A stretch of 64,000 nt of DNA, taken from the IMG/VR virus record IMGVR_UViG_3300045988_157791; one strand, given 5' to 3'. Numbering within the stretch: the stretch's first letter is position 1; each line of letters opens with the position of its first letter. The notes beneath the pieces are model-generated. The model was not told where the DNA came from and did not search any database. It saw only the letters and a list, made by a program, of their open reading frames with translations. Shown piece by piece: positions 1-64,000 of this stretch. Source of the DNA: a virus. Taxonomy: Duplodnaviria > Heunggongvirae > Uroviricota > Caudoviricetes. The position numbers were made by a program, and so were the translations under genes.

Positions 1-54
1 ACCGCTGACATCCTGCTTACAAGGCAGGCGCTCTACCAACTGAGCTAAACCGGC
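1..54 (-). tRNA. tRNA-Thr (anticodon UGU), 3' part cut by window edge
   Basis: Reverse complement reads GCCGGTT-TA-GCTC-AGTTGGTA-GAGC-G-CCTGC-CTTGTAA-GCAGG...; anticodon loop gives UGU. Differs from the host thr tRNA I recall, so probably phage-encoded. Confidence 0.75.
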
Positions 55-58
55 AATT

Positions 59-145
59 TGGTGGGGAGTGATGGAGTCGAACCACCCGAGTCGCAATGAC
101 AGTAGATTTACAGTCTACCCCGCTGCCCCTACGGACTAACTCCCC
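59..145 (-). tRNA. tRNA-Tyr (anticodon GUA), class II with long variable arm
   Basis: Reverse complement GGGGAGT...GTAGA-CTGTAAA-TCTAC...GGTGG-TTCGACT-CCATC-ACTCCCC-A-CCA; anticodon stem-loop, T-arm and acceptor stem pair correctly. Confidence 0.75.
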
Positions 146-150
146 TAAAT

Positions 151-225
151 TGGCGATGGTGGGTGGATTCGAACCACCGACCAGTTGGTTAACAGCCAAC
201 TGCTCTACCGCTGAGCTACACCATC
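151..225 (-). tRNA. tRNA-Asn (anticodon GUU)
   Basis: Reverse complement GATGGTG-TA-GCTC-AGCGGTA-GAGC-A-GTTGG-CTGTTAA-CCAAC-TGGTC-GGTGG-TTCGAAT-CCACC-CACCATC-G-CCA; complete cloverleaf. Confidence 0.85.
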
Positions 226-1003
226 AATTCAGCACTGCCAGTATTTATTACTCAACAGTGCCAATCGCGACGGTTTAGTTTCTGCCAGGAAACGCACCGC
301 TACTTGCACTTTTCGTTAGTGCCAGACGCTTTCGACTTCGCTCAATAGTAGAAGGCAAAATCTTTAAGTAGATGATGTTTCTGAGGACAGCACCTACTTT
401 GTAATTTATACAATGTGATGTATGGAATCATTTGTTGTGAAAACAGGCACCAATGGCAACAGTGGTTAAACCTACACAACAATCCTGTCTTCACAACGTT
501 GAGGCCACTACTCCGATTGAATGTTTGCCCAACATGTTACATATCAACGCTCGCCGGTATCTCTGTGAATAGAACCTTAGAATTGATAAAAATGTAATGG
601 CCTCAACGTTGTGTGCTGGCTAACCATACCAGCCGGGCTACGTCGCCGCCTTTTAACCCAGTATAAACGACATAATTGAACAAAATGACGTAACAGGATG
701 GGCGGTCAGTGGCTAAGAATCCGGGAGTCATATGGAGTTGAAAATATACCAACCGCCCATTCTGTTACTTCATCGGAGGGAACATGAATGTTCCCTCCTG
801 CGTTCTGCAATCACACTCGCTCAGTGTGTCCCATTTCGGTAACGAGGCTGGAAACTGACCTCGCTGGTGTTTGGCTTATTAGGCTACTGCCAGATAGACT
901 TCTTCGTTTGCACTTGTATTTAAGTTCAAACAGTCGCGTCTCAACGAAAACAAAGTCATCTTATACATAAAAGATAAGTAAGTAAATACTTATCATTGTA
1001 TTT

Positions 1004-1294
1004 TTATTCGGTTGTGACTTTTTTGATCAAGGCCACTCTACGACTAGGTGTTCTTGTGATGGTGGCAGTGAATCGTTTCGCTTGGATAGTAATGGTTTCG
1101 TTCTCCTTAAGTTGCCCGTAGCGAGTTTCCACCAGGGTGCCAAGACGCCACAGACCATCATCGATACGTTTATGACTAGCAAATTTAATCAGCAACAGTT
1201 TTACGACTAACTGACCTACGTAAAAGGCGAATGCGACTCCGGCCGCTAAGAAATAGGTGGCCAACCACCATTCCCAAGAAGTTAAATTGCTCAT
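1004..1294 (-). CDS. hypothetical small membrane protein (96 aa)
   Basis: ORF with N-terminal hydrophobic helix (WWLATYFLAAGVAFAFYVGQLVV); AAGGTG ribosome-binding site upstream of ATG. Confidence 0.5.
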   Translation of the reverse strand: MSNLTSWEWWLATYFLAAGVAFAFYVGQLVVKLLLIKFASHKRIDDGLWRLGTLVETRYGQLKENETITIQAKRFTATITRTPSRRVALIKKVTTE

Positions 1295-1439
1295 TTTTTC
1301 ACCTTTGTTTCATGAACTACCCGATACACACGCTTTCCGATGCACAGTGTTTTGGTTTTAAGTTCCTGCTTAATTAAATCACGACAGATGCCGAAGCCGA
1401 TAAGGAAGCCACCCATAAAAGCTAATGAGATGTATGGAA

Positions 1440-1655
1440 TCATTTTAACACTCCTGATTCTACTAATTGCTGTAGCAATACTTTCCCTTTATCAGTTAAC
1501 TGGTAGTTGGCCGAACACCACGTTTCAGAAACGTTTGCAACCAACCCTAAACGCTCTAACTTAGCTCGCGTTTTAGGCTTCCAGTACTCAGGGAACTCCG
1601 GCCACTTACTGATTTCATGAAGCGTTTCCTTCTCCCGTTTACTTAATACGATCAT
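1440..1655 (-). CDS. hypothetical protein (71 aa)
   Basis: AAGGAG ribosome-binding site 5 nt upstream of ATG; start overlaps the stop of an unlisted upstream small ORF. Confidence 0.5.
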   Translation of the reverse strand: MIVLSKREKETLHEISKWPEFPEYWKPKTRAKLERLGLVANVSETWCSANYQLTDKGKVLLQQLVESGVLK

Positions 1656-1818
1656 CCTTAATCTCCTTCAGGGTGTTGGTTATTTCTACAATGCGATAAA
1701 TACGACCGCGTCTTTCTATAACACCGCTTTTAATGTAGTCATTGATGCAACTGGACATCACCACAATACCTATGAAAAAACCAACTGCTAAAAATGCAAT
1801 CATCCAGCCGAGCATCAT
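1639..1818 (-). CDS. unlisted 59-aa membrane protein, translationally coupled to ligase
   Basis: Hand translation gives MMLGWMIAFLAVGFFIGIVVMSSCINDYIKSGVIERRGRIYRIVEITNTLKEIKDDRIK; its ATG overlaps the ligase TGA (ATGA) and its stop overlaps the next start. Below the 60-aa cutoff of the ORF track. Confidence 0.4.
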   Translation of the reverse strand: MMLGWMIAFLAVGFFIGIVVMSSCINDYIKSGVIERRGRIYRIVEITNTLKEIKDDRIK

Positions 1819-3137
1819 TCTTTATCTCCGATTCGATCTTCTGTATCGCGTAAGCAACGCGGCCATTTCAGTCGTGGGTGGCGTAAGCTGCCGTCCGGTG
1901 TTTTCTCGTGACAATGAACCTCGACAATACGACCACGGTACTTCTCTTTGTTGTTCCAGATCTCATCCAGATATTTATGCTTAATGCCGCTCGCACGAAC
2001 GATGACGCCGTTTTCAAGACGAATAACAATTTTTCCAAGTGTGTTGGCAAAACCAGAGTCCGGGTCGCCCGGCTCAAAGTCGATAATTTCACCATCTTCT
2101 GAATCTTCGTCTTTTAACTTCCACCAGCTGCGGGTACGTTTAAACTCGTAAACAGAGTTCGGATCTTTGCCCATCTCCCCTTCTTCGTTATCGTCCAGGC
2201 GTTTCATGAAGCGTTCGATGAAGTCTTCGTGGCTATGGATGATATAGAACGGATGCAGGTGAATGTCTTGTGTGTAGCCTTCACTGCGATCGTTTTTGAA
2301 CAACGCCACGAGAATAGCCAGGCGCTCTTTCAGCTTCATACCTGTCTTTGCATATTCTTTGGATTTAGCCTGTGCCCGCCATTCCGGTAGGAAGAAGTCG
2401 AAAACATGATAAATAGCGCCAATTGCCTGCACGTTCTTTTTGCGCAATGCAGATACGGACTGGTTAAATGAACCGGCTGTTCCTTCACCATCGAAGAAGA
2501 TGTGTTTGTGGCCTGAAAGTTTGCCTAATTCGAGCATGGCTGGCTTTAGGTGATCGAGAGACGTGATTGGATTACCAGTACGAGAAAGGAAGTTCACCTC
2601 TTCCTCGTCAACAATAACCTCACAAATTACTCGCAAACCATCGAGCTTAAGGCTGCCAATCATCGGCCATTTGGCTTTAGGATTTGGCTTGAAGGGGTAT
2701 TTGTCGCCTTTTTCTTTATACGGTGACGCCAGCTGCACCTCAAATTTCGGAATGGGATTTTCAAAAACCTTGTTGCATAGGCTAATCCCAACGCCAGCTT
2801 TCGGATCTTTTAAGAGGAAACGACGGAACACGTCCTGCCCATCGGCGCACATTGACGCCACGATAGACTCAACAGCAGCTATTGCTGCGTTCCCCGTCAG
2901 CTCGCGAGAGGCCAGCTTATTCAGTATATCAATGGCTTTTTCGTCACTTGGGACGGACTCACTAAGCGGCTCTGCCACTTTGTATTTCTTTACCCCAAAA
3001 CGGATGAAAGGGTTGAGCATCAATGAAACCATGCTTTGCTCGAAGTCATCCATGTTGGCCAATGCCTCTTTTTTTGCATTGGTTCCCATAGCTTTCATTT
3101 CGTCCAGCTTATGCTTAAGTGCGATCAACTTTTTCAT
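1815..3137 (-). CDS. ATP-dependent DNA ligase
   Basis: Adenylation motif I KxDGxR present as SLKLDGLRVI; 440 aa, size typical of phage ATP-dependent ligases. Confidence 0.75.
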   Translation of the reverse strand: MKKLIALKHKLDEMKAMGTNAKKEALANMDDFEQSMVSLMLNPFIRFGVKKYKVAEPLSESVPSDEKAIDILNKLASRELTGNAAIAAVESIVASMCADGQDVFRRFLLKDPKAGVGISLCNKVFENPIPKFEVQLASPYKEKGDKYPFKPNPKAKWPMIGSLKLDGLRVICEVIVDEEEVNFLSRTGNPITSLDHLKPAMLELGKLSGHKHIFFDGEGTAGSFNQSVSALRKKNVQAIGAIYHVFDFFLPEWRAQAKSKEYAKTGMKLKERLAILVALFKNDRSEGYTQDIHLHPFYIIHSHEDFIERFMKRLDDNEEGEMGKDPNSVYEFKRTRSWWKLKDEDSEDGEIIDFEPGDPDSGFANTLGKIVIRLENGVIVRASGIKHKYLDEIWNNKEKYRGRIVEVHCHEKTPDGSLRHPRLKWPRCLRDTEDRIGDKE

Positions 3138-3616
3138 TGTTGTTTTGCCTCCATATGTTGATCGATTTGCTCATGTGTTTCTTTTGTTGTTTCTTCAAGC
3201 AACGCCGCATACACGTCAGTGATCGCTGTTTGTGATGTGGTGCTCTTCTTAACCATGCTATTAATCGTTACACTGTCACGTTTTCGTTTTATAGTTCTGG
3301 CTTGTTTATTCCGTTCTTCAACCTCCTTAATGAGCGCGGTCATATCTTCGAAATACAGAGATTCTCCTTTACGAATCTCTTCAACCATCATTTTTAACGC
3401 CTTGCATTTGCCTGCTTTGATAGCGGTTGCGCACGACTGGAATGAAGTTCGAGGAAGACGATTTTCTTTGAAGGCAAGAATGGTGTGCTGGCAAACGGAG
3501 TAGCTGCAATATGCCGACTCACCGTTTATCTTTACTTCCTCACAACGAAGTGAATAACCATTATTTCCTGAAATAGAGGGGATTTTTGACAAATCAGCTT
3601 TCACAACTACCGCCAT
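3134..3616 (-). CDS. hypothetical Cys-rich protein (160 aa)
   Basis: 4-nt overlap with ligase start; several Cys in the N-terminal half suggest a possible metal-binding domain. Confidence 0.5.
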   Translation of the reverse strand: MAVVVKADLSKIPSISGNNGYSLRCEEVKINGESAYCSYSVCQHTILAFKENRLPRTSFQSCATAIKAGKCKALKMMVEEIRKGESLYFEDMTALIKEVEERNKQARTIKRKRDSVTINSMVKKSTTSQTAITDVYAALLEETTKETHEQIDQHMEAKQQ

Positions 3617-3670
3617 AAATAATCTTGTACTTACCTATCGTTATTTGCGTAAAAACGACGCACGGAGAGA

Positions 3671-4453
3671 TTACCAACTTCCCCAGCTAACCATCTTGCG
3701 CTGATTGCTTTCTAAGCGATAGGGGACAAGAAGCTCTGTGACATGATTGGTGGCGTATGATTTAGCCTCTTGCTCTATCATCGGTAATTCGTTAGCAATC
3801 CTGACCATCTTCCCAGCAAATTCCGCCATTACGCCATCACATGCCTTCCCAGCATCAATAACGATATGCACCAGATCCAACTGGCTTTTGCACATGTCGC
3901 AAAGAGACGCATACTCACTCTCTCTGATTACATTTACGGCATCATTAGCCCCTTTATTAAGCAAGACTTCCAACAGGTTTGTCGGGGTAACGAAATCGGC
4001 TTTAAGTGACAATGTTCTCTCACCTTTTATCGACCGTAAGTACTCTTCGTAGTTTTGCTTGTCTTCCAGCAAAACTAAGCTATGCATAGTTAGAAGTGAT
4101 TCCTGAATAGCCTCTTCAATAATACTGTCGTTTGGCGCACAAAAAACGGTATTTGTGTAGATCACTTTGCCATCCATCCATGCACCAACCTGCACTTTAA
4201 GACTGAGCGGGTTTTCTTTGCTAATAAAAACAACTAATGCAGAACGCCGTGCACAAGAAGGTTCACCCCATACGTGTAACTCAACTTTCAGATAAGGTAG
4301 CCCTGGTAGCGGGATCTCAACCAAACGAGTGGCGATATGATCCATTGCTGTTTTTACCGCTTTTTCAATGATGTCTAGTCGATTGCTCTCGCTGATTTCT
4401 AAACCAGTTTTATCAATGATGTCGCAGGCTAATTTCTGAATTTCGTCTTTCAT
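3671..4453 (-). CDS. hypothetical protein (260 aa)
   Basis: Long ORF in the operon frame, preceded by the recurrent TAAGTA/TACTTA intergenic motif. Confidence 0.5.
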   Translation of the reverse strand: MKDEIQKLACDIIDKTGLEISESNRLDIIEKAVKTAMDHIATRLVEIPLPGLPYLKVELHVWGEPSCARRSALVVFISKENPLSLKVQVGAWMDGKVIYTNTVFCAPNDSIIEEAIQESLLTMHSLVLLEDKQNYEEYLRSIKGERTLSLKADFVTPTNLLEVLLNKGANDAVNVIRESEYASLCDMCKSQLDLVHIVIDAGKACDGVMAEFAGKMVRIANELPMIEQEAKSYATNHVTELLVPYRLESNQRKMVSWGSW

Positions 4454-4528
4454 ACCAACTCCTAGCTAACAGATGAAAGTATTCTTACAGAAAGATAAGT
4501 AATCATCTACTTATTTTAGAGGCGCTTG

Positions 4529-5782
4529 TTACGATAGCGCCTTAATGCCCAAAACCTTGCTTTGCAACTCCAACTGTTTGGTATACGGTTTTGCCCGATA
4601 ATAGGCTTTGATAATTTGTTCTGGCGTTGCACCGCCCGGGTCGAGTCCTTCCTCACCCAAACACGCAACTTTGACATTAAGACCGATACTGGTCAGTCGC
4701 CTGGCTGCGGCCATAGTGTTGCGTATAGCTTGCTTTTCACTATCCCACATCATGATCACATTACGTAACCCACGCGCCTTGAGCGTCAGGAACGCGCCCA
4801 ACTGATCTTCTGCATCCTGAGTGGTGTTACCAGATAGATGCATCCCGAACGTTCCTATCGGTTCCACGTAATCACGTAATGTTTCTTCATCAAAAATAGC
4901 TCGTTTAACCCCCATAACATCGAACGCCCCCTCACAGACAACTACAGTCTGTTTGCCGACCGCATTATGGCCGTTGTAGAGAAACTTACCTGAAGCTGGA
5001 AGCTGCATAGGAAAGAGGTAGCGACGTTCAGCTGTACCGGTAATGTCTCGCCCCTGAAATGTCTTCATTACCCCATCCAGATCGTAAACCGGTATCAGTA
5101 TTCGCATATCGAATATCTGTCCTTTAACCTGATCTGTATACGGATCTACATAGGCGTGCTTGCCTTCGACGCAGTATCGTAGGTCAAAATACTTTGCCAT
5201 TTCAGGCGATATGTTTCGTTCAACCAGATAGTCTGGAAGACGGCCATCTATAGGAAGTTCGTAATGACGAGGGAGTGCAAGTGGTCCCTCTAACTCGACT
5301 GTGCTTGCAAGCACTATCTCTTCTTTCTTTGGTGCCCACCCCTGGGAAAGAAGGGCGTTCTGCACATATTCCTCGAACTGTCGTCGTGATTTGCCGCTGT
5401 AGTGCTTGAGGAAGACCAGCTTATTGAACTGAATCTCTTCGGGATGATCACCAGCGAAGCATTTACCGACGCCACTGGTCAGATTGAAATATACCTTCCA
5501 GTTGGAGCTGCCGCATACCGGACACTCCTTGATATTCACTTCACGACCGCGAGCACTCACGCCTCCACGTCGATAAACGATACCTTCAGTGTCCAACCAT
5601 TGTTCAAAATCTAATTCGGTAATTAGCTCTTTCAGCTCGCTCACGATAATTCCACTTTTAATAGGCAATATTGTGACCAACCTAAATGTTGATATAACAT
5701 AAAGGCTCATGTGTTTTTCTTTTGTGGTTTGGCAAAAGAAAAGTTGTTTCACCAATGAATCAAGCGTGGAGGCGTTCTCCAC
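4529..5782 (-). CDS. DNA primase (zinc-binding plus TOPRIM, DnaG/T7-like)
   Basis: CPVCGSS...KCFAGDH zinc-finger-like segment and TOPRIM motif VVVCEGAFDVMG. True start probably the internal ATG near 5710. Confidence 0.65.
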   Translation of the reverse strand: MENASTLDSLVKQLFFCQTTKEKHMSLYVISTFRLVTILPIKSGIIVSELKELITELDFEQWLDTEGIVYRRGGVSARGREVNIKECPVCGSSNWKVYFNLTSGVGKCFAGDHPEEIQFNKLVFLKHYSGKSRRQFEEYVQNALLSQGWAPKKEEIVLASTVELEGPLALPRHYELPIDGRLPDYLVERNISPEMAKYFDLRYCVEGKHAYVDPYTDQVKGQIFDMRILIPVYDLDGVMKTFQGRDITGTAERRYLFPMQLPASGKFLYNGHNAVGKQTVVVCEGAFDVMGVKRAIFDEETLRDYVEPIGTFGMHLSGNTTQDAEDQLGAFLTLKARGLRNVIMMWDSEKQAIRNTMAAARRLTSIGLNVKVACLGEEGLDPGGATPEQIIKAYYRAKPYTKQLELQSKVLGIKALS

Positions 5783-5791
5783 GCTTATTTT

Positions 5792-7132
5792 TTAGGTAAC
5801 GTCTAAGATTCGCTCAATGAAGCGCATTTGTTCGAGGTTTTGTTTAACGCGAATGCTGATCCCTCCCTGCTGGTTACGTGAACCAGCAAAGTAGAGACGA
5901 GCCTCTCCTTTCGCTTCTTCTTCTTCTGTTTTGTTGATCGTTATTACCAGGTCAGCAATACGTACTTTTTCGATGTTGTCGGCAGCGTGCATCATTGTGG
6001 CAACTTCTGACGCGCCACCTTCACGGTTTGTTTGCGATGCTGTGATACCAGCAACGTTGTGTTTGTCATAAAGAGCACGTAAGTCGGTATAGATACTACG
6101 TATGTTGGCGCGATCATCACGAAGGTCATAACTGGCACGCATCAAATCTGCATAGTCGACAACAACCATGTCAGGCACCATGCCATTGGCTTTCATGCTG
6201 TTAAGCATACGATCCAGATCTGCCGGTGACATACTTCCTGACGGACGCTCAACAACCCACAAACTACCAATCCCCTTCGTGGCTCCCAACTCTGCCAACT
6301 TACGATGAACTTCATCGCGCCGTTCCACCAACTTGGACATTTCCGTCTCCGACAATCTTGCATCAAAGCGGTCGGACAAAATGTTGGTGTGAACCTCCAG
6401 CGAGAGATACAGAACATTGTAGCCAGCAAGCGTTGCGTTTATGGAAAACTCACCCATTGCGGTCGATTTACCGGATTTAGCGAACCCCATGAAGAGCACC
6501 ATTTCACGCTTCGCCCAGCCTTTTTGGTACAGCAACCTATCGAGCAGAGGGAGTCCAGTTGTAATGCTGTTTGGCACATACTCCTCTGAAGCCTCATATT
6601 CACGCGCTTTCAATCGCTCACTTGCGGAGGTGTAGTAGTCATAGATTCCGGTCGCTTCGTTCGAGCCTATCTGCTGAACCTTGGCCATGATTGCCATCGC
6701 CCCCTGAAAGTCGCCCTTCTCTTTCAGTTCAGCAGCTTTAATCAGAGCATCATCAAACGCTACACTTTTTGCGAATGTGGATACCTGGTCAACCATGTAC
6801 GAGGTATCAGACAATTTTTCTGCAAGGATGCGCTTAAACGCAGCAACAACATCGGCGAATAGTTCCTCACGGATAGTCTTATCGCGTTTCGCACGCTTAA
6901 GCATATCCAGAATTGCAGATGAAGAGGGCGCGCTCTTGTACATACGGTAATAGCCCGAAACCATATTAACCAATATGGCATTGGCCGCATTGGCAAATTG
7001 GCTAGGCACAACCAGATCTCCCGCACGAGTAAGAAACTCGTGATCACGACAAAAATATGCCGTCAGTCTGTTCTGGAAATCTTCATCAAACTCTTCGGAC
7101 AGCCCGCGTCCTGTATGGCAAAGTTCGGTCAT
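5792..7132 (-). CDS. DnaB-like replicative helicase
   Basis: Walker A GFAKSGKST and DnaB-type Walker B VVVDYADLM. Confidence 0.75.
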   Translation of the reverse strand: MTELCHTGRGLSEEFDEDFQNRLTAYFCRDHEFLTRAGDLVVPSQFANAANAILVNMVSGYYRMYKSAPSSSAILDMLKRAKRDKTIREELFADVVAAFKRILAEKLSDTSYMVDQVSTFAKSVAFDDALIKAAELKEKGDFQGAMAIMAKVQQIGSNEATGIYDYYTSASERLKAREYEASEEYVPNSITTGLPLLDRLLYQKGWAKREMVLFMGFAKSGKSTAMGEFSINATLAGYNVLYLSLEVHTNILSDRFDARLSETEMSKLVERRDEVHRKLAELGATKGIGSLWVVERPSGSMSPADLDRMLNSMKANGMVPDMVVVDYADLMRASYDLRDDRANIRSIYTDLRALYDKHNVAGITASQTNREGGASEVATMMHAADNIEKVRIADLVITINKTEEEEAKGEARLYFAGSRNQQGGISIRVKQNLEQMRFIERILDVT

Positions 7133-7175
7133 GTGCTTTCCTTTGTTTTTTAAACAAATTGTTTTCTAGTATTAG

Positions 7176-7925
7176 TTAATTAGATAGGGGATCAATAAAC
7201 CGCCGTGCTTCTTCCAGTTCTTCTGGAAAGTGGGCGGAAATAAGGCGCTCTGGAACGATTTCCATTAGCCAGATAGCGGAGAAAATTGTGCGTATGCGCT
7301 TGCTGCGAGGGATGGTGCGCAAACGCTCCAGAATCCACTCAAAATAGCTTTCCTGAATCGGGTTGAACTGCATGTCTCCCATATGCTTAAAGCTAACGAG
7401 AGAGTCATCCAGACGGGTTGTTGCGCGTCTGGCTAATTTCTCTTCGAATATCTCAATCAGCTCTGGCTGCCACAAATGCTGTGGGCGCGGCAGCTTGTCC
7501 CACAGCCGTCGTGCAGCTGCGGAAAGAACGGTGGAGATAAAGTAGTCGTATGAGCAGCAATAGCGATCCGCAAACTGGCGTGCTTTCCATAGCGACGTTT
7601 TATTGGCAGTCGACAACTCCTGATAAGGCAGGCGTTTTAACCCGGTGGTGAACGGAGCTGTTTCAAAGTGTTCGCGACCGTGCGTCAGCATGATATTTGA
7701 GTACTGACGTTTGTATGCCTCCGTAAAAAGACAGGTGGCCATGAGAGGATGCATGTCGCGGTAATCAAACCACTTCGTCTCGAAGAGTTCAGCCTCGTCT
7801 TTACAGCGCGACAAACCAATGTTTTCAGCGACCCACTTGTCCATAACAGCGGTATTCCACTCTGTCATGAAGTCGTACTGGTCGTTGTCGATGGTATCGA
7901 AAAAGATTTGGCTCATGTGGCTCAC
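7176..7925 (-). CDS. hypothetical protein (249 aa)
   Basis: ORF at the head of the leftward replication-gene block; no recognisable motif. Confidence 0.5.
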   Translation of the reverse strand: MSHMSQIFFDTIDNDQYDFMTEWNTAVMDKWVAENIGLSRCKDEAELFETKWFDYRDMHPLMATCLFTEAYKRQYSNIMLTHGREHFETAPFTTGLKRLPYQELSTANKTSLWKARQFADRYCCSYDYFISTVLSAAARRLWDKLPRPQHLWQPELIEIFEEKLARRATTRLDDSLVSFKHMGDMQFNPIQESYFEWILERLRTIPRSKRIRTIFSAIWLMEIVPERLISAHFPEELEEARRFIDPLSN

Positions 7926-8032
7926 CTGGTAGGTAGTTACTTACTTATCACGATGAGCGGATGATAGCGACTGGTGGCAGTTTTTGGAAGTGGAAACGGA
8001 AGGGAGTTGTTCTGGTGGTGTCTTTTAAAAGA

Positions 8033-8087
8033 CCTGCTTCCGTATATATTTAATAAGTTACTTATTATTTATATATACAGAAGCAGG
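8033..8087. repeat. 55-bp extended palindrome, copy A
   Basis: CCTGCTTCCGTATATATTTAATAAGTTACTTATTATTTATATATACAGAAGCAGG; outer arms CCTGCTTC/GAAGCAGG around an AATAAGTTACTTATT core. Second copy at 39347-39401. Confidence 0.7.
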
Positions 8088-8198
8088 CATAACTTGTCGT
8101 CTTAGACGCCCAGAAGCTCTACACTTTGAGCCTGTTAAATTGATTAAAAACTTATGTGTAAAATAGAACGCATTAGTCAGTAGCAAAGAGATGCAATA

Positions 8199-8966
8199 AT
8201 GGACGATTTATCGGTATACGCGAGATCATTGGATAAGGCTAAATACTATGTTTACTGTCTCTATGATACAGAAGACAAGATGAAAAGACCGTTTTACATA
8301 GGAAAAGGCAAATCGACTCGTTGTCTCGATCACATCAAGTATCCCGATGACTCTCCCAAATCCATGCGGATCAAAGAACTTTTGGCTAATAAAAAATTAG
8401 GCATAGATATACTTCGTCATGGTATGGATGAAACCACAGCCAAACTTGTTGAGGCGACATGCATCGACCTTATGGGGGTCGGAGAGCTTACGAATAAGGT
8501 ACGAGGAAGTGGTTCCATGATGGGCAGAATATCACTGGACGCCTACCATCACTTAGTGCTGCAAGAGGAAACTGAAATTGCTCCTGAGCACGCCGGTCTT
8601 GCCTTCCTGCTAAACAGCACCTACAAGTCAGGAATGTCCGCTCTGGCATTATATGAAGCTACGCGTGGCGTATGGGCAAAGGTTCCAAGAGACGAGAATC
8701 TCAAATATGCCTACGCTACATATGGTGGGCTGATAATGGAAGTTTATCAGATTGAATGCTGGGTCAAAGCCGGTTCTCAGCAGTACTTTACAAGGGATAT
8801 AGCTCTTGGCCCCGACACAAAACGTTATGAATTTGTTGGCAGAATAGCCGATGAGCATATTAGAAAACTGTATGTAGGCAAATTAATCAAGAAGCCACCA
8901 AGCTACGGTAGCCCTTTTGTGAAGGTTGGGGTGGTTAGGACTGAACATAGTGTTAGCGCGGCATAA
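8199..8966 (+). CDS. GIY-YIG nuclease domain protein, free-standing homing-endonuclease-like
   Basis: N-terminal YYVYCLYD...RPFYIGKGKSTR...H matches the GIY-YIG signature; only plus-strand gene in a minus-strand block. Confidence 0.65.
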   Translation: MDDLSVYARSLDKAKYYVYCLYDTEDKMKRPFYIGKGKSTRCLDHIKYPDDSPKSMRIKELLANKKLGIDILRHGMDETTAKLVEATCIDLMGVGELTNKVRGSGSMMGRISLDAYHHLVLQEETEIAPEHAGLAFLLNSTYKSGMSALALYEATRGVWAKVPRDENLKYAYATYGGLIMEVYQIECWVKAGSQQYFTRDIALGPDTKRYEFVGRIADEHIRKLYVGKLIKKPPSYGSPFVKVGVVRTEHSVSAA

Positions 8967-8983
8967 AGCTGACACTGTAGTTA

Positions 8984-9012
8984 TGCATTGGCGCAATGTA
9001 CGCGCCAATGCA
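8984..9012. terminator. hairpin between convergent genes, likely bidirectional terminator
   Basis: GCATTGGCGC-AATGTA-GCGCCAATGC stem-loop followed by a T-rich tract. Confidence 0.5.
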
Positions 9013-9018
9013 TGATTT

Positions 9019-9378
9019 TTAACCTTTCTTCATCAACTCTCGTTTGATTTCATCGGTACGCATCGTGACATCGGCAGCGGTGATCGCCTCATTCAATTTC
9101 ACGATGTCCTCGATTTCCTGCGGTGACTTCTCTGCCAGATGGAAAATGGCTGCTCGAATCACGTCAGAACGAGTGAACTTCTCGAAGCGAGGGATGAACT
9201 TCATCATCTCCAGCAGTTCGAAGTATTCGTCCTCCAGTGACATTGTGCGGCTTTTAATTTTCTCTTTGCCACGAGTCGGGCGTCCCTGTGGTCTGACTGG
9301 TTGGCGCAAAGGAGTTGTGTTCTTAGCCGGTGCATCAGGCTCTTTGCGCTTTGCTAGGTCACCCATTTTCATGGACAT
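9019..9378 (-). CDS. ParG-like partition/centromere-binding protein (ribbon-helix-helix C-terminus)
   Basis: Directly downstream of the ParA-like gene (start/stop abut at 9378); basic disordered N-terminus plus RHH-like C-terminal segment. Confidence 0.5.
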   Translation of the reverse strand: MSMKMGDLAKRKEPDAPAKNTTPLRQPVRPQGRPTRGKEKIKSRTMSLEDEYFELLEMMKFIPRFEKFTRSDVIRAAIFHLAEKSPQEIEDIVKLNEAITAADVTMRTDEIKRELMKKG

Positions 9379-10046
9379 TATTCTTCTTCCTCCAGACTCA
9401 ACAGATAATCTACAAATTCTTCAAACTCGGCTTCCGCCTTTTTGTCGCGCTCGCTACCGGTCATTTCAAAGATAGAACGACCAGACTCTTCCGCATCATC
9501 ATAGACGTTGCGGTTATATAGATTGACTGGCGCAGACTCGATTCCAAACGTCTCAACAATCTCTTTAGCCGCCAGAATGCGAGACACTTGTGATGGCAAA
9601 GCCGGGCACTGGTTCATGACCGCGCGGACCTTCACTTTATCGTTTACATTGCGAACATTGTCGATAATAGGATCGATGTCACGTAAAGATTTCAAATCAC
9701 GACGCTTAGGACGCAGCGGGATAATGATAACGTCAGCCATCAGCATCGCTTGTCGCTGAATTTCGGAGTCGAAGCCACCAGCATCTACCACTACAAACTC
9801 AGCTCTACCCTGAAGCGATTTTAGGTGCTTAATGATGTCATCCTGAACGTATGCAAAAGGAATCAGCTCAAGGTCTTCGTTCTGTCGACGGTCTTCACAC
9901 CAGCTCGTTGTCGTGCGCTGAATATCTATATCGGTAATATAAACCTTCTTCTTCTTTTTGACTTTCAGGCAAACGGCAATTTGCTGGGCAACGGTGGATT
10001 TGCCAGGCCCGCCCTTTGTGCCGCCAACCACAAAGATCTTGGTCAT
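9378..10046 (-). CDS. ParA-family partition ATPase (small type Ib-like)
   Basis: Deviant Walker A GGTKGGPGKST near the N-terminus and VVVDAGG motif; 222 aa. Confidence 0.7.
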   Translation of the reverse strand: MTKIFVVGGTKGGPGKSTVAQQIAVCLKVKKKKKVYITDIDIQRTTTSWCEDRRQNEDLELIPFAYVQDDIIKHLKSLQGRAEFVVVDAGGFDSEIQRQAMLMADVIIIPLRPKRRDLKSLRDIDPIIDNVRNVNDKVKVRAVMNQCPALPSQVSRILAAKEIVETFGIESAPVNLYNRNVYDDAEESGRSIFEMTGSERDKKAEAEFEEFVDYLLSLEEEE

Positions 10047-10078
10047 TGGAGAGTTCCCTTTGCGTCTATTATTATCGT

Positions 10079-10112
10079 CTGAAACAACTTGTTTTCTTAT
10101 ATGTGATATAGC
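10079..10112. promoter_or_regulatory. palindromic operator GAAACAACTTGTTTTC upstream of the parA-like gene
   Basis: Near-perfect palindrome about 35 bp upstream of the ParA start; same motif recurs upstream of terS and several accessory genes. Confidence 0.5.
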
Positions 10113-10364
10113 CTAAATGCCTACGGCTACGGTGTAAAGGTTAAATGGTAGGTTGTGGTTAACAATTGGCAATCATAGCTTGTATTTGTCTGTTGAAAAA
10201 AGTAACAATGACCTCTATATTACAAGTACGGTGATATGCCGTACACAATTTGATAATGCACACGTAATGGGCTATAGCCTTTTAAAGTAATTTTTGAGTC
10301 GAAAACTCAGTTTGAACAGAGGAGATTGATGGCCTTCCTACATCACGGCCATCAGGAGGAATAC

Positions 10365-10634
10365 ATGTCAGCACTAAAAAAGCAGCGCATCGATTTGAGA
10401 TTAACCGATGACGATAAAAGCATCATCGAGGAAGCTGCCGCAATGTCTAACCAGAGCATTACTCAGTTTATGGTTAGCAGTGCATCTGAACGTGCCGTGA
10501 AAGTTATAGAGCAACACCGTAGACTAGTTCTGAATGAAGAATCCTGGAATCTGGTTATGGACGCTATAAGCAATCCTCCGGCACCGAACGACAAGCTGAA
10601 ACGAGCTGCTGATCGTCTGAAAAGCATGGAGTAG
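10365..10634 (+). CDS. DUF1778-type antitoxin (TacA/AtaR-like)
   Basis: MSALKKQRIDLRLTDDDKSIIEEAA... with AGGAGG ribosome-binding site before the ATG at 10365; 8 bp before the GNAT toxin gene. Confidence 0.75.
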   Translation: MSALKKQRIDLRLTDDDKSIIEEAAAMSNQSITQFMVSSASERAVKVIEQHRRLVLNEESWNLVMDAISNPPAPNDKLKRAADRLKSME

Positions 10635-10641
10635 TTTACTC

Positions 10642-11163
10642 GTGAGCAATACAACGATAGAGATTTTCTCTGGAGAGAAAGATTATGATCTAAACGGTTT
10701 TGATTGCGGCGAAGAGTCACTAAACGCCTTTTTAGCCAACCACTTAAAAAGGCAGCATGAGGGAAAAATTCTTCGTGCTTATGTGCTTTGCACTCAAGAA
10801 GAAAGGCCAAAAGTGTTAGGATATTACACTTTGTCAGGTAGTTGTTTTGAAAAGGAGTCCTTACCTTCAAGAAGCAAACAAAAGAAGGTTCCTTATCGGA
10901 ATGTTCCAAGTGTTACTTTGGGTAGGCTGGCTTTGGACAAGTCCCTTCAAGGTCAAGGATTTGGCTCAATGCTTGTAACACATGCAATGCGCGTTGTGTA
11001 CAATGCATCTCTTGCTGTAGGCATTCATGGACTTTTCGTTGAGGCGTTAAATGACAAAGCCAAGGCGTTTTATAAAAGTTTAGGCTTTATCCAGCTGGTT
11101 GGTAACAACGAGCGTTCTTTGTTCTATCCTACAAAATCTATCGAAAAATTGTTCGAAGAATAA
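10642..11163 (+). CDS. GNAT-family acetyltransferase toxin (TacT/AtaT-like)
   Basis: GNAT motif GQGFGSMLVTHAMR; classical DUF1778 plus GNAT toxin-antitoxin arrangement. Start codon is GTG. Confidence 0.75.
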   Translation: MSNTTIEIFSGEKDYDLNGFDCGEESLNAFLANHLKRQHEGKILRAYVLCTQEERPKVLGYYTLSGSCFEKESLPSRSKQKKVPYRNVPSVTLGRLALDKSLQGQGFGSMLVTHAMRVVYNASLAVGIHGLFVEALNDKAKAFYKSLGFIQLVGNNERSLFYPTKSIEKLFEE

Positions 11164-11331
11164 TGTGTTCCCCTCATTTGAGGGGAACTTCGACATCACC
11201 AACCACAAACCCTCTCTCCCATCGTATTGTGAAAAAGGATTTGGCGTTCGGTTTCTTCAGTCATTACATCATTATTGCTGATATAGATAGGCTCAGCCCC
11301 ATCGCAGAACAACACGCTGGCTGTTTGTGGT

Positions 11332-11583
11332 TTAATGACGCACCCACTTATCATACAACTCACGATGAACGGCAGAAGCATCTTTCTGACGTATTTTACT
11401 GCTCGTCTCATTCACCACTTTCACTGTGTTTTGAAGTCGTTTTCTGTCTTCCTGTTTTGCCTTCTCTTCCATTGCTCGTCGCGCCGCATTCCCGCCCATC
11501 GTGTAAGCGCCGACAAGAACGAAAAGAACGGCAGCCAGCGTAATCAAAGCAACTTTTAGCTTTGTCATCAGGCTGCCTAGCAT
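11332..11583 (-). CDS. small N-terminally anchored protein, possible i-spanin
   Basis: N-terminal helix LKVALITLAAVLFVLVGAY followed by a charged helical region; follows the endolysin candidate. Confidence 0.35.
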   Translation of the reverse strand: MLGSLMTKLKVALITLAAVLFVLVGAYTMGGNAARRAMEEKAKQEDRKRLQNTVKVVNETSSKIRQKDASAVHRELYDKWVRH

Positions 11584-11584
11584 A

Positions 11585-12304
11585 TTAGACCATCCCTTTC
11601 TGGTGTTTTCTTACCTGCGACCAGGCAATGAATCCTGCCACAACAATAGTGGCAATACCGAAGATGATGCGTACTGTATCCCCGCTAGAGATATGACCTT
11701 GTGCTTTATCCATAGCAGCGGAAACCTGCGGCATAACATCGGCCAGCTGCGCCAGACCAATACCTGCTGTAACAGTTGCGCCTGCAGTTTCTTTAGTTAC
11801 AGGAACAGCCTTCACGGTTTTCACCGGCTTAACAACGCCAGCTCGACGCAGACCTTCCTCAATAACTTCTGCCGCATACCAGGTGTTCAGCGTTTTTAGC
11901 GGGCCTCGGCCATTCTCGTGGCGAATGATTGCCTCAACCAAAGGTCGAAGGATGTCGTAATCATGCAGATCGATGATCATGTCTGCGGTTACACCAACGG
12001 CTTTAGACACCTCATTAATGTAGGCGTCAGTATTGTTTTCATTCGGCGGTGCCCAGCGTTCAATAACTTCACGAATGGTATCGATACTTGTGCCGTCTTT
12101 TGCGCGACGTTTATCGTGGTAGGTAATTAGAGTCACCGCCAGCGCACGAATCCCCCAAACAGGGTCTTTAAACGTGCAAAAGCGCGGTTCGTCTGGATTC
12201 GCAACCAGACCTTGCCACGGTGATCCTTTATCAAGATTACCGGGGTTATTATTACGAATGCCTCTCGGAGTCTTCATCCTTGATCTCCTGTTATTGCAGT
12301 CCAC
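11585..12304 (-). CDS. candidate endolysin / cell-wall-active protein with C-terminal membrane anchor
   Basis: RNNNPGNL motif and a C-terminal hydrophobic helix (IIFGIATIVVAGFIAWSQV); placement between two small membrane proteins. Function inferred from context only. Confidence 0.35.
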   Translation of the reverse strand: MDCNNRRSRMKTPRGIRNNNPGNLDKGSPWQGLVANPDEPRFCTFKDPVWGIRALAVTLITYHDKRRAKDGTSIDTIREVIERWAPPNENNTDAYINEVSKAVGVTADMIIDLHDYDILRPLVEAIIRHENGRGPLKTLNTWYAAEVIEEGLRRAGVVKPVKTVKAVPVTKETAGATVTAGIGLAQLADVMPQVSAAMDKAQGHISSGDTVRIIFGIATIVVAGFIAWSQVRKHQKGMV

Positions 12305-12626
12305 TTTTTACGCCATACGCGGCTAACCCCAAAAGCAGTGCGGTAATAATGAACGACGTTATTTTAGAAACAATGCCGCCAAAGAACCCACTTGAGATGG
12401 AATCTAACCGGTTAAGGAGTTTGTCCAGATTGGAGTGTTGAATACTATGTTGCGCCGGGGTCATATCACCAAAGTAGGTTTTCAGCTGATCATTGACCTC
12501 CTGGCCAATTTCTTCACGTAGCTCTTTACCTAATTTGCCAACAACCTCCCGAGCAACGATCGCGGCAATACGCTCAACTTGCTCTGTTGTAACGCCCGCC
12601 ATCTCGTTCGACATGTTTTCCTCCAT
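12291..12626 (-). CDS. small membrane protein, possible holin
   Basis: 111 aa with one C-terminal hydrophobic helix; first gene after the tail fibre; recurrent intergenic motif upstream. Confidence 0.35.
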   Translation of the reverse strand: MEENMSNEMAGVTTEQVERIAAIVAREVVGKLGKELREEIGQEVNDQLKTYFGDMTPAQHSIQHSNLDKLLNRLDSISSGFFGGIVSKITSFIITALLLGLAAYGVKSGLQ

Positions 12627-12816
12627 GAAAAGTCAAATCGGGATGGCGGATTTATATCACACTTCCCCTTTCAATTATAGGTATATACTTACCTATCTAT
12701 GCATATACCGTTTAACGGCTGTTCAAATTCGTATCTAGTAACTCACTAATATATCCCTATGATTGCGGCTGTGAGATCGCATTTTAAACCTCACAGCCAT
12801 ATAAATAATGTCTAAA

Positions 12817-15800
12817 TCAGTTACTTGTTGCCCCAACAGTACCTGCAAATTTCAGCCATTGACCTGACGGACTTCTATTACTACGGTAGTGATAAACGAG
12901 GATTGCGTTTGTAATCCCACCATAGTCAGCTTTGTGTGACGTCGTTAAACGAATTGTATAATCACCGTTAGGTAGATTAAAAACTTCGATTATAGATTCT
13001 GCTAATTCTACAGCACCAAATCCCGTTATATTGTTGATACTGCCAGCATTGAATCCCATAGCATCGCCAAAGCCAATCCAATAACTTTTGCTAAACGCCC
13101 CATTTGATTTTAGGTGGCTAATGAATGCGGACAAGCTCATGCCCATATCCCCACCTGAAACAGAGGAAGTTCGCACAGTCATACTTGGAAGAGCACTGCT
13201 CTTCACATAGGAACTTAGAAGGTTTGTTACCTCTGTTTTCGTGTAAGCATTAAGGTTAGCCGCAGTCAAAGTTATATCGGCAGAGCCATCAAACGCCACA
13301 CCAGCAATTTTCCTTGCTGTCTGCAATTTTGTGGCGGTTGCGGCATTACCAGTAGTGTTCTGATTACCAGTTGTATTCACACCAGGGATTGAATCCTTAG
13401 CGGTATATACCTGCGCCCACGCTGACCATGCCGCATCAGTGGTATCTCTTCGGGAGCGAATGAAAACCGGCGCATGTGCACCGCTCGTACCACTCCAGCC
13501 AATAAGCAACTCGCCCTCACCAGCAGCACTCGCACCTTTCATGTGCAATACGTTGCCATACGTGGTCGGGTAGCTATTGTTGTACGCCTCATACATTTGA
13601 ATGCCAGCAGTGCCTTGAGTAGAGCCGCTTAACGCCGTAACTCGGCCACGAGATACCAATGTATTAATATTGATATCGCCTGAACCATCAAACTTAACAC
13701 CATTGATGTTTCTCGCTGTTTGCAACTTCGTAGCTGTTGAAGCATTACCGTTCAAACTACCATTTACGCCACCAGTCACATTTAGTCCATTACCAATTGA
13801 TACAGCACCGCTGGTATTATTAATTGTAATAGGTCGCAAACCGTTCCATGAACCTAATGTGTCTCCTGATGCTGTTAGCATGAAATATGTGTTCGATCCA
13901 TCATTACGGATAAAGAACCCAAAGCTACCGTAAGCAATGCGGAAACCATTTGCATATTTTGAAATGATCTCGCCAGAAGATGTCAAACCTCCAGATAATG
14001 TACCACCGGTAAGAGGTAATGCACCGACATCAGAGGCTGTTGGTTTGTTTTTCGTGTTATATACTCTTCGCCATCCTGGAGAATAATCTGTGCCATTAAA
14101 TACATAGATAAACTCCGCATTAGTGAGAGCACCGGAAACACTTGTCGTTGTGGCCGTTGTTATGCGGATCGTATAATTATTTGAACTACTACCGTTATTA
14201 AATACTTCTATAACAGCTCCTGCCAATGGAATAACGCCACAACCAGTTTCACTATTTGGTATGGTTGCGCTATTGGCATAGGCCCACGCACATCGAGCAA
14301 TCCATGCCTTTGTGTTAAAGGCTCCATTATTTTGCAATAACGTCACTAACTGGGCTGTTGTTATTGCTCCGCCATTACTTCCTGTAGTTAACCAACCAGT
14401 AGGAGATGCTGGGCAACCTATATTTGCTGGTGACAAGGAAATATTTGCCGAACCGTCAAACGACACCCCATTAATAGTACGCGCAGTCTGCAACTTCGTA
14501 GCAGTAGCCGCATTACCTGTTGTATTCTGATTACCAGTCGTATTAACACCTGGCAAATTAATATTTGCAGTACCATCAAAGCTCACGCCGCCGATAGTTC
14601 TTGCCGTCTGTAGTTTTGTAGCAGTTGCGGCATTACCAGTGGTGTTCTGATTACCCGTAGTGTTTACACCTGGAAGATTAATATTGGCAGAACCGTCGAA
14701 ACCAACTCCACCGATAGTTCTTGCCGTCTGTAATTTCGTTGCTGTAGCAGCATTTCCTGAAAGACTTGAAATAAATGGATGTGAACAGTAATAACCTCGT
14801 CCATTTTTAAAGTCCAAAATTATCTGTGCATTCGTACTTTCTGATAAAGGATCAGTTGCCCCCCACTTATAAGTGGTTTGACCAACTGCATAATCAGCCG
14901 TTGGAACAATCACATTTAATCCTTCCTCAGCAAAAATCTGGATAGGGAATGCTCTTGTCTCAACGTAAAATACACTACACAAATCATCATCTTTTACGCT
15001 TGCGATAATCGAGTGTATAGATCGTTCAACGGTTGAATATATTGAGAAAAAACCAACAGCATATGAACCGCGATCAGACCAACCGCCCGGCATAACAAAA
15101 CCATTAAACTCACAATTATTCATAGCGTATCCGCCAGCTGAGGAATAAGTGGTGATAACCACTCGTGAGGCTAATTCATCTGTGCCACCACCAGTTCGGC
15201 GAAAGACTACAGGATACCACTTACCGCTTACTGCATTTGCAGGAGCAGAGAAAGTGTATTTTCGCATCCCCTTTTTCTTATCCACTTCACCTTTGCTGTA
15301 AACATTAATGTTATTCAGGAAGCGGCCCTTGTCGGGGATATCAGCACCATTCTGATCCTTCTGTAGTCGTTTTTCAGCATTATCATATGCGGTCTTAACT
15401 GCTTTTGGTGTCGCGGCTAAAGATTCACTGGTGCTGTCGACAGCACTGCTAAGTTTCACAACACCTTTGGTGGTAAGGCTTGCGTCTTCCATCGCAACTG
15501 CACCGGCAATCTCTTCAGCACGATCAGCGGCAGCTTCCGCACGGGTCGCAGCGGATTCAGCAGCAGTTTTGCTCTGAGATGCAGCTGTCGCACTGCCTGC
15601 CGCCTCTGTTGCCTTCGTGGATGCCGTTGAAGCACTGCTCTTCGCTGCTGATGCCTGCTTGGTCGCCTCATCTTTTGAAGCGGATGCTGAGGTGGCTGAT
15701 GCAGACGCAGAACTTGCAGATTCAGCAGCTGCCGCCTTAGAGGAAGCAGCATTGTCTTCTGAGGTCTTTGCATTTGTTTCAGAGGTTTTTGCTGCCGATG

Positions 15801-16854
15801 CTGAATTTTTAGCAGCTGTAGCCTGACTCGTCGCCTCTGTCGCTTTTGTGGTAGCTGTTGTCGCGGATGACAATGCGCTATCCGCAGATTTTCCTGCCGC
15901 TGTTGCACTTGATGAAGCACTATCCGCACTTGCTGAGGCTGCACTTGCTGACGCTTCTGCCGCAGATTTCGAACTGTTTGCAGACGATGCACTCTGTTCG
16001 GCTGCCGTTTCAGATGCTTTTGCGTTTGCCTCTGACGTTTTTGCTGCCTTAGAGGAATTTGCAGCTTCTGTTGCCGATGATGCAGCCGCGTTTGCACTCG
16101 ATGAAGCGTTAGTCTCTGATGCTTTGGCTGCATCCTTAGATGCAGAGGCACTGGACGCAGATATTGCAGCCTCCGTTGCTTTGGTCGATGCTACAGACGC
16201 TGATTCTGCTGCCGCTTCTTTGGCGGCCTCTGCGTTCGTTTCAGATCTTTTCGCAGCAGTTGCACTCGCACTTGCAGCACTTTGTGAGGATGCCGCAGCG
16301 GATGCACTTTGAGACGCTTGAGATGCTTTTTCTCCAGCGGTATTGGCGCTTTCTGCCGCTGCGGCAGCACTGGCCGCCGCCTCACGAGCTTTGTCGCCAG
16401 CAGCATCAATCGCGTCAGTGTTATTTTTATACCACTCAACGTTTTCGTTGTGCTCGTTGACGATCTGCATTAGCGGCTTAACGGTCACTTCTGTACCGTC
16501 TTCACGCTCGATTGTCACCTCATCAAGAGCAGTCAACCAACTGCGCATAGACTTGGAATCAGCCGACATACGCGACATTAGTGCAGTAAAGCGCGCGCTA
16601 AACTGCGTTAAGTCACCTTCATAGGTCGTAATGATTCGGCACGGAACTTCAGACTGAGTTTCGCCGGTATAAGGTTCTGAGAGAACAATGTTTGTATCAC
16701 TGGTTACGCGCTTGATCTCATACAGCTTATTGTCGGGGCCAATGACGATCATGCCCGGCAACACACCATTAGCTGTTACGTTCCAGGCTGTTCCAACACC
16801 AACGAGAGTATTGCTACCCTGTGTAAATGTGATAGTACCTTCCCTGTACCACAT
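12817..16854 (-). CDS. tail fibre protein (1345 aa)
   Basis: About 270-aa Ala/Ser/Thr-rich low-complexity segment, then repeated blocks GNQNTTGNAATATKLQTARTIGGVxFDGSANI (at least 5 copies); last gene of the tail operon. Confidence 0.8.
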   Translation of the reverse strand: MWYREGTITFTQGSNTLVGVGTAWNVTANGVLPGMIVIGPDNKLYEIKRVTSDTNIVLSEPYTGETQSEVPCRIITTYEGDLTQFSARFTALMSRMSADSKSMRSWLTALDEVTIEREDGTEVTVKPLMQIVNEHNENVEWYKNNTDAIDAAGDKAREAAASAAAAAESANTAGEKASQASQSASAAASSQSAASASATAAKRSETNAEAAKEAAAESASVASTKATEAAISASSASASKDAAKASETNASSSANAAASSATEAANSSKAAKTSEANAKASETAAEQSASSANSSKSAAEASASAASASADSASSSATAAGKSADSALSSATTATTKATEATSQATAAKNSASAAKTSETNAKTSEDNAASSKAAAAESASSASASATSASASKDEATKQASAAKSSASTASTKATEAAGSATAASQSKTAAESAATRAEAAADRAEEIAGAVAMEDASLTTKGVVKLSSAVDSTSESLAATPKAVKTAYDNAEKRLQKDQNGADIPDKGRFLNNINVYSKGEVDKKKGMRKYTFSAPANAVSGKWYPVVFRRTGGGTDELASRVVITTYSSAGGYAMNNCEFNGFVMPGGWSDRGSYAVGFFSIYSTVERSIHSIIASVKDDDLCSVFYVETRAFPIQIFAEEGLNVIVPTADYAVGQTTYKWGATDPLSESTNAQIILDFKNGRGYYCSHPFISSLSGNAATATKLQTARTIGGVGFDGSANINLPGVNTTGNQNTTGNAATATKLQTARTIGGVSFDGTANINLPGVNTTGNQNTTGNAATATKLQTARTINGVSFDGSANISLSPANIGCPASPTGWLTTGSNGGAITTAQLVTLLQNNGAFNTKAWIARCAWAYANSATIPNSETGCGVIPLAGAVIEVFNNGSSSNNYTIRITTATTTSVSGALTNAEFIYVFNGTDYSPGWRRVYNTKNKPTASDVGALPLTGGTLSGGLTSSGEIISKYANGFRIAYGSFGFFIRNDGSNTYFMLTASGDTLGSWNGLRPITINNTSGAVSIGNGLNVTGGVNGSLNGNASTATKLQTARNINGVKFDGSGDININTLVSRGRVTALSGSTQGTAGIQMYEAYNNSYPTTYGNVLHMKGASAAGEGELLIGWSGTSGAHAPVFIRSRRDTTDAAWSAWAQVYTAKDSIPGVNTTGNQNTTGNAATATKLQTARKIAGVAFDGSADITLTAANLNAYTKTEVTNLLSSYVKSSALPSMTVRTSSVSGGDMGMSLSAFISHLKSNGAFSKSYWIGFGDAMGFNAGSINNITGFGAVELAESIIEVFNLPNGDYTIRLTTSHKADYGGITNAILVYHYRSNRSPSGQWLKFAGTVGATSN
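14440..14790. repeat. about 105-bp tandem DNA repeats inside the tail fibre gene
   Basis: Three near-identical units each encoding TTGNAATATKLQTARTIGGV-FDG-ANINLPGVN. Confidence 0.7.
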
Positions 16855-16947
16855 GTTGAATATGCTCCTTGATTTGGTGGGCTATCCTTGCCCACCATAA
16901 AGTAAGTACCTACTTATTTTTACCGATGTAAATATTTTTTTCTACTA

Positions 16948-19900
16948 TCACAGAAGGCCAATTCTCACTCGGAGGACGTTGTTATCGTCATAAACGTCAA
17001 TCCGCTGACCATTTATGACCAATCGCCCATTGCCGCCGCTATTACCGTTAATCTCAAGCGTTCCATTTTTGCCGAACCGCCATCCAGATCTACCGCTAAC
17101 AAAATTGGTAGATTGCAGATCGCCTACTTTTGCATTGGTGATTGTGCCATCCTTGATATACGCACCATTCATATAGGCGATACTGTTTTCGATAACAAAT
17201 GGCGTGGTGATCTTCCCGTTAACAGAGTTGACCAAACCAAATCTGTCCGCCTGAACCAAAAACTGAGATAGCCCAGTGGTGTCAATACCAAGCGCAATAC
17301 CGGCAACATACTTCTGCCCTCCGCTCGTTGAAGTCTCCATTTTCAACGTCCACGCGGTTGATACTTTTTTGTTGGTATCAGCAATAGCTGTTGCCTGCTG
17401 TTGAATTGTCGCGGTATTTCCATCCACCTCTGCTTTCAGAGTATCGATTCGCCCACTCAGAGCATTATCTGCCTGCGTTCTCGCTGTCGTTTCAGTTGTG
17501 ACCGCCGCAGAAATGTTGGCTGCTGTTTGAGACTCTAAGTTTGTGATTTGAGTCGCCAATGCAGCATCTTGCTCTGTACGCGTTTTCGTTTCGGTTGCTA
17601 CAGCCGCTTTAATATCCTCTTTGTATTGAGAGGTCAGCTTGGTGATCTGAGACGACAACGCCGAGTCAGCATCAGTTCGAGCCTGCGTTTCAACTGCAAC
17701 GGCCGCACTAATATCTTTCGCTGTCTGTGCTTTTAAACTTGAAACCTCTTTTGTTAAAGCGGTATCACCATCTGCACGAGCCGTTGTTTCTCTGGCAAGA
17801 GACGCCTCGAGATCATTAGCTTTTGCTGTAAGAGACGTAATCTGGGTAGACAATGCACTATCGGCATCAGTCCTTGCTTTTGTCTCTACAGCAACCGCTG
17901 CGGCAATATCAGTTCCGGTTTGTGCTCGCAGGCTGTTAATTTCTCGTGAGAGCGCCTGGTCAGCACTTGCTCTGGCCTCCTGCTCCTGAGTGATGGCCGC
18001 GGATATATCACCGTCAACCTTTGACTGAAGCTGGTTTATTTGTTTGGCTAACGCAGAGTCCCCGCTTGCTCGGGCCTCCTGCTCACTACGTATTGCAGCA
18101 GAAATATCATCATCAACCTTTGCCTGAAGTTGGGTGATCTGTCTTGCCAGAGCCGAATCTTCCGTTGCTCGGGCTTCTTGCTCTTCCTTAATAGCTGCGA
18201 CGATATCGTTGCTTACTTTCGACTCAAGCTGAGTGATCTGTGTCGTCAGAGCTTCATCGGCAGATGTACGAGCCTCCTGCTCTGTACTAATCGCCGCGCT
18301 GATATCTCCTTCAAACTTAGATTGCAGCTGAGTGACACGCTTTGCCAACGCTTCATCGCCATCGGCACGAGCGGTGGACTCTTCCAGAATACTGGCCTTA
18401 ATGTCTTCGCCAATTTCTACGCGAATTTCCTCAACCTTCGTGGCCATTGCAGACATATCATCAGCAAAGGTTTTCTGTGTTGTTGCGATCTTCGCGTTAT
18501 TGACCATCTGCTTGTGCTGGTCTTCATCTTGACGAAGAGCCAGGTCAATATTTGTTTTGGCTAACGCCTCAATGTTCGTAGTCAGTTCTGCACTGGCACG
18601 ATCGACCTCTGCAACCGTCTTTTTCATTTCTTCAACGGCAGCGGAGCTTTCCTCTACCGTTGACTGCAACACTTCCAGTTGTTTAGCGTTTGCAGCATCG
18701 CCTTCAACACGAGCCTCGCTTTCCTTAGCAATAAGAGCCGCCGCTTCATCTCTTGCAGCCTTTATTGCCTCGACTGTATTAGCGAGAGCTTTATCGTGTT
18801 CAGATACGGTGTTTTCGATTTCAACAATTGCAGCATCAGTAGCATCAATTTTTTCAAACGCTTCATTGACCTTGTCGATCGTTGCCGAAACCTCACCTTT
18901 AAGCTCGGTTTGTGCGTTCTCCAAAGCATCGCTACGCTCGTTGAATTTTATTTCAAAATCCGCGAGGTTATCGCTGAACTGCTTATCTAATTCAGCTATA
19001 TCTTCCTTAACGTCGTTTACCGCCCCCTCCAAAGATTCGACGCTCTGGTTGATATGCTCATTTAACTCGTCAACTGCTTCTTGAGAGGCTTTGCTGTTGA
19101 TGTCCTCAAGCAGAGCCTGACCAAGCTCGGAAGATGTAATTTTGCCAGTCAGGAACGACAGTACATCGCGAGTTGTCGCCTCTGTACCCAAGTTTGAGTT
19201 CGGAGGACTTAACATACCTCGCTTGTTCGATGCTCGAACCCAGTAATACCACGTTTCGCTATCCCCAAGACCAGCATGTGTAAAGGTGGTGCTTGCAGAC
19301 TCTGCGATCAGTTTCGCCGTATCCAGATTGTTGGTCTGGGATGCGTAAACATTAATGTGATCAAGGTCTACCGAATCTGGATTAACCCAATTCAGTATCA
19401 CATTACGATAGTCTCCAACGGCCGTTAATGACGTTGGGGAATCCGGCGGTGTCATTGTGCCCAACACCTGATAAACGGTACTGATAATCTCTGTTTTTTT
19501 ACCGTTGAATGAAACCGCATACAGCTGGAAGTCGTAGCGTCCATTCTCCGCGACATTAACGATTTCGTATTGCTCTTCGGTTACACGCGCCGATTGCCAG
19601 TTCGATACATTGTTTTCATCAGAACGTCGCCAACTGATCCAATACTCTGGAGATTTCCCTTCCCATGTTGCAGTCAGTTTTACTGACAGGTTGCCCGGGC
19701 TTGAGAGATAAGTCCCTTCAGTGATTTGCAGATTAGATGGCTTGGAGTAAGTCGGGTCCAATACCGTCGTATTTTGCGGGATAAGCGTTGCACCATTGTC
19801 GATCGCCTCATATTTAGACGGATTGTTCTCAACAGCGGTGATGTCAAAGCTACCCGGCGTTTCCCCCTGCGCGATGTTAACGATGCGAACGCGCATAGGT

Positions 19901-21681
19901 TCGAGGTCTGGTTCTGTAATAGTCCAGACGCCGTTCAAAACAGGCGTTTCAGCCGAAGACAGGGCTTTTGAAAACGTAACTTTTGTTATATTTTCGCCAG
20001 TTTCAAGAACATCGCGTTCAACGATTTTGCCTTCCTGATTCAGTATTCGAATAAAGCAGCCGCCTTTGGCTAACGACACAGGCGCATCGAGTGTGACGCT
20101 GTTTTTGGTAAACGCCACAATTCGACCTGAGTTACGTTTGCCTGCGCGATATTTGTTCTGAATCAGAACGGTTTCACCAGGCATCAGAAATGACGCGTCT
20201 AAGCCGGCAGTAAATGTAATTACATCCGACTCCATTCTGGCGGTATATAAAAGCCACAAACCAACTCGGTGAGCCTGCCCTCGGCTTGTACAGCCAAATG
20301 CTACGACTTCTGTCTTACGCTCACCATAACGGCGCATTGCGTCCTGATCTTCAACGTACTCGATGTTTTGCTTATACCCGTCCTCCTTGTTGTTGTAGGT
20401 TACGAGCGCAACGGATGGGCGATCTTTACGCGCAGAACCTTTATAGGTAAACAATCCATCTTTGACGTTAGAGTTGGTAAACATCATTACCGGATCTGAT
20501 GGGCTATCCTGCATGATGTTAACCATCCCACCAGCCCAAAACACCATGCCGCGGAATGCTCCAGCAATATCCTGAATTAGTCGGTATGCGTCCTGTCGAC
20601 TGGTGATCTGCGTATTGATTGCAAAGCGTTTCTCTTTGCCACCAAAGCCATCATCGACCTCTTCGTCACAATATCGACCAATCTGGTACAACTGGCCAAG
20701 GTCAATCATAGATTCCGACACATACTGACCAAGGCCATATCGAGCATTGGTCAGCAAATCAAAGAGAATCCACGCGGGGTTCGAAGAAGACAACAGCTTA
20801 AAAGTGCCATCCCATACCCCAGCGTAAGTGTTACTGGACTCGTTATAGTTTGAAGGTACTCGAATTTTTAGGCCACGCACCAGATAAGAGCGAGATGGCA
20901 TGGTGCTGCCGAATTGCTCAGAGTTTACCTTCAATCCAACTAAAACAGAGTTTGGATAGTTCATCGGTGTATCGACAATTTCCCCGATTGAATCCACCCA
21001 TGTATCGTTATAGAGATACTGGCTACTGTTATCATCGGTAATACGGACCACACGAACCTTGTATGCTCGTCCAGGCTTAGGCAGCTTCAGCTCATAGCTA
21101 CGGTAATAAACGCCGGTCTTCTTTGCTGTTAGCTTAATGCCAACGCTTTTTTCACCTTCAGCGACCACATCTACAAATGTTGAGTCGCCATTTGCTATCT
21201 GGAACTTGTACTCAACAGTCGTACCGTTCGTGTCACCAGTTTTTTTATCTATGCTTCGCAAAGAAGGAAACTTCATGATGACACGAACCCGATCAGCTTC
21301 ATCGTTATCGATTGAAACCGTTACATAATGTGTTTTTTTTAACTGGATATTGACGGATTTAGGCGTTTCAACGAAATCAAAGCCAGACATTGGAGTCTGG
21401 TCTTGTGAACCGTCGCGAAAATCCCATGTGATTCCGCTGAAGTTGGAGGAACCGTCTTCATTTACAATCGGCAGATCGTCGATAAAAATAGATCTTGCGC
21501 CATTTACTAAGCCGCCAATTACCCCTTCCCCAAGAAGATCGAGGATAGCGGCCATTGCACGAGAATTTACGGTATCGTCGGCTTCAACCGGTGTACGGCT
21601 GGAGCTTTTGCTGCTTTTTTTACCCCCCGCACCGGCAATAAACAGCGGTAGCTTTTTCTTCTTGAACTGTTCCATGTTCAA
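16948..21681 (-). CDS. host-specificity / central tail tip protein (lambda J-like, 1577 aa)
   Basis: Position after I/K/L/M-like genes; large internal array of 33-aa repeats DISAAI-EQEAR--AD-AL--QITQL-SKV (about 10 copies). Confidence 0.75.
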   Translation of the reverse strand: MNMEQFKKKKLPLFIAGAGGKKSSKSSSRTPVEADDTVNSRAMAAILDLLGEGVIGGLVNGARSIFIDDLPIVNEDGSSNFSGITWDFRDGSQDQTPMSGFDFVETPKSVNIQLKKTHYVTVSIDNDEADRVRVIMKFPSLRSIDKKTGDTNGTTVEYKFQIANGDSTFVDVVAEGEKSVGIKLTAKKTGVYYRSYELKLPKPGRAYKVRVVRITDDNSSQYLYNDTWVDSIGEIVDTPMNYPNSVLVGLKVNSEQFGSTMPSRSYLVRGLKIRVPSNYNESSNTYAGVWDGTFKLLSSSNPAWILFDLLTNARYGLGQYVSESMIDLGQLYQIGRYCDEEVDDGFGGKEKRFAINTQITSRQDAYRLIQDIAGAFRGMVFWAGGMVNIMQDSPSDPVMMFTNSNVKDGLFTYKGSARKDRPSVALVTYNNKEDGYKQNIEYVEDQDAMRRYGERKTEVVAFGCTSRGQAHRVGLWLLYTARMESDVITFTAGLDASFLMPGETVLIQNKYRAGKRNSGRIVAFTKNSVTLDAPVSLAKGGCFIRILNQEGKIVERDVLETGENITKVTFSKALSSAETPVLNGVWTITEPDLEPMRVRIVNIAQGETPGSFDITAVENNPSKYEAIDNGATLIPQNTTVLDPTYSKPSNLQITEGTYLSSPGNLSVKLTATWEGKSPEYWISWRRSDENNVSNWQSARVTEEQYEIVNVAENGRYDFQLYAVSFNGKKTEIISTVYQVLGTMTPPDSPTSLTAVGDYRNVILNWVNPDSVDLDHINVYASQTNNLDTAKLIAESASTTFTHAGLGDSETWYYWVRASNKRGMLSPPNSNLGTEATTRDVLSFLTGKITSSELGQALLEDINSKASQEAVDELNEHINQSVESLEGAVNDVKEDIAELDKQFSDNLADFEIKFNERSDALENAQTELKGEVSATIDKVNEAFEKIDATDAAIVEIENTVSEHDKALANTVEAIKAARDEAAALIAKESEARVEGDAANAKQLEVLQSTVEESSAAVEEMKKTVAEVDRASAELTTNIEALAKTNIDLALRQDEDQHKQMVNNAKIATTQKTFADDMSAMATKVEEIRVEIGEDIKASILEESTARADGDEALAKRVTQLQSKFEGDISAAISTEQEARTSADEALTTQITQLESKVSNDIVAAIKEEQEARATEDSALARQITQLQAKVDDDISAAIRSEQEARASGDSALAKQINQLQSKVDGDISAAITQEQEARASADQALSREINSLRAQTGTDIAAAVAVETKARTDADSALSTQITSLTAKANDLEASLARETTARADGDTALTKEVSSLKAQTAKDISAAVAVETQARTDADSALSSQITKLTSQYKEDIKAAVATETKTRTEQDAALATQITNLESQTAANISAAVTTETTARTQADNALSGRIDTLKAEVDGNTATIQQQATAIADTNKKVSTAWTLKMETSTSGGQKYVAGIALGIDTTGLSQFLVQADRFGLVNSVNGKITTPFVIENSIAYMNGAYIKDGTITNAKVGDLQSTNFVSGRSGWRFGKNGTLEINGNSGGNGRLVINGQRIDVYDDNNVLRVRIGLL

Positions 21682-21692
21682 AAAATCCTTGT

Positions 21693-22286
21693 TTACATTA
21701 GCTGGTCAATCGTGATTGAAGAACTCACAACCTGTGAGCCAACCAGAATTTCCTCGCCATAGATAAGTTGTACTGGGTTGCCCTGGTTTTCTGTATTTTG
21801 AGGGCCGTCGAAATAATAAGAGTTCGAGTTATCTGCCTGTCTCACACTTTCGTTAGTGGCTTGCGGCGATATGATTTGTGATATGCCGCCCATCATCAGT
21901 GACAAACCGAGAGGTGCTAAAGCAGGCATCACTACCGCCGATACAACCAACAAAGCGGCCCCTACTACCGTCTGAAACCACCCAAAAGCAGATCCACCGC
22001 TTCCTCGCGGAACAGGTGTAATGCGGATTTTGGCAATGTTGTCAGACTGCCCCATCATCTGATATTCACTTTCGTCAACAGACCACTTGTGGCCCTGTTT
22101 ATTGGTGATCTGGATGTGGTAACGGTCATAGGTTTTGATATTGCGCTTCATCCATGCTTTAAACCCAGGCTTGTTGGCCTCAATTAAATCCAGAGCCTGT
22201 TTTGTATTGCGCACCTTTAGATGCCAGTGGCGGCCAAAATGTTTGGCCATAGGGCCGCCAAGCTGCACATGAACTAACTCAGACAC
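21693..22286 (-). CDS. tail assembly protein (lambda I-like)
   Basis: 197 aa, hydrophobic central segment, lies between the K-like and J-like genes. Confidence 0.55.
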   Translation of the reverse strand: MSELVHVQLGGPMAKHFGRHWHLKVRNTKQALDLIEANKPGFKAWMKRNIKTYDRYHIQITNKQGHKWSVDESEYQMMGQSDNIAKIRITPVPRGSGGSAFGWFQTVVGAALLVVSAVVMPALAPLGLSLMMGGISQIISPQATNESVRQADNSNSYYFDGPQNTENQGNPVQLIYGEEILVGSQVVSSSITIDQLM

Positions 22287-23098
22287 GTCTCATCTCCCTT
22301 GAGCAAGTCTCTGTGACGCAAGTGATGCGTCGTATGTTTCTGATACATTCCGCCGTAATAAGCACGACAACTAAGACGGTCGATCTGGTGATGAAGAATC
22401 ATTCCATCGCCGATATAAACCGCGCAGTGATCTGGCATTTTCCCGTATTGAATAAAGAAGACGTCCCCACGTTGAGGCTCTGTTCCAGGCGCAAGCCGTA
22501 CCAATCCCTCGTTTCGGTAGTTCTGGTCGAGAATGTCGTTATCGCCGGTGTACCACGATGGAATATGCAGGTGTGCGTTCGGGTTAAGCTCGACGTTAAA
22601 CTCACGCTTCAAATAGTCCCGACACAACATCCAGCAATCGAATACGCCAAATACATACGGTCTACCCAGGTATGGCATTTCGAAACCATCAGGTGTGATC
22701 ACATTCATCTCGCTAAAATGGAAAGGGGCATCTCCCTCAACATTCTTGCGAATAGCCAGAATCATCCACGGAACTTCCGTCGCTTCACAGCCTGCACGAT
22801 CGGCATCAGATGCTTCTGCTGATTCATCAGTATGTGAATGCCAGATTGCGATTACGTCACCTGCATCCTCTGCCGCCATAATGTCGTCAACGTGCATTAC
22901 AAAAGTGTTCTGCGGGTTCTCCGAAACATTTCGCGCTTCCATAAAGCGATATTTGTCGCCATTAGTTCTCACCAGAAAGCCACACGCTTCATTAGGGTAG
23001 CGATTTATGGCGCAGAGATAGATTTGCTGCATAACATCAGAGCCAAGCTCAGGGATTGCTTTATTACCCATATCGCGTAGCTCCAATAAATCCGCCAA
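22274..23098 (-). CDS. tail tip assembly protein (lambda K-like; JAMM/MPN plus NlpC/P60-like)
   Basis: JAMM motif HSHTDESAEASDAD (HxHx7Sx2D) and a downstream Cys/His pair (DCWMLC ... HCAVYIGDGMILHH). Confidence 0.6.
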   Translation of the reverse strand: MADLLELRDMGNKAIPELGSDVMQQIYLCAINRYPNEACGFLVRTNGDKYRFMEARNVSENPQNTFVMHVDDIMAAEDAGDVIAIWHSHTDESAEASDADRAGCEATEVPWMILAIRKNVEGDAPFHFSEMNVITPDGFEMPYLGRPYVFGVFDCWMLCRDYLKREFNVELNPNAHLHIPSWYTGDNDILDQNYRNEGLVRLAPGTEPQRGDVFFIQYGKMPDHCAVYIGDGMILHHQIDRLSCRAYYGGMYQKHTTHHLRHRDLLKGDETCLS

Positions 23099-23795
23099 AA
23101 TGGATCACACCGTCGGCAAAATAATTCCGACGCGCATTACAGGCGTCATAACGTTTTGTGCAGTAATCCGCACCAGACATAGACGTCTGCTGGTTATTTT
23201 TGTCGAAATATGGACCGGTATAGCCGCATTCTGGCCCTCGGTATTTCCACGGGCAGGTGTTTTTAATGATCTGACGATACGGCAGTTGCACCCCCATCAA
23301 ATCGAACACACTGGACAACTCAAACTCGACAACCTGATGAGTTTCGAGCGTTTTCTGTTCGATAAACCACATTTCATCCGGGAAATGTTGGTTTGGATCT
23401 GCTGTTGGATTACCGTCTTTAAAATTAACGGCATCGAGGAAGCGAGCCAGCGTCATCTTGCGAATAATGCGGCAGCCAACAAGATCGTCGTTTGCCTGAA
23501 CTTCCGCAGAGACGGTTCCGGCAAAGTTCGATACCTGAATTTTTGGACGTGGCAACGTTCCCTGGCCCGTTTTGTCAAAACCTGATGCTTTGATTGGCCA
23601 CGGCTCATATGTCACTCCTTGCCAGACAACCGGTTGCATCAGTTCGTTTGTACCGGCGTGGAAGAATAGCTTTCCCCCTGAAGTTGTATTCGACATATCC
23701 AGTACGAACAACTCAATGAGTGCAGAGGGAGATAAGCTCTGAATATCAGCTTTAATTCCCATTGTTTCATCCTTGAAATAAGTAGGCGCTAACAT
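23064..23795 (-). CDS. minor tail protein (lambda L-like)
   Basis: 243 aa with C-terminal Cys cluster (CPWKYRGPECGYTG...CTKRYDAC), as in Fe-S-containing L proteins. Confidence 0.55.
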   Translation of the reverse strand: MLAPTYFKDETMGIKADIQSLSPSALIELFVLDMSNTTSGGKLFFHAGTNELMQPVVWQGVTYEPWPIKASGFDKTGQGTLPRPKIQVSNFAGTVSAEVQANDDLVGCRIIRKMTLARFLDAVNFKDGNPTADPNQHFPDEMWFIEQKTLETHQVVEFELSSVFDLMGVQLPYRQIIKNTCPWKYRGPECGYTGPYFDKNNQQTSMSGADYCTKRYDACNARRNYFADGVIHFGGFIGATRYG

Positions 23796-23844
23796 CCTGT
23801 TAGCGCCACAATAATAGTAAATTAGTACCTACTTATCCAGATAC

Positions 23845-24180
23845 TTAAGCCTCAAATACTTGTCTGAATGTAGCTGTTAAGACACAGTACCCCTGATATC
23901 GCTTGACCGTATGACTGTCACATACAACTACAATCTGCTTGCCTCTTGGATTAACCCAATAGAACGATTCAACGCCTGATCGCTCAGTCAGGAAGTCATC
24001 GATTGCATTAATTTCGTTGTATGATCTGGTAAAGGTTAACGACCATTCTTCTTTAATACGATTAAGACCTTGAGCCTGTCGCTGTTCGTAGTCATCACCA
24101 AAATTAAGTACAGTTACATTCGGTTTTACGCTTTTTTCAGATTCGTAATCTGGATACCAATTAAACGTTTGTCTTTCCAT
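23845..24180 (-). CDS. minor tail protein (lambda M-like)
   Basis: 111 aa, immediately downstream of the tape measure gene. Confidence 0.5.
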   Translation of the reverse strand: MERQTFNWYPDYESEKSVKPNVTVLNFGDDYEQRQAQGLNRIKEEWSLTFTRSYNEINAIDDFLTERSGVESFYWVNPRGKQIVVVCDSHTVKRYQGYCVLTATFRQVFEA

Positions 24181-24222
24181 CTCACATCCTTGTGAGACTG
24201 CCCCGACCGGGGCAGTCGATAG

Positions 24223-27200
24223 TTAGTTACGTTGAGTGTTTGGGTTGAGTGATCCGCCAGGGCGTTTCTCTTGAGCGATAGTCTCAAGCGCGATTGCTTT
24301 CATCCGTTGAGCGGCATTGTTCCATATGCTTTCTGTATCGCCGGATTCAGTTGTGCTACCGTCACTATGGACGTTGATCTCAATTGATACCGGAGAAAGA
24401 ACATTTCCTCCTCCACTCATACCATCGGTACTGAGCGTTACAGGGATTGTTCGACCATCAGGCAATGGAACATACGCCTCATTCATATCGCCTTCCCCAA
24501 ACAACGCCAATTGAGGTGAGTTGGCGATACCGCCTTTCTGGTATGCCCGGAGCGGGATCACGCCGTCTTTTCCGAATATGCCACCATTTGCAAACTTCGG
24601 AATTGCAGGAATACCATTCGTGCCATCGGCAGCAGAACTGGTCAGATTGTTGAACCCGGAAGTTGAGCCAGAAGAACCGGACATCAATCCATCGAATCCA
24701 CCACCAGCCCATACTGAAACCAAACCAGATGCAACTGTCGCGCCGAAATTCAACCACTTATTACCAGAGCCGGAAGCATTAGCTCCAAGCATTGCAAACG
24801 CGGCAGACAGAGCGCCGGTAACAGAGCTGAGGTTCTGCATCGAGAAGATGGAGTCCTTCACTGCTTTTGTCTCAGCATCTTTGGCTTCGGTGCTATTAAA
24901 TAGCCCTGATACCCAGCTACCAATCGCATTTGTTGCTGTGCCAATTACGCTGGTGGTCTGCTGTGTCGTTTGCCCCAATCCAGTTACCGAACTGGACGTC
25001 TCCTTCGTGGCTTCTCCTACCGACTTGTCGCCATTAACAGTGTTGCTTATGCGCACACCTTGATTGGCAACTGCGGAAGCAACCCCGGTGAGCAAATTAC
25101 CACTCTGTGAACTACCAGCTGCGGTGGTTCCCATCCCCAACATGTTCATTAGAGGCAGCGTGATCTGCGACTTCACGACCATATTGGTGATATCTTTCAA
25201 AATGGACTGAGATAGGCTGGAGAAGCTCATCTTCCCGTTAATAACGAAATCAGTCAGGACATCAGTTAAGCCACTAAACAAATCAGTCCAGGTGCTTTCG
25301 ATCTGCTCTGCCAGATTTTCGTATTCCAGTGCCAACTTCTGCGTCGCAGTCCCCGTCTCTTTAATAAGCGCGGTATTGCCAGCAGCAATCAGTTGATTGA
25401 TTTTCTTTGTATAAAGCGCCACAACTTTAGGATCAGACGCCTTATCACGAAGTTCTATCAACGCTTTGAGATTGCGGTTGTAGGTGTCTTCGAAATCAGC
25501 AACTTTCTCTTCGCGAGACGGCGTATAGCCAGCACTAATAATGGAATCCGCCTCCGGTGCCCAAGTGGAGATCATCTGCTCAACATTGCGGCGATTAAAC
25601 ATCTCGCGATATTCAGGTGTCGCATTTTTGAGGTCTTCAAGACGTTTTTTCGCCTTGTCGATCATCTCTTGAGTGATGAACTCGTTAGGTACCGCATTAG
25701 CCAAATCTGTCAGCGATTTCGTTGTATCGCGAAGAGACTGATCAAACGATACCGTAGCCTTAGAGCTTTCACCCATTTGCCCCATAAGCTGATCAGCTTT
25801 GTCCAGAGCCTTCTGGTATCCGGCTGCCAGTTTCTGTTGCGCTGCCTGTTCCTTCTTGGCAGCACGCTGCGAGGCGTTAGCTGATCGTTGGGCTGCTTTC
25901 TCGGCGGCTGCTGCATCCTGTTCACGTGCTTTAGTCAGTGCGGCAATGGCTGCGGCACGCTCTTCATCGCTCATTTTCTCCAGAGAGCTGGCACTGGATG
26001 CTTTCTGCAAATTAAGCTGCGTCTTGAGTTGTTTAGGCCCAATAATCGGCTTACCTTCGAAGTCCATCATCGGAGTGCCGTCAGGCAAAGTACGCTGATA
26101 AGTCGCAGAATCCATCTGGTTTCGCATATATTGCGCCAACGCCTTCTGAGCAGCTTTATCAGTTGTACCTAACCCCAGAACATCTCCATTGATTGACACT
26201 AAGCCATTACCACTTTTGGCCGCGTTATCCCTCTTAAACTCTGCCTGAGTCAGTTCCTGAGCAACGACTTCCAAATGCTCCTGATAGCCACGAATACTTC
26301 CTTGCAGTTTCTGAATCTGCTCGGTATTTCCTTCCTTTTTCGCTTTTTCAAGCTGATCATTAAGAGTCGCGATTTGCTTCTCGGTCGCATTCTTACGAGA
26401 AGAAAGTGAATCAACCAGTTTTTGCGCAGGCTCCAGATAGCTTTTGTTTACCGTTTCACGTAACGGTGCCAATAGCTTGCTCTTTTCGTCATCCGAAAGT
26501 GAACCGTCATCCTTGATTTTCTGGATTTTCTCCAGAGCCTCCTGACGAGCTTTCACGAACGTTGCCGCAAAGTCTCTATTCTCTTCGAGTATTTTCTCTA
26601 TCTGGGATTCTGCCGTCTCTTTTGCCAGACGTTTGGCTACAGCCAAATCCCCTCTGGCAATAGTTTCATTGGTTTCATCGCGTTTCTTACGAAGTTCATT
26701 TAGCTCATTTTCTATTCGCTTACGTTCATCATGATTAATCTTTACTGTAGTTCCGGCCATACCCGGCCCATAAACCACCTTTTCGCCAGATTTTAACTCT
26801 TGTTCCTTTTGCGTGATTTGTTGCTCAAGACGCGCTTTATACTCGGCCATCTGTGCACGTTTAGCCGCCGTCATCGCTTCTGGTATTTTCCTAATCTCGT
26901 CAACGACCTTTGAAGTTTCGCTACGAAGCATGGTCATATACGTGATTAAGCCAGCAACAGCTACAGTGGCGACTGTAAATGCTGCCCCTATAGGGTTTGC
27001 CGCAATGAACGCCGTTAATCCTGCAAAAGCGCCTTTAAGCCCCGTAATCGCCCCACGGATGGCGAAAATAAGAGAGGGGATCGGAGCCAGCCCCATACGT
27101 GCCGCACGATTGAATCGAGTTACTGCTGTAGCGCCGAGGTTAAATGGAGTCTGTATGGCGGTCGCCATCGTGGCAAAGGTGCTAACCATCTGGCTCCCAG

Positions 27201-28821
27201 CGCCAACTACCCCCATGATCCCTGCTCGCATCAGTTTGAACGCAACCATCGCGGCCACGACCTTACCAAGATTAATTACCAGCTCTTGGTTCTTTGCTAA
27301 CCATTGAGCAAGCTGACGCAACCCATCGATTGCCGTCGTTAACCCCGAACCTAAAGAATTGGCAAACGAAATCCCTTCGGCGCTATTCATGATTGAAGCC
27401 AGTTCTTTCATCCCCTTTGATAGAGAATCCAGATATCCGGTCTGACCAACTCGATCAGCAAATAACGTGAATGACGTCTGAAGTTGCGCCAGCGCACCTG
27501 TGTAGGTTTGCATCATGTCTTTCGCTGCGTTCTCGTTCTCCGCACGCAGACCAACAAACATCAGAGACAACGCCTGCTTTGCCTCAACCGTACCGCTGGC
27601 AACGGCTTTAGTCAGTTCCCCCATAGTGATGCCTGCGGCGTCTGCCATTGCCTGCATCGCGTTAGGAACGGCTTCACCTAATTGCTGACGTAGCTCTTCC
27701 ATTGACACAACGCCCTTACCGGACATCTGCTGAACGGCCACAGCCGCACGTTTCAACAGCTCACTATCACCACCAAAACGAGCAACGGAGTCCACCAGCG
27801 CCTTCAGAGAACCATCGGTTGGATCTAAGCCAGCAGAACGAAACTTCACGAAGGAATCTGTTAACGCCTGCATCGCGAACGGCGCATTTTGCGCCATGTC
27901 TACGATGTACTTCATATCATCAGCGGCAGCCTGGCCCGGGTTGGACTTCTCCTTATTCAACCCTCGAAGCATCACCCGCATACGTTCCATTTCGGCCGCA
28001 GCTTCAACAATAGGCTTCTGCCACCCAAACATGATGTCAGTAACCGTTCTGGCTGCATCTCCGATCTCGCCAAGCAGGAAAATGTTGCCACGAAGGCCAG
28101 AGAACATACCTCCTTCGTTACTTTTACCGCTATGGCCAGAAGCGCCGCTACGCCGCCCGCTACCACCATCGCCACTTCCAGATGTACGAACGCGTACCGG
28201 CTTGCTAATCAGTTGCTGACGTCCGATAACTTCGTCCATCTGCTCACGAACCTTTTTCAGTCCCTCGGCAGCCTGACTCGTTGTGACACCCCAATTACTG
28301 AGTCGCTTCGTCGTGGTATTAAGGCGCGTATTCATGCCACTCACGGACGCAGAGGCTTCTTTGACCTCCGTACCAAAGCGGCTTGCGCTTTTGCTTGCAT
28401 AGGTCGCCCAATCAGAGAAATCATTTAGCTCTGATTGCACTTTACGTAATGACGCGGTGAGTTTATCTACTGAAGAAGTTGTCGTATCGACGCGCTCAAT
28501 CAGGGCTTTAAGACCAGAATTGAGGCTGGTGATGTTGCCACGCATTTTACGCGTAGCATCTGAAGCAAGCTCAAAACCGGCAGCTACATCCTGTAGTTTA
28601 TCTGCCGTAGAATCGAGCTTGCTTTCCAGAACGCCAATGATACGGGCGACCGAACCCAAAGAGCGTTCAAAGGTTTGGATTTTTTGAGCAGGCTTTGTTA
28701 CCTGCTCACCAAATCGAGTAAGCAGTTTCCCCGCACGATCGATTGACGCTGTAAACTGTTTGTCTTCCAGCGACAGGATAAACTCTACGTTTTGTGACAT
28801 TCCCTTGTCATCCTCTGCCAA
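24223..28821 (-). CDS. tail tape measure protein (1532 aa)
   Basis: Very long helical protein with hydrophobic central segments, Gly-rich C-terminal region, downstream of the G/T chaperone pair. Confidence 0.85.
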   Translation of the reverse strand: MAEDDKGMSQNVEFILSLEDKQFTASIDRAGKLLTRFGEQVTKPAQKIQTFERSLGSVARIIGVLESKLDSTADKLQDVAAGFELASDATRKMRGNITSLNSGLKALIERVDTTTSSVDKLTASLRKVQSELNDFSDWATYASKSASRFGTEVKEASASVSGMNTRLNTTTKRLSNWGVTTSQAAEGLKKVREQMDEVIGRQQLISKPVRVRTSGSGDGGSGRRSGASGHSGKSNEGGMFSGLRGNIFLLGEIGDAARTVTDIMFGWQKPIVEAAAEMERMRVMLRGLNKEKSNPGQAAADDMKYIVDMAQNAPFAMQALTDSFVKFRSAGLDPTDGSLKALVDSVARFGGDSELLKRAAVAVQQMSGKGVVSMEELRQQLGEAVPNAMQAMADAAGITMGELTKAVASGTVEAKQALSLMFVGLRAENENAAKDMMQTYTGALAQLQTSFTLFADRVGQTGYLDSLSKGMKELASIMNSAEGISFANSLGSGLTTAIDGLRQLAQWLAKNQELVINLGKVVAAMVAFKLMRAGIMGVVGAGSQMVSTFATMATAIQTPFNLGATAVTRFNRAARMGLAPIPSLIFAIRGAITGLKGAFAGLTAFIAANPIGAAFTVATVAVAGLITYMTMLRSETSKVVDEIRKIPEAMTAAKRAQMAEYKARLEQQITQKEQELKSGEKVVYGPGMAGTTVKINHDERKRIENELNELRKKRDETNETIARGDLAVAKRLAKETAESQIEKILEENRDFAATFVKARQEALEKIQKIKDDGSLSDDEKSKLLAPLRETVNKSYLEPAQKLVDSLSSRKNATEKQIATLNDQLEKAKKEGNTEQIQKLQGSIRGYQEHLEVVAQELTQAEFKRDNAAKSGNGLVSINGDVLGLGTTDKAAQKALAQYMRNQMDSATYQRTLPDGTPMMDFEGKPIIGPKQLKTQLNLQKASSASSLEKMSDEERAAAIAALTKAREQDAAAAEKAAQRSANASQRAAKKEQAAQQKLAAGYQKALDKADQLMGQMGESSKATVSFDQSLRDTTKSLTDLANAVPNEFITQEMIDKAKKRLEDLKNATPEYREMFNRRNVEQMISTWAPEADSIISAGYTPSREEKVADFEDTYNRNLKALIELRDKASDPKVVALYTKKINQLIAAGNTALIKETGTATQKLALEYENLAEQIESTWTDLFSGLTDVLTDFVINGKMSFSSLSQSILKDITNMVVKSQITLPLMNMLGMGTTAAGSSQSGNLLTGVASAVANQGVRISNTVNGDKSVGEATKETSSSVTGLGQTTQQTTSVIGTATNAIGSWVSGLFNSTEAKDAETKAVKDSIFSMQNLSSVTGALSAAFAMLGANASGSGNKWLNFGATVASGLVSVWAGGGFDGLMSGSSGSTSGFNNLTSSAADGTNGIPAIPKFANGGIFGKDGVIPLRAYQKGGIANSPQLALFGEGDMNEAYVPLPDGRTIPVTLSTDGMSGGGNVLSPVSIEINVHSDGSTTESGDTESIWNNAAQRMKAIALETIAQEKRPGGSLNPNTQRN

Positions 28822-29077
28822 ATATTTGCATCAGTTGCTCTTTGGCGTCAGGGTCTGCCTTATCCTGGCTTGGATCGTAGACTTTATCTGTTACGACTGG
28901 TCTTCCAATCCTGAGTTGCAAACCCTCCATGAACGCCTTCACAGCCTCGCCATCCGCCTGGGACGCACGAGCGACTTGTAAGTTGCGGACATCCTCTTCC
29001 GCACGCAGACGGTCTATATTGCGACTGAGCATCCAGAACATCGTGAGAGGAACGTTCAGTAGCTCTAATGGCGACAC
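28808..29077 (-). CDS. tail assembly chaperone T-like frame (probable -1 frameshift extension of the G-like gene)
   Basis: ORF lies in the -1 frame relative to 29158-29475 and overlaps the tape measure start, as in lambda G/GT. Confidence 0.4.
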   Translation of the reverse strand: MSPLELLNVPLTMFWMLSRNIDRLRAEEDVRNLQVARASQADGEAVKAFMEGLQLRIGRPVVTDKVYDPSQDKADPDAKEQLMQIFGRG

Positions 29078-29157
29078 GGCGTAGTGAGCAACTACACGAC
29101 TGAAATAGAATCCGAGATCTATTGAGACGGTCCTTGTCCCGGATTCATCGCGGGAAA

Positions 29158-29475
29158 TTACTTTGCCCCTTCGCCAGCCGCTTTTTCGTTTTCTTCATCA
29201 ATCACTTCCATAGCGAAGGTGAAGATCTGCTGGAGTTGCGGAACAGTCAGTTTTTCAAGAACTTCGTCAGGTACTGAAGGGATAACCTTACGAACCAGAT
29301 CTGCATAAGCTGTCACTTGCTCAACAGGAGACATATTCATGAGATCTTTGCCTTCCATCTGCTTGATGGAAACGAACAGACCTACCGTCATTTCAACGAT
29401 GGGATATTCCTGACCGCCAAATTTGATGCTTTTCTTCGGAGGCAGAATGGAATCTAGATCGAGTAATTTGGTCAT
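29158..29475 (-). CDS. tail assembly chaperone (lambda G-like)
   Basis: 105-aa acidic protein between the major tail and tape measure genes. Confidence 0.55.
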   Translation of the reverse strand: MTKLLDLDSILPPKKSIKFGGQEYPIVEMTVGLFVSIKQMEGKDLMNMSPVEQVTAYADLVRKVIPSVPDEVLEKLTVPQLQQIFTFAMEVIDEENEKAAGEGAK

Positions 29476-29530
29476 TGGTTAAAATCCTTTTAAAAGAGAG
29501 GCCCATCCTGAGCCTCTGCTTAATTACTGA

Positions 29531-30313
29531 TTAATCTGCGGGGTTAATCGTTACTGACTTAGTTGCCTTCTTACCACCGCTATTGCTGGTGAAGGAGATA
29601 TTTGTAGAACCCTGCGCCACACCACGTACCAGACCCGTTTGATCTACCGTGGCCTTTTCCTGGTCTTCGGATTCCCAAACACCGGTTTTGTCTGCGGCAT
29701 CAGCTGGAGTGATTTCGGCTGTCAGTTGCACAGTTTCTCCAGCTTTTACGGTTGGAGATTCCGGTGAGATCGACACAGTTTTTACCGGTTTAGGACCGCT
29801 CATTTTGCCCAGAACGCCTTCATCATCCGGGTATGCGCTGAACTGAACAGAGAACACACGAACATCATCAGACTGGTAGGTCATAGTGAAGTTGCCCGCG
29901 GTTGCCGCTTTCGGGATGGTCAACACATAGTCGGTGGTGTCCTGCGGAGTCAGAACCAGCTCCTTCGCCACATCAATCAGGTTAACGCCCTGTGCAGATG
30001 TGATCGTGACAGAGTTGTCATCTTCGCTCAGAGTAGAGCCAGGCATCAGGTCAACCATGTTTTGGAGTACAGACTCAGCCAGAGGCGCGGTGATGGTAAT
30101 GTTGCGCCCCTGAACTAATTCGGAAATTACGGTCTGCCCCAACTGATCGACGGTGACTTTCAGCGTTTCAGTGGCTACTTCAACCTGAACACCACCTTTG
30201 GTGTAACCCAAATCCACACCACCAAACGACACCTTACAGGCACCAAGTTTGATGTTTTTTACATGGGTATTAGACATTGATGGAAAACTCCTTTTTCCGT
30301 TAATTCTACGCAT
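29531..30313 (-). CDS. major tail tube protein with C-terminal Ig-like (Big_2-type) domain
   Basis: C-terminal VSISPESPTVKAGETVQLTAEITPADAADKTGVWESED...ATVDQTGLV is a typical Big_2 fold signature. Likely true start MSNTHVKN near 30277 with AAAGGAG ribosome-binding site. Confidence 0.65.
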   Translation of the reverse strand: MRRINGKRSFPSMSNTHVKNIKLGACKVSFGGVDLGYTKGGVQVEVATETLKVTVDQLGQTVISELVQGRNITITAPLAESVLQNMVDLMPGSTLSEDDNSVTITSAQGVNLIDVAKELVLTPQDTTDYVLTIPKAATAGNFTMTYQSDDVRVFSVQFSAYPDDEGVLGKMSGPKPVKTVSISPESPTVKAGETVQLTAEITPADAADKTGVWESEDQEKATVDQTGLVRGVAQGSTNISFTSNSGGKKATKSVTINPAD

Positions 30314-30351
30314 TCATTGCGCTAATAGTAAGTATATACTTACCAATTGAG

Positions 30352-30858
30352 TTAATTCAATAAATAGCCAGCAAATTCAACAGGAATGCCTGCTTCTATT
30401 AATGCCCCATCATTTTTGGGATAAATGATTGGCATCGCCATCGGTCGTACAAGTCGAAAATAAACACCACCAGATTCCGTTTCCTCTACTGGAAACATCT
30501 CAATGATTTTATTGGCTTTCTCAACCGTCGTAGTAATTGACGAACCACGCACAATGATTGTGAATGATTCGTGATAAAAGCCCTGTAGCTCATGATCGAT
30601 GCTGATGCCGGTATTTGGGTTAATAAGCAGGACGCCAGATTTCACATTGGCAGGCAAGTAGTGACAGAAAATGTCAGTCCCGACCGTGCCAATCTTTGCC
30701 TTCTGCATCAAACTTGCAAACGCTTCAATAAACACATTAACCTCTCGTAAATCCGGCTTTTCTGGCAGCCTCAAGAATCGCTTCTGAGAACTGCTTCTCG
30801 CTAATTTCCACCGCTCTTTCCAGAAAGTGTGGCCCAACACGGGGTTTAACACCGGCAA
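30352..30858 (-). CDS. tail terminator-like or head-tail joining protein
   Basis: ORF directly upstream of the major tail gene; real start probably internal (near 30708) because the listed start overlaps the preceding gene by 122 nt. Confidence 0.4.
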   Translation of the reverse strand: MPVLNPVLGHTFWKERWKLARSSSQKRFLRLPEKPDLREVNVFIEAFASLMQKAKIGTVGTDIFCHYLPANVKSGVLLINPNTGISIDHELQGFYHESFTIIVRGSSITTTVEKANKIIEMFPVEETESGGVYFRLVRPMAMPIIYPKNDGALIEAGIPVEFAGYLLN

Positions 30859-31210
30859 TTGGTGGGTTTGTCACGTTCTTCATTCGAGAAAGATAACCGA
30901 GTCGGTATTTACCCAGCTCCATGTACTTAGCATAGTCACCTACTTCTACGCCCGGATGCCCCTGACGTGGTTTTGCTCCAGACACAGAAAGCTCAATACG
31001 CAGCCCTGAATAACCTTCTTTAATCACCCTGGCAAAGATGGCTGTCTCCAGAGATCCGGTTTCCAGCGGGGCCATTGCACGGCTGAGACGCTCAACCAAA
31101 CGCGCCAGCTTTTCCATGTCCCGGATAAGATATCGCTTAAATGCTTTCTGGCTGTTGTTGAGTCGATTCCCCGCACGTTTGAACTGATGCGCATCGTATT
31201 TCAGACCCAT
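30737..31210 (-). CDS. head-tail connector / tail completion protein candidate
   Basis: 157-aa ORF in the neck-gene block, overlapping neighbours. Confidence 0.4.
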   Translation of the reverse strand: MGLKYDAHQFKRAGNRLNNSQKAFKRYLIRDMEKLARLVERLSRAMAPLETGSLETAIFARVIKEGYSGLRIELSVSGAKPRQGHPGVEVGDYAKYMELGKYRLGYLSRMKNVTNPPIAGVKPRVGPHFLERAVEISEKQFSEAILEAARKAGFTRG

Positions 31211-31641
31211 ATATTCGCCCCTACTTCAAGATGCCCAGGTCTTCCTCGTAGCCCCCAGCGGCGATGAACACTGGACACCTTTAATTTTTGACCTTCAAGG
31301 ATCAGTACATCATCAAGTTGTACAGCCGCTTCCAAAGGGACAACTAACACAGCATCAAACAGCTCCAGACTCGCCTTACCACGACTACCAGAGCTATCAG
31401 CACGAACTGACGATTTCTCATTACTCTGTTCGAACTTAACCACGCCGACATTCGTCTTCCTGACGAATTGTAATTGCGCCTCGCCGTAAACGTTCTTTGC
31501 GCCAAAGCGGTAGATCGCAATTTCTGTTTGCCACGAAATATTCATGCTCTCTCTCTGTTGTTGTCGGTCGCTCTCATTACTGGCCAAAAACCCTTTCGAC
31601 CAAAAGTAAATAATGCGACTGGCGTTACGCACGGCGAACAA
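31201..31641 (-). CDS. head-tail adaptor candidate
   Basis: 146-aa ORF in the neck-gene block with start/stop overlaps. Confidence 0.4.
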   Translation of the reverse strand: MFAVRNASRIIYFWSKGFLASNESDRQQQRESMNISWQTEIAIYRFGAKNVYGEAQLQFVRKTNVGVVKFEQSNEKSSVRADSSGSRGKASLELFDAVLVVPLEAAVQLDDVLILEGQKLKVSSVHRRWGLRGRPGHLEVGANIWV

Positions 31642-32458
31642 TCATACGGTTGTTGATGTAACTGACCAGCAAGCGCCAGGTACTGCGAGCCACATGCACG
31701 TTTGCAGCTTTACCGGTACGGTACATGTTGGTTGTTTCACCGATTGACTCTGACAAAATGCCATCCTCTCGTGCTGCGGCAACATCATTGCCATTTGCGA
31801 TCTCACACGCTTCGTTGACAACGGCAAGCATCAACGCTTCTTTGAAGTAGTCAGGGAACTCTTCAAACTTCTCCTGCGTCATCTTTTCCCAATCGACTAA
31901 ATCATGCCGGTACGCTCCATCTGCTCCCCACGGAATGTCATACACATTCAGCATATTTTGAGGGCGATCGTATCGGTCAAAGTCGATACGTAGAATTTTG
32001 CGGATTGAGAACGGTAAAGTTTTAATTCGTCTGGTAGCCTCAATGAGACGCTTGCGCATTAAGCCTTCACCATCCGACAGCAAAGTGTCCCCATTCAGCA
32101 TATCGATCGCCTGCATTTGAGCATCAGCGACAGTTGCAAACGACTGTTCTGGTATCGACAGTTCAAAACTATTCAGCAGAACATACATTTGCCGCTCTTC
32201 ATGCGTCAGACCCGATGCAACAGCCTTCACAATGACGTACCGCAGATCGCGTTCTTTCTCAGAGAGCTGGTTATATTCAGCCGACACGACAACCGGAATC
32301 GACATTTGACCGCTGGTAATTTCTAGCGGCTCGCCATCAACGAGAATAGCCCCGGTGCTGTCCTTTACTGTGTAGGTAGCAGATTCGATATCCAGCACGT
32401 TGAAGGCAAATGAAAGGGAAACAGCTTCACCGCTACGATACGAGTCGATCTGCGCCAT
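31625..32458 (-). CDS. hypothetical head/neck morphogenesis protein (277 aa)
   Basis: ORF in the structural block; start overlaps the stop of the upstream gene. Confidence 0.4.
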   Translation of the reverse strand: MAQIDSYRSGEAVSLSFAFNVLDIESATYTVKDSTGAILVDGEPLEITSGQMSIPVVVSAEYNQLSEKERDLRYVIVKAVASGLTHEERQMYVLLNSFELSIPEQSFATVADAQMQAIDMLNGDTLLSDGEGLMRKRLIEATRRIKTLPFSIRKILRIDFDRYDRPQNMLNVYDIPWGADGAYRHDLVDWEKMTQEKFEEFPDYFKEALMLAVVNEACEIANGNDVAAAREDGILSESIGETTNMYRTGKAANVHVARSTWRLLVSYINNRMIVRRA

Positions 32459-32892
32459 TACTCACCGCCTTGTGCTTTCAGGATGCCTTCAATCATCTCG
32501 ACAATTCCTTTCGCTTTGACACCAACCTGATTACCAATCACACGTAGACCGGCAATGCCTTCATTGTCTGCAATTGACTCCAACTCTTCTCGTGTGAAAG
32601 TCTGGATCTGTTTGGCCGGTTCATCTGGTGTCCCACGTTTCATTGGCACAATGTCAGGTGCTGCTGGCTCGGTAATCAGGTCTGCGGTCAACTCGCCACG
32701 ATCACTGTATGCGGCAGACGGAGAAACATTTTTGCCCTCGACTGTTGATGCTCGCATTGAGGCACAAATCCTTTGCTGATCGATAAAAGGCAACTCCGCT
32801 ACGGACACCCCGTTCTCGAACTGAACGCCGCACAACATTCCCGAATAACCGGAAAATTGCGGTTCTAATAAAACAATTTTTGCTGGTTTCAT
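32458..32892 (-). CDS. hypothetical head protein (144 aa)
   Basis: Follows the Ig-like decoration gene in the capsid block. Confidence 0.4.
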   Translation of the reverse strand: MKPAKIVLLEPQFSGYSGMLCGVQFENGVSVAELPFIDQQRICASMRASTVEGKNVSPSAAYSDRGELTADLITEPAAPDIVPMKRGTPDEPAKQIQTFTREELESIADNEGIAGLRVIGNQVGVKAKGIVEMIEGILKAQGGE

Positions 32893-32936
32893 AACGCATT
32901 CTCTCTACATGGGCGGCTTTCGCCGCCCAATATTGA

Positions 32937-33857
32937 TTATTCCTGTGCAGCAGTGACTTCTACGGTCGCTGTCGCTTTGTGGCTACCATCTTGGGTAGTA
33001 ACCTCGATTGTGGCAGTACCAGCCGCAACGCCAGTTACAACACCGGTTTCGCTATCCACCGTTGCAAACTCGGTATTTTTGGATTCCCAAGTAACGGTTT
33101 TATTTGTTGCTCCTGCCGGCTCGACATTTGCGGTCAGCTGAACAGTTTTGTTTGCCTCAACGGTTGTGCTATTTGGGTCGATTTCGACGCCGGTAACAGC
33201 CACAACAGGCGCAGTTACTTCCACCGTTGCAGTTGCCTTTTTGCTGCCATCTTGGGAAACGATCTCAATCGTCGCAGTGCCAACTTCTACACCAGTAACG
33301 TTCCCGCTCTGGTCTACCGTTGCCTTATCTTCATTTTTGGAAGACCAGGTAACAGCCTTATTCGTCGCATTTGACGGCTGAACATTCGCTTTCAGACTGA
33401 CTGATTTCCCTTTCTCAACAGACGTTGATTCTGGCGTTACCGTTACGGATTGAACGGCTACCGGATTTACGGTGACTTCCACTGAAGCGGAAAGCTGGGT
33501 TTCCTGATCAGTTGCAGTAATTTTTACTTTGCCTGATGCTACGCCAGTTACTAATCCAGTGCCGTTAACGGTTGCAATTTGGTCATTGGCTGACTTCCAG
33601 GTGAATGAACTGGCACTCTTACCCATACTAATACCTGCACTAAGTTGAACAGTTTTCCCAACCAAAACTGACGGTGAAGCCGGGGTTATGTTTACGGATT
33701 GGGAGAGGGGAACCGCCTGCAAACAAGCAGATAGCTGACTTTGTTGCCGCTCGGTTAAAGGTTCATCGGAGATAGAATTGGTAAATCCGGCACGGCACAT
33801 ATGCCCCGTAAAATCCGAAAATGCCTCTTCTGTAATCTTCATCTTTTGTTCTGGCAT
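32937..33857 (-). CDS. capsid decoration / Ig-like domain protein (tandem Big_2-like domains)
   Basis: Three repeats of the pattern VTVTPESTSV..GKSVSL.A.V.P..ATNK.VTW.S....ATVD..G.VTGV; directly follows the capsid gene. Confidence 0.6.
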   Translation of the reverse strand: MPEQKMKITEEAFSDFTGHMCRAGFTNSISDEPLTERQQSQLSACLQAVPLSQSVNITPASPSVLVGKTVQLSAGISMGKSASSFTWKSANDQIATVNGTGLVTGVASGKVKITATDQETQLSASVEVTVNPVAVQSVTVTPESTSVEKGKSVSLKANVQPSNATNKAVTWSSKNEDKATVDQSGNVTGVEVGTATIEIVSQDGSKKATATVEVTAPVVAVTGVEIDPNSTTVEANKTVQLTANVEPAGATNKTVTWESKNTEFATVDSETGVVTGVAAGTATIEVTTQDGSHKATATVEVTAAQE

Positions 33858-33930
33858 TTCTCGCTCCTACAAAAAGGGTGGGCGTATAGCCCACCCTTTA
33901 ACATAGATAACTACCTATCTACCACACTGA

Positions 33931-34806
33931 TTAAATTTTTACATTGGTCAGTGCAGCGATAGCCTTATCGTGCTTATTCGCCAGAGAGCAGTACCACTTC
34001 ACACGGGTACGTACTGCGTCTTTGTTCTGTACAGTACCAATGTTTTCAACAACGATACCTGCGTTGTCGCCGCCATACAGACCAGTAACGCCGTTCTCTT
34101 CTGACAGATGCAGGCAGTAGATGCTTGCTTTGCCAGAATCGGTCGGGATGAAGTCGTTGATGATGAACGGAACGCCGTTATGACACAGCATCGGACGACC
34201 GAAGTTCTCCATCATGATTTCAGACGGACCTACGTTTACTGTACGCAGCAGCGCACGGTAAGCACGCAGGTGCTCTGAACGCATCATGATGCAGTCAGCA
34301 CCAAGATCTTTCACCGCATCGACCAGTTCGTCGAACATAGAGAAAGTCATAGATGCACCGGCGATATCGATCTTCTGATCTGCGTGCATCAGGCGTGGAA
34401 TGCCGTCAAACGCCTTGTTGTTGGAGCTGGAGTCACCCAAAATCAGGTTGCGACGGAACGCACGAGCCAGACCTTTAACTTTCTGACGAACCTGAATAGC
34501 CAACTGGTTGTTGGTGTCGGCCATAGTGGTCGCCAGGAATTTATCAACGTCTACGTCACCAGCCAGAATACGCAGTTTCGCAACGCATTCTTCGAAGGTT
34601 GCTGCACCTTCAGGGATGGTGTCGTTAACGTCGATGAAGGTAGCTTCACTCAGCGTTTTTTCACGGTTGTACAGATATGCCTTTGAATTAATTTTCATAA
34701 AAGGCAGGATGGCAAACAGGTCATCGCGATCGATGATAGTTTCGATCACACCCTGTTCAAGTTCGTTGTTAGACAGCTTTTCAGCTTCTTCACGCAGTAA
34801 TGGCAT
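33931..34806 (-). CDS. major capsid protein
   Basis: 291-aa ORF between scaffold and decoration genes, preceded by a strong hairpin and ribosome-binding site. Assigned by synteny. Confidence 0.6.
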   Translation of the reverse strand: MPLLREEAEKLSNNELEQGVIETIIDRDDLFAILPFMKINSKAYLYNREKTLSEATFIDVNDTIPEGAATFEECVAKLRILAGDVDVDKFLATTMADTNNQLAIQVRQKVKGLARAFRRNLILGDSSSNNKAFDGIPRLMHADQKIDIAGASMTFSMFDELVDAVKDLGADCIMMRSEHLRAYRALLRTVNVGPSEIMMENFGRPMLCHNGVPFIINDFIPTDSGKASIYCLHLSEENGVTGLYGGDNAGIVVENIGTVQNKDAVRTRVKWYCSLANKHDKAIAALTNVKI

Positions 34807-34831
34807 CTATCAATTCCCTTTGATTTAGATG

Positions 34832-35719
34832 TTACTTAAGTCCAATTTTCCCCAGACCGGAGGCCAACTTATCCATAGTCGACTTATTCTTCGGTTGGGA
34901 TATTGTGTAGGTCGATTTGGAATGTGAGCCTACACCCTGCTTGGCTTCGCTACGCATCAATGCGTCAGCTTCCGGATCTGCCCGCACAATGCGTTCAATC
35001 GCGGATTCAAACGGCAACGGCTTACCTTCACCGTCAACCAGAACAGCTCGTTCTTTGTGACCTGCCGGTTTGTCATAACCCACTACGCTACCGTCTTCAC
35101 CCACTTCAAAATGAGAACCGTAGATCACGCGGGCTTTTGCCGGGGTCATCAGAACTTTGTCACGTAGGAAGAGAGAGTTACTGAAGGAAGCGCCCACGGT
35201 CATCTCGACTAATTGAGATTTCAGTGATGCGTTTTCACTTTCCAGTGCTGCATAACGTTCGTCACGCTGTGCCAGCTCTGCCTGGTGTGCTTCGATCATC
35301 TGTTTTTTAACAGCATCGAACTCACCACGACGCTCCAGTTCAGCTTGCTCCGCCTCACGACGTGCGTTTTCTGCGGCCTGTTCAGCTTCTAAAAGCTGGC
35401 GAGCACGAGCCGGATCGATATCACCGTACTGAGCAAGCTGATCGGCCAATGTGCGCTCTTTCTCTTTGCGCTTCATGTTCTCCTTCAGCAGTTCAGCACC
35501 AGCTTTCTTGGTTTTACGAAGTTCGGCCAGTAACTCTTCCTGAGTCATGCCAGCGTATTCGTCATCGCCCTTCGGCTGCTCTTTTTGTTCACCCTGTTTG
35601 TCAGGATCTTGTGTACTCTGCTCATTATCAGCAGCTACACCGCCAGCGCCTCCACGCTCATGCGCTTCAGCGACATCCATCAGACCACGACGGGCCAAAA
35701 GCATTTGCCACAGATTCAT
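34832..35719 (-). CDS. scaffolding protein
   Basis: Highly charged Glu/Ala/Arg/Lys-rich helical protein between portal and capsid genes. Confidence 0.55.
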   Translation of the reverse strand: MNLWQMLLARRGLMDVAEAHERGGAGGVAADNEQSTQDPDKQGEQKEQPKGDDEYAGMTQEELLAELRKTKKAGAELLKENMKRKEKERTLADQLAQYGDIDPARARQLLEAEQAAENARREAEQAELERRGEFDAVKKQMIEAHQAELAQRDERYAALESENASLKSQLVEMTVGASFSNSLFLRDKVLMTPAKARVIYGSHFEVGEDGSVVGYDKPAGHKERAVLVDGEGKPLPFESAIERIVRADPEADALMRSEAKQGVGSHSKSTYTISQPKNKSTMDKLASGLGKIGLK

Positions 35720-35740
35720 AAAAATTCCTTTTGTTACTTA

Positions 35741-37315
35741 TCACTCGTTCTCTTGAGTAGATGAGTCCCCATTCCCTCGGGGTTGATCTTGCCCGCTTTC
35801 TTGGGCTGCACCACGATCATAAGTAAGTACTGACTTATTTTCAAGGGTATTTAGATCATTTTTTGGAGGAAAATTCAAGAGATCTTTATCAAATTCCTTT
35901 TTCATCGCCTCAGTAATGTTCGGGAAAATCTTCTCAATAAGCATTTCCATCTGGTGACGACGTACAGAGTCCGGTGCCTGAAGTAATGACAGTTTCTCGG
36001 CAACAGAAAATTCATCAGTAAGGCCACGAATATCGAAACTTTCTGGATATGCAATTAAAGAGTGGTCTTCGTCCAGATCTACCCCCATCCATTTCGCAAC
36101 CAGTAGCATGATTTGGCGTTCAGCCCTTTCCAGACGCTCTGCTTTTGTGACAAGCAAGCTATTTACACGCTGGAAGTCATACATTTTTGCGGCACCAGAT
36201 GAATTATCGATTCCCTGTGCGTTGTCCTGCTTCGTTCGCTCACCAGCTACACCAACTGAATGGTAGATTTCGTTAATCACCGTCTTAATCGTAGTGATGA
36301 TCATCTGAGCTTGTTTCGGGTCTGGTGACAGATAAAACGGCTGGTTTCCACCTTCAGAATCGTAGGTGAAGACTCGCTTTGTGCCCATTTCAAGCACTTT
36401 AGTGTGGTTTTCATCACCAGGTAAAAGCGACTGTACCGGTATAGCCAACTGGCTAAATGTCTGATCCTGAATAATGGCATCAAGGTTTGACAGATAGTTT
36501 GCAACCGCACGATCAAGATAAGCGATATCATCGATCAACGATGGGCTGAAATACGGTGATTCACTTTCTCCAATACAATCAACAGGAAACACAGGAACTA
36601 CGCCGAGATTATGCTCACCGCTATCCTCTAAAATAACTTTTGCCTGACGGCGACCTGCTCCACCAGCGCCCTTCTTCACTTCCTCACGGAACAGATACCA
36701 CTCGTTTTGTGTCCACAGACGATAACGTTGGTATTCCTGACCTGTAGAAGTAAAAGGATCTGCGTCATCACGAGCGACTTCCACAATTAACGCCCACAAC
36801 ATATTCCCGTCGTCGTCCCATGCCACATCCAGCATTTGCTGAGGTGAAATCCAGTAGGCGTAGGCGCGAGCATCTTTCTTTTTCTCGTCAGCTACTGACT
36901 CAACATCACCACTCATCGTGCTATCGACAACAACCCATATGCGACCGTAAATAGACGACTGCAAATCAATAGCGGCCATAAATGAGTCAATAGAGGCATT
37001 CTGGCGAGTCGCACGTTTCCAGAAATTGCGGATCTGCTCTGGTGCCTCTTCGATATTTCTATGAATGTCTTCTTTAAAGAGATATTTGTTGATGAGGTTT
37101 ACCACCTCACGAGTGTGGTTGAAGCGATAAGCACGTTCAACTCGCTCCTTAAACTCCTGATCTCCCTCTTTAAAGTAACGAAAGATATTGTCTGTAAACC
37201 AACCACGCCCGCCAGCGTAAGTGCTGGCGAGGAAGTCCCAATGTTCTTTTTTCTTTTCGTATTCCGGGTGGCGTCGCGCCACCAGATCCTTAATTTGTTT
37301 GTCGTTCAATTCCAT
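35741..37315 (-). CDS. portal protein
   Basis: 524 aa, immediately downstream of TerL; acidic C-terminal tail. Confidence 0.65.
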   Translation of the reverse strand: MELNDKQIKDLVARRHPEYEKKKEHWDFLASTYAGGRGWFTDNIFRYFKEGDQEFKERVERAYRFNHTREVVNLINKYLFKEDIHRNIEEAPEQIRNFWKRATRQNASIDSFMAAIDLQSSIYGRIWVVVDSTMSGDVESVADEKKKDARAYAYWISPQQMLDVAWDDDGNMLWALIVEVARDDADPFTSTGQEYQRYRLWTQNEWYLFREEVKKGAGGAGRRQAKVILEDSGEHNLGVVPVFPVDCIGESESPYFSPSLIDDIAYLDRAVANYLSNLDAIIQDQTFSQLAIPVQSLLPGDENHTKVLEMGTKRVFTYDSEGGNQPFYLSPDPKQAQMIITTIKTVINEIYHSVGVAGERTKQDNAQGIDNSSGAAKMYDFQRVNSLLVTKAERLERAERQIMLLVAKWMGVDLDEDHSLIAYPESFDIRGLTDEFSVAEKLSLLQAPDSVRRHQMEMLIEKIFPNITEAMKKEFDKDLLNFPPKNDLNTLENKSVLTYDRGAAQESGQDQPRGNGDSSTQENE

Positions 37316-37341
37316 TTGAATAACCTTAGATAATTACTTAC

Positions 37342-38598
37342 CTATCGAGAACCACCAAGAATAACACGGTTTTTGACTGGATACCTACGATGTACTGGAT
37401 AGCCCAATGCGTCTGCACTATGCTCAATGCCACCTGTCTTATCCATATCTCGTGTTCCAGGCTTGTAGATGACTTTTTCCAGTGAATCAATCAAATGCTT
37501 GCACTTCGGATCGATATACAGCCGGATATCTCCAGATGCGGACATCAGCATTCGGTTAACAGCATTAACACGATCCGCAATTGGCGGGTGCTTTTTCGAA
37601 TAATCGACACGTAAGAATCCCTTCTCTTTGAATATGTCTACGTCAGACTCCCCACGAGCATGTTGGCGATAAGCACCTGCCGGATCTGGAAATACCGTTA
37701 CCTGTGATTTCCAGCGCCAGAAGCGTCTCTCAAGCTCATCACAAACTTCTGCCGTGTTAGAGGAAAAGAGCACCAATTCATCAATTGCCCATAGCTCACC
37801 ATTTGGCTGAGGTTGCAAAATTACTGAAGACATCGGGTCAATGTTGAAGTCCTGCCCTACCCATATAGGCAACCGAGGGTTGAACTGAAGCGGTTTTACA
37901 TGCACGTTACGATCGAACGGGTAGTAAACGCGCCCGGACATGTTCTCAAAGCTGGCCAGGTACTCCTGAGCGAACGATTTGGGGTCCATATCGTTCTTAG
38001 CAGCTTCAATTTCCGCCGTAGGTACAAACGGAGAATCGGCAGTTACAAACTGCCAGCTCTTCCACTGTCCCTTTCTTTGCAGCTCTACGTTCTGGCCTAT
38101 AGTCCACAGTTTGTGAAATTCCGAGAAGCCTTTTGGCGTACCAATGATCAGTGCACCGCCGCGTGTCGATGAAAGAGTAGGTCGTAACACCTTGTACCAG
38201 GTGTCAGCCTTCATATCCTGAAATTCATCAAGCACTACAAAATGCAACGCTACGCCGCGCAGAGTGTCAGGCTTATCAGCACCTTTGAGGGCGATCTCCG
38301 AACCGTTCTTCAACACGATTGTCATCGTGGTGTCGTTCTTTTTCCTAACCCACTTACGAGGCAGAACTTCCTGTAGATCGTCCCACAAAATCTGGCGAGC
38401 CATCTGGTAAGTAGGAGCGACATACCAGACCCTTTGCTTTTTTTCCTTTGCCGCCGCACGAATAATAGTGGAGATCGACAACCGGGATTTTCCCCAGCGT
38501 CGACCAGCACAAACAACTTTAAATCGATGCGGAGACTGGAAGACTTTCATCTGTCCAGAATGCAGTTGCACAAGACTGAGCGAGGACGGGATTGCCAT
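37342..38598 (-). CDS. terminase large subunit
   Basis: Walker A VVCAGRRWGKS near the N-terminus, size 418 aa, 4-nt overlap with the upstream small subunit gene. Confidence 0.8.
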   Translation of the reverse strand: MAIPSSLSLVQLHSGQMKVFQSPHRFKVVCAGRRWGKSRLSISTIIRAAAKEKKQRVWYVAPTYQMARQILWDDLQEVLPRKWVRKKNDTTMTIVLKNGSEIALKGADKPDTLRGVALHFVVLDEFQDMKADTWYKVLRPTLSSTRGGALIIGTPKGFSEFHKLWTIGQNVELQRKGQWKSWQFVTADSPFVPTAEIEAAKNDMDPKSFAQEYLASFENMSGRVYYPFDRNVHVKPLQFNPRLPIWVGQDFNIDPMSSVILQPQPNGELWAIDELVLFSSNTAEVCDELERRFWRWKSQVTVFPDPAGAYRQHARGESDVDIFKEKGFLRVDYSKKHPPIADRVNAVNRMLMSASGDIRLYIDPKCKHLIDSLEKVIYKPGTRDMDKTGGIEHSADALGYPVHRRYPVKNRVILGGSR

Positions 38599-39230
38599 TA
38601 TTCGTCCTCCCCTTCACTTCCAACATCTGTCGCATCAAATTCGCTTAGAGCTTCTTCTTCCAACGTCTCAAGCAATTCGTCATCGATGATTTCAGGCTCG
38701 TCGTCTTCCTGACGTAATTTCGCCACCTGGGAAGGCGTAAGCTCACCAAATACCAGGTTCGGAATTTCTTCCTCGTCATTTTCCGCATGATCCATGCCCA
38801 ATGCTTTGGACGAAACTTCAAAGCATTTTGCAAGGGTATTACTGGCTCTCTGTAAGCTCTTGAGAGAATCCTCAATCGCCCCTAAAGGCTTACCCTCACG
38901 TTTGGCCGTAGTGACTTCGACCATCACCATCTGCCCCAACGCATACGCCCAGCCGTCATAACGTGTACGACGTTCTTCTATCTTTTCCGCACGGGCTTTA
39001 GCGCGAAGCTCTGCGTCAGATTTAAGAGACTCACGAACCATCTTCCCAACAGAGTCCGCGCCTTTCTCTAATCCTCGCTTTTTGAAATGTCTGGAGAGTG
39101 TTTCACGACGAATGCCGTACTCTTCCTCCAGCTTTGAGAGTGTATATTCGCCTGACGTCCATTTGGCTTCAGCTTCGGCCCACTCCGCTGGTGTCAGGCG
39201 AGTTTTTACCTCGTCTTTTTCGACCGTCAT
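38598..39230 (-). CDS. terminase small subunit (HTH-containing)
   Basis: N-terminal helix-turn-helix-like LSKLEEEYGIRRETLSRHF, very acidic C-terminus, coupled to TerL. Confidence 0.55.
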   Translation of the reverse strand: MTVEKDEVKTRLTPAEWAEAEAKWTSGEYTLSKLEEEYGIRRETLSRHFKKRGLEKGADSVGKMVRESLKSDAELRAKARAEKIEERRTRYDGWAYALGQMVMVEVTTAKREGKPLGAIEDSLKSLQRASNTLAKCFEVSSKALGMDHAENDEEEIPNLVFGELTPSQVAKLRQEDDEPEIIDDELLETLEEEALSEFDATDVGSEGEDE

Positions 39231-39269
39231 AGATCCCTCTAAAACACACAGAGCGCGTCCATGCGCTCT

Positions 39270-39313
39270 AAAACAACTTGTTTACTGCATCTGCTAACCA
39301 ACTTGTTTTCTGG
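39270..39313. promoter_or_regulatory. two AACAACTTGTTT operator-like half-palindromes upstream of terS
   Basis: AAAACAACTTGTTTA and CCAACTTGTTTTCTGG, same family as the parA and accessory-gene operators; adjacent hairpin AGAGCGC-GTCCAT-GCGCTCT at 39251-39271. Confidence 0.45.
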
Positions 39314-39346
39314 GGTGTTTAATTAGGTCTGGCATGTCTTACGAAG

Positions 39347-39401
39347 CCTGCTTCCGTATATATTTAATAAGTTACTTATTATTTATATATACAGATGCAG
39401 G
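39347..39401. repeat. 55-bp extended palindrome, copy B
   Basis: CCTGCTTCCGTATATATTTAATAAGTTACTTATTATTTATATATACAGATGCAGG; one mismatch to copy A. Confidence 0.7.
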
Positions 39402-39425
39402 TCTTTAAATAAGCTCCCAGACCGA

Positions 39426-39692
39426 TTACATCACCAGTAACTTCGCTTTGGCTCGACCTAAAGTGGTTAACCCAAGAGTCCGGCGGTGATAGCGATTGTC
39501 ACTGCGTTGGCGCGTATGCCCTTTCTCCACCAGCCCCTTTTTTATCAGAGCGCGAATTGAGAACTGGATACTTTGCTTGGTTGTCTTGTACGGCAAAACT
39601 TCAAGCAATTCGTCCAGGTCAAGTAGATGACCTCGCTCATAACCGAGATTGAGCGTTTTGATGATGTCCTTTTGTTTATCGGTTAACGTCAT
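39426..39692 (-). CDS. small winged-helix-like DNA-binding protein (88 aa)
   Basis: Last gene of the five-gene operon; basic C-terminus. Fold assignment tentative. Confidence 0.4.
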   Translation of the reverse strand: MTLTDKQKDIIKTLNLGYERGHLLDLDELLEVLPYKTTKQSIQFSIRALIKKGLVEKGHTRQRSDNRYHRRTLGLTTLGRAKAKLLVM

Positions 39693-39701
39693 GGCAAATC
39701 C

Positions 39702-40592
39702 TTATGCCGGTAAAGCAATTTCTAACGGTTTATCCAAAGGTTGTTTGTCGAATGCCAGCAGTGGCAGCGTGTCAGGCAGTCGACGGCCAAAGTCAGGGTT
39801 TCGGTACACACCATACAACGGAGACGTAAAGCTCAGGTTGTGAATGTCCTTGAGCAGCTTCACAATGCTGGCCTCGTCCACCAGACTGTCGGCAATGTCC
39901 TGAATCGTCGTGCCACGATTCCGCCCAGCTTTTGCCAGGGAACTGTTCTTGTGGTAGTCCGCCACCAGATCACGCAGTGCACGGCGACGACGAGACTCGC
40001 TCATAGCGAACAACTCTTTGACGATCGCCTCGTTATCACCCGGGTCGGAGCGGAAATGGCGCTGGAACACACGCAGTGCACTTTCATAGCTCTTCGGTCG
40101 CTCAGGGCGGATGAACTTAAACCCTGCTTTCATGGCGAAGGGATTGTATTTGCTCATCGATGACTGGATCTCAATGATTGGCCGGTCATGCATCCTGCTA
40201 ACCAGGTTAATCATTCGATAAGAGACGCCTACGCCACGATACTGAGTATCCACAACTGAGCGACTGATCACCGCAAAGTTGTTATTCACGTACCGACCCC
40301 AGTACTGGTTAGCCACGGTGGTATTAGTGGTTGGTTTCAACTTAGGAAACATGCGGTGGCGAGGTGCCAGCAGTAGTTTCGGATAAGCCATAACCACGAC
40401 GCCCACCAGACGGTCATCAAGTTCGCAGCGATAGTAAGTTGGCGCGAAAGGTTTGCCGTCTGTTTTGTAGTGAAGCGACTTAAGAGCGTGCCAGTCCTCT
40501 ACAGTTCCCTTTGTGACTGTCATTCGTTCCAGAAAGTCCAGATGACGCGGAAACTCTTCAGGGCGGTAGCGTTTAATGATGATGTCCGTCAT
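39702..40592 (-). CDS. GNAT-like acetyltransferase-fold protein (296 aa)
   Basis: Putative acetyl-CoA binding motif TQYRGVGVSYRMINL; 4-nt overlap with the upstream ATPase gene. Confidence 0.4.
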   Translation of the reverse strand: MTDIIIKRYRPEEFPRHLDFLERMTVTKGTVEDWHALKSLHYKTDGKPFAPTYYRCELDDRLVGVVVMAYPKLLLAPRHRMFPKLKPTTNTTVANQYWGRYVNNNFAVISRSVVDTQYRGVGVSYRMINLVSRMHDRPIIEIQSSMSKYNPFAMKAGFKFIRPERPKSYESALRVFQRHFRSDPGDNEAIVKELFAMSESRRRRALRDLVADYHKNSSLAKAGRNRGTTIQDIADSLVDEASIVKLLKDIHNLSFTSPLYGVYRNPDFGRRLPDTLPLLAFDKQPLDKPLEIALPA

Positions 40593-41254
40593 GAATGGAC
40601 CTCATCATGACTACCATTGTGATATTCCACCTTCACGCGTTCTTTGTAGTGCTTGGTGATCTGCATATCCGGGCGCAGCGCGTTCTTCAGGTCTTCGTGA
40701 GTCGTCGCCACCATTACCGTCGCACCAACCTTTCGAGCGGCACGCTGGAGGTTAGATGCCACAACCTGAGCGGTTACACGGTCTAAAACAGCACCGAACT
40801 CGTCAGCAGCCCACACTTTAGCGCCTGACTCAATCAGTTTGGCAATCTTGAGACGATATTTCTGACCGTCTGACATTTCAGAAGGCTTGCGAACAAACAG
40901 ATATGCATCGTTCAGACCAGCCATAGATAACAATCCAAGCGCATCACTGGTCGTTTTGCCCAACTGATCGATGACGTTAACCTCATTATCGAAGGTAAAA
41001 TCATCGATGGAGGCTACAGACAGCCCTTCATCCTTCATCTGTCGTTGCAACTCGCGCAGCACAACGGATTTGCCGGAACCGGATTGGCCGGTGATGTACA
41101 CCACATCGCCCTGCTTCACTTCCAGCTCCAGATTGTCGTAAAGCGTCCACTCTTTTTCGTCCAGACCAAGCCCGAACGACTCAGCGATTTCCAACGTGCG
41201 CGTGGTTTTATTTACGCGTGTCTGAAACGATACGTTGATGATGTATTTGCTCAT
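40589..41254 (-). CDS. minimal ABC-type ATPase (221 aa)
   Basis: Walker A GQSGSGKS, ABC signature-like SDGQKYR, Walker B WAADEFGAVLD, H-loop TTHEDL. Confidence 0.65.
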   Translation of the reverse strand: MSKYIINVSFQTRVNKTTRTLEIAESFGLGLDEKEWTLYDNLELEVKQGDVVYITGQSGSGKSVVLRELQRQMKDEGLSVASIDDFTFDNEVNVIDQLGKTTSDALGLLSMAGLNDAYLFVRKPSEMSDGQKYRLKIAKLIESGAKVWAADEFGAVLDRVTAQVVASNLQRAARKVGATVMVATTHEDLKNALRPDMQITKHYKERVKVEYHNGSHDEVHS

Positions 41255-41952
41255 GCAGCCATCTCCCCGGAAGAGATCTTCTCCGCATATGCCACAAATG
41301 CGTCTACCCCGCTTTCTCCCGTCATTTCTTCCATGTGGGCAAGCAAATCACCAACAACAATGGCAGAGCCAGCAGGAAGCGTTTTAAAGCCCAATACGTC
41401 GACAACACGTACTTCTTCCGCTGCAACTTCACGACTGATCTCGGTGTGTTCATCCTTCTGTCGTTTAGTTTCTTCGCCAAGATCGATAACTAGCGAGTCG
41501 GTGTCCATTTCTTCTGTCATACTGCCAACGAGAACATTCAACTCACGCTCTTCAAAGCCGAAAACCTCGATATCGTCCAGAACAAGCGACTCAAGCTCTT
41601 TCTGTAGCTTAATTGCATCGTAATCAATGCTGGCAAGTCGGTTATCTTCAAGGCGCTTCGCACGAACCTCGTCATCACTGAGATCATCGCGAACAATAAC
41701 CGGTACGCGCTCAAGTCCAGCAAAAATTGCAGCCTCACGGCGGCCATGACCAGTAATAATTACGTCGTTCTTATCGACCGTAATTGGCTGGTCAAATCCG
41801 CGCTTTTTAATGGCTGCGGCCAGATCTCTGATCTGCTGTTCATCATGCTTTTTGGCATTCATCTCATAGGGAATAAGATCTGCCGGGTCGCGATATACGA
41901 TTTCAAACTTTTTGGTCATTACATACGCTCCTTGTAGTAGTCGACCAGCCAC
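41251..41952 (-). CDS. ParB/Srx-like N-terminal domain protein (233 aa)
   Basis: ParB-box-like ITGHGRREAA; acidic C-terminal half. Confidence 0.6.
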   Translation of the reverse strand: MAGRLLQGAYVMTKKFEIVYRDPADLIPYEMNAKKHDEQQIRDLAAAIKKRGFDQPITVDKNDVIITGHGRREAAIFAGLERVPVIVRDDLSDDEVRAKRLEDNRLASIDYDAIKLQKELESLVLDDIEVFGFEERELNVLVGSMTEEMDTDSLVIDLGEETKRQKDEHTEISREVAAEEVRVVDVLGFKTLPAGSAIVVGDLLAHMEEMTGESGVDAFVAYAEKISSGEMAA

Positions 41953-42617
41953 ACCAGAGCCTCACCAGCGTTCTCCATTTCATTACCGGTGTTAATAGCC
42001 TGCTCTTTGATGATGTTTTTTATGGTTTCTGCAACACGATCTGACGCATCGAAAGTTACTTTGAAGCGCATGGTCTGATGTTCCGCACCCACACGTTCGG
42101 TTTTCTCTCGTTTGTCGGTATCGACAGGCTCATCACTACCACGAGACAACGCCTCCAGTGCTTCAAGGTCGATTGCCGCCTCTTTTGCTAAAACCATCGA
42201 GATTTCGTCGTCATACGGGGCGATTTCAGACAGTTGATAGTCAAGTTCTGACTGAATTTCTTCAATGAAGCGTTGCAATGCGATTTGGTCGTCTTCACCG
42301 TATCGCTCGTTGTCCACCAGTGACATCTGTTTAGCTACGACATCGCTAATTTTGCCCACAGAAAGCACCGGAACCGTTGAAATTCCTTGCTCAATAGCGG
42401 CACGCCAGCGATGTTCGCCGCCGAGGATTTCAAAAAATCCATCTTCAAGTTCACGAGCCAAAATTGGCTTAAAAAAGCCCAATTTTTCGATAGAACCTTT
42501 CAGTTTTTCAAAATTCTGCGCACCAACCGAATTGGTGTTCCAGGTATTCGGGCGAAGGTTGGCAACATCAACCTGCAAAATCGTGATTTTTACATCCATT
42601 TTATTGCTACAATCCAC
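41919..42617 (-). CDS. ParB/Srx-like N-terminal domain protein (232 aa), paralogue of the downstream gene
   Basis: ParB-box-like LGGEHRWRAA; first gene of the operon, divergent from the SF2 helicase. Confidence 0.6.
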   Translation of the reverse strand: MDCSNKMDVKITILQVDVANLRPNTWNTNSVGAQNFEKLKGSIEKLGFFKPILARELEDGFFEILGGEHRWRAAIEQGISTVPVLSVGKISDVVAKQMSLVDNERYGEDDQIALQRFIEEIQSELDYQLSEIAPYDDEISMVLAKEAAIDLEALEALSRGSDEPVDTDKREKTERVGAEHQTMRFKVTFDASDRVAETIKNIIKEQAINTGNEMENAGEALVWLVDYYKERM

Positions 42618-42681
42618 TAAGTAATCACTTACTTATTATAATAGCCAAATAACATACAAAAGGCACTAAGGAAAGAGGTTT

Positions 42682-44241
42682 ATGACTGTTCGGATTGTAT
42701 CTAACGCAGTAAATGCGCTTATTTCTGGCGCAGATGACAAGGTAAAGCAACTGGTGCAGCAAATGTTGAGCTACGAAGTCGAGACTGGCGACTGGAAGGG
42801 CACAAGCACGATGTTCAACTGGAGTAAAAACTCGTTCCCTGCTGGCTTTGCCAAGCCTGTAGCGGCGAACTTGAACAAGGCGGGCATCAAATGTGTTCAT
42901 ATCCGCAAAGACAAAGCCCCGGCGCTTGGAAAGCCAAATCCGGCGGTTAACCCATTCCCATACAATCCTGATTATGCGTATCAGGATCAGACTGTGGAAA
43001 CACTAGTTCGCGAGGGAATGATGATTGCGCAGATCGCTACTGGTGGCGGGAAATCTAATGTTGCCTGCAAAGCAGCTGCACGTATCGGTCGAATGACATT
43101 ATTTTTAACAACCCGCTCTGTTCTGATGTTTCAAATGGCCGAAAACTTCCAGAGATCCATCGACTACCGCGCCAAAAATGGCGAACCGTGGTTAAAAGAC
43201 CAAAAGGTTGGAGTCATTGGCTCGGGTGAGTTCCAGGTATCACGACATATCAACGTCGCTACAGTTCAAACTCTGGCAAGTTTCCTTGAAGAACCACCAC
43301 GCGATGCAACACCAGATAAGAAGAGCTACCACCTCAAACGTCGGGACTTGGTGAAACGCTTCCTTTCAAGTGTGTCTCTGCTTATTCTGGAAGAGGCGCA
43401 TGAGTCTTCAGGCTCTAATTTCTATGACATCGCCAGATTATGTGTGAACGCAGACTATCGTCTGGCGCTTACAGCCACGCCGTTCATGAAGGATTCTACA
43501 GAAGCCAACATGCGTCTGATGGCTGTGGCCGGGCGAATTGAAATTAAAGTCACAGAAAAGTACCTGATTGATCGAGGCATTCTGGCAAAACCGTACTTCC
43601 TTTATCATAAAGTTGCTTACAAGCCAGACGAGGTCAGAATCAAGGCGGAACTTGCCAACAAACACCTTAATTTTAGAGTAGGTATGAGCACTGCCTACCA
43701 AAAGGCTTATCAGTTGGGGATCGTGTATAATTTGGGACGTAACGAGGCCATTGTGCGCGAAGCATTGCTCTATAAGCAACATTCTCTCAATTGTATGACT
43801 CTGGTTCGTCTTAAACGCCACGGGCAAATCCTGATGGAGATGATGAAGGAGTCCGGCCTTAGAGTTGACTTCATTTATGGGGAATCGAACCAGGCGACAA
43901 GGCAAGCAAAGCTGAACAGTTTAGCGTCTGGCGAAATAGATGTTTTAATAGGCTCGACTATTCTGGATGTCGGTGTTGATGTGCCAAGCGTGGGCGCGGT
44001 CATTCTTGCTGGTGGTGGGAAAGCAGAAGTTGAAATGAGACAGCGTGTCGGTCGTGGCTTACGAGCAAAAAAAAATCAGGCAAACGTGTGTTTTATCACT
44101 GATTTCATTGACATTAGCAACAAATACCTGTTGTCTCACTCTTATGAGCGAAAACACATCATCGACACCACACCTGGCTTTGCAGAAGGTGTATTGCCTA
44201 TTGATGGCGCATTCGATTTTGGAGTTCTGAAACGAGATTAG
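42682..44241 (+). CDS. superfamily 2 DEAD/DEAH-box-type helicase
   Basis: Motif I ATGGGKS, motif II LEEAHE, motif III TATP, motif VI QRVGRGLR. Confidence 0.75.
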   Translation: MTVRIVSNAVNALISGADDKVKQLVQQMLSYEVETGDWKGTSTMFNWSKNSFPAGFAKPVAANLNKAGIKCVHIRKDKAPALGKPNPAVNPFPYNPDYAYQDQTVETLVREGMMIAQIATGGGKSNVACKAAARIGRMTLFLTTRSVLMFQMAENFQRSIDYRAKNGEPWLKDQKVGVIGSGEFQVSRHINVATVQTLASFLEEPPRDATPDKKSYHLKRRDLVKRFLSSVSLLILEEAHESSGSNFYDIARLCVNADYRLALTATPFMKDSTEANMRLMAVAGRIEIKVTEKYLIDRGILAKPYFLYHKVAYKPDEVRIKAELANKHLNFRVGMSTAYQKAYQLGIVYNLGRNEAIVREALLYKQHSLNCMTLVRLKRHGQILMEMMKESGLRVDFIYGESNQATRQAKLNSLASGEIDVLIGSTILDVGVDVPSVGAVILAGGGKAEVEMRQRVGRGLRAKKNQANVCFITDFIDISNKYLLSHSYERKHIIDTTPGFAEGVLPIDGAFDFGVLKRD

Positions 44242-44243
44242 TT

Positions 44244-44522
44244 ATGAGCGAAAAGAAAACAACTTATTGCCAAGTGGCATTGTCTGATAAGGCCAATGAA
44301 AAACTTGGAAAATTTCAAATAAAACTCAAAGAGAAAAAAATCAAGATGTCTAAGGCTGAAGTTATCAATGCCATTCTGGAGACGATGACTATGGCTGAAT
44401 TTGACAAAGTCACATCTGCCGTTGGGGTTTCCGCTAAGACGCGTGAGAAAATCATGCGCATCTATGAGAACTCCAATATGACAAAAAAAGATCTAGAGGA
44501 AATACTGAGCAGGTTGCCGTAA
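44244..44522 (+). CDS. small ribbon-helix-helix-like protein (92 aa)
   Basis: Starts 2 nt after the helicase stop; KMSKAEVINAILE resembles an RHH strand-helix. Confidence 0.4.
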   Translation: MSEKKTTYCQVALSDKANEKLGKFQIKLKEKKIKMSKAEVINAILETMTMAEFDKVTSAVGVSAKTREKIMRIYENSNMTKKDLEEILSRLP

Positions 44523-44554
44523 CATTTCATATTTACCCCCTATCTACTAATTCT

Positions 44555-45154
44555 ATGATGTGCTCACTTGTTAGAAAGGAGCACATCATGAGTTGGTTAA
44601 AAGAATTATCATTTGTTGACACCACTGGCGCTAAGAAAAATCATTCTTTCTGGAAAGTCAGCGATCCTTCCGATTTTCTTGTTGGTGCTAATGCTGCTTT
44701 TGAATTGCTTAACTTTTATCAACGTTATCCTGAAATGAAACACAGTCCACTCCTGTACAGAATAACAAACGATATGAATAGGTCTGGTTTATTATCAAGT
44801 GAGTCAGCGAAAGGCTTTTTTAGCAAAATTACGCCACACATATCATTCGATTCAGCAAACGAAATTGATTATCTACCCACGAAACCTCAAGAACAATTAT
44901 CTGTACCACCTGAGAAAAAAGAAAGACGAATTGCCAGCATTGAAAATATATCGAAAGAGCTTCGCACAACAACGTTGAGGCTGCTGAACTTTCTTACGCT
45001 ACTTAATTGGATAGATGATCAAACATTGATTCCATCAACCGATGCGTTGGATAACAGAGTCCTTAGGCTGAACAAAAAATCGCAATTTGGTTTTGTGTTC
45101 ACCAAAAAAGGTGAAGATTTAATCAAAAGAAAATATAGATTATTGAATGATTAA
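44555..45154 (+). CDS. hypothetical protein (likely 188 aa from ATG at 44588)
   Basis: AAAGGAG ribosome-binding site and ATG at 44588 lie inside an 11-bp inverted repeat (ATGATGTGCTC ... GAGCACATCAT) that could sequester the site. Confidence 0.5.
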   Translation: MMCSLVRKEHIMSWLKELSFVDTTGAKKNHSFWKVSDPSDFLVGANAAFELLNFYQRYPEMKHSPLLYRITNDMNRSGLLSSESAKGFFSKITPHISFDSANEIDYLPTKPQEQLSVPPEKKERRIASIENISKELRTTTLRLLNFLTLLNWIDDQTLIPSTDALDNRVLRLNKKSQFGFVFTKKGEDLIKRKYRLLND

Positions 45155-45539
45155 TAGTCTACATGCAGGTGTATGAGAGCACCTGCATGTGACACTCATC
45201 ACATTTTTGAATGTATATACCTTCGGCTGAAAAAAGATCTTGATAGGCTGAATGATATTTGTAGGCTTCGCCTCCGAAGAAATTCGGAGGATATATGCGA
45301 CAATTTATAAAAACGTGTGACCTAAGAAATATAGTAGATGATATTGCATGTGATGAAATTAGCAAAAAAGAGAAGAACAAAAACGCCAATTAACGCTATC
45401 TACCTATAAATCTGAAGAGTTCAATAGGATGCATATCTGAAACACGCCCTCGACGATACCAAAAAGATTTGTCGAGGGCGTCGGGCTTTCCCTATGTCTG
45501 AACGATTAAATTTTACAGCAATTAAATATTTTGTATATG

Positions 45540-46340
45540 TTATTCTTCTGGTGGTACGACAAAATCGTCGAGTTTATTCTTTTCGTCTCGAAGCAACCTG
45601 ATTTCTTCTTCTGTTATGCATTTGTCATAATCTGTTTGTTCAGAATGGCACAGCGCAACTGCGAATGGATAGCCGGTGTAAGACAGCCCTCTAACAGGTT
45701 CTAATTCACCGTTGTCTTTTTTCCTAAATTTGTAAAAGTCAGGAGTGTCATAATTGGTGACGCTAACAAGAGCATATTTATCATTTTCTCTTGCATACAC
45801 TTCACTAACACCTCTCGATTCGCCCAACTCTCTACTCACATATGTCGAATCACTTGCAGCATCAAACACAGCCTGACCTAATGGAGTTTTTTTTAAATCA
45901 TCTATTTTCTCTTTTTCCTTCCTGATTTTAGATTCGTTTTCCAGATAAAGTTTCACACCATTTTCTTTACATGCTAGATTTTGGCGTTCAAAACGTAATC
46001 GTTCTCTTGCCGAGTTGGTACTTTTATCCATTGTAACGAATACAATCGGGTTACGTTCACGAACATCAAAGATGTGTGCATTGAATGCGGTCGCACCTGT
46101 ATAGGCGTTCAAGACGTTTTTGCCATTCACCTCTCCACATACCATATATGAATAGCTATTTTCACCTAACTGAATAGCTCGCATATTCGTGAACCGACCA
46201 GCATCAGGATCTAGCAGTGTAGAGCGAATATCCTTTTCAACTAGATTTATGGCTCGCTCTTCATCAGAATCACAACCTGTTAATAGTAAAGCCGCTATTA
46301 ACAATGCTAATGAGTATTTTTTATTCACCCCATTCTTCAT
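45540..46340 (-). CDS. lipoprotein (266 aa)
   Basis: Signal peptide with lipobox LLTGC; hairpin terminator CGCCCTCGAC...GTCGAGGGCG downstream. Confidence 0.55.
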   Translation of the reverse strand: MKNGVNKKYSLALLIAALLLTGCDSDEERAINLVEKDIRSTLLDPDAGRFTNMRAIQLGENSYSYMVCGEVNGKNVLNAYTGATAFNAHIFDVRERNPIVFVTMDKSTNSARERLRFERQNLACKENGVKLYLENESKIRKEKEKIDDLKKTPLGQAVFDAASDSTYVSRELGESRGVSEVYARENDKYALVSVTNYDTPDFYKFRKKDNGELEPVRGLSYTGYPFAVALCHSEQTDYDKCITEEEIRLLRDEKNKLDDFVVPPEE

Positions 46341-46442
46341 GAAACTTATTCCATAATCAATTTTTGGTGGAATGTACGGTTAGTCTGTCTACGCATCATA
46401 GAGATGTATATAATGACCAAAAAAGACTTAAAAAGGTAGACT

Positions 46443-46964
46443 ATGGTTAAAGACATCACCTACGGCATACCGGCTGAAGTCTGGCCGCGAGACTACGAAC
46501 ATGCTGAAAACATACTTATGTTCTGGCGGAAGAACAACATTCCTGTAAGAGTCACGCTTGAAGACGGTCAGGTGTTTTGCATGTACGTTCAGGGGACAAT
46601 GCCTTCCCGCAATAAGCTAGATTTATGCCCGCTTCCATATGATAAAGAAAATCGTATAAGACTCCCACTTGAGCGCATTAGCACAATTGAATCAGGTGTA
46701 ATCGATGGCATTGCTCGCGAGTTCAAAGGTAGGCTAACAATACATCCAGACTATGTTGACAATCAGCCATCACGCCGTGACTTTTTTGCGATATGTCGCA
46801 AGGCTTATCAAAACGACCAATCTATAAGGGTCTACATGGCAGACGGTCGTGAAATAGAAGGGGTGTCAAGAGGCGTTGATGCTTGTCAGGTCACTCTTAA
46901 GTTAGAAGACGGCAGAAAAATACTTGTTTTCTTCGATTGGGTTGAACGAATCCTTCCATTTTAA
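46443..46964 (+). CDS. hypothetical protein (173 aa)
   Basis: ORF followed by a clear intrinsic terminator. Confidence 0.5.
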   Translation: MVKDITYGIPAEVWPRDYEHAENILMFWRKNNIPVRVTLEDGQVFCMYVQGTMPSRNKLDLCPLPYDKENRIRLPLERISTIESGVIDGIAREFKGRLTIHPDYVDNQPSRRDFFAICRKAYQNDQSIRVYMADGREIEGVSRGVDACQVTLKLEDGRKILVFFDWVERILPF

Positions 46965-46976
46965 ATCTATAAGGGT

Positions 46977-47006
46977 AATAACCGGCTAAGTCCGGTTATT
47001 ATTTTA
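46977..47006 (+). terminator. intrinsic terminator
   Basis: AATAACCGG-CTAAGT-CCGGTTATT hairpin followed by ATTTTA. Confidence 0.65.
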
Positions 47007-47155
47007 CATGCCATTCATTTAAAACTCTTTCAATGCCACTCTGTATAAATATATAAGGTTAAAAGCCTGAATTGATTATTTATTTAGGGAACACCTTCGA
47101 CGATCTTGCTTTTATTTCTAGGACTTTCATCCCTGCAAAAATTTAAAAAAAACAC

Positions 47156-47183
47156 TTGCAATCTTTTTTCACGTATCGATAAT
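47156..47183 (+). promoter_or_regulatory. sigma70-like promoter
   Basis: TTGCAA, 16-nt spacer, GATAAT, about 70 bp upstream of the 47250 ORF. Confidence 0.45.
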
Positions 47184-47249
47184 TGAACTCGTCGAAAGCG
47201 AGCTGGCTAACGACAGCAAAAAATAAATTCATTTTAATTTTTCGTAAGG

Positions 47250-47909
47250 ATGTCCATCATGGCTAACATTATCATTTCTAAAAAATCCATCGTTGAAGCT
47301 GCTTCCATTGTATCCGATGAACTGCGCGAAAAAGCAGATCTGGCAACTCAAACATATAACGAACATTATAAAAATGGTACGCACACTAAAGCAGACAAAG
47401 CAAATATGCAAGCTGCGACCACTAAACTTGCTTACTTCATCAACAACGTTGTAAACGCTGTAGAAGAAGAAAAATTATGCTCTGTTTTCTACTATGCGAT
47501 CAAAGCAAGTAAACAAGCGCCAGAAGCATTTTTCCGTGATGCAATGGCTAACAGTTATTCTCTGGAAAAACTGGTTTATCTGGTCAAATCAATTAAATCT
47601 GGTAAATGCGTTTATTCCGTCGCTGATATGTCAGGATCTCGTGTATTCGCTTTAATCGATATGATTAACGACGAGATCGACACGTTCACCAATGGCGCTG
47701 TTTTCGATTTAATGAATGAAGCAAAAAAAGCGTGCGAAATTAAATTGGACGCTGGCTATACTCAAGCCAACCAGTTGATCAATCTTTGCGAACGTCTCGG
47801 ACTTGTTGAAAAAGTCAAAGGAGCTGGGAGCGCGAAAGCTGGTACTCAGCAATATCGCTTCATTAAAAATGATTTCTATAACTATCTGGCTGATGCTTTT
47901 AAAGCGTAA
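47250..47909 (+). CDS. hypothetical protein (219 aa)
   Basis: ORF with upstream promoter-like elements and downstream terminator. Confidence 0.5.
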   Translation: MSIMANIIISKKSIVEAASIVSDELREKADLATQTYNEHYKNGTHTKADKANMQAATTKLAYFINNVVNAVEEEKLCSVFYYAIKASKQAPEAFFRDAMANSYSLEKLVYLVKSIKSGKCVYSVADMSGSRVFALIDMINDEIDTFTNGAVFDLMNEAKKACEIKLDAGYTQANQLINLCERLGLVEKVKGAGSAKAGTQQYRFIKNDFYNYLADAFKA

Positions 47910-47918
47910 TTAATGGAA

Positions 47919-47945
47919 TCTGGCGCCCACTATGGGCGCTTTTAA
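47919..47945 (+). terminator. intrinsic terminator (GCGCCCACTATGGGCGC hairpin plus T-run)
   Basis: Perfect stem-loop followed by TTTT; identical hairpin repeated at 48194-48220. Confidence 0.7.
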
Positions 47946-47957
47946 GGAGTTTTAATC

Positions 47958-48188
47958 ATGTATGTTCTTATCGCTGGCGTTAACGTGCGCAATGAATATT
48001 TTGTTAATCGCATCGCTGGGATCGCTGGCTACGCTGGGCGCTCAGTCGAGTTTATCGATGAAACAACGCGTAAAATTGACTTATTGAACGACCAGGAGCG
48101 AAAAAAAGCTGAGGTGAACGACGCTGATATATTTTTAATGTTAAAAGCGTTTGTAGAAATGGGATTTGAAATCAGTTTACATAAATAA
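47958..48188 (+). CDS. hypothetical small protein (76 aa)
   Basis: AAGGAG ribosome-binding site upstream; flanked by two identical terminator hairpins. Confidence 0.5.
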   Translation: MYVLIAGVNVRNEYFVNRIAGIAGYAGRSVEFIDETTRKIDLLNDQERKKAEVNDADIFLMLKAFVEMGFEISLHK

Positions 48189-48193
48189 AATCG

Positions 48194-48220
48194 AGCGCCC
48201 ACTATGGGCGCTTTTTTCGT
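48194..48220 (+). terminator. intrinsic terminator, second copy of the same hairpin
   Basis: GAGCGCCCACTATGGGCGCT followed by TTTTTT. Confidence 0.7.
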
Positions 48221-48240
48221 TTCCAATACTTCCACAATAA

Positions 48241-48266
48241 CGCGCCATTGATGGCGCGTTTTTTAT
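48241..48266 (+). terminator. intrinsic terminator
   Basis: CGCGCCATTGATGGCGCG hairpin followed by TTTTTTATT. Confidence 0.65.
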
Positions 48267-48683
48267 TGTCTTTGACTCACTCCAACAACATAAAAATAAG
48301 CGCCAAAATAACGCCATAAACGCGCTTTTATATCCTTGCCAGTACATACCCATTACTTAACACATTAACGCGCTTAAAATGCGTTATATTGCGCTATAAC
48401 GTATGGCTAATCATTGGCTTTTAGTCTTGCTATGTGATCCGCGTTTATTTGTCGGCGCGGATCGGCATTTTGTGTTGTTTTGTATCCGCTCGCATATGAT
48501 TGCCACGTTGGGCAACGTGTACGCGCTTACAGTGATTTACCCACGGATTCACATAATCACATAGCGAAAGCTATCTGGATGGCCCAGGGGCTGAAACCCC
48601 CACCAGCGATACCCCAGCGCCGCTACGCAATTTCTGGCGCGATTCCGGGTTTCTCCCGCTCAGTTTTCTACATAAAGGCGAAT

Positions 48684-48803
48684 GCAGCCGTTTCCCGAAA
48701 AAATCCTGGCCGTTTCCCGTCGGCTCATGAATGCGTTCCTCGCCGTTTCTGAAAATTTCCCTGCGGCAGCTGGTGGCTATAGAGAAAGGGCCGTTTCTGG
48801 CCC
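48684..48803. repeat. iteron-like direct repeat array 1 (four units of GCCGTTTCCCG-AAAA type)
   Basis: GCAGCCGTTTCCCGAAAA, CTGGCCGTTTCCCGTCGG, CTCGCCGTTTCTGAAAA, GGGCCGTTTCTGGCCC at roughly 22-30 bp spacing. Confidence 0.6.
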
Positions 48804-48812
48804 TCTTCTCAG

Positions 48813-49295
48813 TTACACGCCATCAAGGATGTGGATGCGGTTGCTTGCGTATACATTCAGCATAAAGTTAGCGCAAAACAGTTTCCATGTGTCAACGCCA
48901 GCGGTATACGTAATGTTTTTGCATTTAATTGCATTGTTGGCGATCCGCATCCCCTGCGATACTGCTTCATCGTCGGAAAATTTGAACGACGATTGAGTTT
49001 TAATCCAGACAGAAATCTGCGTAGCGAACTCAATCAGCTTGGACTGGCAGAATCGCCCGGAGCGCACCGGAAAGACGAACGTTCCGAATCCAGAATTTAC
49101 CACATATGCTTTCTCAAATACCCGCGAGTAACGACGATTGCCAATGATGTTGCGTACAATAATGCATTTTTCTTGTTCTGACAGTTCTACCGTCTCATTG
49201 TGACGCCAGGCACCAAGTACTCGTTTTTCAATGTCAGAGAACGTTACAGCGATATTGCCATGTGCGGGTGCGTTTACAGTAGCGATAAAATTCAT
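48813..49295 (-). CDS. hypothetical protein (160 aa) with own operator cassette
   Basis: ATG at 49295 preceded by a conserved cassette (GATAAT-like box then AGAAAACAATTTGTT palindrome). Confidence 0.5.
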   Translation of the reverse strand: MNFIATVNAPAHGNIAVTFSDIEKRVLGAWRHNETVELSEQEKCIIVRNIIGNRRYSRVFEKAYVVNSGFGTFVFPVRSGRFCQSKLIEFATQISVWIKTQSSFKFSDDEAVSQGMRIANNAIKCKNITYTAGVDTWKLFCANFMLNVYASNRIHILDGV

Positions 49296-49335
49296 GATTA
49301 ATTCCTTATCGTAAATAACAAATTGTTTTCTTGTT

Positions 49336-49385
49336 GGCGTTAATTATCGTTGTACGAATAAGGCGTCAAAGTGGAAAGTTGCGGT
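49336..49385 (-). promoter_or_regulatory. conserved promoter/operator cassette
   Basis: AACAAATTGTTTTCTTGTTGGCGTTAATTATCG...GAATAAGGCG; near-identical cassettes at 49798-49853, 51451-51502, 51934-51988 and 54735-54810. Confidence 0.5.
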
Positions 49386-49499
49386 AGCCGGACGGGAACA
49401 GGTGGGTTTGTCGGTTGCCTGGAGGTAAGAGGTTGGTGTTTTTAGCCTGAGGGAAACAGGATGGTCATTTAAGGCCACCAGCATTGGTGGCCTTAGTCT

Positions 49500-49781
49500 T
49501 TAGTGGAGCAGACCGATGTCGATGGTATCCCCTGAATCACCCACACGGATCATCAGCATGGCGAAGGCGTTTAGTGGATAACTGGCGTGCCATTCAGGGA
49601 AGCGGTCATCTCGCATGAAGTCGGCAATGTCGTAAACGCAGCCCTCAAAGTGGAAGAATCGCGTGCTTACCTGCTCGTCATATTCCACATGATCCATTTC
49701 TTGCTGTTCTGTTTCCGGCAAGTCCAGCCATGATTCAAGGAATACATTTTGTGCTTTAGGGGTAATGGTGAAATCAGTCAT
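49500..49781 (-). CDS. small acidic protein (about 93 aa)
   Basis: Likely start MTDF at 49781 immediately downstream of a conserved cassette; Asp/Glu-rich. Confidence 0.5.
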   Translation of the reverse strand: MTDFTITPKAQNVFLESWLDLPETEQQEMDHVEYDEQVSTRFFHFEGCVYDIADFMRDDRFPEWHASYPLNAFAMLMIRVGDSGDTIDIGLLH

Positions 49782-50116
49782 GAGCATATCCTCACTGCGT
49801 AAACATGTTGTTTTCTTGTTGGTGTAATTATCGCAGTGTAGATAAGGCATAAAAGAAGTTAATACAGGCTGAATACACAAGAAAGGTTCTGGAAGTTGAT
49901 AACCAGGTTTCAAACTAACCTTCGGTTATTAAAAGTCATTTAAGGCCACCAATGCTGGTGGCCTTAATAATTATCGCCCGATTACGCTAAGGATCTTTTC
50001 CTCAACTGATTTGTTGTTGCGACTAAACTGCCTTGCGTATCTGATGACAGAAGAGGCGTTTTGCTTTCTGACCATCTCGGCTCTTTCCTTCAGGCGTTTC
50101 TTGAAATCGCCCATAT

Positions 50117-50533
50117 TTACCACCAGGCACGGAACGTCAGTCTATTATTGTGAAAGTCGTGGTTCTTAATCAGATCTTCCACAAGCTCTTTCAACTCCCC
50201 CACATCATGCCAGTAACCTTCATCGTACTCCTGACTGCCGAAGAAAAAACCTTCCCGGGTAGGCAAGTACTCTTCGCAATTACTTTCGTTTATGTGCATC
50301 AAATGAGCCTTCAGAAAACAAATGTCATTCATCGTTAATTCTAAAAGCTCACAATTTTCGACTTCACCTACGTTGCGCTCCATCCACCCAACGAGCGCAT
50401 TGAACTTACGGAAGTAAGCAACCTGCTTTCTGGATGCCTCGTTATTCAGATCGTTTTTAGGCTGCGTCTCGATATAGATATCAAGTCCCATGATGGTTTC
50501 CTTATTAAGTTGCTTCAGTGAAATCATTTTCAC
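50117..50533 (-). CDS. hypothetical acidic protein (start probably MGLDIYIE near 50491)
   Basis: ORF with AGAAAACAGATTGTT palindrome at 50549-50563 upstream. Confidence 0.45.
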   Translation of the reverse strand: MKMISLKQLNKETIMGLDIYIETQPKNDLNNEASRKQVAYFRKFNALVGWMERNVGEVENCELLELTMNDICFLKAHLMHINESNCEEYLPTREGFFFGSQEYDEGYWHDVGELKELVEDLIKNHDFHNNRLTFRAWW

Positions 50534-50608
50534 AAATCAGATAAGGCAGAAAACAGATTGTTATCGGGCATAAGAAAATGGCGCGGTTTACGCGCCATTC
50601 AAAGAGGA

Positions 50609-51070
50609 TTAAGCGAATACGCTTTCAGGGATTAAGGTGTCAGCAGGAATGCCGGAGGTAATGCGCAGGCCGTACTGACCAATCCAGGTAGTGTTGGTAT
50701 TCAGGCTGGAGGCGAATACGGTGTTAACCATATTCATCATGGTTTCAAACACCTCTTCATCAACCTGGCGGAAGTAGTTCTCGATTTTCAGCAGCAGCGG
50801 GTCAGTTGCATCGAAAATAGACTGGTATTGAGTCGCGTACTCGCCGCCGGAGGCATCACCTTTACGCACGATCGTACTGGCCTGGACTTCGGCACCAGTT
50901 TCGGTGTTGTACGTAACAACGGTGATTTTTGCCACATTCTTACCTTCGGCGGTTTCAGAGGCATAGTAAACATCAACTGTCAGTTTTTCGCGTTTAACGG
51001 TCATTTCACTCTCCGTAGTGTATTGGTTATTTTTATATTCTATGATCGTAAGTATGTACTTACAATACAA
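50609..51070 (-). CDS. hypothetical protein (start probably MTVKREK near 51004)
   Basis: TAAGTATGTACTTAC motif and a hairpin immediately upstream. Confidence 0.45.
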   Translation of the reverse strand: MYCKYILTIIEYKNNQYTTESEMTVKREKLTVDVYYASETAEGKNVAKITVVTYNTETGAEVQASTIVRKGDASGGEYATQYQSIFDATDPLLLKIENYFRQVDEEVFETMMNMVNTVFASSLNTNTTWIGQYGLRITSGIPADTLIPESVFA

Positions 51071-51130
51071 AAAAGCCCCGTAAGGATGGCGGGGCTGTCG
51101 TACGGTCGACTAATTACCACTTGCACATTA

Positions 51131-51472
51131 TCAGGCTATTGCCATCACTGATGCTCTCTGAATCTCTTGCTGGGCCACGCGGTTAACTTCCATCAAAGCC
51201 AGTTCGAGCTGATGTTCCGGCCACATTCTTTGAAATGCCACCCAGCCTTTTCCACGCTGGCGACGAACATTCATTACATAACGAGTAAAGGTGTTTTTAT
51301 CGAAAGACACCGCTGTTTCACGGAATAGACGAATAGAGGTTCCATTGGCAACGATATCCAGCAAAGTTAATTGAGCAACCAGTGCAGGCTTCTCTTTTCT
51401 CTTCTGGTCTTTGTCCAGACCAAGAACCAATGATTTTTTCATCACAACTCCGTAAACAACTTGTTTTCTCAA
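51131..51472 (-). CDS. hypothetical small basic protein (start probably MKKSLVLG at 51442)
   Basis: Conserved cassette AACAACTTGTTTTCTCAATGGCGTAAATAATACC directly upstream. Confidence 0.45.
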   Translation of the reverse strand: MRKQVVYGVVMKKSLVLGLDKDQKRKEKPALVAQLTLLDIVANGTSIRLFRETAVSFDKNTFTRYVMNVRRQRGKGWVAFQRMWPEHQLELALMEVNRVAQQEIQRASVMAIA

Positions 51473-51595
51473 TGGCGTAAATAATACCAGTAAGAAAACG
51501 GCTACAAAGCATATTGATCAGGTGCATGAGCGATATGCAGGTTCTTCCCTGCGGCTATAGAGAAATTAAGCCAGCAAAGCTGGCTTTGGTTGGGG

Positions 51596-51946
51596 TTACT
51601 CGAATACTTCAAGAAACTCCTGAACGTCCCAATGCTGGACGAGGTGAAGATAGACCTTAGAAATCACGTCATTTTCGCTATCGCATGTGAAGTAGTACTT
51701 CTGGCTGCGGTTGTATGTGTCCACACAAAATTCGCTCATATCCATAAAGTCAGCATCTTCACCCATGTCGCAAATCATCAAAGCAGGTGCGTCATCACGA
51801 GTCATCAGCTCAAGCACCCACCGCGAATTGATCAGAGTGGAAGACCAACCTTCTAACTCATAAAACTGATCAAACTCTTTTTGAGTTAATTTCTTGATTT
51901 GGTTGATGTCGATATTTGCAAACATAAAGCAACCCTTAAACAACAT
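51596..51946 (-). CDS. small acidic protein (start probably MFANIDIN near 51925)
   Basis: Conserved cassette AACAACATGTTTTCTTATTGGTGTTATTATCGC directly upstream; Asp/Glu-rich. Confidence 0.45.
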   Translation of the reverse strand: MLFKGCFMFANIDINQIKKLTQKEFDQFYELEGWSSTLINSRWVLELMTRDDAPALMICDMGEDADFMDMSEFCVDTYNRSQKYYFTCDSENDVISKVYLHLVQHWDVQEFLEVFE

Positions 51947-52283
51947 GTTTTCTTATTGGTGTTATTATCGCAATAACGCATAGGCGAAAAAGGATTTTAT
52001 TCCGGTGAATGTGGTTTTGGCAGTGAGTTTTCAGGTTCAGTACCGAGTACACTTTTTACATTATTCTGATTTAGTAGCCGAAGGTGGCTGGTGGGCAGAA
52101 TAATCATCTCCCCGAAAACCTACTGAAATCGATTGTGACCCGTTGGCTGTCTGGCACAATTACGCTGTAGCTGGGCATTCAGAGGGAATCCAGCGGTAAG
52201 TAAGTTCGCCTGCACGTGAGCGCCTCTCTTCTTCCCGCACATTACAGGTGGGTAGCCGCAACTCTCCCTCTCGCTATACCGGT

Positions 52284-52420
52284 ACGCCGCCGTTCCTGAA
52301 CCGGCATCGAGCCTTTTCCCGAAATCCACACAGGCAACTCGACCGTTTCCCTGAAAACCTCCAGCCGTTCCCCGAAGGCAACCCAGCCGTTTCTGTAGCG
52401 GGATGCAGCCTTTTCCCTGT
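52284..52420. repeat. iteron-like direct repeat array 2 (about six units)
   Basis: CGCCGTTCCTGAA, GAGCCTTTTCCCGAAA, CGACCGTTTCCCTGAAAA, CAGCCGTTCCCCGAAGG, CAGCCGTTTCTGTAGC, GCAGCCTTTTCCCTG; same orientation as array 1. The overlapping track ORF 52120-52578 is probably not a gene. Confidence 0.6.
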
Positions 52421-52579
52421 ATGGACCGAAGGCTGACCGTAGGGGTGTTACGGGGGATAAAATCAGGAGTTGAATAAATACGAAAAAGGAGGCGACACCC
52501 CTCCTTCCCTCCCAACTTATACATACCTGTCTTGTTCGCTATACATGTTGTGTTTTCTTCGTGTTTTATCTGTTTCAAC

Positions 52580-53400
52580 CTCTCTATAGGCGTTAATGCT
52601 CACTCCTTCCAGAACGTTCTATACGGCGACTATTTCTGTTGGTGAATTGGGTGTGTTGTTTTCCCTGTCGGTGTATGTGGTTTCGTTCGTTTTGCGATGG
52701 TTCTTCTATGGGGTGTTCTCGTCGTTTTGGTGATTGTTCTTCTCCGTGTATGGAGTAATGGCAGGTGGGCGATTCCTTTCGTTATTGTGTTTGAGTTGTT
52801 TGTCTGGAGTGCGTGAAGGGCTTTTGTAGTTATTCGTGTATTGGGTAATGGCGTTTCCCGTGATTGTTATGTTTCGTGTCTTTTGGGATTGAGAGAAACC
52901 TTGCGGTTACAGGCTTCGTTGGGGTTTCAGTGATTCTGATGTTTCTTCGCTGTTTGGGTAATGGCGTGTCGTGGGTATCGCGCGTATGAATGTTTTCGGA
53001 TTGCCTGTGAAAGTTAGGTTGGTTGTCCGGTAGCCTGGGAAGAAGAGGTGGGTCTTTTCGGTAGCCTGCCATAAAGAGGTTGGTTGTTTTTGGTAATGGC
53101 ATATGTGTTATTTAGTTGTTTTGTTATACCTGAAAATAAGTTGTTTATATGGTTATGTAACGCAACGGGAGCGATTTTGAGCGTGTGTTTTTGTTGGTAG
53201 TGTGTTGGGTCGTCTGTGGTGAAAATTGGACGCTGTGGCGCTGTCTGCTGCGTAGAGTTACGGGTATAAGAAGTGATGTGTGAAAACGTCAATTTTTTAG
53301 ACCAAATCGGGTGAAAGCGTTGACGTTTCGTTGATCTGTTATTTAGTTGTTTTCTTATTTGTATAAACAACCATAACCTATTGATATTTAATGATGTGAT
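52580..53400. repeat. about 800-bp strongly GT-skewed non-coding region with dispersed GGTAATGGC repeats
   Basis: Plus strand is G+T-rich throughout; GGAGTAATGGCAGG, TGGGTAATGGCGTT, TGGGTAATGGCGTG, TGGTAATGGCATAT at about 100-bp intervals; minus-strand ORFs are low-complexity. Confidence 0.55.
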
Positions 53401-53489
53401 TGCTGGTATGGGAGGGGAGTAGTGGCGATCAACGGATTCTTATAGAAAAGAATCAAATTGTGACCGCCATTATCAATGAGTTGCAACCG

Positions 53490-54059
53490 TTAGTTGTTCA
53501 GATAAACATTTGGAACACGGACGTAGAAGTTCCTGTCGCCGGTAAGTTCCAGAGTAATGTTAATGTCATTACCATTGTCTAGTGTAGCCGTTGCTCTATA
53601 GAACTTATCCGTCACCTTGTCCTCTATTGTCACCTTCATACATTTTGGTGCAGTCGAACCGTTATTCTCTTTCAGAATAGTTGTCACGAGAGGGCAGGCT
53701 GCTTCTTCAAGAGCAACCTCGTCCTTGTGTGGGATGCCGATGAAGATAACCCAAGCCAGCGACGCAACGATTATGATAAATGGCACTCTGCTGCCTTTTG
53801 TAATAGTCGCGCGCTTCCAGAGATAGACAGGCAGGAGGAATACCCCCCATAGAATTGAAGGTGGTTCACAGCCAGACTCCGATAGAGCCATTCTGTCAGC
53901 TACTAACAAACCGATGGTAGTTACACCCCCAATTATAATAGCGTAATTGGTATACTCTTCCGGCGATACTCCAAAGAAGAAAGGCATGAACGCTAGAATC
54001 CACGCATAAATGTTATTCAGAGGTTTTGTTTGTTGGTTCTGGGTTTCCATCACATCCAT
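53490..54059 (-). CDS. integral membrane protein (189 aa)
   Basis: Several hydrophobic helices (IYAWILAFMPFFFG, IIIGGVTTIGLLV, LWGVFLLPVYLW, FIIIVASLAWVIFIGI) and a hydrophilic C-terminal domain. Confidence 0.5.
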   Translation of the reverse strand: MDVMETQNQQTKPLNNIYAWILAFMPFFFGVSPEEYTNYAIIIGGVTTIGLLVADRMALSESGCEPPSILWGVFLLPVYLWKRATITKGSRVPFIIIVASLAWVIFIGIPHKDEVALEEAACPLVTTILKENNGSTAPKCMKVTIEDKVTDKFYRATATLDNGNDINITLELTGDRNFYVRVPNVYLNN

Positions 54060-54211
54060 TCCATCACATAAAAATCGCGTTTATATATTATCAATTTTCT
54101 CACTTGTATAACCTAAATACGCATCCGTTTATCAATCCACCTTCCACAAACATCAGCTTTAGCTATGAAAAATAACAATCTCAAAGTGAAAACCATTATC
54201 ATAGGAAACGA

Positions 54212-54397
54212 TTAGATGAGATGGTCTAATTCATCATCTATCATTGCTTTAACACTTGAGTCATTAACCCCGTATTGATTTATGAACCGTTTCAGCTCCG
54301 GTGAAAACTGAAGGTAGATATCGTGAGCGTTTTTCACTGTAGGTTCAACGCCACGCATTTCAAGCGCCTTTAGTAGATATGAGTCTTCTTTAAGCAT
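54212..54397 (-). CDS. hypothetical small protein (61 aa)
   Basis: Short ORF downstream of 54434-54742; weak evidence. Confidence 0.3.
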   Translation of the reverse strand: MLKEDSYLLKALEMRGVEPTVKNAHDIYLQFSPELKRFINQYGVNDSSVKAMIDDELDHLI

Positions 54398-54433
54398 AAA
54401 TTCTCCGTTGTCTAGTATGAAGCGATTGCCGGA

Positions 54434-54742
54434 TTACCATTGCCAGCACTCTAGCCCTTCAACGACCGGTGCACCACAATCAAAATGTACAGAGTCAAAG
54501 CCTACATCAAGTACTTTCTGAATGTTCGCAATCGCGCCCTCGGATATACCATATCGACGCAACTCATCTTTCCAGTCATCGTCCTGTAACCCGGCGTGGA
54601 CAATGCAACCGTACTCAATTTGTGAAACCCAATCCAGCTCATTGCTTGCGATCATGAATCGGCGAGCATCTTCCTCTGATGTATGAGATGAGCTGATCAA
54701 TGCCACCTGGTAGGCTTGGGTAATGTTCAACATTTCAACCAC
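54434..54742 (-). CDS. small acidic protein (start probably MLNITQAY near 54730)
   Basis: Two operator palindromes (AAAACAAGTTGTTTT and AGAAAACAAATTGTTTT) at 54737-54802 upstream. Confidence 0.45.
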   Translation of the reverse strand: MVEMLNITQAYQVALISSSHTSEEDARRFMIASNELDWVSQIEYGCIVHAGLQDDDWKDELRRYGISEGAIANIQKVLDVGFDSVHFDCGAPVVEGLECWQW

Positions 54743-54844
54743 TCCAAAACAAGTTGTTTTCTTATGTGGTTTATTATCTCCATCAACAAAAGGCAGAAAA
54801 CAAATTGTTTTAGGTACTGTGTAAATCAGAAGGGATTGTGTCTA

Positions 54845-54875
54845 TATGAAAATGCCCGGCGTGTTGCCGGGCATT
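54845..54875 (-). terminator. metG intrinsic terminator
   Basis: GCCCGGCGTGTTGCCGGGC hairpin just after the metG stop, followed by a T-rich tract on the minus strand. Confidence 0.65.
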
Positions 54876-54894
54876 GCGAAGAGAGGTTGTTTAA

Positions 54895-56928
54895 TTACTT
54901 AACCTGGTGGCCAGGTTTAGCACCAGCATCCGGGCTTAACAGGAAGATATCTTTCCCGCCGGGGCCAGCAGCCATCACCATGCCTTCAGAGATACCGAAG
55001 CGCATTTTACGTGGTGCCAGGTTAGCCACCATAATGGTGTGACGACCAATCAGTGCCTGCGGATCCGGGTAGGCAGAACGAATACCGGAGAAGACATTGC
55101 GTTTTTCACCGCCGAGATCCAGTGTCAGGCGCAGCAGTTTGTCAGAACCTTCAACAAACTCTGCGTTTTCGATCAGCGCTACGCGCAGGTCAACTTTGGC
55201 GAAGTCGTCAAAGGTGATGGTTTCCTGAATCGGATCATCTGCCAGTGGGCCAGTAACTGGCGCGGCAGCTGCTTTCACTTCTTCTTTAGACGCTTCCACC
55301 AGTGCTTCAACCTGCTTCATATCGATGCGGTTATACAGTGCCTTGAACGGATTTACTTTATGGCCCAGCAGCGGTTGCTGGATACCATCCCAGGTCAGTT
55401 CTGTATTCAGGAATGCTTCTGCACGTTCAGTCAGTTTCGGCAGTACCGGCTTCAGGTACGTCATCAGCACGCGGAACAGGTTAATGCCCATAGAGCAAAT
55501 CGCCTGCAGATCGGCATCGCGTCCTTCCTGCTTCGCCACCACCCACGGAGCCTGTTCATCGACATAGCGGTTAGCCAGGTCAGCCAGTGCCATGATTTCA
55601 CGGATAGCTTTACCAAATTCGCGGCTTTCCCACGCTTCACCAATCACTTCAGCGGCATCAGTGAAGGTTTTGTACAACTGCGGGTCAGCCAGCTCGCTTG
55701 CCAGCACACCGTCAAAACGCTTATTGATAAAGCCAGCGTTACGGGACGCCAGGTTAACCACTTTGTTCACGATATCGGCATTCACACGCTGAACGAAATC
55801 CTCCAGGTTGAGATCGATATCATCAATGCGCGAAGAGAGTTTCGCAGTGTAGTAGTAACGCAGGCTGTCAGCGTCAAAATGATTCAGCCAGGTGCTGGCT
55901 TTAATAAAGGTGCCGCGAGACTTGGACATCTTCGCGCCGTTCACCGTCACATAGCCATGAACAAACAGGTTGGTCGGCTTGCGGAAGTTGCTGCCTTCCA
56001 GCATGGCAGGCCAGAACAGGCTGTGGAAGTAAACGATATCTTTACCGATGAAGTGGTACAGCTCGGCGGTGGAGTCTTTCTTCCAGTATTCATCGAAGCT
56101 TACGCTGTCGCCGCGCTTGTCGCACAGATTCTTGAAAGAACCCATGTAGCCAATCGGTGCGTCCAGCCAGACGTAGAAATATTTGCCCGGCGCGTTCGGA
56201 ATTTCAAAACCGAAGTAAGGGGCGTCGCGGGAGATATCCCACTGTTGCAGGCCAGATTCAAACCACTCCTGCATTTTATTTGCCACCTGCTCCTGCAACG
56301 CACCGCTGCGGGTCCATGCCTGCAACATTTCGCTGAAAGAGGGCAGATCAAAGAAGAAGTGTTCAGAATCACGCATTACCGGCGTAGCACCAGAAACCAC
56401 CGATTTCGGTTCAATCAGTTCAGTCGGGCTGTAGGTCGCGCCGCAGACTTCACAGTTATCGCCGTATTGATCTGGCGCTTTACATTTCGGGCAGGTGCCT
56501 TTCACAAAACGGTCCGGCAGGAACATGCCTTTTTCCGGATCGTACAGCTGAGAGATGGTGCGGTTTTTAATAAAACCGTTTTCTTTCAGGCGAGAGTAGA
56601 TAAGTTCTGACAACTGGCGGTTCTCTTCGCTGTGCGTCGAGTGATAGTTGTCATAGCTGATGTTAAAGCCTGCGAAATCAGTCTGATGTTCCTGACTCAT
56701 TTCGCCAATCATCTGCTCCGGTGTGATACCAAGCTGCTGAGCTTTAAGCATGATCGGCGTGCCGTGGGCATCGTCGGCGCAGATGAAGTTGACCTCGTGG
56801 CCGCGCATTCGCTGGTAACGGACCCAGACATCAGCCTGGATGTGCTCCAGCATATGGCCGAGGTGGATTGAGCCGTTAGCGTACGGCAGCGCGCACGTCA
56901 CCAGAATTTTCTTCGCGACTTGGGTCAT
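54895..56928 (-). CDS. metG: methionyl-tRNA synthetase
   Basis: 677-aa protein from [31 protein letters not shown] with class I HIGH-type (HLGH) and KMSKS motifs and C-terminal tRNA-binding domain. The track ORF extends upstream to a non-ATG start. Confidence 0.95.
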
Positions 56929-57085
56929 AGTAGGCATTACTTCTTTGTAGTGAAAAGGGGCTTGATAGTAACAAAATGGCCTTATGTCTGCCATGTGATA
57001 ACAGCATTTCTCATAAATGATTAAATGTCGTAGCTGGAGTACACTACAAGGCGACAATTGCGCAAATTAAAATAAAGGAGACGGG

Positions 57086-58186
57086 ATGAGCGAGTCCAAA
57101 TCGCCGGATGCCCTGAGAGCAATGGTAGCCGGTACGCTGGCTAATTTTCAGCACCCAACCCTGAAACACAACCTGACTACGCTTAAAGCGTTACACCATG
57201 TTGCGTTGATGGATGACACACTGCATGTCGAACTAATCATGCCTTTCGTGTGGAATAAGCCTTTTGAAGACCTGAAAGAGCAATGTAGTGGTGATCTGCT
57301 CCGTATCACTGGCGCAAAGGCTATTGACTGGAAGCTGTCGTACAACATTGCCACGCTTAAGCGCGTCAAAAACCAACCAGGCATTAATGGCGTTAAGAAC
57401 ATTATCGCCGTCAGCTCAGGCAAGGGCGGCGTAGGTAAATCCTCCACGGCGGTAAATCTGGCACTGGCGTTGGCTGCTGAAGGTGCGAAAGTTGGTATTT
57501 TGGATGCCGATATCTATGGTCCATCAATTCCAACCATGCTGGGCGCGGAAAACCAACGTCCAACCTCACCGGACGGTACTCACATGGCACCTATCATGTC
57601 TCATGGCCTGGCAACCAACTCTATTGGTTATCTGGTCACCGACGACAATGCAATGGTGTGGCGTGGACCGATGGCCAGCAAGGCGCTGATGCAGATGTTG
57701 CAGGAAACTCTATGGCCTGATCTGGACTATCTCGTTCTCGATATGCCGCCGGGCACTGGTGATATTCAGTTGACGCTGGCGCAGAACATTCCTGTAACTG
57801 GTGCGGTTGTGGTAACTACGCCGCAAGACATCGCGCTGATCGATGCGAAGAAAGGCATTGTGATGTTCGAAAAAGTCGAAGTGCCGGTACTGGGTATCGT
57901 CGAAAACATGAGTGTGCATATTTGCAGTAACTGCGGTCATCACGAGCCAATTTTTGGCACCGGTGGCGCACAGAAACTGGCCGAGAAATACAACACGCAG
58001 TTGTTAGGCCAAATGCCACTTCATATCTCTCTTCGTGAAGATCTGGATAACGGAACACCAACCGTTATTAGTCGTCCAGATAGCGAATTTACGGCTATTT
58101 ATCGTGACCTCGCAGATCGCGTTGCTGCCCAAATGTATTGGCAAGGTGAAGTAATACCTGGCGAAATCGCATTCCGCGCAGTGTGA
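57086..58186 (+). CDS. apbC: Mrp/ApbC Fe-S cluster carrier ATPase
   Basis: Deviant Walker A SSGKGGVGKSST, CSNCGHH Cys motif, divergent from metG with about 157-bp spacer, the usual enterobacterial arrangement. Confidence 0.9.
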   Translation: MSESKSPDALRAMVAGTLANFQHPTLKHNLTTLKALHHVALMDDTLHVELIMPFVWNKPFEDLKEQCSGDLLRITGAKAIDWKLSYNIATLKRVKNQPGINGVKNIIAVSSGKGGVGKSSTAVNLALALAAEGAKVGILDADIYGPSIPTMLGAENQRPTSPDGTHMAPIMSHGLATNSIGYLVTDDNAMVWRGPMASKALMQMLQETLWPDLDYLVLDMPPGTGDIQLTLAQNIPVTGAVVVTTPQDIALIDAKKGIVMFEKVEVPVLGIVENMSVHICSNCGHHEPIFGTGGAQKLAEKYNTQLLGQMPLHISLREDLDNGTPTVISRPDSEFTAIYRDLADRVAAQMYWQGEVIPGEIAFRAV

Positions 58187-58212
58187 TAAAAAGGCGGTGC
58201 AATGCACCGCCT
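58187..58212. terminator. hairpin terminator between convergent apbC and the UmuD-like gene
   Basis: GGCGGTGCAATGCACCGCC stem-loop flanked by A-run on one side, so a T-run for the minus strand. Confidence 0.55.
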
Positions 58213-58223
58213 AATCAGTTCTC

Positions 58224-58613
58224 CTACATCACGGGACAATCATCAAACTCGCCACTTCTTGCGTCGTTGATAATGTGAGTGATCACACCAAACACGGCAT
58301 TGCTGCCCGTGCATCCATCGTCATCCTTTGGCAATGCTTCCTTCTTACCGGTTCTTAAATCCTCCAGATGCTGACGTGGGTACTTCCGGTATCTTTTTAC
58401 GCGATATTCCCCATCCAGAGCGCATACAAGCAGAGAACCATCAACTGGGGTAAGTGAGGAATCAACCACCAGCAATGCACCCTGTAATATTCCCTCACGA
58501 TGATGACTATCAGCTGCCCGCATGAAGTAGGTCGCTGAAGGATGTCTGATTAGTTGCTGATCAAGAGAAATACGGCTCTCTGCATAATCCGCCGCAGGAG
58601 AAGGGAAGCCCAT
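58224..58613 (-). CDS. UmuD'-like S24 peptidase-fold protein (129 aa), lacks the N-terminal cleavage region
   Basis: MGFPSPAADYAESRISLDQQLIRHPSATYF... parallels UmuD from the post-cleavage Gly onward; Ser (ADSH) and Lys (RVKR) positions retained. No umuC-like gene adjacent. Confidence 0.6.
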   Translation of the reverse strand: MGFPSPAADYAESRISLDQQLIRHPSATYFMRAADSHHREGILQGALLVVDSSLTPVDGSLLVCALDGEYRVKRYRKYPRQHLEDLRTGKKEALPKDDDGCTGSNAVFGVITHIINDARSGEFDDCPVM

Positions 58614-58712
58614 AGCGTTTTACCTCAATGATACTGTTTATTCATACAGTATACATTGAAAAGGCATAGTTTGTGAAAGCGGGGTTTGCAGGCGCGCCAC
58701 GCTGGGGGCTAA

Positions 58713-59105
58713 TCACATTGGTGGCGTGAACTTGCCATTCATATATTGCAAAATGCTTGACTCAATTTTTTCATTAAAATCAGAATGATGCTCCTCAAGG
58801 ACAAAGCGCGCCTTATTGTTGCGCACAATAACCTCCGCCAACGGACTAACCAGAGATGTGGAGTTAGAGATTTTCTCGGCGCGCTCTACATCGCTTTTAA
58901 ACGTTACGATGAAGTGCTGGTGGCCTGGTGACCGGCGACACAACATGCGTCGCACTTCCACGGTATCTTCACGGCCTTGAGTATGTACAGGAAAGCTATC
59001 GACCACCGCTGTATTGGTGCGGATTGTCTGCATAGAACGCGTGTTGTCGTGATAGTTAAGCATGTTTAATGTCTTCCCCATCTTGCCGTTATTTTCTTGG
59101 TGCAT
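58713..59105 (-). CDS. hypothetical protein (130 aa)
   Basis: ORF in leftward operon; no recognisable motif. Confidence 0.4.
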
Positions 59106-59340
59106 CCTCGTTCTGATACACCGGATGGCTTCCTTTTGGCAACTGGAGGCTTAACTGCCGGTAGTGCCGTAACCGTTCCATGAAATAGGTGCGCAGGTTC
59201 TCTGGTTGCTCGCGGGCTACCTGTTCAGCTATGACAGGTATGTTCAATCGCTCTTTGTACGCCACACCGCTGGCAGCCAGATCAACGTTAACCTTATCCC
59301 GTTCTTCCTGACTTTTAGCTGCAATATTCCAGTCGCTCAT
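59089..59340 (-). CDS. hypothetical small protein (83 aa)
   Basis: Charged small ORF, overlaps downstream start. Confidence 0.4.
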
Positions 59341-59342
59341 AT

Positions 59343-59615
59343 TTAAGGCTCACATTTCCAGATGGTATTCTGAACACCCGAACCGGGCGCAAGATTAGGG
59401 TTAGCGTTCGCGCTATGCTGATATACTGCTTTAGACTTCCCATATTGCTGACAGGCTTTATCTGCGGTTTTTTGCAGGCTATCCAGGCCATACCAACCAT
59501 CTGACTGTATGCTTACCTTTTCACCGTCGTTGTATTGCACCATTGCACACCCAGATATAGCCAGTATCGCGCCGACAATAACGCTTTTCCATAAAACTCT
59601 ATGCAACATATACAA
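59343..59615 (-). CDS. small lipoprotein (90 aa)
   Basis: Signal peptide with lipobox AISGC. Confidence 0.5.
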
Positions 59616-59654
59616 AAATCCCCTCTGTGAATTGAGGGGATTTTAGCATGGTGA

Positions 59655-60413
59655 TCAGATATCGGCCTTATTCGGAATTTTATCAGCCACCAGCGGCAAT
59701 AAAGCCTTCGCCATTTCATGAACCAACATGGCATCAATGACGCCTAGCGTATGGACCGGCTTAATCTTTAATGCGGCCTCAAGATAGCCTCTTTCCAGAG
59801 TGGTTTTTACGCTTTTCTTGGGCGATTGTTGGGAACTATCCGGAAAATCCGGATGGTTGCCAGCCAGTCTACGCAAAACGGCCTTAACAGCCTCAATACG
59901 GTCATCATCAACTTTTTCTACAATATTGGAATTTAAATACTTCGAAGCCTTGCTATGCCAATCGCTGGTTTTAGGGTCTTGTCCATCCATCAAACGCCAA
60001 GCTTCAGCGATTAACTCATAGCCAGTAACAGTGGCTTCCTGCGCATCACCAATCAGTTGTGTGATCTCTCTTTCAAGCATGCTTAGAGCGTTAGGCATTG
60101 GTTTTTCTTCCGGTACTACTGGCACTGGAGGGGCGGCGTATACTTCAATTGTCCCATTATCAATAGGCCATTCTCCATCCTTGAGGTAGTCACTTGTGCC
60201 GTCAACTTGCTGTTCTGCAATGTGGAATGCACCTATTGGTTTTGCCTCAAGCGAGGCCAGTGCAATTCGTGCCAGTTTTAGATCTCGTGCAACCATCTCA
60301 ATAACAACTTTGCAGTCCGCACCTTCTTTACTAACACGTCCTTTCAAGTCTTCCAGATAACTAACGCTTTCGCGTGCATGGGAGATTAACTGTTCTTTGG
60401 TTAAGGTGGTCAT
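59655..60413 (-). CDS. hypothetical protein (252 aa)
   Basis: ORF in leftward early-type operon. Confidence 0.45.
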   Translation of the reverse strand: MTTLTKEQLISHARESVSYLEDLKGRVSKEGADCKVVIEMVARDLKLARIALASLEAKPIGAFHIAEQQVDGTSDYLKDGEWPIDNGTIEVYAAPPVPVVPEEKPMPNALSMLEREITQLIGDAQEATVTGYELIAEAWRLMDGQDPKTSDWHSKASKYLNSNIVEKVDDDRIEAVKAVLRRLAGNHPDFPDSSQQSPKKSVKTTLERGYLEAALKIKPVHTLGVIDAMLVHEMAKALLPLVADKIPNKADI

Positions 60414-60634
60414 TAGGCAGCTCTCTCAACAACAAGCAATTCGTCGTAGTCATAATCCGTTTCGGAACCATCCGTACCGAACAGAGTCACTTTGTCACCT
60501 TCCATCCAGAAAGATTTAACCGCACATCGTTTGCCTTTAGATGTTATGACCACATCACCTTGGGTTACATCTTCAGCGCGAACTTCTACTGTTCTCATAA
60601 TGCTGACCCTCTTTGGTGAAAACGCCTGATGCAA
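60413..60634 (-). CDS. hypothetical small protein (73 aa)
   Basis: Start/stop abuts the downstream gene. Confidence 0.35.
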   Translation of the reverse strand: MHQAFSPKRVSIMRTVEVRAEDVTQGDVVITSKGKRCAVKSFWMEGDKVTLFGTDGSETDYDYDELLVVERAA

Positions 60635-61139
60635 TACTGTTTATGATGCTGTCAGTACAGGGAGTAGAAAGCTGGGCATCTCCAGCTATTTTCATGACTT
60701 CGACATTCGCATATCGAATACCGAGGTGTATCAGACCTGCTATACCTGACTTAAGTCGAACATTTTCCATAAACAGATCCTTTTCCCGCTGTTTAACGGT
60801 CTCCAGCTCAACACGCAGTTTCTCAAGCGTTAGGGCCATCTCTACGTTCTCCTGCTCAAGACGTCGGATGTGTTGCTGTCTTTTATCCAGTTCGTCCAGC
60901 AGTGCAATCACATCGGGATCACTATCATCAACTACTGTTACGCGTGATTTTTCATAATGTTCATCTGCAAAAGTACGCCCTATCTTAAAATATCCGTCAT
61001 CACTCTCACCGGAACAGGCATAAACAACATGTGCTCCAGATATGCGCTGTATTGACATTTCCTCGCCACAAACAGAGCATTTAGGCGCTGGTTTTGGTGA
61101 ATAACGTTCACGTAACGTCAGGTAGTAAATCTCATTCAC
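60573..61139 (-). CDS. zinc-ribbon plus coiled-coil protein (188 aa)
   Basis: CSVCGEE...YACSG zinc-ribbon-like N-terminus followed by a coiled-coil segment (RRLEQENVEMALTLEKLRVELETVKQREKDL). Confidence 0.45.
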   Translation of the reverse strand: MNEIYYLTLRERYSPKPAPKCSVCGEEMSIQRISGAHVVYACSGESDDGYFKIGRTFADEHYEKSRVTVVDDSDPDVIALLDELDKRQQHIRRLEQENVEMALTLEKLRVELETVKQREKDLFMENVRLKSGIAGLIHLGIRYANVEVMKIAGDAQLSTPCTDSIINSIASGVFTKEGQHYENSRSSR

Positions 61140-61591
61140 TGTTTATTTCCTGTACGAAGCTCAGCGGCAAAAGCTACTGCGTGATCATGATGTTCAAGTG
61201 TGTATGCGCACTCAGCAAACATCTCCACGCCCTGCGCACGTACTTCAGCCAGAAAAGCATCGGTGGCTGGAGTCTCCGTTAATTCGCTAACCCAATTATC
61301 TCCGTGTTCCTCGGCACACATCGCATCGAATGCTCGCTCAGATTCTTTCAGGGCTGCATTCTCCGCCGCTAATGCGTCTCTCTGCGCCCGCAACTTCTCA
61401 ATTTCAGCAGCCATGTAGTAACCAACCATAGCGAAGACGGCAAAAGAGTTGTCTGCCTCATCAGGCGACACTGAGGCCATTAGCAGGCCATCGTAAAAAT
61501 CGTGACTCCCATTGGTGATCGCCACCGCATAGGAGTCGTGGTTCTCGCGCTTGTGAATGAGAACTACGGGATTTTCGATTTTGTTACTCAT
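61136..61591 (-). CDS. hypothetical protein (151 aa) with coiled-coil segment
   Basis: 4-nt overlap with the downstream gene; AGAAAACAATTT operator-like motif upstream near 61650. Confidence 0.45.
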   Translation of the reverse strand: MSNKIENPVVLIHKRENHDSYAVAITNGSHDFYDGLLMASVSPDEADNSFAVFAMVGYYMAAEIEKLRAQRDALAAENAALKESERAFDAMCAEEHGDNWVSELTETPATDAFLAEVRAQGVEMFAECAYTLEHHDHAVAFAAELRTGNKQ

Positions 61592-61729
61592 GTGTTTTTC
61601 TCTTCTTTGCTGTTACATAAGCACTACCAAGTGCTGGTTTATTTTCACAAATAAGAAAATGTAGAAAACAATTTATTTAAGGCCATAAGTCATGGCCTTT
61701 ATTTATTCATGCAGAAGGATTTGTAGCGC

Positions 61730-62110
61730 CTAATTGCCGTATAAAATGGGTTGAGGCGCTTGCCAGTAAGCTCCACCGTCCCATGTGAACCCCATGCGAA
61801 TAAGAGTGTTTATTGCGGCTTTGGTAGACTCTGATTCGACGCTGACTTTTCGAAACTCTTGAACCTCTTTCGCCAACTTGTATGTAATTGTGCAGGGGAC
61901 GATTGCAGCCCAGCCTTTCTCATGACTGTTAATGACCATCTGGATGTGACCATCCAGAATAGGTTGATCAGGCATGTTATTGAAAACGTCTGCCTGTTTT
62001 TGAATGTGAAGAAAAAGCCTTGCCAGCTCCATTTGCTCACTACGAGACAAGGGATTATCAAGAGGGCTTTTTGCAAAAGCGGCTATACGCTGTGCGTCAA
62101 TGCCAAACAT
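61730..62110 (-). CDS. hypothetical protein (126 aa)
   Basis: Start abuts the stop of 62110-62814. Confidence 0.45.
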   Translation of the reverse strand: MFGIDAQRIAAFAKSPLDNPLSRSEQMELARLFLHIQKQADVFNNMPDQPILDGHIQMVINSHEKGWAAIVPCTITYKLAKEVQEFRKVSVESESTKAAINTLIRMGFTWDGGAYWQAPQPILYGN

Positions 62111-62814
62111 CAGCGCACCTCACCATCTTTATGGCTGGAGTTAACTTCCGTCATTAAATGTCTGACGTAATCGACAAGAGAGCCGCCTGGTGGAATCTGG
62201 CATTCCTCAACTAACTGGAAGTAGATATCCGCTGCATTACGTGTATTGCTACCCGCGCATATTCTTTCTTCCCGAAGTGCATGAAGCTCGTTGATCAAAC
62301 GGTCACACTCTCCGTTACGCTGATCCACAACAGCCTCAAGTTCTGCGACGCGTTCACCTGGCGTCTTACCTTCTTTGCGTTGGATGGTAACGACGAAATC
62401 GCCAATTGCAGGGACGTTGTAATCCAGCTCAAGGTAGTTTTTGGCACCGCTGCGGACGAACTCACCCGCGAACATGGTGGCGAACATCGCAGAGGCCACT
62501 TCGCCGTTGAAAAGTGACTCCAGATCTAACGGAGTCCCGGCATCAAGAGCCTCTTTTGCTGTATCCATTGCATCCATGAACCGATCAAACTCATTGGCGC
62601 GCTTTTCCAAGTTTTTCCATTGCTCGCTCCAACGTTTGGCAACGAAGTCTATGAATGTTTTCGCGGATTCATCAAAATCCCCCTCAAACTTAACGATGCC
62701 TTTATCAATAATGATCTGGCCTACCGCATCCTCTGCATAACCTTTCAATGTAAACTTGAAAGGAAAATCAGAATGGCCTGTGACGTTAAAATGCTCTAAC
62801 TGGAGGTTGTTCAT
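62110..62814 (-). CDS. hypothetical protein (234 aa)
   Basis: Preceded by TAGGTAAGTATTTACCTATC motif at 62855-62880. Confidence 0.45.
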   Translation of the reverse strand: MNNLQLEHFNVTGHSDFPFKFTLKGYAEDAVGQIIIDKGIVKFEGDFDESAKTFIDFVAKRWSEQWKNLEKRANEFDRFMDAMDTAKEALDAGTPLDLESLFNGEVASAMFATMFAGEFVRSGAKNYLELDYNVPAIGDFVVTIQRKEGKTPGERVAELEAVVDQRNGECDRLINELHALREERICAGSNTRNAADIYFQLVEECQIPPGGSLVDYVRHLMTEVNSSHKDGEVR

Positions 62815-62875
62815 GTGTTTTTCTCTTATCGTTTAGTAACTACATTCTTACACAAATTAGGTAAGTATTTACCTA

Positions 62876-63931
62876 TCATTTAACGCGTTTGAAAACGTAT
62901 ACGCTGACTGTGATCCCTGTGTCTTCAAACTCGTTGGTAAACGACTTCCCTCTGGCATAAACGTAATTATCCATCGTCATCCAGTCCAGTATTGGCGCAG
63001 TGCCCGGCAATACTGCTACAAGACGCCCGCCGACTTTCAGATGCCCCAGCGCAGCCAGCGTGTGCTCTCTATGACGACCAAGCGAGTACGGCGGGTTCAT
63101 AACGATTTTGTCGAACTGATAACCTACGTTGTCCTCAGACCACTTTATGAAGTCGCAGCAAATCGTGTTCGTATACCCTTTTCCGCGCAGGATATCAGCG
63201 AAGAGAGGTGCGATTTCTATGCAGGTAACATCTTCCAGATCGGCGTTGATATAGGCCAGAAGATCCCCACGTCCGGCTTGAGGCTCCAGCAGCTTCTCAC
63301 CAGACTTCAATTCAGTGGCTCTGGCAACGTACTCAGCAATCAAGCGTGGGGTAGGGTAGAACTGGTGTGATTTTGTATCCGGTATTAATCCGGTAGCCAC
63401 AATCGTATTTAGCGTATGGCCGATCTCATACGGGAACTGCCAGTGCTTTTTCTCCTGCACGCCGCCAATGAAGCTCAGTGTGCGCTCAAGCTCTTCCACC
63501 TGCGACTTCTGGAGAGCTGAATCAGAGAAGTACCATACGCCTTTGTCTTTGCTTAATCGCCCGTCACGAAGCGCAGTGCGAACCGGCACGGAGATCGTCT
63601 TCTGGATTAACCCGAACTGCTTTGGTGCCCGTGTTTTTGGCGCGGTGCGACATGGCGCGGGGATTGCAGCAGGCATACTGTAAGCCAGCACCTCATTCAA
63701 CTTCCAGGCCACGTCAGGATGTATTTCAAAGTGAACGTTGCCGTTCTTGAACATCTTCACGCGCATTAGATTTCCATCGACGTTCATCCAGTCACCGGTC
63801 TGGCAGTCGTTTGCCCGATACGCAGCTGATAGCACCTCAGCAGTGCGGTTGATGGTAATAAATTCTTTGTGCGCGAAGAAATGAAGCAAGACACGCAGAT
63901 CGTCGATATAGTCCTCTTTGCGATAGTTCAC
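62876..63931 (-). CDS. N6-adenine DNA methyltransferase
   Basis: Motif I LEPQAGRGDL (S-adenosylmethionine binding) and motif IV NPPY; no restriction endonuclease gene adjacent in window. Confidence 0.75.
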   Translation of the reverse strand: MNYRKEDYIDDLRVLLHFFAHKEFITINRTAEVLSAAYRANDCQTGDWMNVDGNLMRVKMFKNGNVHFEIHPDVAWKLNEVLAYSMPAAIPAPCRTAPKTRAPKQFGLIQKTISVPVRTALRDGRLSKDKGVWYFSDSALQKSQVEELERTLSFIGGVQEKKHWQFPYEIGHTLNTIVATGLIPDTKSHQFYPTPRLIAEYVARATELKSGEKLLEPQAGRGDLLAYINADLEDVTCIEIAPLFADILRGKGYTNTICCDFIKWSEDNVGYQFDKIVMNPPYSLGRHREHTLAALGHLKVGGRLVAVLPGTAPILDWMTMDNYVYARGKSFTNEFEDTGITVSVYVFKRVK

Positions 63932-64000
63932 ACTAACGCTGTCCCGCCAGAAATCAGAAATGCAGTCAGCGATTATCAGACGTTCGCTGAAACCGTTTGT

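Follow-up and report, generated by a model that had tools for sequence, protein, structure and literature searches.

What use might a phage-plasmid have for some 800 bp of DNA that lacks a gene and in which one strand is dominated by G and T? The window analysed here, a stretch of 64 kb, is an SSU5/pHCM2-type phage-plasmid of E. coli. E. coli, Klebsiella, Salmonella and Enterobacter frequently harbour elements of this type, and resistance, defence and housekeeping cargo is carried next to the gene-free block of which this tract forms part. Knowing the function of the block would help to explain the switch from around five copies to lytic amplification, as well as the build-up of cargo just to its right. 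Our search of the literature found no paper describing either the tract or the block. The initial annotation had offered a long non-coding RNA, a single-strand initiation or recombination zone, and a packaging or segregation site as possible roles.

The strand asymmetry on which those suggestions were based is real, and far outside the range of the rest of the window. In a sliding-window computation the highest G+T content of any 800-bp stretch was found at 52631-53430, where it reaches 0.706 compared with a mean of 0.501 (sd 0.028) and a runner-up of 0.591, so the notion that the skew might lie within the normal range fails; this is by far the most extreme asymmetry in the window. Base fractions over 52580-53400 are A 0.175, C 0.134, G 0.295 and T 0.396, and in 300-bp steps the GC skew rises to +0.48 and the AT skew falls to -0.60. 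A hypothetical leftward transcript of 52520-53420 would consist of 40% A, 29% C, 14% G and 17% U. The excess of G+T is also a property of the relatives, being present (0.60-0.71) in 56/56 homologous loci measured, and it is stronger in conserved alignment columns (0.77) than in variable ones (0.63), as expected if it is the repeat motifs that carry the skew. Cumulative GC skew across the whole plasmid tracks gene orientation and shows no origin-like inflection, at the tract or elsewhere.

The tract is the right half of the largest gene-free block of the element, which spans approximately 51950-53480 (about 1.5 kb). A gene-free repeat block is found in all SSU5-type phage-plasmids, and the block has matches in 838 plasmid records from Escherichia, Klebsiella, Enterobacter, Salmonella, Citrobacter and Cronobacter. 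Partial copies in large Klebsiella plasmids are transposon-truncated fragments that have moved with adjacent restriction-modification cargo and are uninformative on function. When homologues are aligned, blocks of approximately 100% identity are embedded in a region that is otherwise around 58-60% identical overall. A second non-coding region at 48.2-48.8 kb is a sister of the 1.5-kb block. No other non-coding DNA of the element is as well conserved as these two, which makes them prime candidates for its missing cis elements. Homology between clades stops just to the right of 53423-53469, where variable cargo genes start. The tract is conserved even in the Klebsiella clade, where transcription of the neighbouring cargo genes leads away from it, and this argues for a role that is independent of transcripts arriving from the cargo side. 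An exact 17-mer scan of GTDB genomes returned mostly chance matches, the true loci numbering two. The neighbouring 100-aa ORF family is confined to SSU5-like elements (at least 57% identity), and distant analogues were not found by this route.

A protein-coding function can be ruled out, and the early impression that the tract lacks a credible ORF holds. RefSeq annotation is gene-free at the tract in the E. coli plasmids listed, and no shared ORF of at least 12 codons with a consistent start and length is present in 70% of 39 representatives. Relatives that are 90-97% identical carry frameshifting indels of 1, 2 and 11 bases in the tract, the longest open frame differs from sequence to sequence, and there is no period-3 signal in the tract, the control region being too short to be informative for this last measure. 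The Cyrano record does annotate two ORFs over the block, and both are at or near the RNA-seq floor in 5/5 lysogen conditions.

What the block contains is a series of repeats and invariant segments, the positions of which are given in Table 1. The spaced GGTAATGGC-containing units that had been noticed at roughly 100-bp intervals are present: GTAATGGC starts at 52755, 52845, 52958 and 53093, always on the + strand and at spacings of 90, 113 and 135 bp, and the window as a whole holds 10 copies compared with the 1.9 expected from shuffles. Every clade has 4-6 GGTAATGGC units, always oriented one way, at irregular spacings of 41-142 bp that show no helical phasing. The tract motifs were found nowhere else in the element, including the vicinity of repA. 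Operator-like words, also remarked upon at the outset, occur as TAGTTGTTTTGTTA at 53113 and AGTTGTTTTCTTATTTGT at 53345, each inside one of the two AT-rich 25-nt direct repeats, which are 92% identical.

Table 1. Features of the gene-free block and the tract, numbered along the 64-kb window.
Feature	Position	Strand	Remark or basis
Left boundary: leftward early promoter (TGnGATAAT -10) with 13-bp palindrome AAACAACATGTTT (51938-51950) in leader	51938-51995	-	Drives 116-aa ORF 51596-51946
Chi site GCTGGTGG	52087-52094	+	Kept in Klebsiella clade
C-rich array, six RCC[G/T]TT[T/C]C[C/T] copies	52286-52425	+	Conserved in homologues
Central block ACGGGGGAT.AAAA ... TTGAAT ... GCGA.CCCCTC ... CTTATAC	52436-52526		Nearly invariant across genera
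GT-skewed tract, whole	52520-53420 (usable limits, approximate)	+	+ strand 69% G+T
Short GT-rich tandem repeats	52636-52745	+	Period 29-36 bp; 24 bp in other clades
Unit 1, GTTCTTCTCCGTGTATGGAGTAATGGC	52736-52762	+	Nearly invariant across genera
Unit 2, 3' end GGGTAATGGC	52824-52852	+	Repeat comparison
Unit 3, 3' end GGGTAATGGC	52943-52965	+	Repeat comparison
31-bp-period tandem array CGGTAGCCTG-N-AAGAGGTGGGT-TTTT	52997-53089	+	One degenerate copy, then good copies at 53028 and 53059
Unit 4, TGTTTTTGGTAATGGC	53085-53100	+	Repeat comparison
AT-rich 25-mer, copy 1, ATGTGTTATTTAGTTGTTTTGTTAT	53103-53127	+	Carries one operator half-site
13-bp palindrome copy, AAATAAGTTGTTT	53134-53146		Conserved in every clade
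Invariant block TAACGCAACGGGAGCGATTTTGAGCGTG	53158-53185		Conservation
Inverted repeat AAACGTCAA / TTGACGTTT	53284-53328		Arms 9 bp, 27 bp between
AT-rich 25-mer, copy 2, ATCTGTTATTTAGTTGTTTTCTTAT	53334-53358	+	Starts inside GATCTGTTATTTA
Right boundary: inverted repeat TGGCGATCA / TGACCGCCA	53423-53469		End of inter-clade homology

The C-rich copies to the left start at 52289, 52311, 52342, 52364, 52386 and 52408 (spacings of 22, 31, 22, 22 and 22 bp), and four similar copies lie in the second non-coding region at 48687-48790. A 31-nt GT-rich repeat family has copies at 52677, 52713 and 53185, and the copy number of the 31-bp array is around 2.0-3.3 in aligned relatives, two close relatives having an extra 31-bp insertion. 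In the SSU5 clade the Chi site is replaced by a + strand ORF of 80 aa, and this ORF is missing from the E. coli and Klebsiella clades. At 53284-53328, the two TTGAC words can be scored as -35 elements, weak and placed back to back (leftward TTGACG-18-TATACC, rightward TTGACG-16-TTTAGT). Directly beyond this, GATCTGTTATTTA (53333-53345) matches the oriC-type 13-mer GATCTnTTnTTTT at 12/13 positions, and the 60-bp windows 53101-53160 and 53338-53397 have a GC content of 22%, which is percentile 0 of the 64-kb window.

Turning to RNA, an Rfam search of 48000-58000 at E values up to 1 supplied the covariance-model search first proposed as a check; it gave three weak matches, none inside 51950-53480. 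Folding of the tract shows no excess stability over shuffles (z of -0.98 for the - strand and +0.93 for the + strand), consensus folding of 18 sequences yields only 0 to -10 kcal/mol per 120 nt with no covariation, and there are no conserved hairpins inside the tract. The E. coli clade has a leftward intrinsic terminator in the central block, in which a stem at 52509->52483 is followed by TTTTT; it is specific to that clade, and in this block, the one analysed pair by pair, compensatory changes affect 0/9 pairs. A known or structured RNA is rejected on the Rfam, folding and covariation results. Published RNA-seq of lysogens points the same way, both genes flanking the block being expressed while the block itself sits at the detection floor, and the stable or structured long non-coding RNA suggested initially is disfavoured. 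As in ROOL, GOLLD, CsrB and CrcZ, the non-coding stretch is long and a short motif is repeated 4-6 times, but unlike those RNAs the tract has no Rfam match, stable fold, covariation or detectable lysogen RNA, and the motif that it repeats is not known as a binding site for CsrA or Hfq.

An RNA of another kind might belong to the early lytic phase. The tract might give rise to an unstructured, CA-rich non-coding RNA of approximately 650-770 nt, read leftward early in the lytic cycle from a weak palindrome promoter near 53150-53165 or 53263-53292 and ending in the E. coli clade at 52509->52483. The GCCAUUACC and ACCCACCUCUU repeats of this single-stranded RNA would make it a sponge or platform, either for a protein or for complementary RNAs. 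The predicted transcript is almost free of secondary structure, and the persistence of the bias in variable columns is as expected under selection on one strand. Of 39 representatives, 36 and 38 conserve weak promoter-like sites that point leftward, but the candidate -10 elements are poor and miss the conserved A or T. The terminator at the end of the tract in the E. coli clade is canonical, but its hairpin is not conserved beyond that clade and does not covary. Other palindrome copies are in leftward early leaders, and the sequence next to the 53134 copy (TTGCG-TTACAT) is similar to these early promoters. However, the signal of CYRAN_103 (53014-53370, leftward strand) never leaves the range of log2 2.3-4.3 across the five lysogen conditions, whereas the palindrome-bearing early gene CYRAN_105 rises to log2 7.5-7.8. 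We consider an RNA of this type unlikely.

The same lysogen data contain a sharp drop at the right boundary, where the Cyrano signal is log2 9.2 for CYRAN_102 and 2.8 for CYRAN_103, a fall that takes place over some 100 nt in which no canonical intrinsic terminator lies. This would suit a Rho-type transcription barrier that keeps lysogeny-expressed cargo transcripts out of the early lytic genes, in which leftward cargo transcripts would become long, untranslated, C-rich and G-poor RNA on which Rho loads and terminates. The tract has the sequence looked for in a Rho terminator, namely at least 70-80 nt that are C-rich, G-poor, unstructured and untranslated. It is the longest leftward C>G stretch in the window (679 consecutive 78-nt windows with C/G of at least 1.5, compared with 142 for the runner-up), with a median C/G of 2.3 along a continuous run of about 750 nt that has no ORF. 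In its composition, its lack of structure and translation, and the collapse of RNA on entry, it is like known rut regions. However, rut needs only about 80 nt and no specific sequence, which leaves a length ten times greater (800 bp), the invariant motifs and an equal T>A skew unexplained, and the tract is conserved in Klebsiella, where the cargo reads away from it without a leftward gene upstream. A barrier effect may also be the by-product of another function, and as the function of the tract we regard it as distinctly improbable.

Several well-known DNA functions were set aside. The tract is not the RepA plasmid origin or incA, since repA is not adjacent and both iterons and DnaA boxes are absent from it. 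In pLR-48_2 (98% identical) repA is at 1-1056 and the tract at 74.3-75.3 kb, and the true RepA origin of the element, with its 21-bp ATCCACTATAGAGAG iterons and its DnaA-box-like TTATCCAC[T/A] words, is around 37 kb from the tract. Like the IncFIB/P1-type iteron origin and incA, the region has direct-repeat arrays in non-coding DNA, but it does not have those iterons and words. There are no DnaA boxes in 51900-53520, which removes a DnaA-box origin from consideration as well. The suggestion of a recombination zone is rejected in its Chi-based form, as Chi-like words in the tract are no commoner than its composition predicts (1 and 8 words with one and two mismatches, compared with 0.8 and 8.7 in composition-matched simulations). 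A CRISPR array or solitary CRISPR-like repeat does not agree with the irregular spacing of 41-142 bp, and the repeat hairpin is not conserved: on reading the unit sequences, a 4-bp hairpin is possible in unit 1 only, and likeness to type I-F CRISPR repeats (around 16/27) is confined to the same unit. Resemblances to the consensus sequences of XerCD/cer-like sites, Tus-Ter, matS, F-type nic and P1 parS box B, judged by eye, were each partial, clade-specific or limited to a single 8-mer.

The one-directional repeat arrays flanking a conserved centre, the palindrome copy and two half-sites inside the region, and the silence of the region in lysogens would all be in keeping with an array of protein-binding sites. 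Such an array need not be replicative: it could be a pac or cos site, a centromere, or a nucleoprotein site at which the repressor or the ParB-like proteins silence or loop the DNA. Distances within the element do not favour this. The terS and terL genes are about 13 kb to the left of the tract, and the SSU5 and Cyrano records both begin in the gap that immediately precedes terS, making the packaging site proposed at first unlikely. A segregation site is likewise unlikely given that the ParA-like gene expressed in lysogens is around 43 kb away, and lysogens show no more than floor-level RNA for the ParB-like genes next to the terminase. The absence of the tract motifs from the rest of the element also counts against the idea, and we think a non-replicative array improbable.

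The palindrome may offer a connection to the lytic cycle. The palindrome/promoter module is also found upstream of the ORFs at 49316, 49801, 51454 and 54747, and all other palindrome copies in this part of the element belong to the leaders of early transcription units that read leftward. Genes behind the palindrome promoters rise in the macrophage conditions of the published Cyrano lysogen RNA-seq, which the source paper describes as genotoxic, and we read the palindrome as a putative operator.

Taken together, the tract is best explained as belonging to a composite cis-acting region of DNA that is peculiar to SSU5-type phage-plasmids, extends over about 52290-53470 and has the tract as its larger half. 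Our tentative preference is that the block may work in the lytic cycle as a DNA element bound by protein, probably as an origin of replication. The region would be made up of head-to-tail binding-site arrays, C-rich and 22-bp-spaced on the left of the invariant centre and GT-rich on the right, with the GT-rich arrays leading into the two AT-rich 25-mers, between which one copy of the palindrome lies. One or more conserved phage DNA-binding proteins may load on these arrays once the lysogenic repressor is lost, upon which the region would serve as a lytic origin or enhancer for the phage helicase-primase and Pol III replisome. The G+T skew would then come mainly from the GT-rich repeat units all pointing one way, and the C-rich, G-poor, unstructured and untranslated nature of any leftward transcript would be a side effect of it. 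The anatomy, the conservation, the non-coding nature, the missing RNA structure, the silence in lysogens and the distance from the plasmid origin are observed; protein binding, the link to replication and repressor control are what we infer.

Two features looked for in an origin are present: phased direct repeats in non-coding DNA (the 22-bp and 31-bp arrays), and easily melted AT-rich DNA adjacent to them, just after the 31-bp array. It is the 22-bp phasing, the 31-bp array and the one-way GGTAATGGC units that give the repeats the look of initiator-binding sites. Also counting for a lytic origin are the position of the block in the largest gene-free interval, its retention across at least six genera, the placing of a palindrome copy between AT-rich elements, and a gene complement that includes the element's own helicase, primase, Pol III alpha, ligase, RNase HI and UvsW-type helicase. 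That RNA explanations do not fit, in terms of fold, covariation, Rfam or lysogen RNA, also counts in its favour. Against an origin are the lack of DnaA boxes and of a GC-skew inflection, the unphased GGTAATGGC units, and the failure to find a candidate initiator, the neighbouring small ORFs having no family assignment. An 800-bp skew that persists in variable columns also exceeds what is seen in known origins. As regards the single-strand initiation proposed at the outset, a replication cis element is the best fit, but a hairpin-type single-strand signal does not suit a tract without conserved hairpins, and the features best fit a double-stranded repeat-array origin.

Known phage origins share some of this organisation. 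In P1 the C1-controlled promoter P53 reads through oriL, C1 operators are dispersed, and there is a separate RepA/iteron plasmid origin. The SSU5-type element is similar in that its regulatory site is scattered before many early units, with one copy at a lysogeny-silent cis region, but oriL depends on RepL and is part of the coding sequence of repL, whereas the tract has no ORF and no sequence similarity to it; the P1 operator is also asymmetric, unlike the 13-bp palindrome. Origins of the P4 ori + crr and lambda types resemble the region in having phased direct repeats (22-bp and 31-bp here) abutting very AT-rich DNA, and the second locus 3.6 kb away with the same C-rich repeat recalls the P4 ori/crr pair. 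The region differs from these in being much longer, and in its several unrelated repeat families, its 800-bp skew and the lack of phasing of the GGTAATGGC units.

A lytic origin could also be primed by transcription, with a rightward G-rich transcript forming a persistent R-loop over the tract, as at ColE1 and T4 origins. A + strand GC skew of up to +0.48 over about 800 bp and the RNase HI and UvsW-type helicase of the element are consistent with this. The 80-aa + strand ORF of the SSU5 clade points towards the tract, but its absence from the E. coli and Klebsiella clades leaves those without it; there is no conserved sigma-70-like promoter reading rightward into the tract, the only candidates on the + strand being 52133-52160 and, in about half of the representatives, 52433-52463, and RNA signal is absent in lysogens. 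Priming of this sort seems very unlikely.

The G+T level of 0.63 in variable columns is a hint that selection acts on one strand. Were the bias between strands itself functional, which we think doubtful, the tract would work as a single strand after repressor loss, and two forms of this can be proposed: an unstructured CA-rich RNA of about 700 nt with 4-6 GCCAUUACC and 2-4 ACCCACCUCUU sites, or a GT-rich strand of DNA that becomes exposed when initiation is transcription-primed or proceeds through an R-loop, by means of a T4-like UvsW/RNase H toolkit. A functional bias would represent unusual selection on base composition over nearly 1 kb in a phage, and the single-strand reading, if true, would describe a previously undescribed lytic-switch or origin element in hundreds of clinical Enterobacteriaceae phage-plasmids. 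As a smaller point on composition, and against a null model that is invalid for related sequences, TT/GG helical periodicity gave weak signals near 10-11.5 bp.

The GT-skewed tract lies in an SSU5/pHCM2-type phage-plasmid of E. coli. Across 52450-53450, identity is 98% with plasmid pLR-48_2 and 97.6% with Cyrano, a phage that strain LF82 carries as its plasmid prophage. Matches in E. coli number 248, every one of them on a plasmid. Landmarks were placed by mapping the window onto pLR-48_2 (see table). Small leftward genes of unknown function surround the tract, and variable cargo starts directly to its right. The initial annotation had described about 800 bp of GT-skewed non-coding DNA, and our skew calculation bears this out: 52631-53430 is the window's most G+T-rich 800 bp, at 0.706 compared with a mean of 0.501 (sd 0.028), and the next-highest stretch reaches 0.591. 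Skew maxima in the tract are +0.48 (GC) and -0.60 (AT). The spaced repeats it had reported are also present, with GTAATGGC found four times in the tract, always on the + strand, and 10 times in the whole window (1.9 expected), and its two degenerate operator words are both parts of a 25-nt direct repeat. We likewise found no credible ORF. RefSeq annotates no genes at ~51950-53490 in the E. coli plasmids among the matches listed, and the matches listed in the plasmid search mostly have no annotated feature beneath them. Relatives at 90-97% identity are separated by frame-breaking indels (1, 2 and 11 bases) and by the gain of one 31-bp repeat unit, and 39 representatives share neither a kept reading frame nor a small ORF of consistent start and length.

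A conserved block, ~51940-53475, has the tract as its right half and matches 838 plasmid records (Klebsiella, Escherichia, Enterobacter, Salmonella, Citrobacter, Cronobacter) and 12 phage records. Fifty-six homologous loci were gathered, giving the 39 representatives at 97% identity, and the G+T excess is kept in all 56 (0.60-0.71). Many blocks are essentially invariant despite an overall identity to the window of 57-63% in most of the more distant clades. By alignment column, G+T is 0.77 where conserved and 0.63 where variable. One matching contig, JAEWTL010000044.1, is labelled a Bacillota metagenome-assembled genome and carries the SSU5-type block; it is probably mis-binned enterobacterial phage-plasmid DNA. 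The tract's right end also occurs on unrelated large Klebsiella plasmids, carried along with the DUF262 and type I restriction-modification cargo next to it; on one, the truncated match is ~115 bp from the end of a Tn3-family transposase gene, and on the other an IS903B copy lies ~5 kb away.

Features of the tract, its block and the surrounding element (window positions; "invariant" marks the essentially invariant blocks)
Feature	Position	Details
repA	~37 kb clockwise of tract	
Structural operon, terS/terL	~13 kb left of tract	
Predicted intrinsic terminators (+)	48193-48213, 48239-48260, 48435-48464	within 48190-48812
GCCGTTTC[C/T] repeats	48687, 48709, 48742, 48790	also in C-rich array
C-rich array	left of tract	six RCC[G/T]TT[T/C]C[C/T] units; spacings 22, 31, 22, 22, 22 bp
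Centre	52436-52526	invariant
CTATACGGCGA	~52617	invariant
Unit 1, GTTCTTCTCCGTGTATGGAGTAATGGC	52736-52762	invariant
GTAATGGC	52755, 52845, 52958, 53093	
GT-rich repeats	right side	period 24-36 bp
GGTAATGGC units	right side	4-6; irregular spacing 41-142 bp; every unit invariant
Tandem array	right side	period 31 bp, ~2.0-3.3 copies; one extra unit in two close relatives; repeat invariant
25-nt direct repeat	53103-53127, 53334-53358	both invariant
Palindrome AAACAANTTGTTT	7152, 10082, 39271, 39296, 49316, 49801, 51454, 51938, 53134, 54747, 54798, 61666	copy at 53134 invariant
Block	53158-53185	invariant
GGGTATAAGA		invariant
Inverted repeat	53284-53328	invariant
Boundary inverted repeat	53423-53469	invariant
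Cargo, window	right of tract; 54895-57057 and next gene to right	metG (methionyl-tRNA synthetase), apbC/mrp; chromosomal type; annotated thus in Cyrano and pLR-48_2
Cargo, Klebsiella	right of tract	DUF262, type I restriction-modification system
Cargo, Enterobacter	right of tract	GIY-YIG nuclease

An Rfam search gave no match within the block, and for a 673-nt candidate transcript neither strand has a fold more stable than its shuffles (z -0.98, +0.93). Consensus folding of 18 diverse sequences yields 0 to -10 kcal/mol per 120 nt, the only three elements to stand out all being inverted repeats. Only in the E. coli clade does the leftward hairpin at 52509->52483 have the form of a canonical terminator, and its pairs show no compensatory changes. 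Promoter scoring across the representatives revealed no conserved rightward promoter into the tract, and a rightward R-loop seems very unlikely. Two weak leftward candidates, TTGACG-18-TATACC and 53476->53449, are present in 36 and 38 of the 39 representatives, and a weakly transcribed CA-rich early RNA is conceivable, if rather doubtful. Published LF82 RNA-seq (PMC9928086, S1 Table; ten samples, floor log2 2.32) places CYRAN_103 (53014-53370, annotated leftward) at log2 2.3-4.3 in every sample and CYRAN_104 (~52120-52524) at 2.6-4.7, while the flanking CYRAN_102 and CYRAN_105 reach 9.2 and 7.8. With both ORFs annotated over the block near the floor and the flanks expressed, the block is silent in lysogens, and the contrast between CYRAN_102 and CYRAN_103 further indicates that the right-hand gene's RNA does not enter it. 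For a leftward RNA, no other C>G stretch comes near the tract in length, a point in favour of a Rho-type barrier. In Klebsiella, however, no gene reads into the tract and it is still conserved; we regard such a barrier as quite improbable. Elsewhere in Cyrano, the hypothetical protein gene CYRAN_43 (record 40268-40822, outside the window), adjoining the integrase and repressor, stands 723-fold over prophage background in lysogens.

Primary-sequence conservation and head-to-tail repeats of variable copy number, taken together with the lack of an RNA signature and of lysogen RNA, point to a protein-bound DNA element. The reading we tentatively prefer is that the block would act as a lytic-cycle origin or replication enhancer. 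This fits best because phased arrays adjoin very AT-rich DNA (the 31-bp array borders two of the window's most AT-rich 60-bp segments, 22% GC), the region contains a palindrome copy, the element encodes a helicase, primase and polymerase of its own to which no origin is assigned, and a second locus has the same C-rich repeats. The right-hand repeat families share one orientation, and the skew would arise mainly from GT-rich units all pointing one way. Reverse-complementing the GT motif gives GCCATTACC, which agrees with the C-rich motif GCCGTTTCC at 7 of 9 positions; the two arrays may thus belong to a single motif family in opposed orientations, a joint pattern defined post hoc and a lead only. 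An origin or enhancer does not account for how long the tract is, nor for variable columns also being G+T-rich, and these two points leave room for single-strand readings; some other protein-binding role is unlikely. No description of the region was found in the searchable literature, and it fits known cis-element kinds only loosely.

Three further identities were rejected. The plasmid origin lies elsewhere, with repA and that gene's own 21-bp iterons and TTATCCAC[T/A] words; the tract is not a CRISPR-like array; and it is not a Chi cluster, though the element as a whole is Chi-rich (GCTGGTGG, 17 copies, 6 on the + and 11 on the - strand, compared with 1.4 expected), at about the density of the E. 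coli chromosome. The tract is also distant from the terminase genes and parA. Against Pfam, a 61-aa ORF at 54212-54397 (-) matches the T7 gp5.9 RecBCD inhibitor weakly and below threshold (E 0.006; 16.9 bits, cut-off 24.5). A second conserved non-coding region, 48190-48812, lies between convergent genes, and its predicted terminators are followed by a ~230-nt core (48500-48730) that is ~100% identical among E. coli, Salmonella SSU5 and Klebsiella elements. It shows no significant fold (z -1.3, -1.1), matches no Rfam family, and also has in common with the C-rich array a ~60-nt module and an adjacent Chi.

The palindrome occurs 12 times in the window (0.53 expected). It usually stands in a small leftward gene's leader, with a TGnGATAAT -10 lying 13 nt upstream of it; before small leftward ORFs, the Shine-Dalgarno and ATG follow it closely. 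The tract holds one copy and two half-sites within the 25-nt repeats. Cyrano genes behind palindromes are low in LB and up in macrophages, CYRAN_105 rising from log2 2.3-4.4 to 7.5-7.8, and the source paper calls the macrophage environment genotoxic (PMC9928086). On this basis the palindrome is read as a putative operator of a damage-responsive repressor, its dispersal being reminiscent of the scattered C1 operators of P1. In the terminase region (39200-39310), two copies precede a strong hairpin (AGAGCGC-ATGGAC-GCGCTCT) and GTGTGTTTT, just upstream of an ORF beginning ATGACGGTCGAAAAAGAC; gene boundaries here are approximate, and the hairpin looks like a leader terminator before a late-type gene.

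Follow-up and report, generated by a model that had tools for sequence, protein, structure and literature searches.

The metG–apbC segment of the 64,000-nucleotide stretch of viral DNA analysed here (the window) is very probably a long-resident, 3.4-kb cargo module of a single SSU5-supergroup phage-plasmid, in which the metG copy has been converted in patches by that of the host. The module is formed by metG, a 157-bp promoter region, and apbC, and ends almost exactly at the stop codons of the two genes, with phage-plasmid-specific terminators. This cargo arrangement is ordinary and clinically relevant, and phage-plasmid-borne metG is already known, both from a publication on pWPMR2 (Tam et al. 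2024) and from RefSeq annotations. The original prediction recognized that metG and apbC are the only core-chromosome-like DNA here, with phage DNA on both sides, which is confirmed by the chromosome homology ending at the two stop codons. Three explanations had been offered, that is, two prophages flanking a core island, a single rearranged prophage, or a mobile element that had captured the two genes, and it is the last of these that agrees with a window representing a single phage-plasmid, collinear with a plasmid of 109,854 bp.

The whole window (1..64000, unstranded) is one contiguous phage-plasmid, a temperate siphovirus kept as a plasmid of approximately 110 kb, like Cyrano/pLF82, pSLy3, and pWPMR2. 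It is collinear, in reverse orientation, with the circular plasmid p2 of Escherichia coli E03 over 60,766 of its 64,000 nucleotides (95%), at 93–99% identity, and this plasmid encodes a terminase, portal, capsid, tape measure, ParB, and RepA. The annotation of the window itself includes tRNAs, replication, tail/head/terminase, and ParB genes, an accessory region, the metG–apbC module, and early genes, with the SSU5-type virion, replication, and partition gene set being collinear. Over window positions 1–25000, Cyrano provides 92% coverage at 97% identity, and SSU5, the type member (a Salmonella phage, NC_018843) with syntenic structural, replication, and partition genes, matches over 65% at approximately 80% nucleotide identity; tblastx also recovers synteny with SSU5 at positions 44000–54650 and 61835–64000. 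Extrachromosomal maintenance as a plasmid is seen in the relatives of the element (219 terminase places), rather than in the window's own replicon. A published study reported infectious virions of Cyrano, a close relative, on the basis of qPCR and electron microscopy (PMC9928086), and the relatives PhiR41_1 and CMS-2020a have been deposited as phages.

Of the 5426 complete E. coli genomes, 216 have the terminase of the SSU5 phage type, with a total of 219 places, all of them on plasmids (219/219) and none on a chromosome. In the same genomes, metG occupies 5424 chromosomal places, about one per chromosome, and 220 plasmid places, which makes plasmid-borne metG about as frequent as the terminase. 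The PLSDB contains 201 plasmids with at least 80% of the module, versus 195 with the terminase. The module is present in essentially every Escherichia/Shigella member of the SSU5 phage type, and is lacking in SSU5 itself. Integration of the element at the chromosomal metG by homologous recombination was also considered; given about one chromosomal metG per genome and no chromosomal terminase, cointegrates of this type were not seen in the 5426 genomes.

Homology with the chromosomes of K-12 and approximately 80 other Enterobacterales is limited to positions 54894/5–58182/7, the interval between the stop codons of metG and apbC, and the flanks beyond both stop codons are non-homologous (33–45% aligned identity). 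The two genes are divergent and intact, in the same layout as in enterobacterial chromosomes. The left flank is phage DNA with a DUF5983 gene and small ORFs, while the right flank contains humD (S24 peptidase), hot (Pol III theta), and Ead/Ea22. The module lies in a variable accessory hotspot (54650..61835, unstranded), which was delimited by tblastx synteny with SSU5 and is bounded by backbone homologues of SSU5_105 on the left and SSU5_097 on the right. The backbone genes bordering this hotspot are conserved in SSU5, but SSU5 lacks metG, apbC, and humD–hot, and has 3.5 kb of unrelated genes (SSU5_098–104) in the hotspot. The SSU5_105 homologue, which marks the left edge of the conserved backbone synteny (tblastx, SSU5 positions 88733–88948), is the DUF5983-family gene (54434..54742, minus strand; Pfam PF19419, E = 8e-13), the first of the leftward operon to the left of the module. 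The right-hand neighbour of apbC varies among the phage-plasmids, being humD, der, or fdeC.

The limits originally given to the segment, 54845–58212, are well chosen, in that they enclose the metG terminator (54851–54875) and a second hairpin (58192–58212). The metG terminator, on the minus strand, is a hairpin of the form AAUGCCCGGC-AACAC-GCCGGGCAUU, followed by UUUCAU, which was missed by a simple terminator scan and confirmed by folding (-19.1 kcal/mol, z = -6.1). It is phage-plasmid-specific, with no counterpart in the K-12 or S. arizonae chromosomes, and its arms vary at paired positions in the Salmonella phage-plasmid copy in a way that looks compensatory by eye. The GC-rich hairpin between apbC and humD is assigned to the minus strand, where TTTTTA follows its 9-bp stem, and its folding energies are -17.9 kcal/mol on one strand and -17.3 kcal/mol on the other. 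Given that the U-tract is found on the minus strand only, this hairpin is the predicted terminator of the leftward humD operon, with apbC merely sharing the stem.

The original prediction had this leftward operon beginning approximately 40 bp after apbC. The operon is present at that distance, but humD is its last gene, and it therefore ends there. The genes in question form a module related to the humD–hot region of P1, in the same variable hotspot (58224..59340, minus strand; approximately 90% nucleotide identity), and comprise humD (58224–58613, minus strand; Pfam Peptidase_S24), an ORF of unknown function (58713–59105, minus strand), and hot (59089–59340, minus strand; Pfam DNA_pol3_theta). 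A LexA (SOS) box, TACTGTTTATTCATACAGTA, a feature in common with P1, was read from the sequence at 58632..58651 (unstranded), where it overlaps the predicted humD promoter, a promoter-like site of the form TTCACA-18-TATACT (58677–58648, minus strand). Unlike in P1, these genes sit in an SSU5-type backbone, which implies a probable exchange between two families of phage-plasmid.

The motifs described as common to the two flanks are real, but they are distributed throughout the element, and not at the junctions. The TAAGTA-N2-TACTTA palindrome is strongly enriched, with 23 sites having up to two mismatches versus 1.55 expected, spread over the whole 64 kb, and the copies nearest the module, at 51049 and 62862, are away from the junctions. 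Of the AAAACAA-TTGTTTT motif, perfect copies of AAAACAAnTTGTTTT are found on the left as a pair (54746–54760 and 54797–54811, unstranded; two copies versus 0.02 expected in the window, also scored as the inverted-repeat pair I3), but the right-hand copy, at 61665, has two mismatches. The shared motifs do favour a single element, but as regulatory palindromes that belong to it as a whole, and not as marks of the junctions. The AAAACAAnTTGTTTT pair lies directly upstream of the leftward DUF5983 gene, is conserved in the Salmonella phage-plasmid CP053410.1, and has related copies upstream of other leftward accessory genes; the two sites are candidate operators of the promoter of the DUF5983 gene, outside the captured host DNA. 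The assignment of the pair to the metG terminator was considered and rejected, as its position before the next leftward gene and the similar copies elsewhere fit an operator better.

The metG gene (54895..56928, minus strand) encodes an intact auxiliary methionyl-tRNA synthetase of 677 amino acids, with the full Pfam architecture, that is, tRNA-synt_1g (PF09334, E = 1e-165) together with Anticodon_3 and tRNA_bind (PF19303, PF01588). The features of a class I methionyl-tRNA synthetase are all present, including the intact HLGH (residue 22) and KMSKS (residue 333) motifs and the zinc-binding Cys146/149/159/162. The protein is 99.4% identical to the MetG of K-12, and differs by a single amino acid from one ordinary chromosomal E. 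coli allele, so that any phenotype would come from dosage or regulation, and not from an altered enzyme. The dN/dS ratio is 0.015–0.02 in metG and 0.02 in apbC, and both genes are evidently under strong purifying selection.

At the nucleotide level, the window metG is 95.5–97.1% identical to E. coli chromosomes and 93.6–96.1% identical to the other phage-plasmid copies; in the same comparisons with phage-plasmid copies, the values are 96–100% for apbC and 95.5–100% for the intergenic region. The gene has a mosaic structure, in which tracts of the phage-plasmid type (such as 54898–54967, 55339–55579, 56452–56478, and 56890–56923) alternate with tracts of the E. coli chromosome type (such as 55060–55291, 55870–56158, 56224–56437, and 56503–56686), with 110 informative sites falling into 23 runs (permutation p≤2e-4). 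In the window copy, the sites at which one or more of the phage-plasmids have a non-chromosomal allele are concentrated at both ends of the gene, with none over 55495–56395. In the intergenic region and apbC, all of the informative sites are of the phage-plasmid type (241/241, with no chromosome-type site). This clustered alternation at a fixed locus, with unconverted edges, indicates probable gene conversion by the host metG, as judged from only 10 phage-plasmid copies and 5 chromosomes, a small sample on which the probable direction of each event is also based.

Among themselves, the five chromosomal alleles of metG from E. coli are 95.8–97.9% identical, and some contain plasmid-type patches, with six clustered sites at 56101–56278 in SCU-102 and four at 56595–56608 in O157. 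It is conceivable, though rather doubtful, that recombination between the phage-plasmid metG and the chromosomal gene runs in both directions, so that variants are shuttled between strains and species. If so, an infectious element present in approximately 4% of the 5426 complete E. coli genomes would be shuttling metG variants, tolerance-associated ones included, which might partly account for the differences among the five alleles. From the pattern of recombination, it seems that the metG of the plasmid and that of the chromosome do not evolve independently, which matters for the use of metG alleles as markers and for the interpretation of GWAS hits in metG.

The apbC (mrp) gene (57086..58186, plus strand) encodes an intact Fe–S cluster carrier P-loop ATPase of 366 amino acids, with a full-length PF10609 domain (positions 2–245/246, E = 2e-102), a deviant Walker A motif, GKGGVGKS, at residue 112, and a C-terminal CxxC (CSNC) at residue 280, which are the features of the ApbC/Mrp/NBP35 family. 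It is 82% identical to its E. coli counterpart (Mrp) in nucleotides and 94.8% in amino acids (dS 1.58), and the protein is roughly equidistant (94–95%) from those of Escherichia, Salmonella, and Citrobacter. Among the nine phage-plasmid copies compared, the amino acid sequence is 100% identical in seven and 99.7% in the other two. The GC3 of the gene is 0.52, versus 0.62 in K-12. The divergent metG/apbC promoter and 5'UTR region (56929..57085, 157 bp, unstranded) is phage-plasmid-specific according to the identity comparisons, and in nine Escherichia-genus phage-plasmids it is 100% identical in seven and 99.4% and 95.5% in the others. It is only 56% identical to the 131-bp counterpart in E. 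coli, its best chromosomal identity among the approximately 80 species listed is 78%, and it is alignable to chromosomes only at the metG-proximal 60 bp or so and the apbC Shine–Dalgarno. The gene and its promoter region thus represent an old phage-plasmid lineage, shifted towards the GC content of the phage.

In a donor scan that took a single genome from each species, the highest nucleotide identities to the whole module among the matches listed were approximately 90% in E. coli, 87.8% in Escherichia sp. E1V33, and 84–85% in Citrobacter, with apbC at most 83% and the intergenic region at most 78% identical. No donor chromosome was found among these matches, which do not include E. albertii, E. 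fergusonii, or E. marmotae, and part of the phage-plasmid-type signal in metG could be the allele of another Escherichia species such as these.

The pair would have entered the variable hotspot in a single, ancient capture from an Escherichia–Salmonella–Citrobacter-group chromosome. The metG copy would later have been overwritten repeatedly, in patches, by homologous recombination with the resident host metG, given that copies at 94–97% identity should be similar enough to recombine and that the element encodes its own RecA. At 82% identity, apbC would be too diverged for this, and the age of the capture would therefore be preserved in it. The lysogens would gain a second, multi-copy, near-wild-type MetRS and a second Fe–S carrier ATPase, both expressed from their own promoters. 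The near-universal retention of the module fits the general habit of this element of carrying housekeeping paralogues, which include nrdAB, thyA, a dihydrofolate reductase gene annotated as dfrA51, dnaE, recA, rnhA, and tRNAs.

A true core-chromosome island between two related integrated prophages, or within one rearranged prophage, would account for the phage-like flanks with motifs in common and for the GC content of metG (52.6%) and apbC (50.6%), which is above that of the left (42.4%) and right (47.3%) flanks, as the GC comparison proposed with the original prediction confirms. This has almost no probability, however, in a window that is collinear throughout with a circular plasmid, with a terminase that is never chromosomal in 5426 complete genomes and an apbC and promoter region so distant from those of E. 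coli. The usual chromosomal neighbours of the pair, yehE and yehF/DUF4132, were looked for in the window and are absent, and no chromosomal junctions or synteny were found beyond the stop codons. The attL/attR sites and direct repeats by which the junctions were to have been defined are also lacking, as the search for att-like repeats or IS ends bracketing the module recovered merely chance-level short repeats. Neither terminal repeats, a target-site duplication, nor a transposase, the marks of capture by a transposon or IS, were found at the module ends (no transposase ORF within 54300–58800), although an old event could have erased them. It is scarcely credible that a chromosomal metG–apbC fragment was misjoined into a plasmid contig, even if assemblers can collapse or mis-join copies as similar as the plasmid and chromosomal metG, given that the same arrangement and junctions recur both in sequenced phage genomes (Cyrano, PhiR41_1, and CMS-2020a) and in over 200 complete plasmids that were assembled independently. 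The apbC and intergenic sequences, in addition, are far from every chromosomal allele compared.

The diversity of metG might also reflect repeated, independent captures of the whole gene from different hosts, rather than the conversion of one ancestral copy, and this would suit both the window metG, which resembles the E. coli chromosomal copies more closely than those of other phage-plasmids, and the Salmonella-type genes of the Salmonella phage-plasmid. It is very unlikely, nevertheless, in that all of the copies occupy one place, with a common phage-plasmid-specific terminator and promoter region, and have common phage-plasmid-type alleles at the metG ends (54898–54967 and 56890–56923), while the tracts alternate many times within the gene and the adjacent apbC is unreplaced in the Escherichia copies. 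A different question is whom the module serves. It is possible, although the less probable view, that it is kept mainly for the phage, for Met-tRNA charging and Fe–S maturation during its maintenance as a plasmid or its lytic growth, with antibiotic survival of the host as a side effect. The nearly one-to-one retention with the terminase (220 versus 219 places), the dN/dS of approximately 0.02 in both genes, the many other housekeeping paralogues and tRNAs, and the near-invariant ApbC all favour this view, which names the element's own ribonucleotide reductase and replication proteins as example Fe–S clients. Against it, SSU5 and many Salmonella relatives lack the module, the published phenotype (PMC12452169) belongs to the host, and metG is transcribed weakly in the Cyrano lysogen, where RNA-seq reads may cross-map between the two metG copies (PMC9928086). 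In the same lysogen, which has approximately 5.5 copies per cell and produces virions, apbC is transcribed 9-fold above the local background (PMC9928086).

As a cargo module of an extrachromosomal phage, the pair provides a lesson for annotation, in that an apparent core gene island between prophages can be the housekeeping cargo of such an element. This cargo inflates the apparent copy number of core genes, and can confuse MLST, pangenome analysis, and the read mapping of metG.

Loss-of-function and dosage variants of metG are classic routes to antibiotic tolerance, and a plasmid-borne second aminoacyl-tRNA synthetase that alters the host's response to an antibiotic is familiar from mupA/ileS2 (mupirocin resistance). 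MupA is a divergent, inhibitor-insensitive enzyme, whereas the window MetG is 99–99.9% identical to that of the host, and any effect would therefore be exerted through dosage, regulation, or heterodimers, rather than target replacement. Carriage of metG on a phage-plasmid has been associated with the survival of a subpopulation and with resistance to third-generation cephalosporins, according to a summary of the work of Tam et al. (doi 10.1101/2024.10.27.24316207) in PMC12452169. Such a metG has also been reported to produce an antibiotic-surviving subpopulation in Shigella sonnei, and has been tied to multidrug-resistant lineages of this species. Elements of the pWPMR2 type are widespread in both S. 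sonnei and E. coli (bioRxiv 10.1101/2025.09.12.675607). No literature pairing SSU5 with methionyl-tRNA synthetase was found.

Like the window, pWPMR2 and its relatives in S. sonnei and E. coli are SSU5-supergroup phage-plasmids with an extra metG (Tam et al. 2024, cited by PMC12452169 and bioRxiv 10.1101/2025.09.12.675607), which is described as "highly variable", in agreement with the variability seen here. In the S. sonnei plasmid NZ_CP045933.1, which is of this type, the module occupies the corresponding site and is 96.9% identical to that of the window, but the MetG carries G134C, A410T, and D565E, all three of which are absent from the window MetG, and the metG is unlike the mostly chromosome-type allele of the window. 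The Salmonella plasmid CP053410.1 has the phage-plasmid-specific left junction, and its coding regions, which are 98–100% identical to those on the chromosome of S. arizonae, enclose a promoter region that is not of the Salmonella type. Cyrano (pLF82; OV696614 / NC_011917), the inducible SSU5-like phage-plasmid of the AIEC strain LF82 (PMC9928086), has the same backbone and metG–apbC–humD order as the window and an identical ApbC protein, but its metG is 95.5% identical in nucleotides, with other conversion tracts, and its apbC bears two small chromosome-like patches.

The two genes of the module are transcribed divergently in the list of open reading frames, with metG on the minus strand (54895-56928, 2034 nt) and apbC on the plus strand (57086-58186, 1101 nt). 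In Pfam, the metG product has the full architecture of a methionyl-tRNA synthetase, in which tRNA-synt_1g (E = 1e-165) is joined by an anticodon-binding domain and a C-terminal tRNA-binding domain, and its HLGH and KMSKS motifs and four zinc-binding cysteines are all intact. The apbC product matches PF10609 (E = 2e-102) as an ApbC/Mrp Fe-S carrier ATPase of full length, in which the Walker A sequence is GKGGVGKS and a CxxC motif is also present. Homology to the chromosomes of E. coli K-12 and approximately 80 other Enterobacterales species, among the matches listed, runs only from stop codon to stop codon (54894/5 to 58182/7), and the aligned identity falls to 33-45% beyond both ends. The GC content is 52.6% in metG and 50.6% in apbC, in contrast with 42.4% in the left flank and 47.3% in the right. 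Given these gene identities, the stop-to-stop homology, and the contrast in GC content, the original prediction of a chromosome-like segment at 54845-58212, set between phage-like flanks, was correct in both its coordinates and its basic observation.

The region 54000-59500 is matched best by E. coli plasmids of approximately 110 kb, rather than by chromosomes, and these align with 100% of the region at 98% identity. The matching plasmids are also annotated with metG, apbC, a HumD-family S24 peptidase gene, and a gene for Pol III theta in this order, and the arrangement recurs among the phages of the collection in the Escherichia phages Cyrano (pLF82), PhiR41_1, and CMS-2020a. The leftmost 25 kb of the window are 97% identical to Cyrano, and approximately 80% identical to the Salmonella phage SSU5. 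The closest plasmid, the circular p2 of E. coli E03 (109,854 bp), is collinear with the entire window in the reverse orientation, covering 60,766 of the 64,000 nt at 93-99% identity, with gaps only at short variable segments. This plasmid carries virion genes (terminase, portal, capsid, tape measure, tail tip and fibre), and also encodes ParB, RepA, RecA, DnaE, NrdAB, thymidylate synthase, RNase HI, four tRNAs, and a dihydrofolate reductase annotated as DfrA51. The terminase gene of this type of phage was located at 219 places in 216 of the 5426 complete E. coli genomes, all of them on plasmids. These plasmid matches, the collinearity with E03 p2, and the plasmid-only terminase establish that the whole window is a single SSU5-supergroup phage-plasmid, with no chromosome inside it.

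Three explanations had been offered for the position of the module, that is, two prophages flanking a core island, a rearranged single prophage, or the capture of metG-apbC by a mobile element. Both of the prophage arrangements require a chromosomal context, and none is present, given that the genes which adjoin metG-apbC on the chromosome (yehE at one end, and yehF/DUF4132 at the other) are absent from the window, and no att-like repeats were found bracketing the segment. The reading of a core island between prophages is thus wrong, and the capture by a mobile element is right, with the module occurring almost one-to-one with the plasmid-only terminase (220 plasmid places for metG, against 219 for the terminase, in the complete E. 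coli genomes). In PLSDB, at least 80% of the module is present on 201 plasmids, and the terminase on 195, mostly from Escherichia and Shigella, with hosts that include E. albertii, E. fergusonii, and E. marmotae. Within this branch of the supergroup, the module is thus nearly a core gene set.

The motifs noted on the two flanks also support a single element, but they are distributed along its whole length, and are silent on how the module was captured. The word TAAGTA occurs 39 times in the window against 20.9 expected, and the palindrome TAAGTA-N2-TACTTA, allowing up to two mismatches, at 23 sites against 1.55 expected, with perfect copies at 979-992, 16903-16916, 30329-30342, and 51049-51062, and further sites at 7930, 12678, 23822, 35824, 42618, and 62862. 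These sites are intergenic and found along the entire element, some of them doubled or overlapping, so that the palindrome is a regulatory word used throughout the phage rather than a property of the two junctions, and is a candidate binding site for a transcription factor encoded by the element. The AAACAAnTTGTTT-type palindromes (18 against 7.3 expected) are clustered on the left side, 5' of the leftward accessory genes, and are often paired, approximately 25-50 bp apart (7151, 10081, 39270/39295, 49315, 51453, and 54746/54797). The only perfect copies, at 54746 and 54797, are directly upstream of the DUF5983 gene, which starts at 54742. This palindrome, a candidate operator, is conserved in the Salmonella relative.

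The module is absent from SSU5, in which 3.5 kb of unrelated genes (SSU5_098-104) lie between conserved backbone genes, at the equivalent of window 54650-61835. The right neighbour of apbC also differs among the phage-plasmids, being humD, der, or fdeC, and these differences, together with the unrelated genes of SSU5, show that the module is housed in a variable accessory hotspot. In the Salmonella plasmid CP053410.1 (8001-11450), the module is found at the same place as in the window, and the left junction is likewise phage-plasmid-specific, with the terminator and two AAAACAAnTTGTTTT palindromes. The metG and apbC coding regions of this plasmid are 98-100% identical to the chromosome of S. 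enterica subsp. arizonae, while its promoter region belongs to the long phage-plasmid/Citrobacter type, with only 52% identity to the Salmonella chromosomal region. As both the junction and the type of promoter region are retained, the most economical reading is that of one ancestral module, in which sequence from the genus now hosting it has overwritten the coding parts. If whole genes had been captured independently, the common junctions and promoter region would have been lost.

The non-coding parts of the module are also distinct from those of the chromosome. A strong hairpin followed by UUUCAU lies downstream of metG (54851-54875; folding energy -19.1 kcal/mol, z = -6.1), and has no homology to the chromosomal terminators. 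It is also present on the Salmonella SSU5-like plasmid, where the arms differ at matching positions, and by eye these differences look compensatory. The 157 bp between the start codons of metG and apbC are 100% identical in seven of nine phage-plasmids of the genus Escherichia (99.4% and 95.5% in the others), and only 56% identical to the 131-bp region of E. coli. The best match among those listed, from approximately 80 species, is Escherichia sp. E1V33 (78%), and the part recognisably shared with chromosomes in general is limited to the metG-proximal 60 bp or so and the apbC Shine-Dalgarno sequence. On the other side of the module, a GC-rich stem of 9 bp (58192-58212), 3' of apbC, has a U-tract on the minus strand only, and for this reason terminates the leftward humD operon. 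The textbook LexA box of humD (TACTGTTTATTCATACAGTA, 58632-58651) is perfect, and overlaps a predicted promoter-like site. The humD-hot genes (58224-59340) sit in an SSU5-type backbone and are approximately 90% identical to humD and hot of phage P1, which implies the exchange of modules between two unrelated families of phage-plasmids.

The apbC gene has a nucleotide identity of 82.1% and an amino acid identity of 94.8% with that of K-12 (dS = 1.58, dN/dS = 0.02), and its protein is approximately equidistant (94-95%) from the ApbC of Escherichia, Salmonella, and Citrobacter. Its GC3 is 0.52, against 0.62 in K-12, so that its composition has shifted toward that of the phage. The apbC copies of the phage-plasmids are 96-100% identical, and seven of the nine compared encode an identical protein. 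This divergence, equidistance, composition, and conservation mark apbC as a gene that has been resident for a long time and maintained by selection, and not as a recent acquisition. Two small patches in the apbC of pLF82 (window-equivalent 57395-57495 and 57595-57695) are poorer in phage-plasmid-specific sites (2 against approximately 10, and 4 against 8), so that apbC, though only 82% identical, may occasionally be converted too.

The history of metG is different. The metG of the window shares 95.5-97.1% identity with chromosomal alleles of E. coli, with a protein one amino acid from that of one allele, and a GC3 of 0.615, like the 0.625 of the host. With the metG copies on other phage-plasmids it shares only 93.6-96.1%, even though the apbC and promoter regions of these same plasmids are nearly identical to those of the window. 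A map was made of 426 sites fixed in five E. coli chromosomes and differing in at least one phage-plasmid. Every phage-plasmid has the non-chromosomal allele at nearly all of the mapped sites of the intergenic region and apbC, while in metG the density of such sites is low and varies from plasmid to plasmid, with none over 55495-56395 in the window, and nine retained in the final 100 bp of its metG. In the triplet of the window, pSCU-306-2, and the chromosome of EC14, the 110 informative metG sites form 23 runs (permutation p≤2e-4), and other triplets gave the same result. Among these runs, plasmid-type tracts at 54898-54967 (11 sites) and 55339-55579 (11 sites) alternate with a chromosome-type tract at 55060-55291 (23 sites) and chromosome-type blocks at 55870-56158, 56224-56437, and 56503-56686, while all 241 informative sites of the intergenic region and apbC are plasmid-type. 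Judged from these alignments, such alternation beside uniformly plasmid-type neighbours is the signature of a single resident metG copy repeatedly gene-converted by the metG of the host chromosome, a reading that the Salmonella plasmid CP053410.1 also supports. The ends of metG and the neighbouring DNA would remain unconverted because flanking homology is lacking, and the RecA of the element and its approximately five copies per cell (PMC9928086) would favour the exchange.

Conversion may also have proceeded in the opposite direction. The chromosomal metG of E. coli SCU-102 has six consecutive informative sites of the phage-plasmid type (window-equivalent 56101-56278), and its protein has the plasmid-signature residues T275/T276, while that of O157:H7 has four such consecutive sites (56595-56608), clusters which suggest transfer from plasmid to chromosome. 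The metG-apbC of CP170191.1, labelled as the chromosome of Enterobacter hormaechei B56, is 89.885% identical to the window, with 89.903% for K-12 and approximately 83% for other Enterobacter species, and this record may be mislabelled, or a carrier of an E. coli-type locus.

Phage-plasmids bearing metG are already known, and are routinely annotated in RefSeq. Multiple, highly variable copies of their metG have been associated with multidrug-resistant S. sonnei, in which the expression of these copies is reported to create a subpopulation predisposed to acquiring third-generation cephalosporin resistance (Tam et al. 2024, doi 10.1101/2024.10.27.24316207, as cited in PMC12452169). According to a surveillance preprint, a large proportion of S. 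sonnei carries pWPMR2-like elements, which are relatives of this phage-plasmid, and they occur in E. coli CC131, CC23, and CC73 as well (10.1101/2025.09.12.675607). In strain LF82, Cyrano is SOS-inducible, produces virions, and is present at approximately 5.5 copies per cell, with apbC transcription 9-fold over the prophage background, and weak transcription of metG (approximately 16, against a median near 10; PMC9928086). As the MetG of the window is essentially wild type, any effect on the host would have to arise through dosage, regulation by the foreign promoter region, or mixed dimers. A phage-centred role in self-sufficiency, which is compatible with an effect on the host, is a live alternative that fits the many housekeeping paralogues of the element, and would account for why the module is retained one-to-one with the terminase and is under strong purifying selection. 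In the literature consulted, there is no description of the old apbC and promoter region beside a mosaic metG refreshed by the host, of a module that is cut at the stop codons of both genes and has terminators specific to the phage, or of the patches in chromosomal metG alleles that hint at a phage-plasmid origin.

Other features of the element were also recorded. Genes for tRNA-Tyr and tRNA-Asn lie on the minus strand at the edge of the window (59-225), and, in the collinear plasmid, are part of a cluster of four tRNAs (Asn, Tyr, Thr, and Ser). The window has no megablast similarity to this plasmid only at 8089-9020, 10154-11203, 13390-13708, and 14747-15372, the last two of which are inside the tail-fibre ORF (12817..16854), so that these stretches are likely variable host-range or accessory cassettes. 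Outside the window, at 8131-8607 of E03 p2, the phage dihydrofolate reductase is annotated as the trimethoprim-resistance gene dfrA51, and the presence of dfrA50/51 in phage-plasmids is the subject of PMC12217456.

What the first reader, a model, noticed from the sequence alone, without database searches (positions are those of the whole stretch)
58224..58613. Naturally truncated UmuD'-like protein without UmuC
The 129-aa product aligns with UmuD starting at the Gly that follows the RecA-stimulated self-cleavage site (MGFPSPAADY... versus UmuD ...C/GFPSPAADY...), so it resembles an already activated UmuD'. The catalytic Ser and Lys positions appear retained (ADSH, RVKR), yet no umuC-like polymerase gene follows; the gene ends about 40 bp from apbC. 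Either a remnant or a stand-alone modulator of host SOS mutagenesis.
Basis: partly seen in the sequence, partly recalled or inferred. Interest (0 to 1): 0.5.

Follow-up and report, generated by a model that had tools for sequence, protein, structure and literature searches.

The report
HumD: phage-borne pre-activated UmuD'
The gene is an intact, SOS-regulated copy of HumD, the already known "pre-cut" UmuD' protein of phage P1, here carried on an SSU5-type phage-plasmid of E. coli.

Summary
The 129-aa ORF at 58224-58613 (minus strand) is real. It begins at the residue equivalent to Gly25 of E. coli UmuD, so it is a natural UmuD'. It matches NCBIfam's HumD equivalog end to end (219.7 bits, cutoff 120). 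It is 92% identical to phage P1 HumD, and an identical protein already sits on a sequenced E. coli plasmid. The only LexA box in the 64-kb window (TACTGTATGAATAAACAGTA) overlaps the -10 of its promoter. A GAGG ribosome site and a terminator complete the unit. dN/dS against P1 humD is 0.05, so it is not a remnant. No upstream frame encodes a UmuD N-arm or a repressor DNA-binding domain. No umuC homolog occurs in the window or in the closest full-length relative. The window is not a chromosome. It is an SSU5-group phage-plasmid (about 110 kb) that also carries its own metG and apbC copies. As in P1, humD lies near hot, a Pol III theta homolog. The most likely mechanism is taken from experiments on P1 HumD. 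LexA-derepressed HumD dimerises and partners host UmuC as a Pol V-like translesion polymerase, without RecA-mediated cleavage. Verdict: already known, low interest. One small loose end is a near-invariant, predicted-disordered C-terminal tail (EFDDCPVM) that UmuD lacks.

The parts
58224..58613 (-). humD coding sequence, 129 aa. A HumD-family UmuD'-like protein with Ser36 and Lys73 at the UmuD Ser60 and Lys97 positions, and a C-terminal tail EFDDCPVM at residues 122-129.
   Evidence: ORF list. NCBIfam NF051876 at 219.7 bits over 1-129/129. Pfam Peptidase_S24. PDB UmuD' at E 3.5e-23. 92% identity to P1 HumD. dN/dS 0.053. The AF2 core resembles UmuD'.
58632..58651 (.). LexA (SOS) box TACTGTATGAATAAACAGTA, read on the minus strand. 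Its 5' end lies 39 nt upstream of the ATG.
   Evidence: It is the only match within 3 mismatches of the consensus in the 64-kb window, with 0.01 expected by chance, and the only CTGT-N8-ACAG. The homologous P1 site is annotated as a LexA binding site. A box sits at -34 to -40 in other HumD genes and in E. coli umuD.
58648..58677 (-). Predicted sigma-70 promoter: -35 TTCACA (58677-58672), an 18-nt spacer, and -10 TATACT (58653-58648). The -10 overlaps the LexA box.
   Evidence: Consensus scan, 10 of 12 matches. This is a prediction only; the number of promoter-like sites in the region does not exceed the shuffled expectation.
58623..58626 (-). Shine-Dalgarno GAGG, 9 nt upstream of the ATG.
   Evidence: Read directly from the sequence. 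It is conserved in P1.
58192..58212 (-). Intrinsic terminator hairpin (9 bp stem, 7 GC pairs) followed by TTTTT on the minus strand. It lies between the convergent humD and apbC genes.
   Evidence: Terminator scan.
59089..59340 (-). hot, a homolog of DNA polymerase III theta and a linked neighbour. Together with humD it forms a module shared with phage P1.
   Evidence: Pfam DNA_pol3_theta at E 4.5e-34. 88% amino-acid and 93% nucleotide identity to P1 hot. A hot-humD neighbourhood is also seen in a Salmonella P1-like element and another E. coli SSU5-like element.
58713..59105 (-). 130-aa ORF of unknown function between hot and humD. It occupies the place where P1 and other SSU5-like elements carry lxr on the opposite strand.
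   Evidence: phrog_2594, unknown function, E 8e-35. No Lxr homolog occurs in the window, whereas Lxr is present in L017 at 77% identity. P1 DNA homology is interrupted here.

Best explanation
This is humD, an SOS-inducible gene for a 'pre-processed' UmuD' subunit, carried by an SSU5-group phage-plasmid of E. coli. In undamaged cells host LexA binds the box that overlaps the -10 of the humD promoter and keeps it off. After DNA damage LexA is cleaved and HumD is made. HumD lacks the 24-residue N-terminal arm, so it needs no RecA-stimulated self-cleavage. It dimerises and pairs with the host's chromosomal UmuC, with RecA and ATP, to give a Pol V-like translesion polymerase. This raises damage tolerance and mutagenesis of host and element during SOS. 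Shown here: the family identity, the start at Gly25, the LexA box, purifying selection, and the absence of umuC on the element. Taken from published work on the 92%-identical P1 protein: complementation of UmuD', and dimerisation and binding to UmuC and RecA filaments (the last two recalled from memory). Inferred: that the same applies to this copy, and that it benefits the phage-plasmid.
For: NCBIfam HumD equivalog over the full length, far above cutoff. UmuD' is the best sequence hit and the best fold hit. The protein is 92% identical to P1 HumD and 99% to phage Cyrano's copy. The P1 record says 'functionally complements E. coli UmuD'' and annotates the homologous LexA site. PMC7092418 describes HumD as an already activated UmuD, citing McLenigan et al. 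1999. The window holds a single strong LexA box overlapping the predicted -10, and its position is conserved across HumD genes and umuD. dN/dS is 0.053. There is no UmuC in the window or in the complete relative, while E. coli has chromosomal umuDC. humD-like DNA is found in 719 of 5426 complete E. coli genomes, mostly on plasmids.
Against: No experiment exists on this copy. As I recall the paper (not readable here), P1 HumD complemented well only when over-expressed. humD is non-essential for P1 lytic growth, so its natural role is not established. The family carries a near-invariant C-terminal tail and a loop insertion that UmuD' lacks. This suggests some function beyond simple UmuD' mimicry. 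The recurrent neighbours, hot (theta homolog) or dinI, fit a broader role in tuning the replisome or RecA equally well.
Confidence: 0.8

Rival explanations
1. HumD mainly modulates the replisome or the SOS response rather than serving as a mutagenesis subunit. It would bind Pol III subunits (alpha, beta, epsilon), RecA filaments or SSB partners, and so manage replication of the extrachromosomal element during damage. The conserved acidic C-terminal tail would act as a docking motif.
For: humD sits next to hot (theta homolog) in P1-like and SSU5-like phage-plasmids, and next to dinI in N15-like elements and HK140. This element encodes its own DnaE. The tail E-F-D-D-C-P-V-[M/I/L] is near-invariant in 72 family representatives, absent from UmuD and predicted disordered. 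It loosely resembles the E. coli SSB tip DFDDDIPF. That UmuD gene products bind Pol III subunits is established knowledge (Silva et al. 2012, listed).
Against: The only experimental evidence for the family is UmuD' complementation. The resemblance to the SSB tail is short and the proline is out of register. Gene neighbourhood is only suggestive, and the gene between hot and humD is swapped freely.
Confidence: 0.12
2. The gene is a decaying remnant of a umuDC operon that lost its N-terminal codons and umuC.
For: There is no umuC on the element. The GDSM active-site motif is degraded to ADSH. Truncated humD fragments do occur in Stx phages.
Against: dN/dS is 0.053 at dS 0.73 against P1. The 126-130 aa length and the MGFPSPA start are conserved across about 100 clusters. 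The gene has its own LexA box, SD and terminator. A curated equivalog model covers 1-129 of 129.
Confidence: 0.02
3. The ORF is the C-terminal S24 domain of a disrupted phage repressor (CI or LexA type), or it has a frameshifted N-terminal segment upstream.
For: It belongs to Pfam Peptidase_S24, and some database entries call its homologs 'LexA family transcriptional regulator'.
Against: The LexA model scores 27.9 bits against a cutoff of 111, while HumD scores 219.7. PDB LexA hits are at E ~1e-3 against 1e-23 for UmuD'. An in-frame stop lies 3 codons upstream, and none of the three upstream frames has a UmuD-arm or HTH-like peptide. Homology to P1 begins in the promoter region, not in a coding region.
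Confidence: 0.01
4. HumD acts as an anti-mutagenic or dominant-negative factor. It would sequester host UmuC or form heterodimers with host UmuD, lowering Pol V activity.
For: None was obtained here. The idea is conceivable because UmuD/UmuD' heterodimers are known to down-regulate Pol V (established knowledge).
Against: The title of McLenigan et al. 1999 says P1 HumD facilitates SOS mutagenesis, and the P1 record's note says it complements UmuD'.
Confidence: 0.05

Closest known systems
Bacteriophage P1 HumD (AAQ14073; McLenigan et al. 1999, J Bacteriol 181:7005)
   Same: Both are 129 aa and 92% identical. They share the MGFPSPAADY start at UmuD Gly25 and the EFDDCPV[M/I] tail. A LexA box sits at the same distance from the ATG, the SD is the same, hot lies upstream, and there is no umuC.
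   Different: The host element is an SSU5-group siphovirus-type phage-plasmid, not P1. P1's divergent lxr gene is replaced by an unrelated co-directional 130-aa ORF. Downstream lie apbC and metG instead of phd-doc.
E. coli UmuD / UmuD' (Pol V accessory subunit; PDB 1umu, 1ay9, 1i4v, 8gmt)
   Same: The fold is the same, with 43-45% identity across UmuD residues 25-139. Ser and Lys occupy the dyad positions. The gene has a LexA-regulated promoter with the box about 39 nt upstream of the ATG.
   Different: There is no 24-residue N-arm and no cleavage site, so no activation step. GDSM becomes ADSH. A 4-5 residue loop insertion and a 10-residue acidic C-terminal extension are present. The gene is not in an operon with umuC. 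It scores below the NCBIfam UmuD cutoff (87.9 against 110).
HumD-type genes of N15 (gp26), phiKO2 (gp23), HK140, HK639 and P22-like BTP1
   Same: They are about 128-129 aa, begin MGFPSPA, carry the EFDD-x-P tail and stand alone without umuC. N15 and phiKO2-like elements are phage-plasmids, the rest are temperate phages. Identity is 62-71%.
   Different: They sit after the tail-fibre genes, near par genes or the integrase, often back-to-back with dinI rather than with hot. The nucleophile position is Thr.
Phage-borne complete umuDC operons (Escherichia phage PHB10, Cronobacter phage ENT39118)
   Same: They are LexA-boxed S24 genes in temperate phages, 40-45% identical.
   Different: They keep the N-terminal arm with its cleavage site and the GDSM motif, and are followed by umuC. 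They lack the acidic tail.

Membership tests
HumD family (NCBIfam NF051876, 'HumD family translesion DNA polymerase') | Scores above the curated cutoff of the equivalog model over its full length. | tested here: met
   219.7 bits against a cutoff of 120, residues 1-129 on profile positions 1-129 of 129.
HumD family (NCBIfam NF051876, 'HumD family translesion DNA polymerase') | The protein starts at the residue equivalent to UmuD Gly25, so it has no N-terminal arm and no Cys/Gly cleavage site. | tested here: met
   Alignments with UmuD and UmuD'. An in-frame stop lies 3 codons upstream and no arm-like peptide appears in other frames.
HumD family (NCBIfam NF051876, 'HumD family translesion DNA polymerase') | UmuD'-type S24 beta fold. 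| tested here: met
   Pfam PF00717. The AF2 model core has pLDDT 85-91. The top five Foldseek PDB hits are all UmuD or UmuD'.
HumD family (NCBIfam NF051876, 'HumD family translesion DNA polymerase') | A stand-alone gene with no cognate umuC on the element. | tested here: met
   tblastn with UmuC gives best E 2.6 in the window and 0.47 in the complete relative. Annotation of all 135 features of pSCU-306-2 shows none.
HumD family (NCBIfam NF051876, 'HumD family translesion DNA polymerase') | LexA operator in the promoter (SOS regulation). | tested here: met
   Box at 58632-58651, unique in the window. It is homologous to P1's annotated LexA site and conserved in position across the family. Binding itself cannot be tested here.
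HumD family (NCBIfam NF051876, 'HumD family translesion DNA polymerase') | Family-specific C-terminal tail E-F-D-D-C-P-V-[M/I/L]. | tested here: met
   The window protein ends SGEFDDCPVM. The tail is near-invariant in 72 representatives.
HumD family (NCBIfam NF051876, 'HumD family translesion DNA polymerase') | Complements UmuD' in vivo, forms dimers, and binds UmuC and RecA filaments. | not testable with these tools
   Known only for P1 HumD (the record note; PMC7092418). The primary paper PMC94175 is not held.
UmuD proper (NCBIfam NF007621, autoproteolytic subunit of Pol V) | Scores above the model cutoff, has an N-terminal arm with a Cys/Ala-Gly cleavage site and a GDSM active site, and lies in an operon with umuC. 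| tested here: not met
   87.9 bits against a cutoff of 110. There is no arm, ADSH replaces GDSM, and there is no umuC.
LexA / CI-type S24 repressors | An N-terminal DNA-binding domain joined to an S24 domain, and a score above the LexA model cutoff. | tested here: not met
   TIGR00498 scores 27.9 bits against a cutoff of 110.95 and covers only the S24 part. No upstream coding sequence exists.
SSU5-group phage-plasmids (host element of the gene) | A plasmid of about 100-115 kb with repA and par genes, siphovirus structural genes collinear with SSU5, and a large nucleotide-metabolism and replication gene set. | tested here: met
   The window is collinear at 94-99% with plasmid pSCU-306-2, which carries repA, parB, dnaE, nrdAB, thyA, dfrA51, tRNAs, terminase, portal, capsid and tail genes. 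It shares 81% nucleotide identity with SSU5 over the structural genes and 99% with phage Cyrano. dfrA51 is the SSU5 gene (PMC12217456).

The most novel reading that the evidence does not exclude
HumD is more than a ready-made UmuD'. Its near-invariant, predicted-disordered acidic C-terminal tail (EFDDCPV-M/I/L) is absent from all UmuD proteins compared here and faintly resembles the SSB C-terminal tip DFDDDIPF. The tail may be a short linear docking motif that links HumD to SSB-partner or replisome proteins. Together with its recurrent neighbours hot (theta homolog) or dinI, HumD would then form a mobile module that retunes replication and SOS, and that extrachromosomal prophages exchange among unrelated phage-plasmid families.
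Probability: 0.1. Interest if true: 0.5.

Novelty: already known. Interest (0 to 1): 0.15.

Why it matters
It matters little as a discovery. HumD was characterised in phage P1 in 1999, has a curated NCBIfam model, and its DNA is detectable in about 13% of complete E. coli genomes. The result is useful in three modest ways. It explains the finding fully. It corrects the context, because the neighbouring apbC and metG are cargo of a phage-plasmid rather than chromosomal genes. It also shows that the P1 hot/humD module circulates in SSU5-type phage-plasmids, which are clinically widespread carriers of resistance genes. A LexA-controlled activator of error-prone synthesis that needs no cleavage, sitting on such elements, could affect how fast their hosts mutate under DNA-damaging antibiotics. 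That has not been measured for this element.

Tried and rejected
1. I searched for a partner polymerase. tblastn with K-12 UmuC against the window and against the complete relative pSCU-306-2 gave nothing.

2. I searched for P1 Lxr in the window and found it absent. It is present in another SSU5-like element, so lxr was replaced in this lineage.

3. I looked for a frameshifted N-terminal arm or a repressor DNA-binding domain by translating all three upstream frames. None was found.

4. I tried to read three primary papers: McLenigan 1999 (PMC94175), Lobocka 2004 (PMC523184) and Chikova & Schaaper 2007 (PMC2072811). None is held. The functional claims for P1 HumD therefore rest on the GenBank note, a secondary citation, paper titles in reference lists, and my memory of the abstract.

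5. I searched a phage-plasmid survey preprint for umuD, metG, apbC, theta and S24 and got no mentions.

6. I looked for an SSB gene on the element to put the SSB-like tail in context and found none.

7. The dN/dS calculation against the 83%-identical P0012-type gene failed because synonymous sites are saturated.

8. The AF2 monomer model says nothing useful about the tail beyond low confidence. No multimer prediction was available.

Full report
**Observation**

The ORF is present as described, on the minus strand at 58224..58613, and encodes 129 aa (MGFPSPAADY...DDCPVM).
- It matches Pfam Peptidase_S24 (E 1.3e-9).
- Its best solved relatives are E. coli UmuD' (1umu, E 3.5e-23) and UmuD. LexA chains appear only at E ~1e-3.
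- In those alignments residue 2 (Gly) pairs with residue 1 of the UmuD' crystal construct and with residue 25 of full-length UmuD. The protein therefore begins exactly after the Cys24/Gly25 self-cleavage site.
- Ser36 and Lys73 fall on UmuD Ser60 and Lys97.
- An AlphaFold2 model built on 72 family members has a confident core (pLDDT 85-91 over about residues 30-95). Its five best PDB matches are all UmuD or UmuD'.

**Family identity**

- NCBIfam has a dedicated equivalog model, NF051876 "HumD family translesion DNA polymerase", 129 positions long. The window protein matches it end to end at 219.7 bits (cutoff 120).
- It fails the UmuD model (87.9 against 110) and the LexA model (27.9 against 111).
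- It is 92% identical to phage P1 HumD, 93% to P7 and SJ46, 99% to Escherichia phage Cyrano, and 62-71% to the UmuD-like proteins of N15, phiKO2, HK140, HK639 and BTP1.
- An identical protein is encoded on E. coli plasmid NZ_MT773672.1, and more than 640 PLSDB plasmids encode a protein at least 90% identical.
- humD-like DNA is detectable in 719 of 5426 complete E. coli genomes, and 649 of 762 places are on plasmids. PGAP already names the closest copy "HumD family translesion DNA polymerase".
- The big protein collection holds 578 relatives. Nearly all of the top 120 are 126-130 aa and start MGFPSPA.

**Not a remnant, not a broken repressor**

- Against P1 humD, dS is 0.73 and dN is 0.039, giving dN/dS of 0.053. 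This indicates strong purifying selection.
- An in-frame stop lies three codons upstream of the ATG. None of the three upstream frames encodes anything like the UmuD N-arm or a helix-turn-helix.
- DNA homology to P1 starts in the promoter region (window 58666) and ends at the stop codon (58225).

**Regulatory anatomy**

- The 20-mer TACTGTATGAATAAACAGTA (58632-58651) has 17/20 matches to the LexA consensus. It is the only such site in the 64-kb window, with 0.01 expected by chance, and the only CTGT-N8-ACAG.
- It overlaps the -10 (TATACT) of a predicted sigma-70 promoter (TTCACA, 18 nt, TATACT).
- It is homologous to the site annotated in P1 as the LexA binding site for lxr and humD.
- A box at -34 to -40 from the ATG is also found in HumD genes of another SSU5-like element, a Salmonella P1-like element, N15, a Hafnia phage and a Pantoea phage. 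It is also found in full-length umuD of E. coli K-12 and two phages.
- GAGG lies 9 nt before the ATG.
- A GC-rich hairpin plus a T-run (58212-58192) follows the stop and separates humD from the convergent apbC.

**No UmuC**

- tblastn with K-12 UmuC finds nothing in the window (best E 2.6) or in the complete collinear relative pSCU-306-2 (best E 0.47).
- None of that plasmid's 135 annotated features is a Y-family polymerase.
- The host species has chromosomal umuDC.

The window is not chromosomal.
- It is collinear at 94-99% with circular E. coli plasmids of about 110 kb. These carry repA, parB-like genes, dnaE, a DnaB-like helicase, ligase, nrdAB, thymidylate synthase, dfrA51, tRNAs, and a full set of siphovirus head and tail genes.
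- It is 99% identical to phage Cyrano and 81% to Salmonella phage-plasmid SSU5 over the structural genes. dfrA51 is the SSU5 gene. The element therefore belongs to the SSU5 group of phage-plasmids.
- The metG and apbC next to humD are cargo copies on this element, 80-90% identical to the E. coli chromosomal genes. They are shared by Cyrano, CMS-2020a and PhiR41_1. They are absent at this position in another E. coli SSU5-like lineage, where a DUF4145 gene follows humD.

**The hot-humD module**

- Upstream of humD lies hot, a Pol III theta homolog (Pfam E 4.5e-34; 88% amino-acid and 93% nucleotide identity to P1 hot).
- P1 has hot, then lxr on the opposite strand, then the LexA box, then humD.
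- Another SSU5-like E. coli element has the same arrangement, including an Lxr that is 77% identical.
- In this window lxr is replaced by an unrelated co-directional 130-aa ORF (phrog_2594, unknown function) that overlaps hot by 17 nt.
- In N15-like Klebsiella elements and in HK140, the neighbour of humD is dinI instead.
- In PHB10 and ENT39118 the equivalent slot holds a complete umuDC operon.

**Mechanism**

The best-supported mechanism is the one established for P1 HumD.
- The P1 GenBank record says the protein "functionally complements E. coli UmuD'".
[quoted passage not shown] 1999.
- The primary paper is not held. From memory, it also reported dimer formation, binding to UmuC and RecA filaments, and good complementation only at high expression.
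- The proposed sequence is as follows. LexA derepression produces HumD. HumD forms a dimer, pairs with host UmuC, and gives Pol V-like translesion synthesis without the RecA-dependent cleavage delay.
- The steps shown here are sequence-level: identity, start point, operator, selection, and lack of umuC. The biochemical steps are inferred from the 92%-identical protein.
- humD is non-essential for P1 lytic growth, so its natural benefit remains unclear.

**Refinements and loose ends**

1. The "retained" catalytic dyad is probably vestigial.
   - The GDSM motif is ADSH here.
   - Among 72 family representatives the nucleophile position is Ser in 38, Thr in 33 and Ala in 1, while Lys is invariant.
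   - In more distant HumD-type phage proteins the Ser position is Tyr or Thr and the Lys position is Arg or Ala.
2. The family has a near-invariant C-terminal tail, E-F-D-D-C-P-V-[M/I/L].
   - It is absent from UmuD and from the phage full-length UmuDs.
   - It is predicted disordered, with pLDDT below 50.
   - It loosely resembles the E. coli SSB tip DFDDDIPF, but the proline is out of register. I could not test any interaction.
   - This is the only feature that leaves room for a function beyond UmuD' mimicry.

**Verdict**

The object is an ordinary, already named and experimentally characterised kind of gene, HumD. Novelty is "already known" and interest is low (0.15).

Noticed in passing
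window 54895-58186 (metG about 54895-56928 on the minus strand; apbC 57086-58186 on the plus strand): The phage-plasmid carries full-length copies of methionyl-tRNA synthetase and the Fe-S carrier ApbC/Mrp. They are only 80-90% identical in DNA to the E. coli chromosomal genes. They are shared by phages Cyrano, CMS-2020a and PhiR41_1 but absent at this spot in another E. coli SSU5-like lineage. I did not determine their donor species or their function on the element.
   Followed up: partly
window 59089-59340 (-): This is hot, a homolog of the DNA polymerase III theta subunit, 88% identical to P1 Hot. It lies two genes upstream of humD, as in P1. The element also encodes its own DnaE and a 3'-5' exonuclease, according to the annotation of the relative.
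   Followed up: partly
window 58713-59105 (-): A 130-aa ORF (phrog_2594, unknown function) replaces P1's lxr between hot and humD and overlaps hot by 17 nt. A 35%-identical paralog exists elsewhere on the relative plasmid, at pSCU-306-2 34806-35138.
   Followed up: partly
window 58224-58250 (HumD residues 121-129); family alignment A3: The C-terminal tail E-F-D-D-C-P-V-[M/I/L] is near-invariant in the HumD family, absent from UmuD and predicted disordered. It loosely resembles the SSB C-terminal tip DFDDDIPF. The element itself has no SSB gene.
   Followed up: partly
L013-L015 (Klebsiella N15-like elements) and L008 (phage HK140): In these elements humD sits next to dinI, directly back-to-back in the Klebsiella loci and with one small gene between in HK140. 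DinI, from general knowledge, inhibits RecA-mediated UmuD cleavage. Pairing it with a cleavage-independent UmuD' is suggestive but untested.
   Followed up: no
phage records H38-H46 (Stx-converting phages, mEp234, Sf101): Unannotated tblastn matches cover only HumD residues about 45-128 at about 54% identity. They look like truncated humD remnants near the ends of Stx-converting and other lambdoid prophage genomes.
   Followed up: no
window 59-225 (-): tRNA-Tyr(GTA) and tRNA-Asn(GTT) genes lie at the start of the window. They are part of the phage-plasmid's tRNA cluster; the relative also has tRNA-Thr and tRNA-Ser.
   Followed up: no
window 59655-64000 (-): A run of lambdoid 'ea'-type accessory genes (Ead/Ea22-like, Eaa-like) and a DUF4942 protein lies upstream of hot, according to the annotations of Cyrano and pSCU-306-2. 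The ORF at 62876-63931 runs into the DUF4942 gene, which extends beyond the window.
   Followed up: no
plasmid hits H60-H65 (36-64 kb Klebsiella and E. coli plasmids): A second group of 'S24 family peptidase' genes is about 48% identical to HumD. The match starts at residue 1 and covers residues 1-115. They may be another stand-alone UmuD'-like lineage on small plasmids. I did not examine them for the N-arm or for umuC.
   Followed up: no
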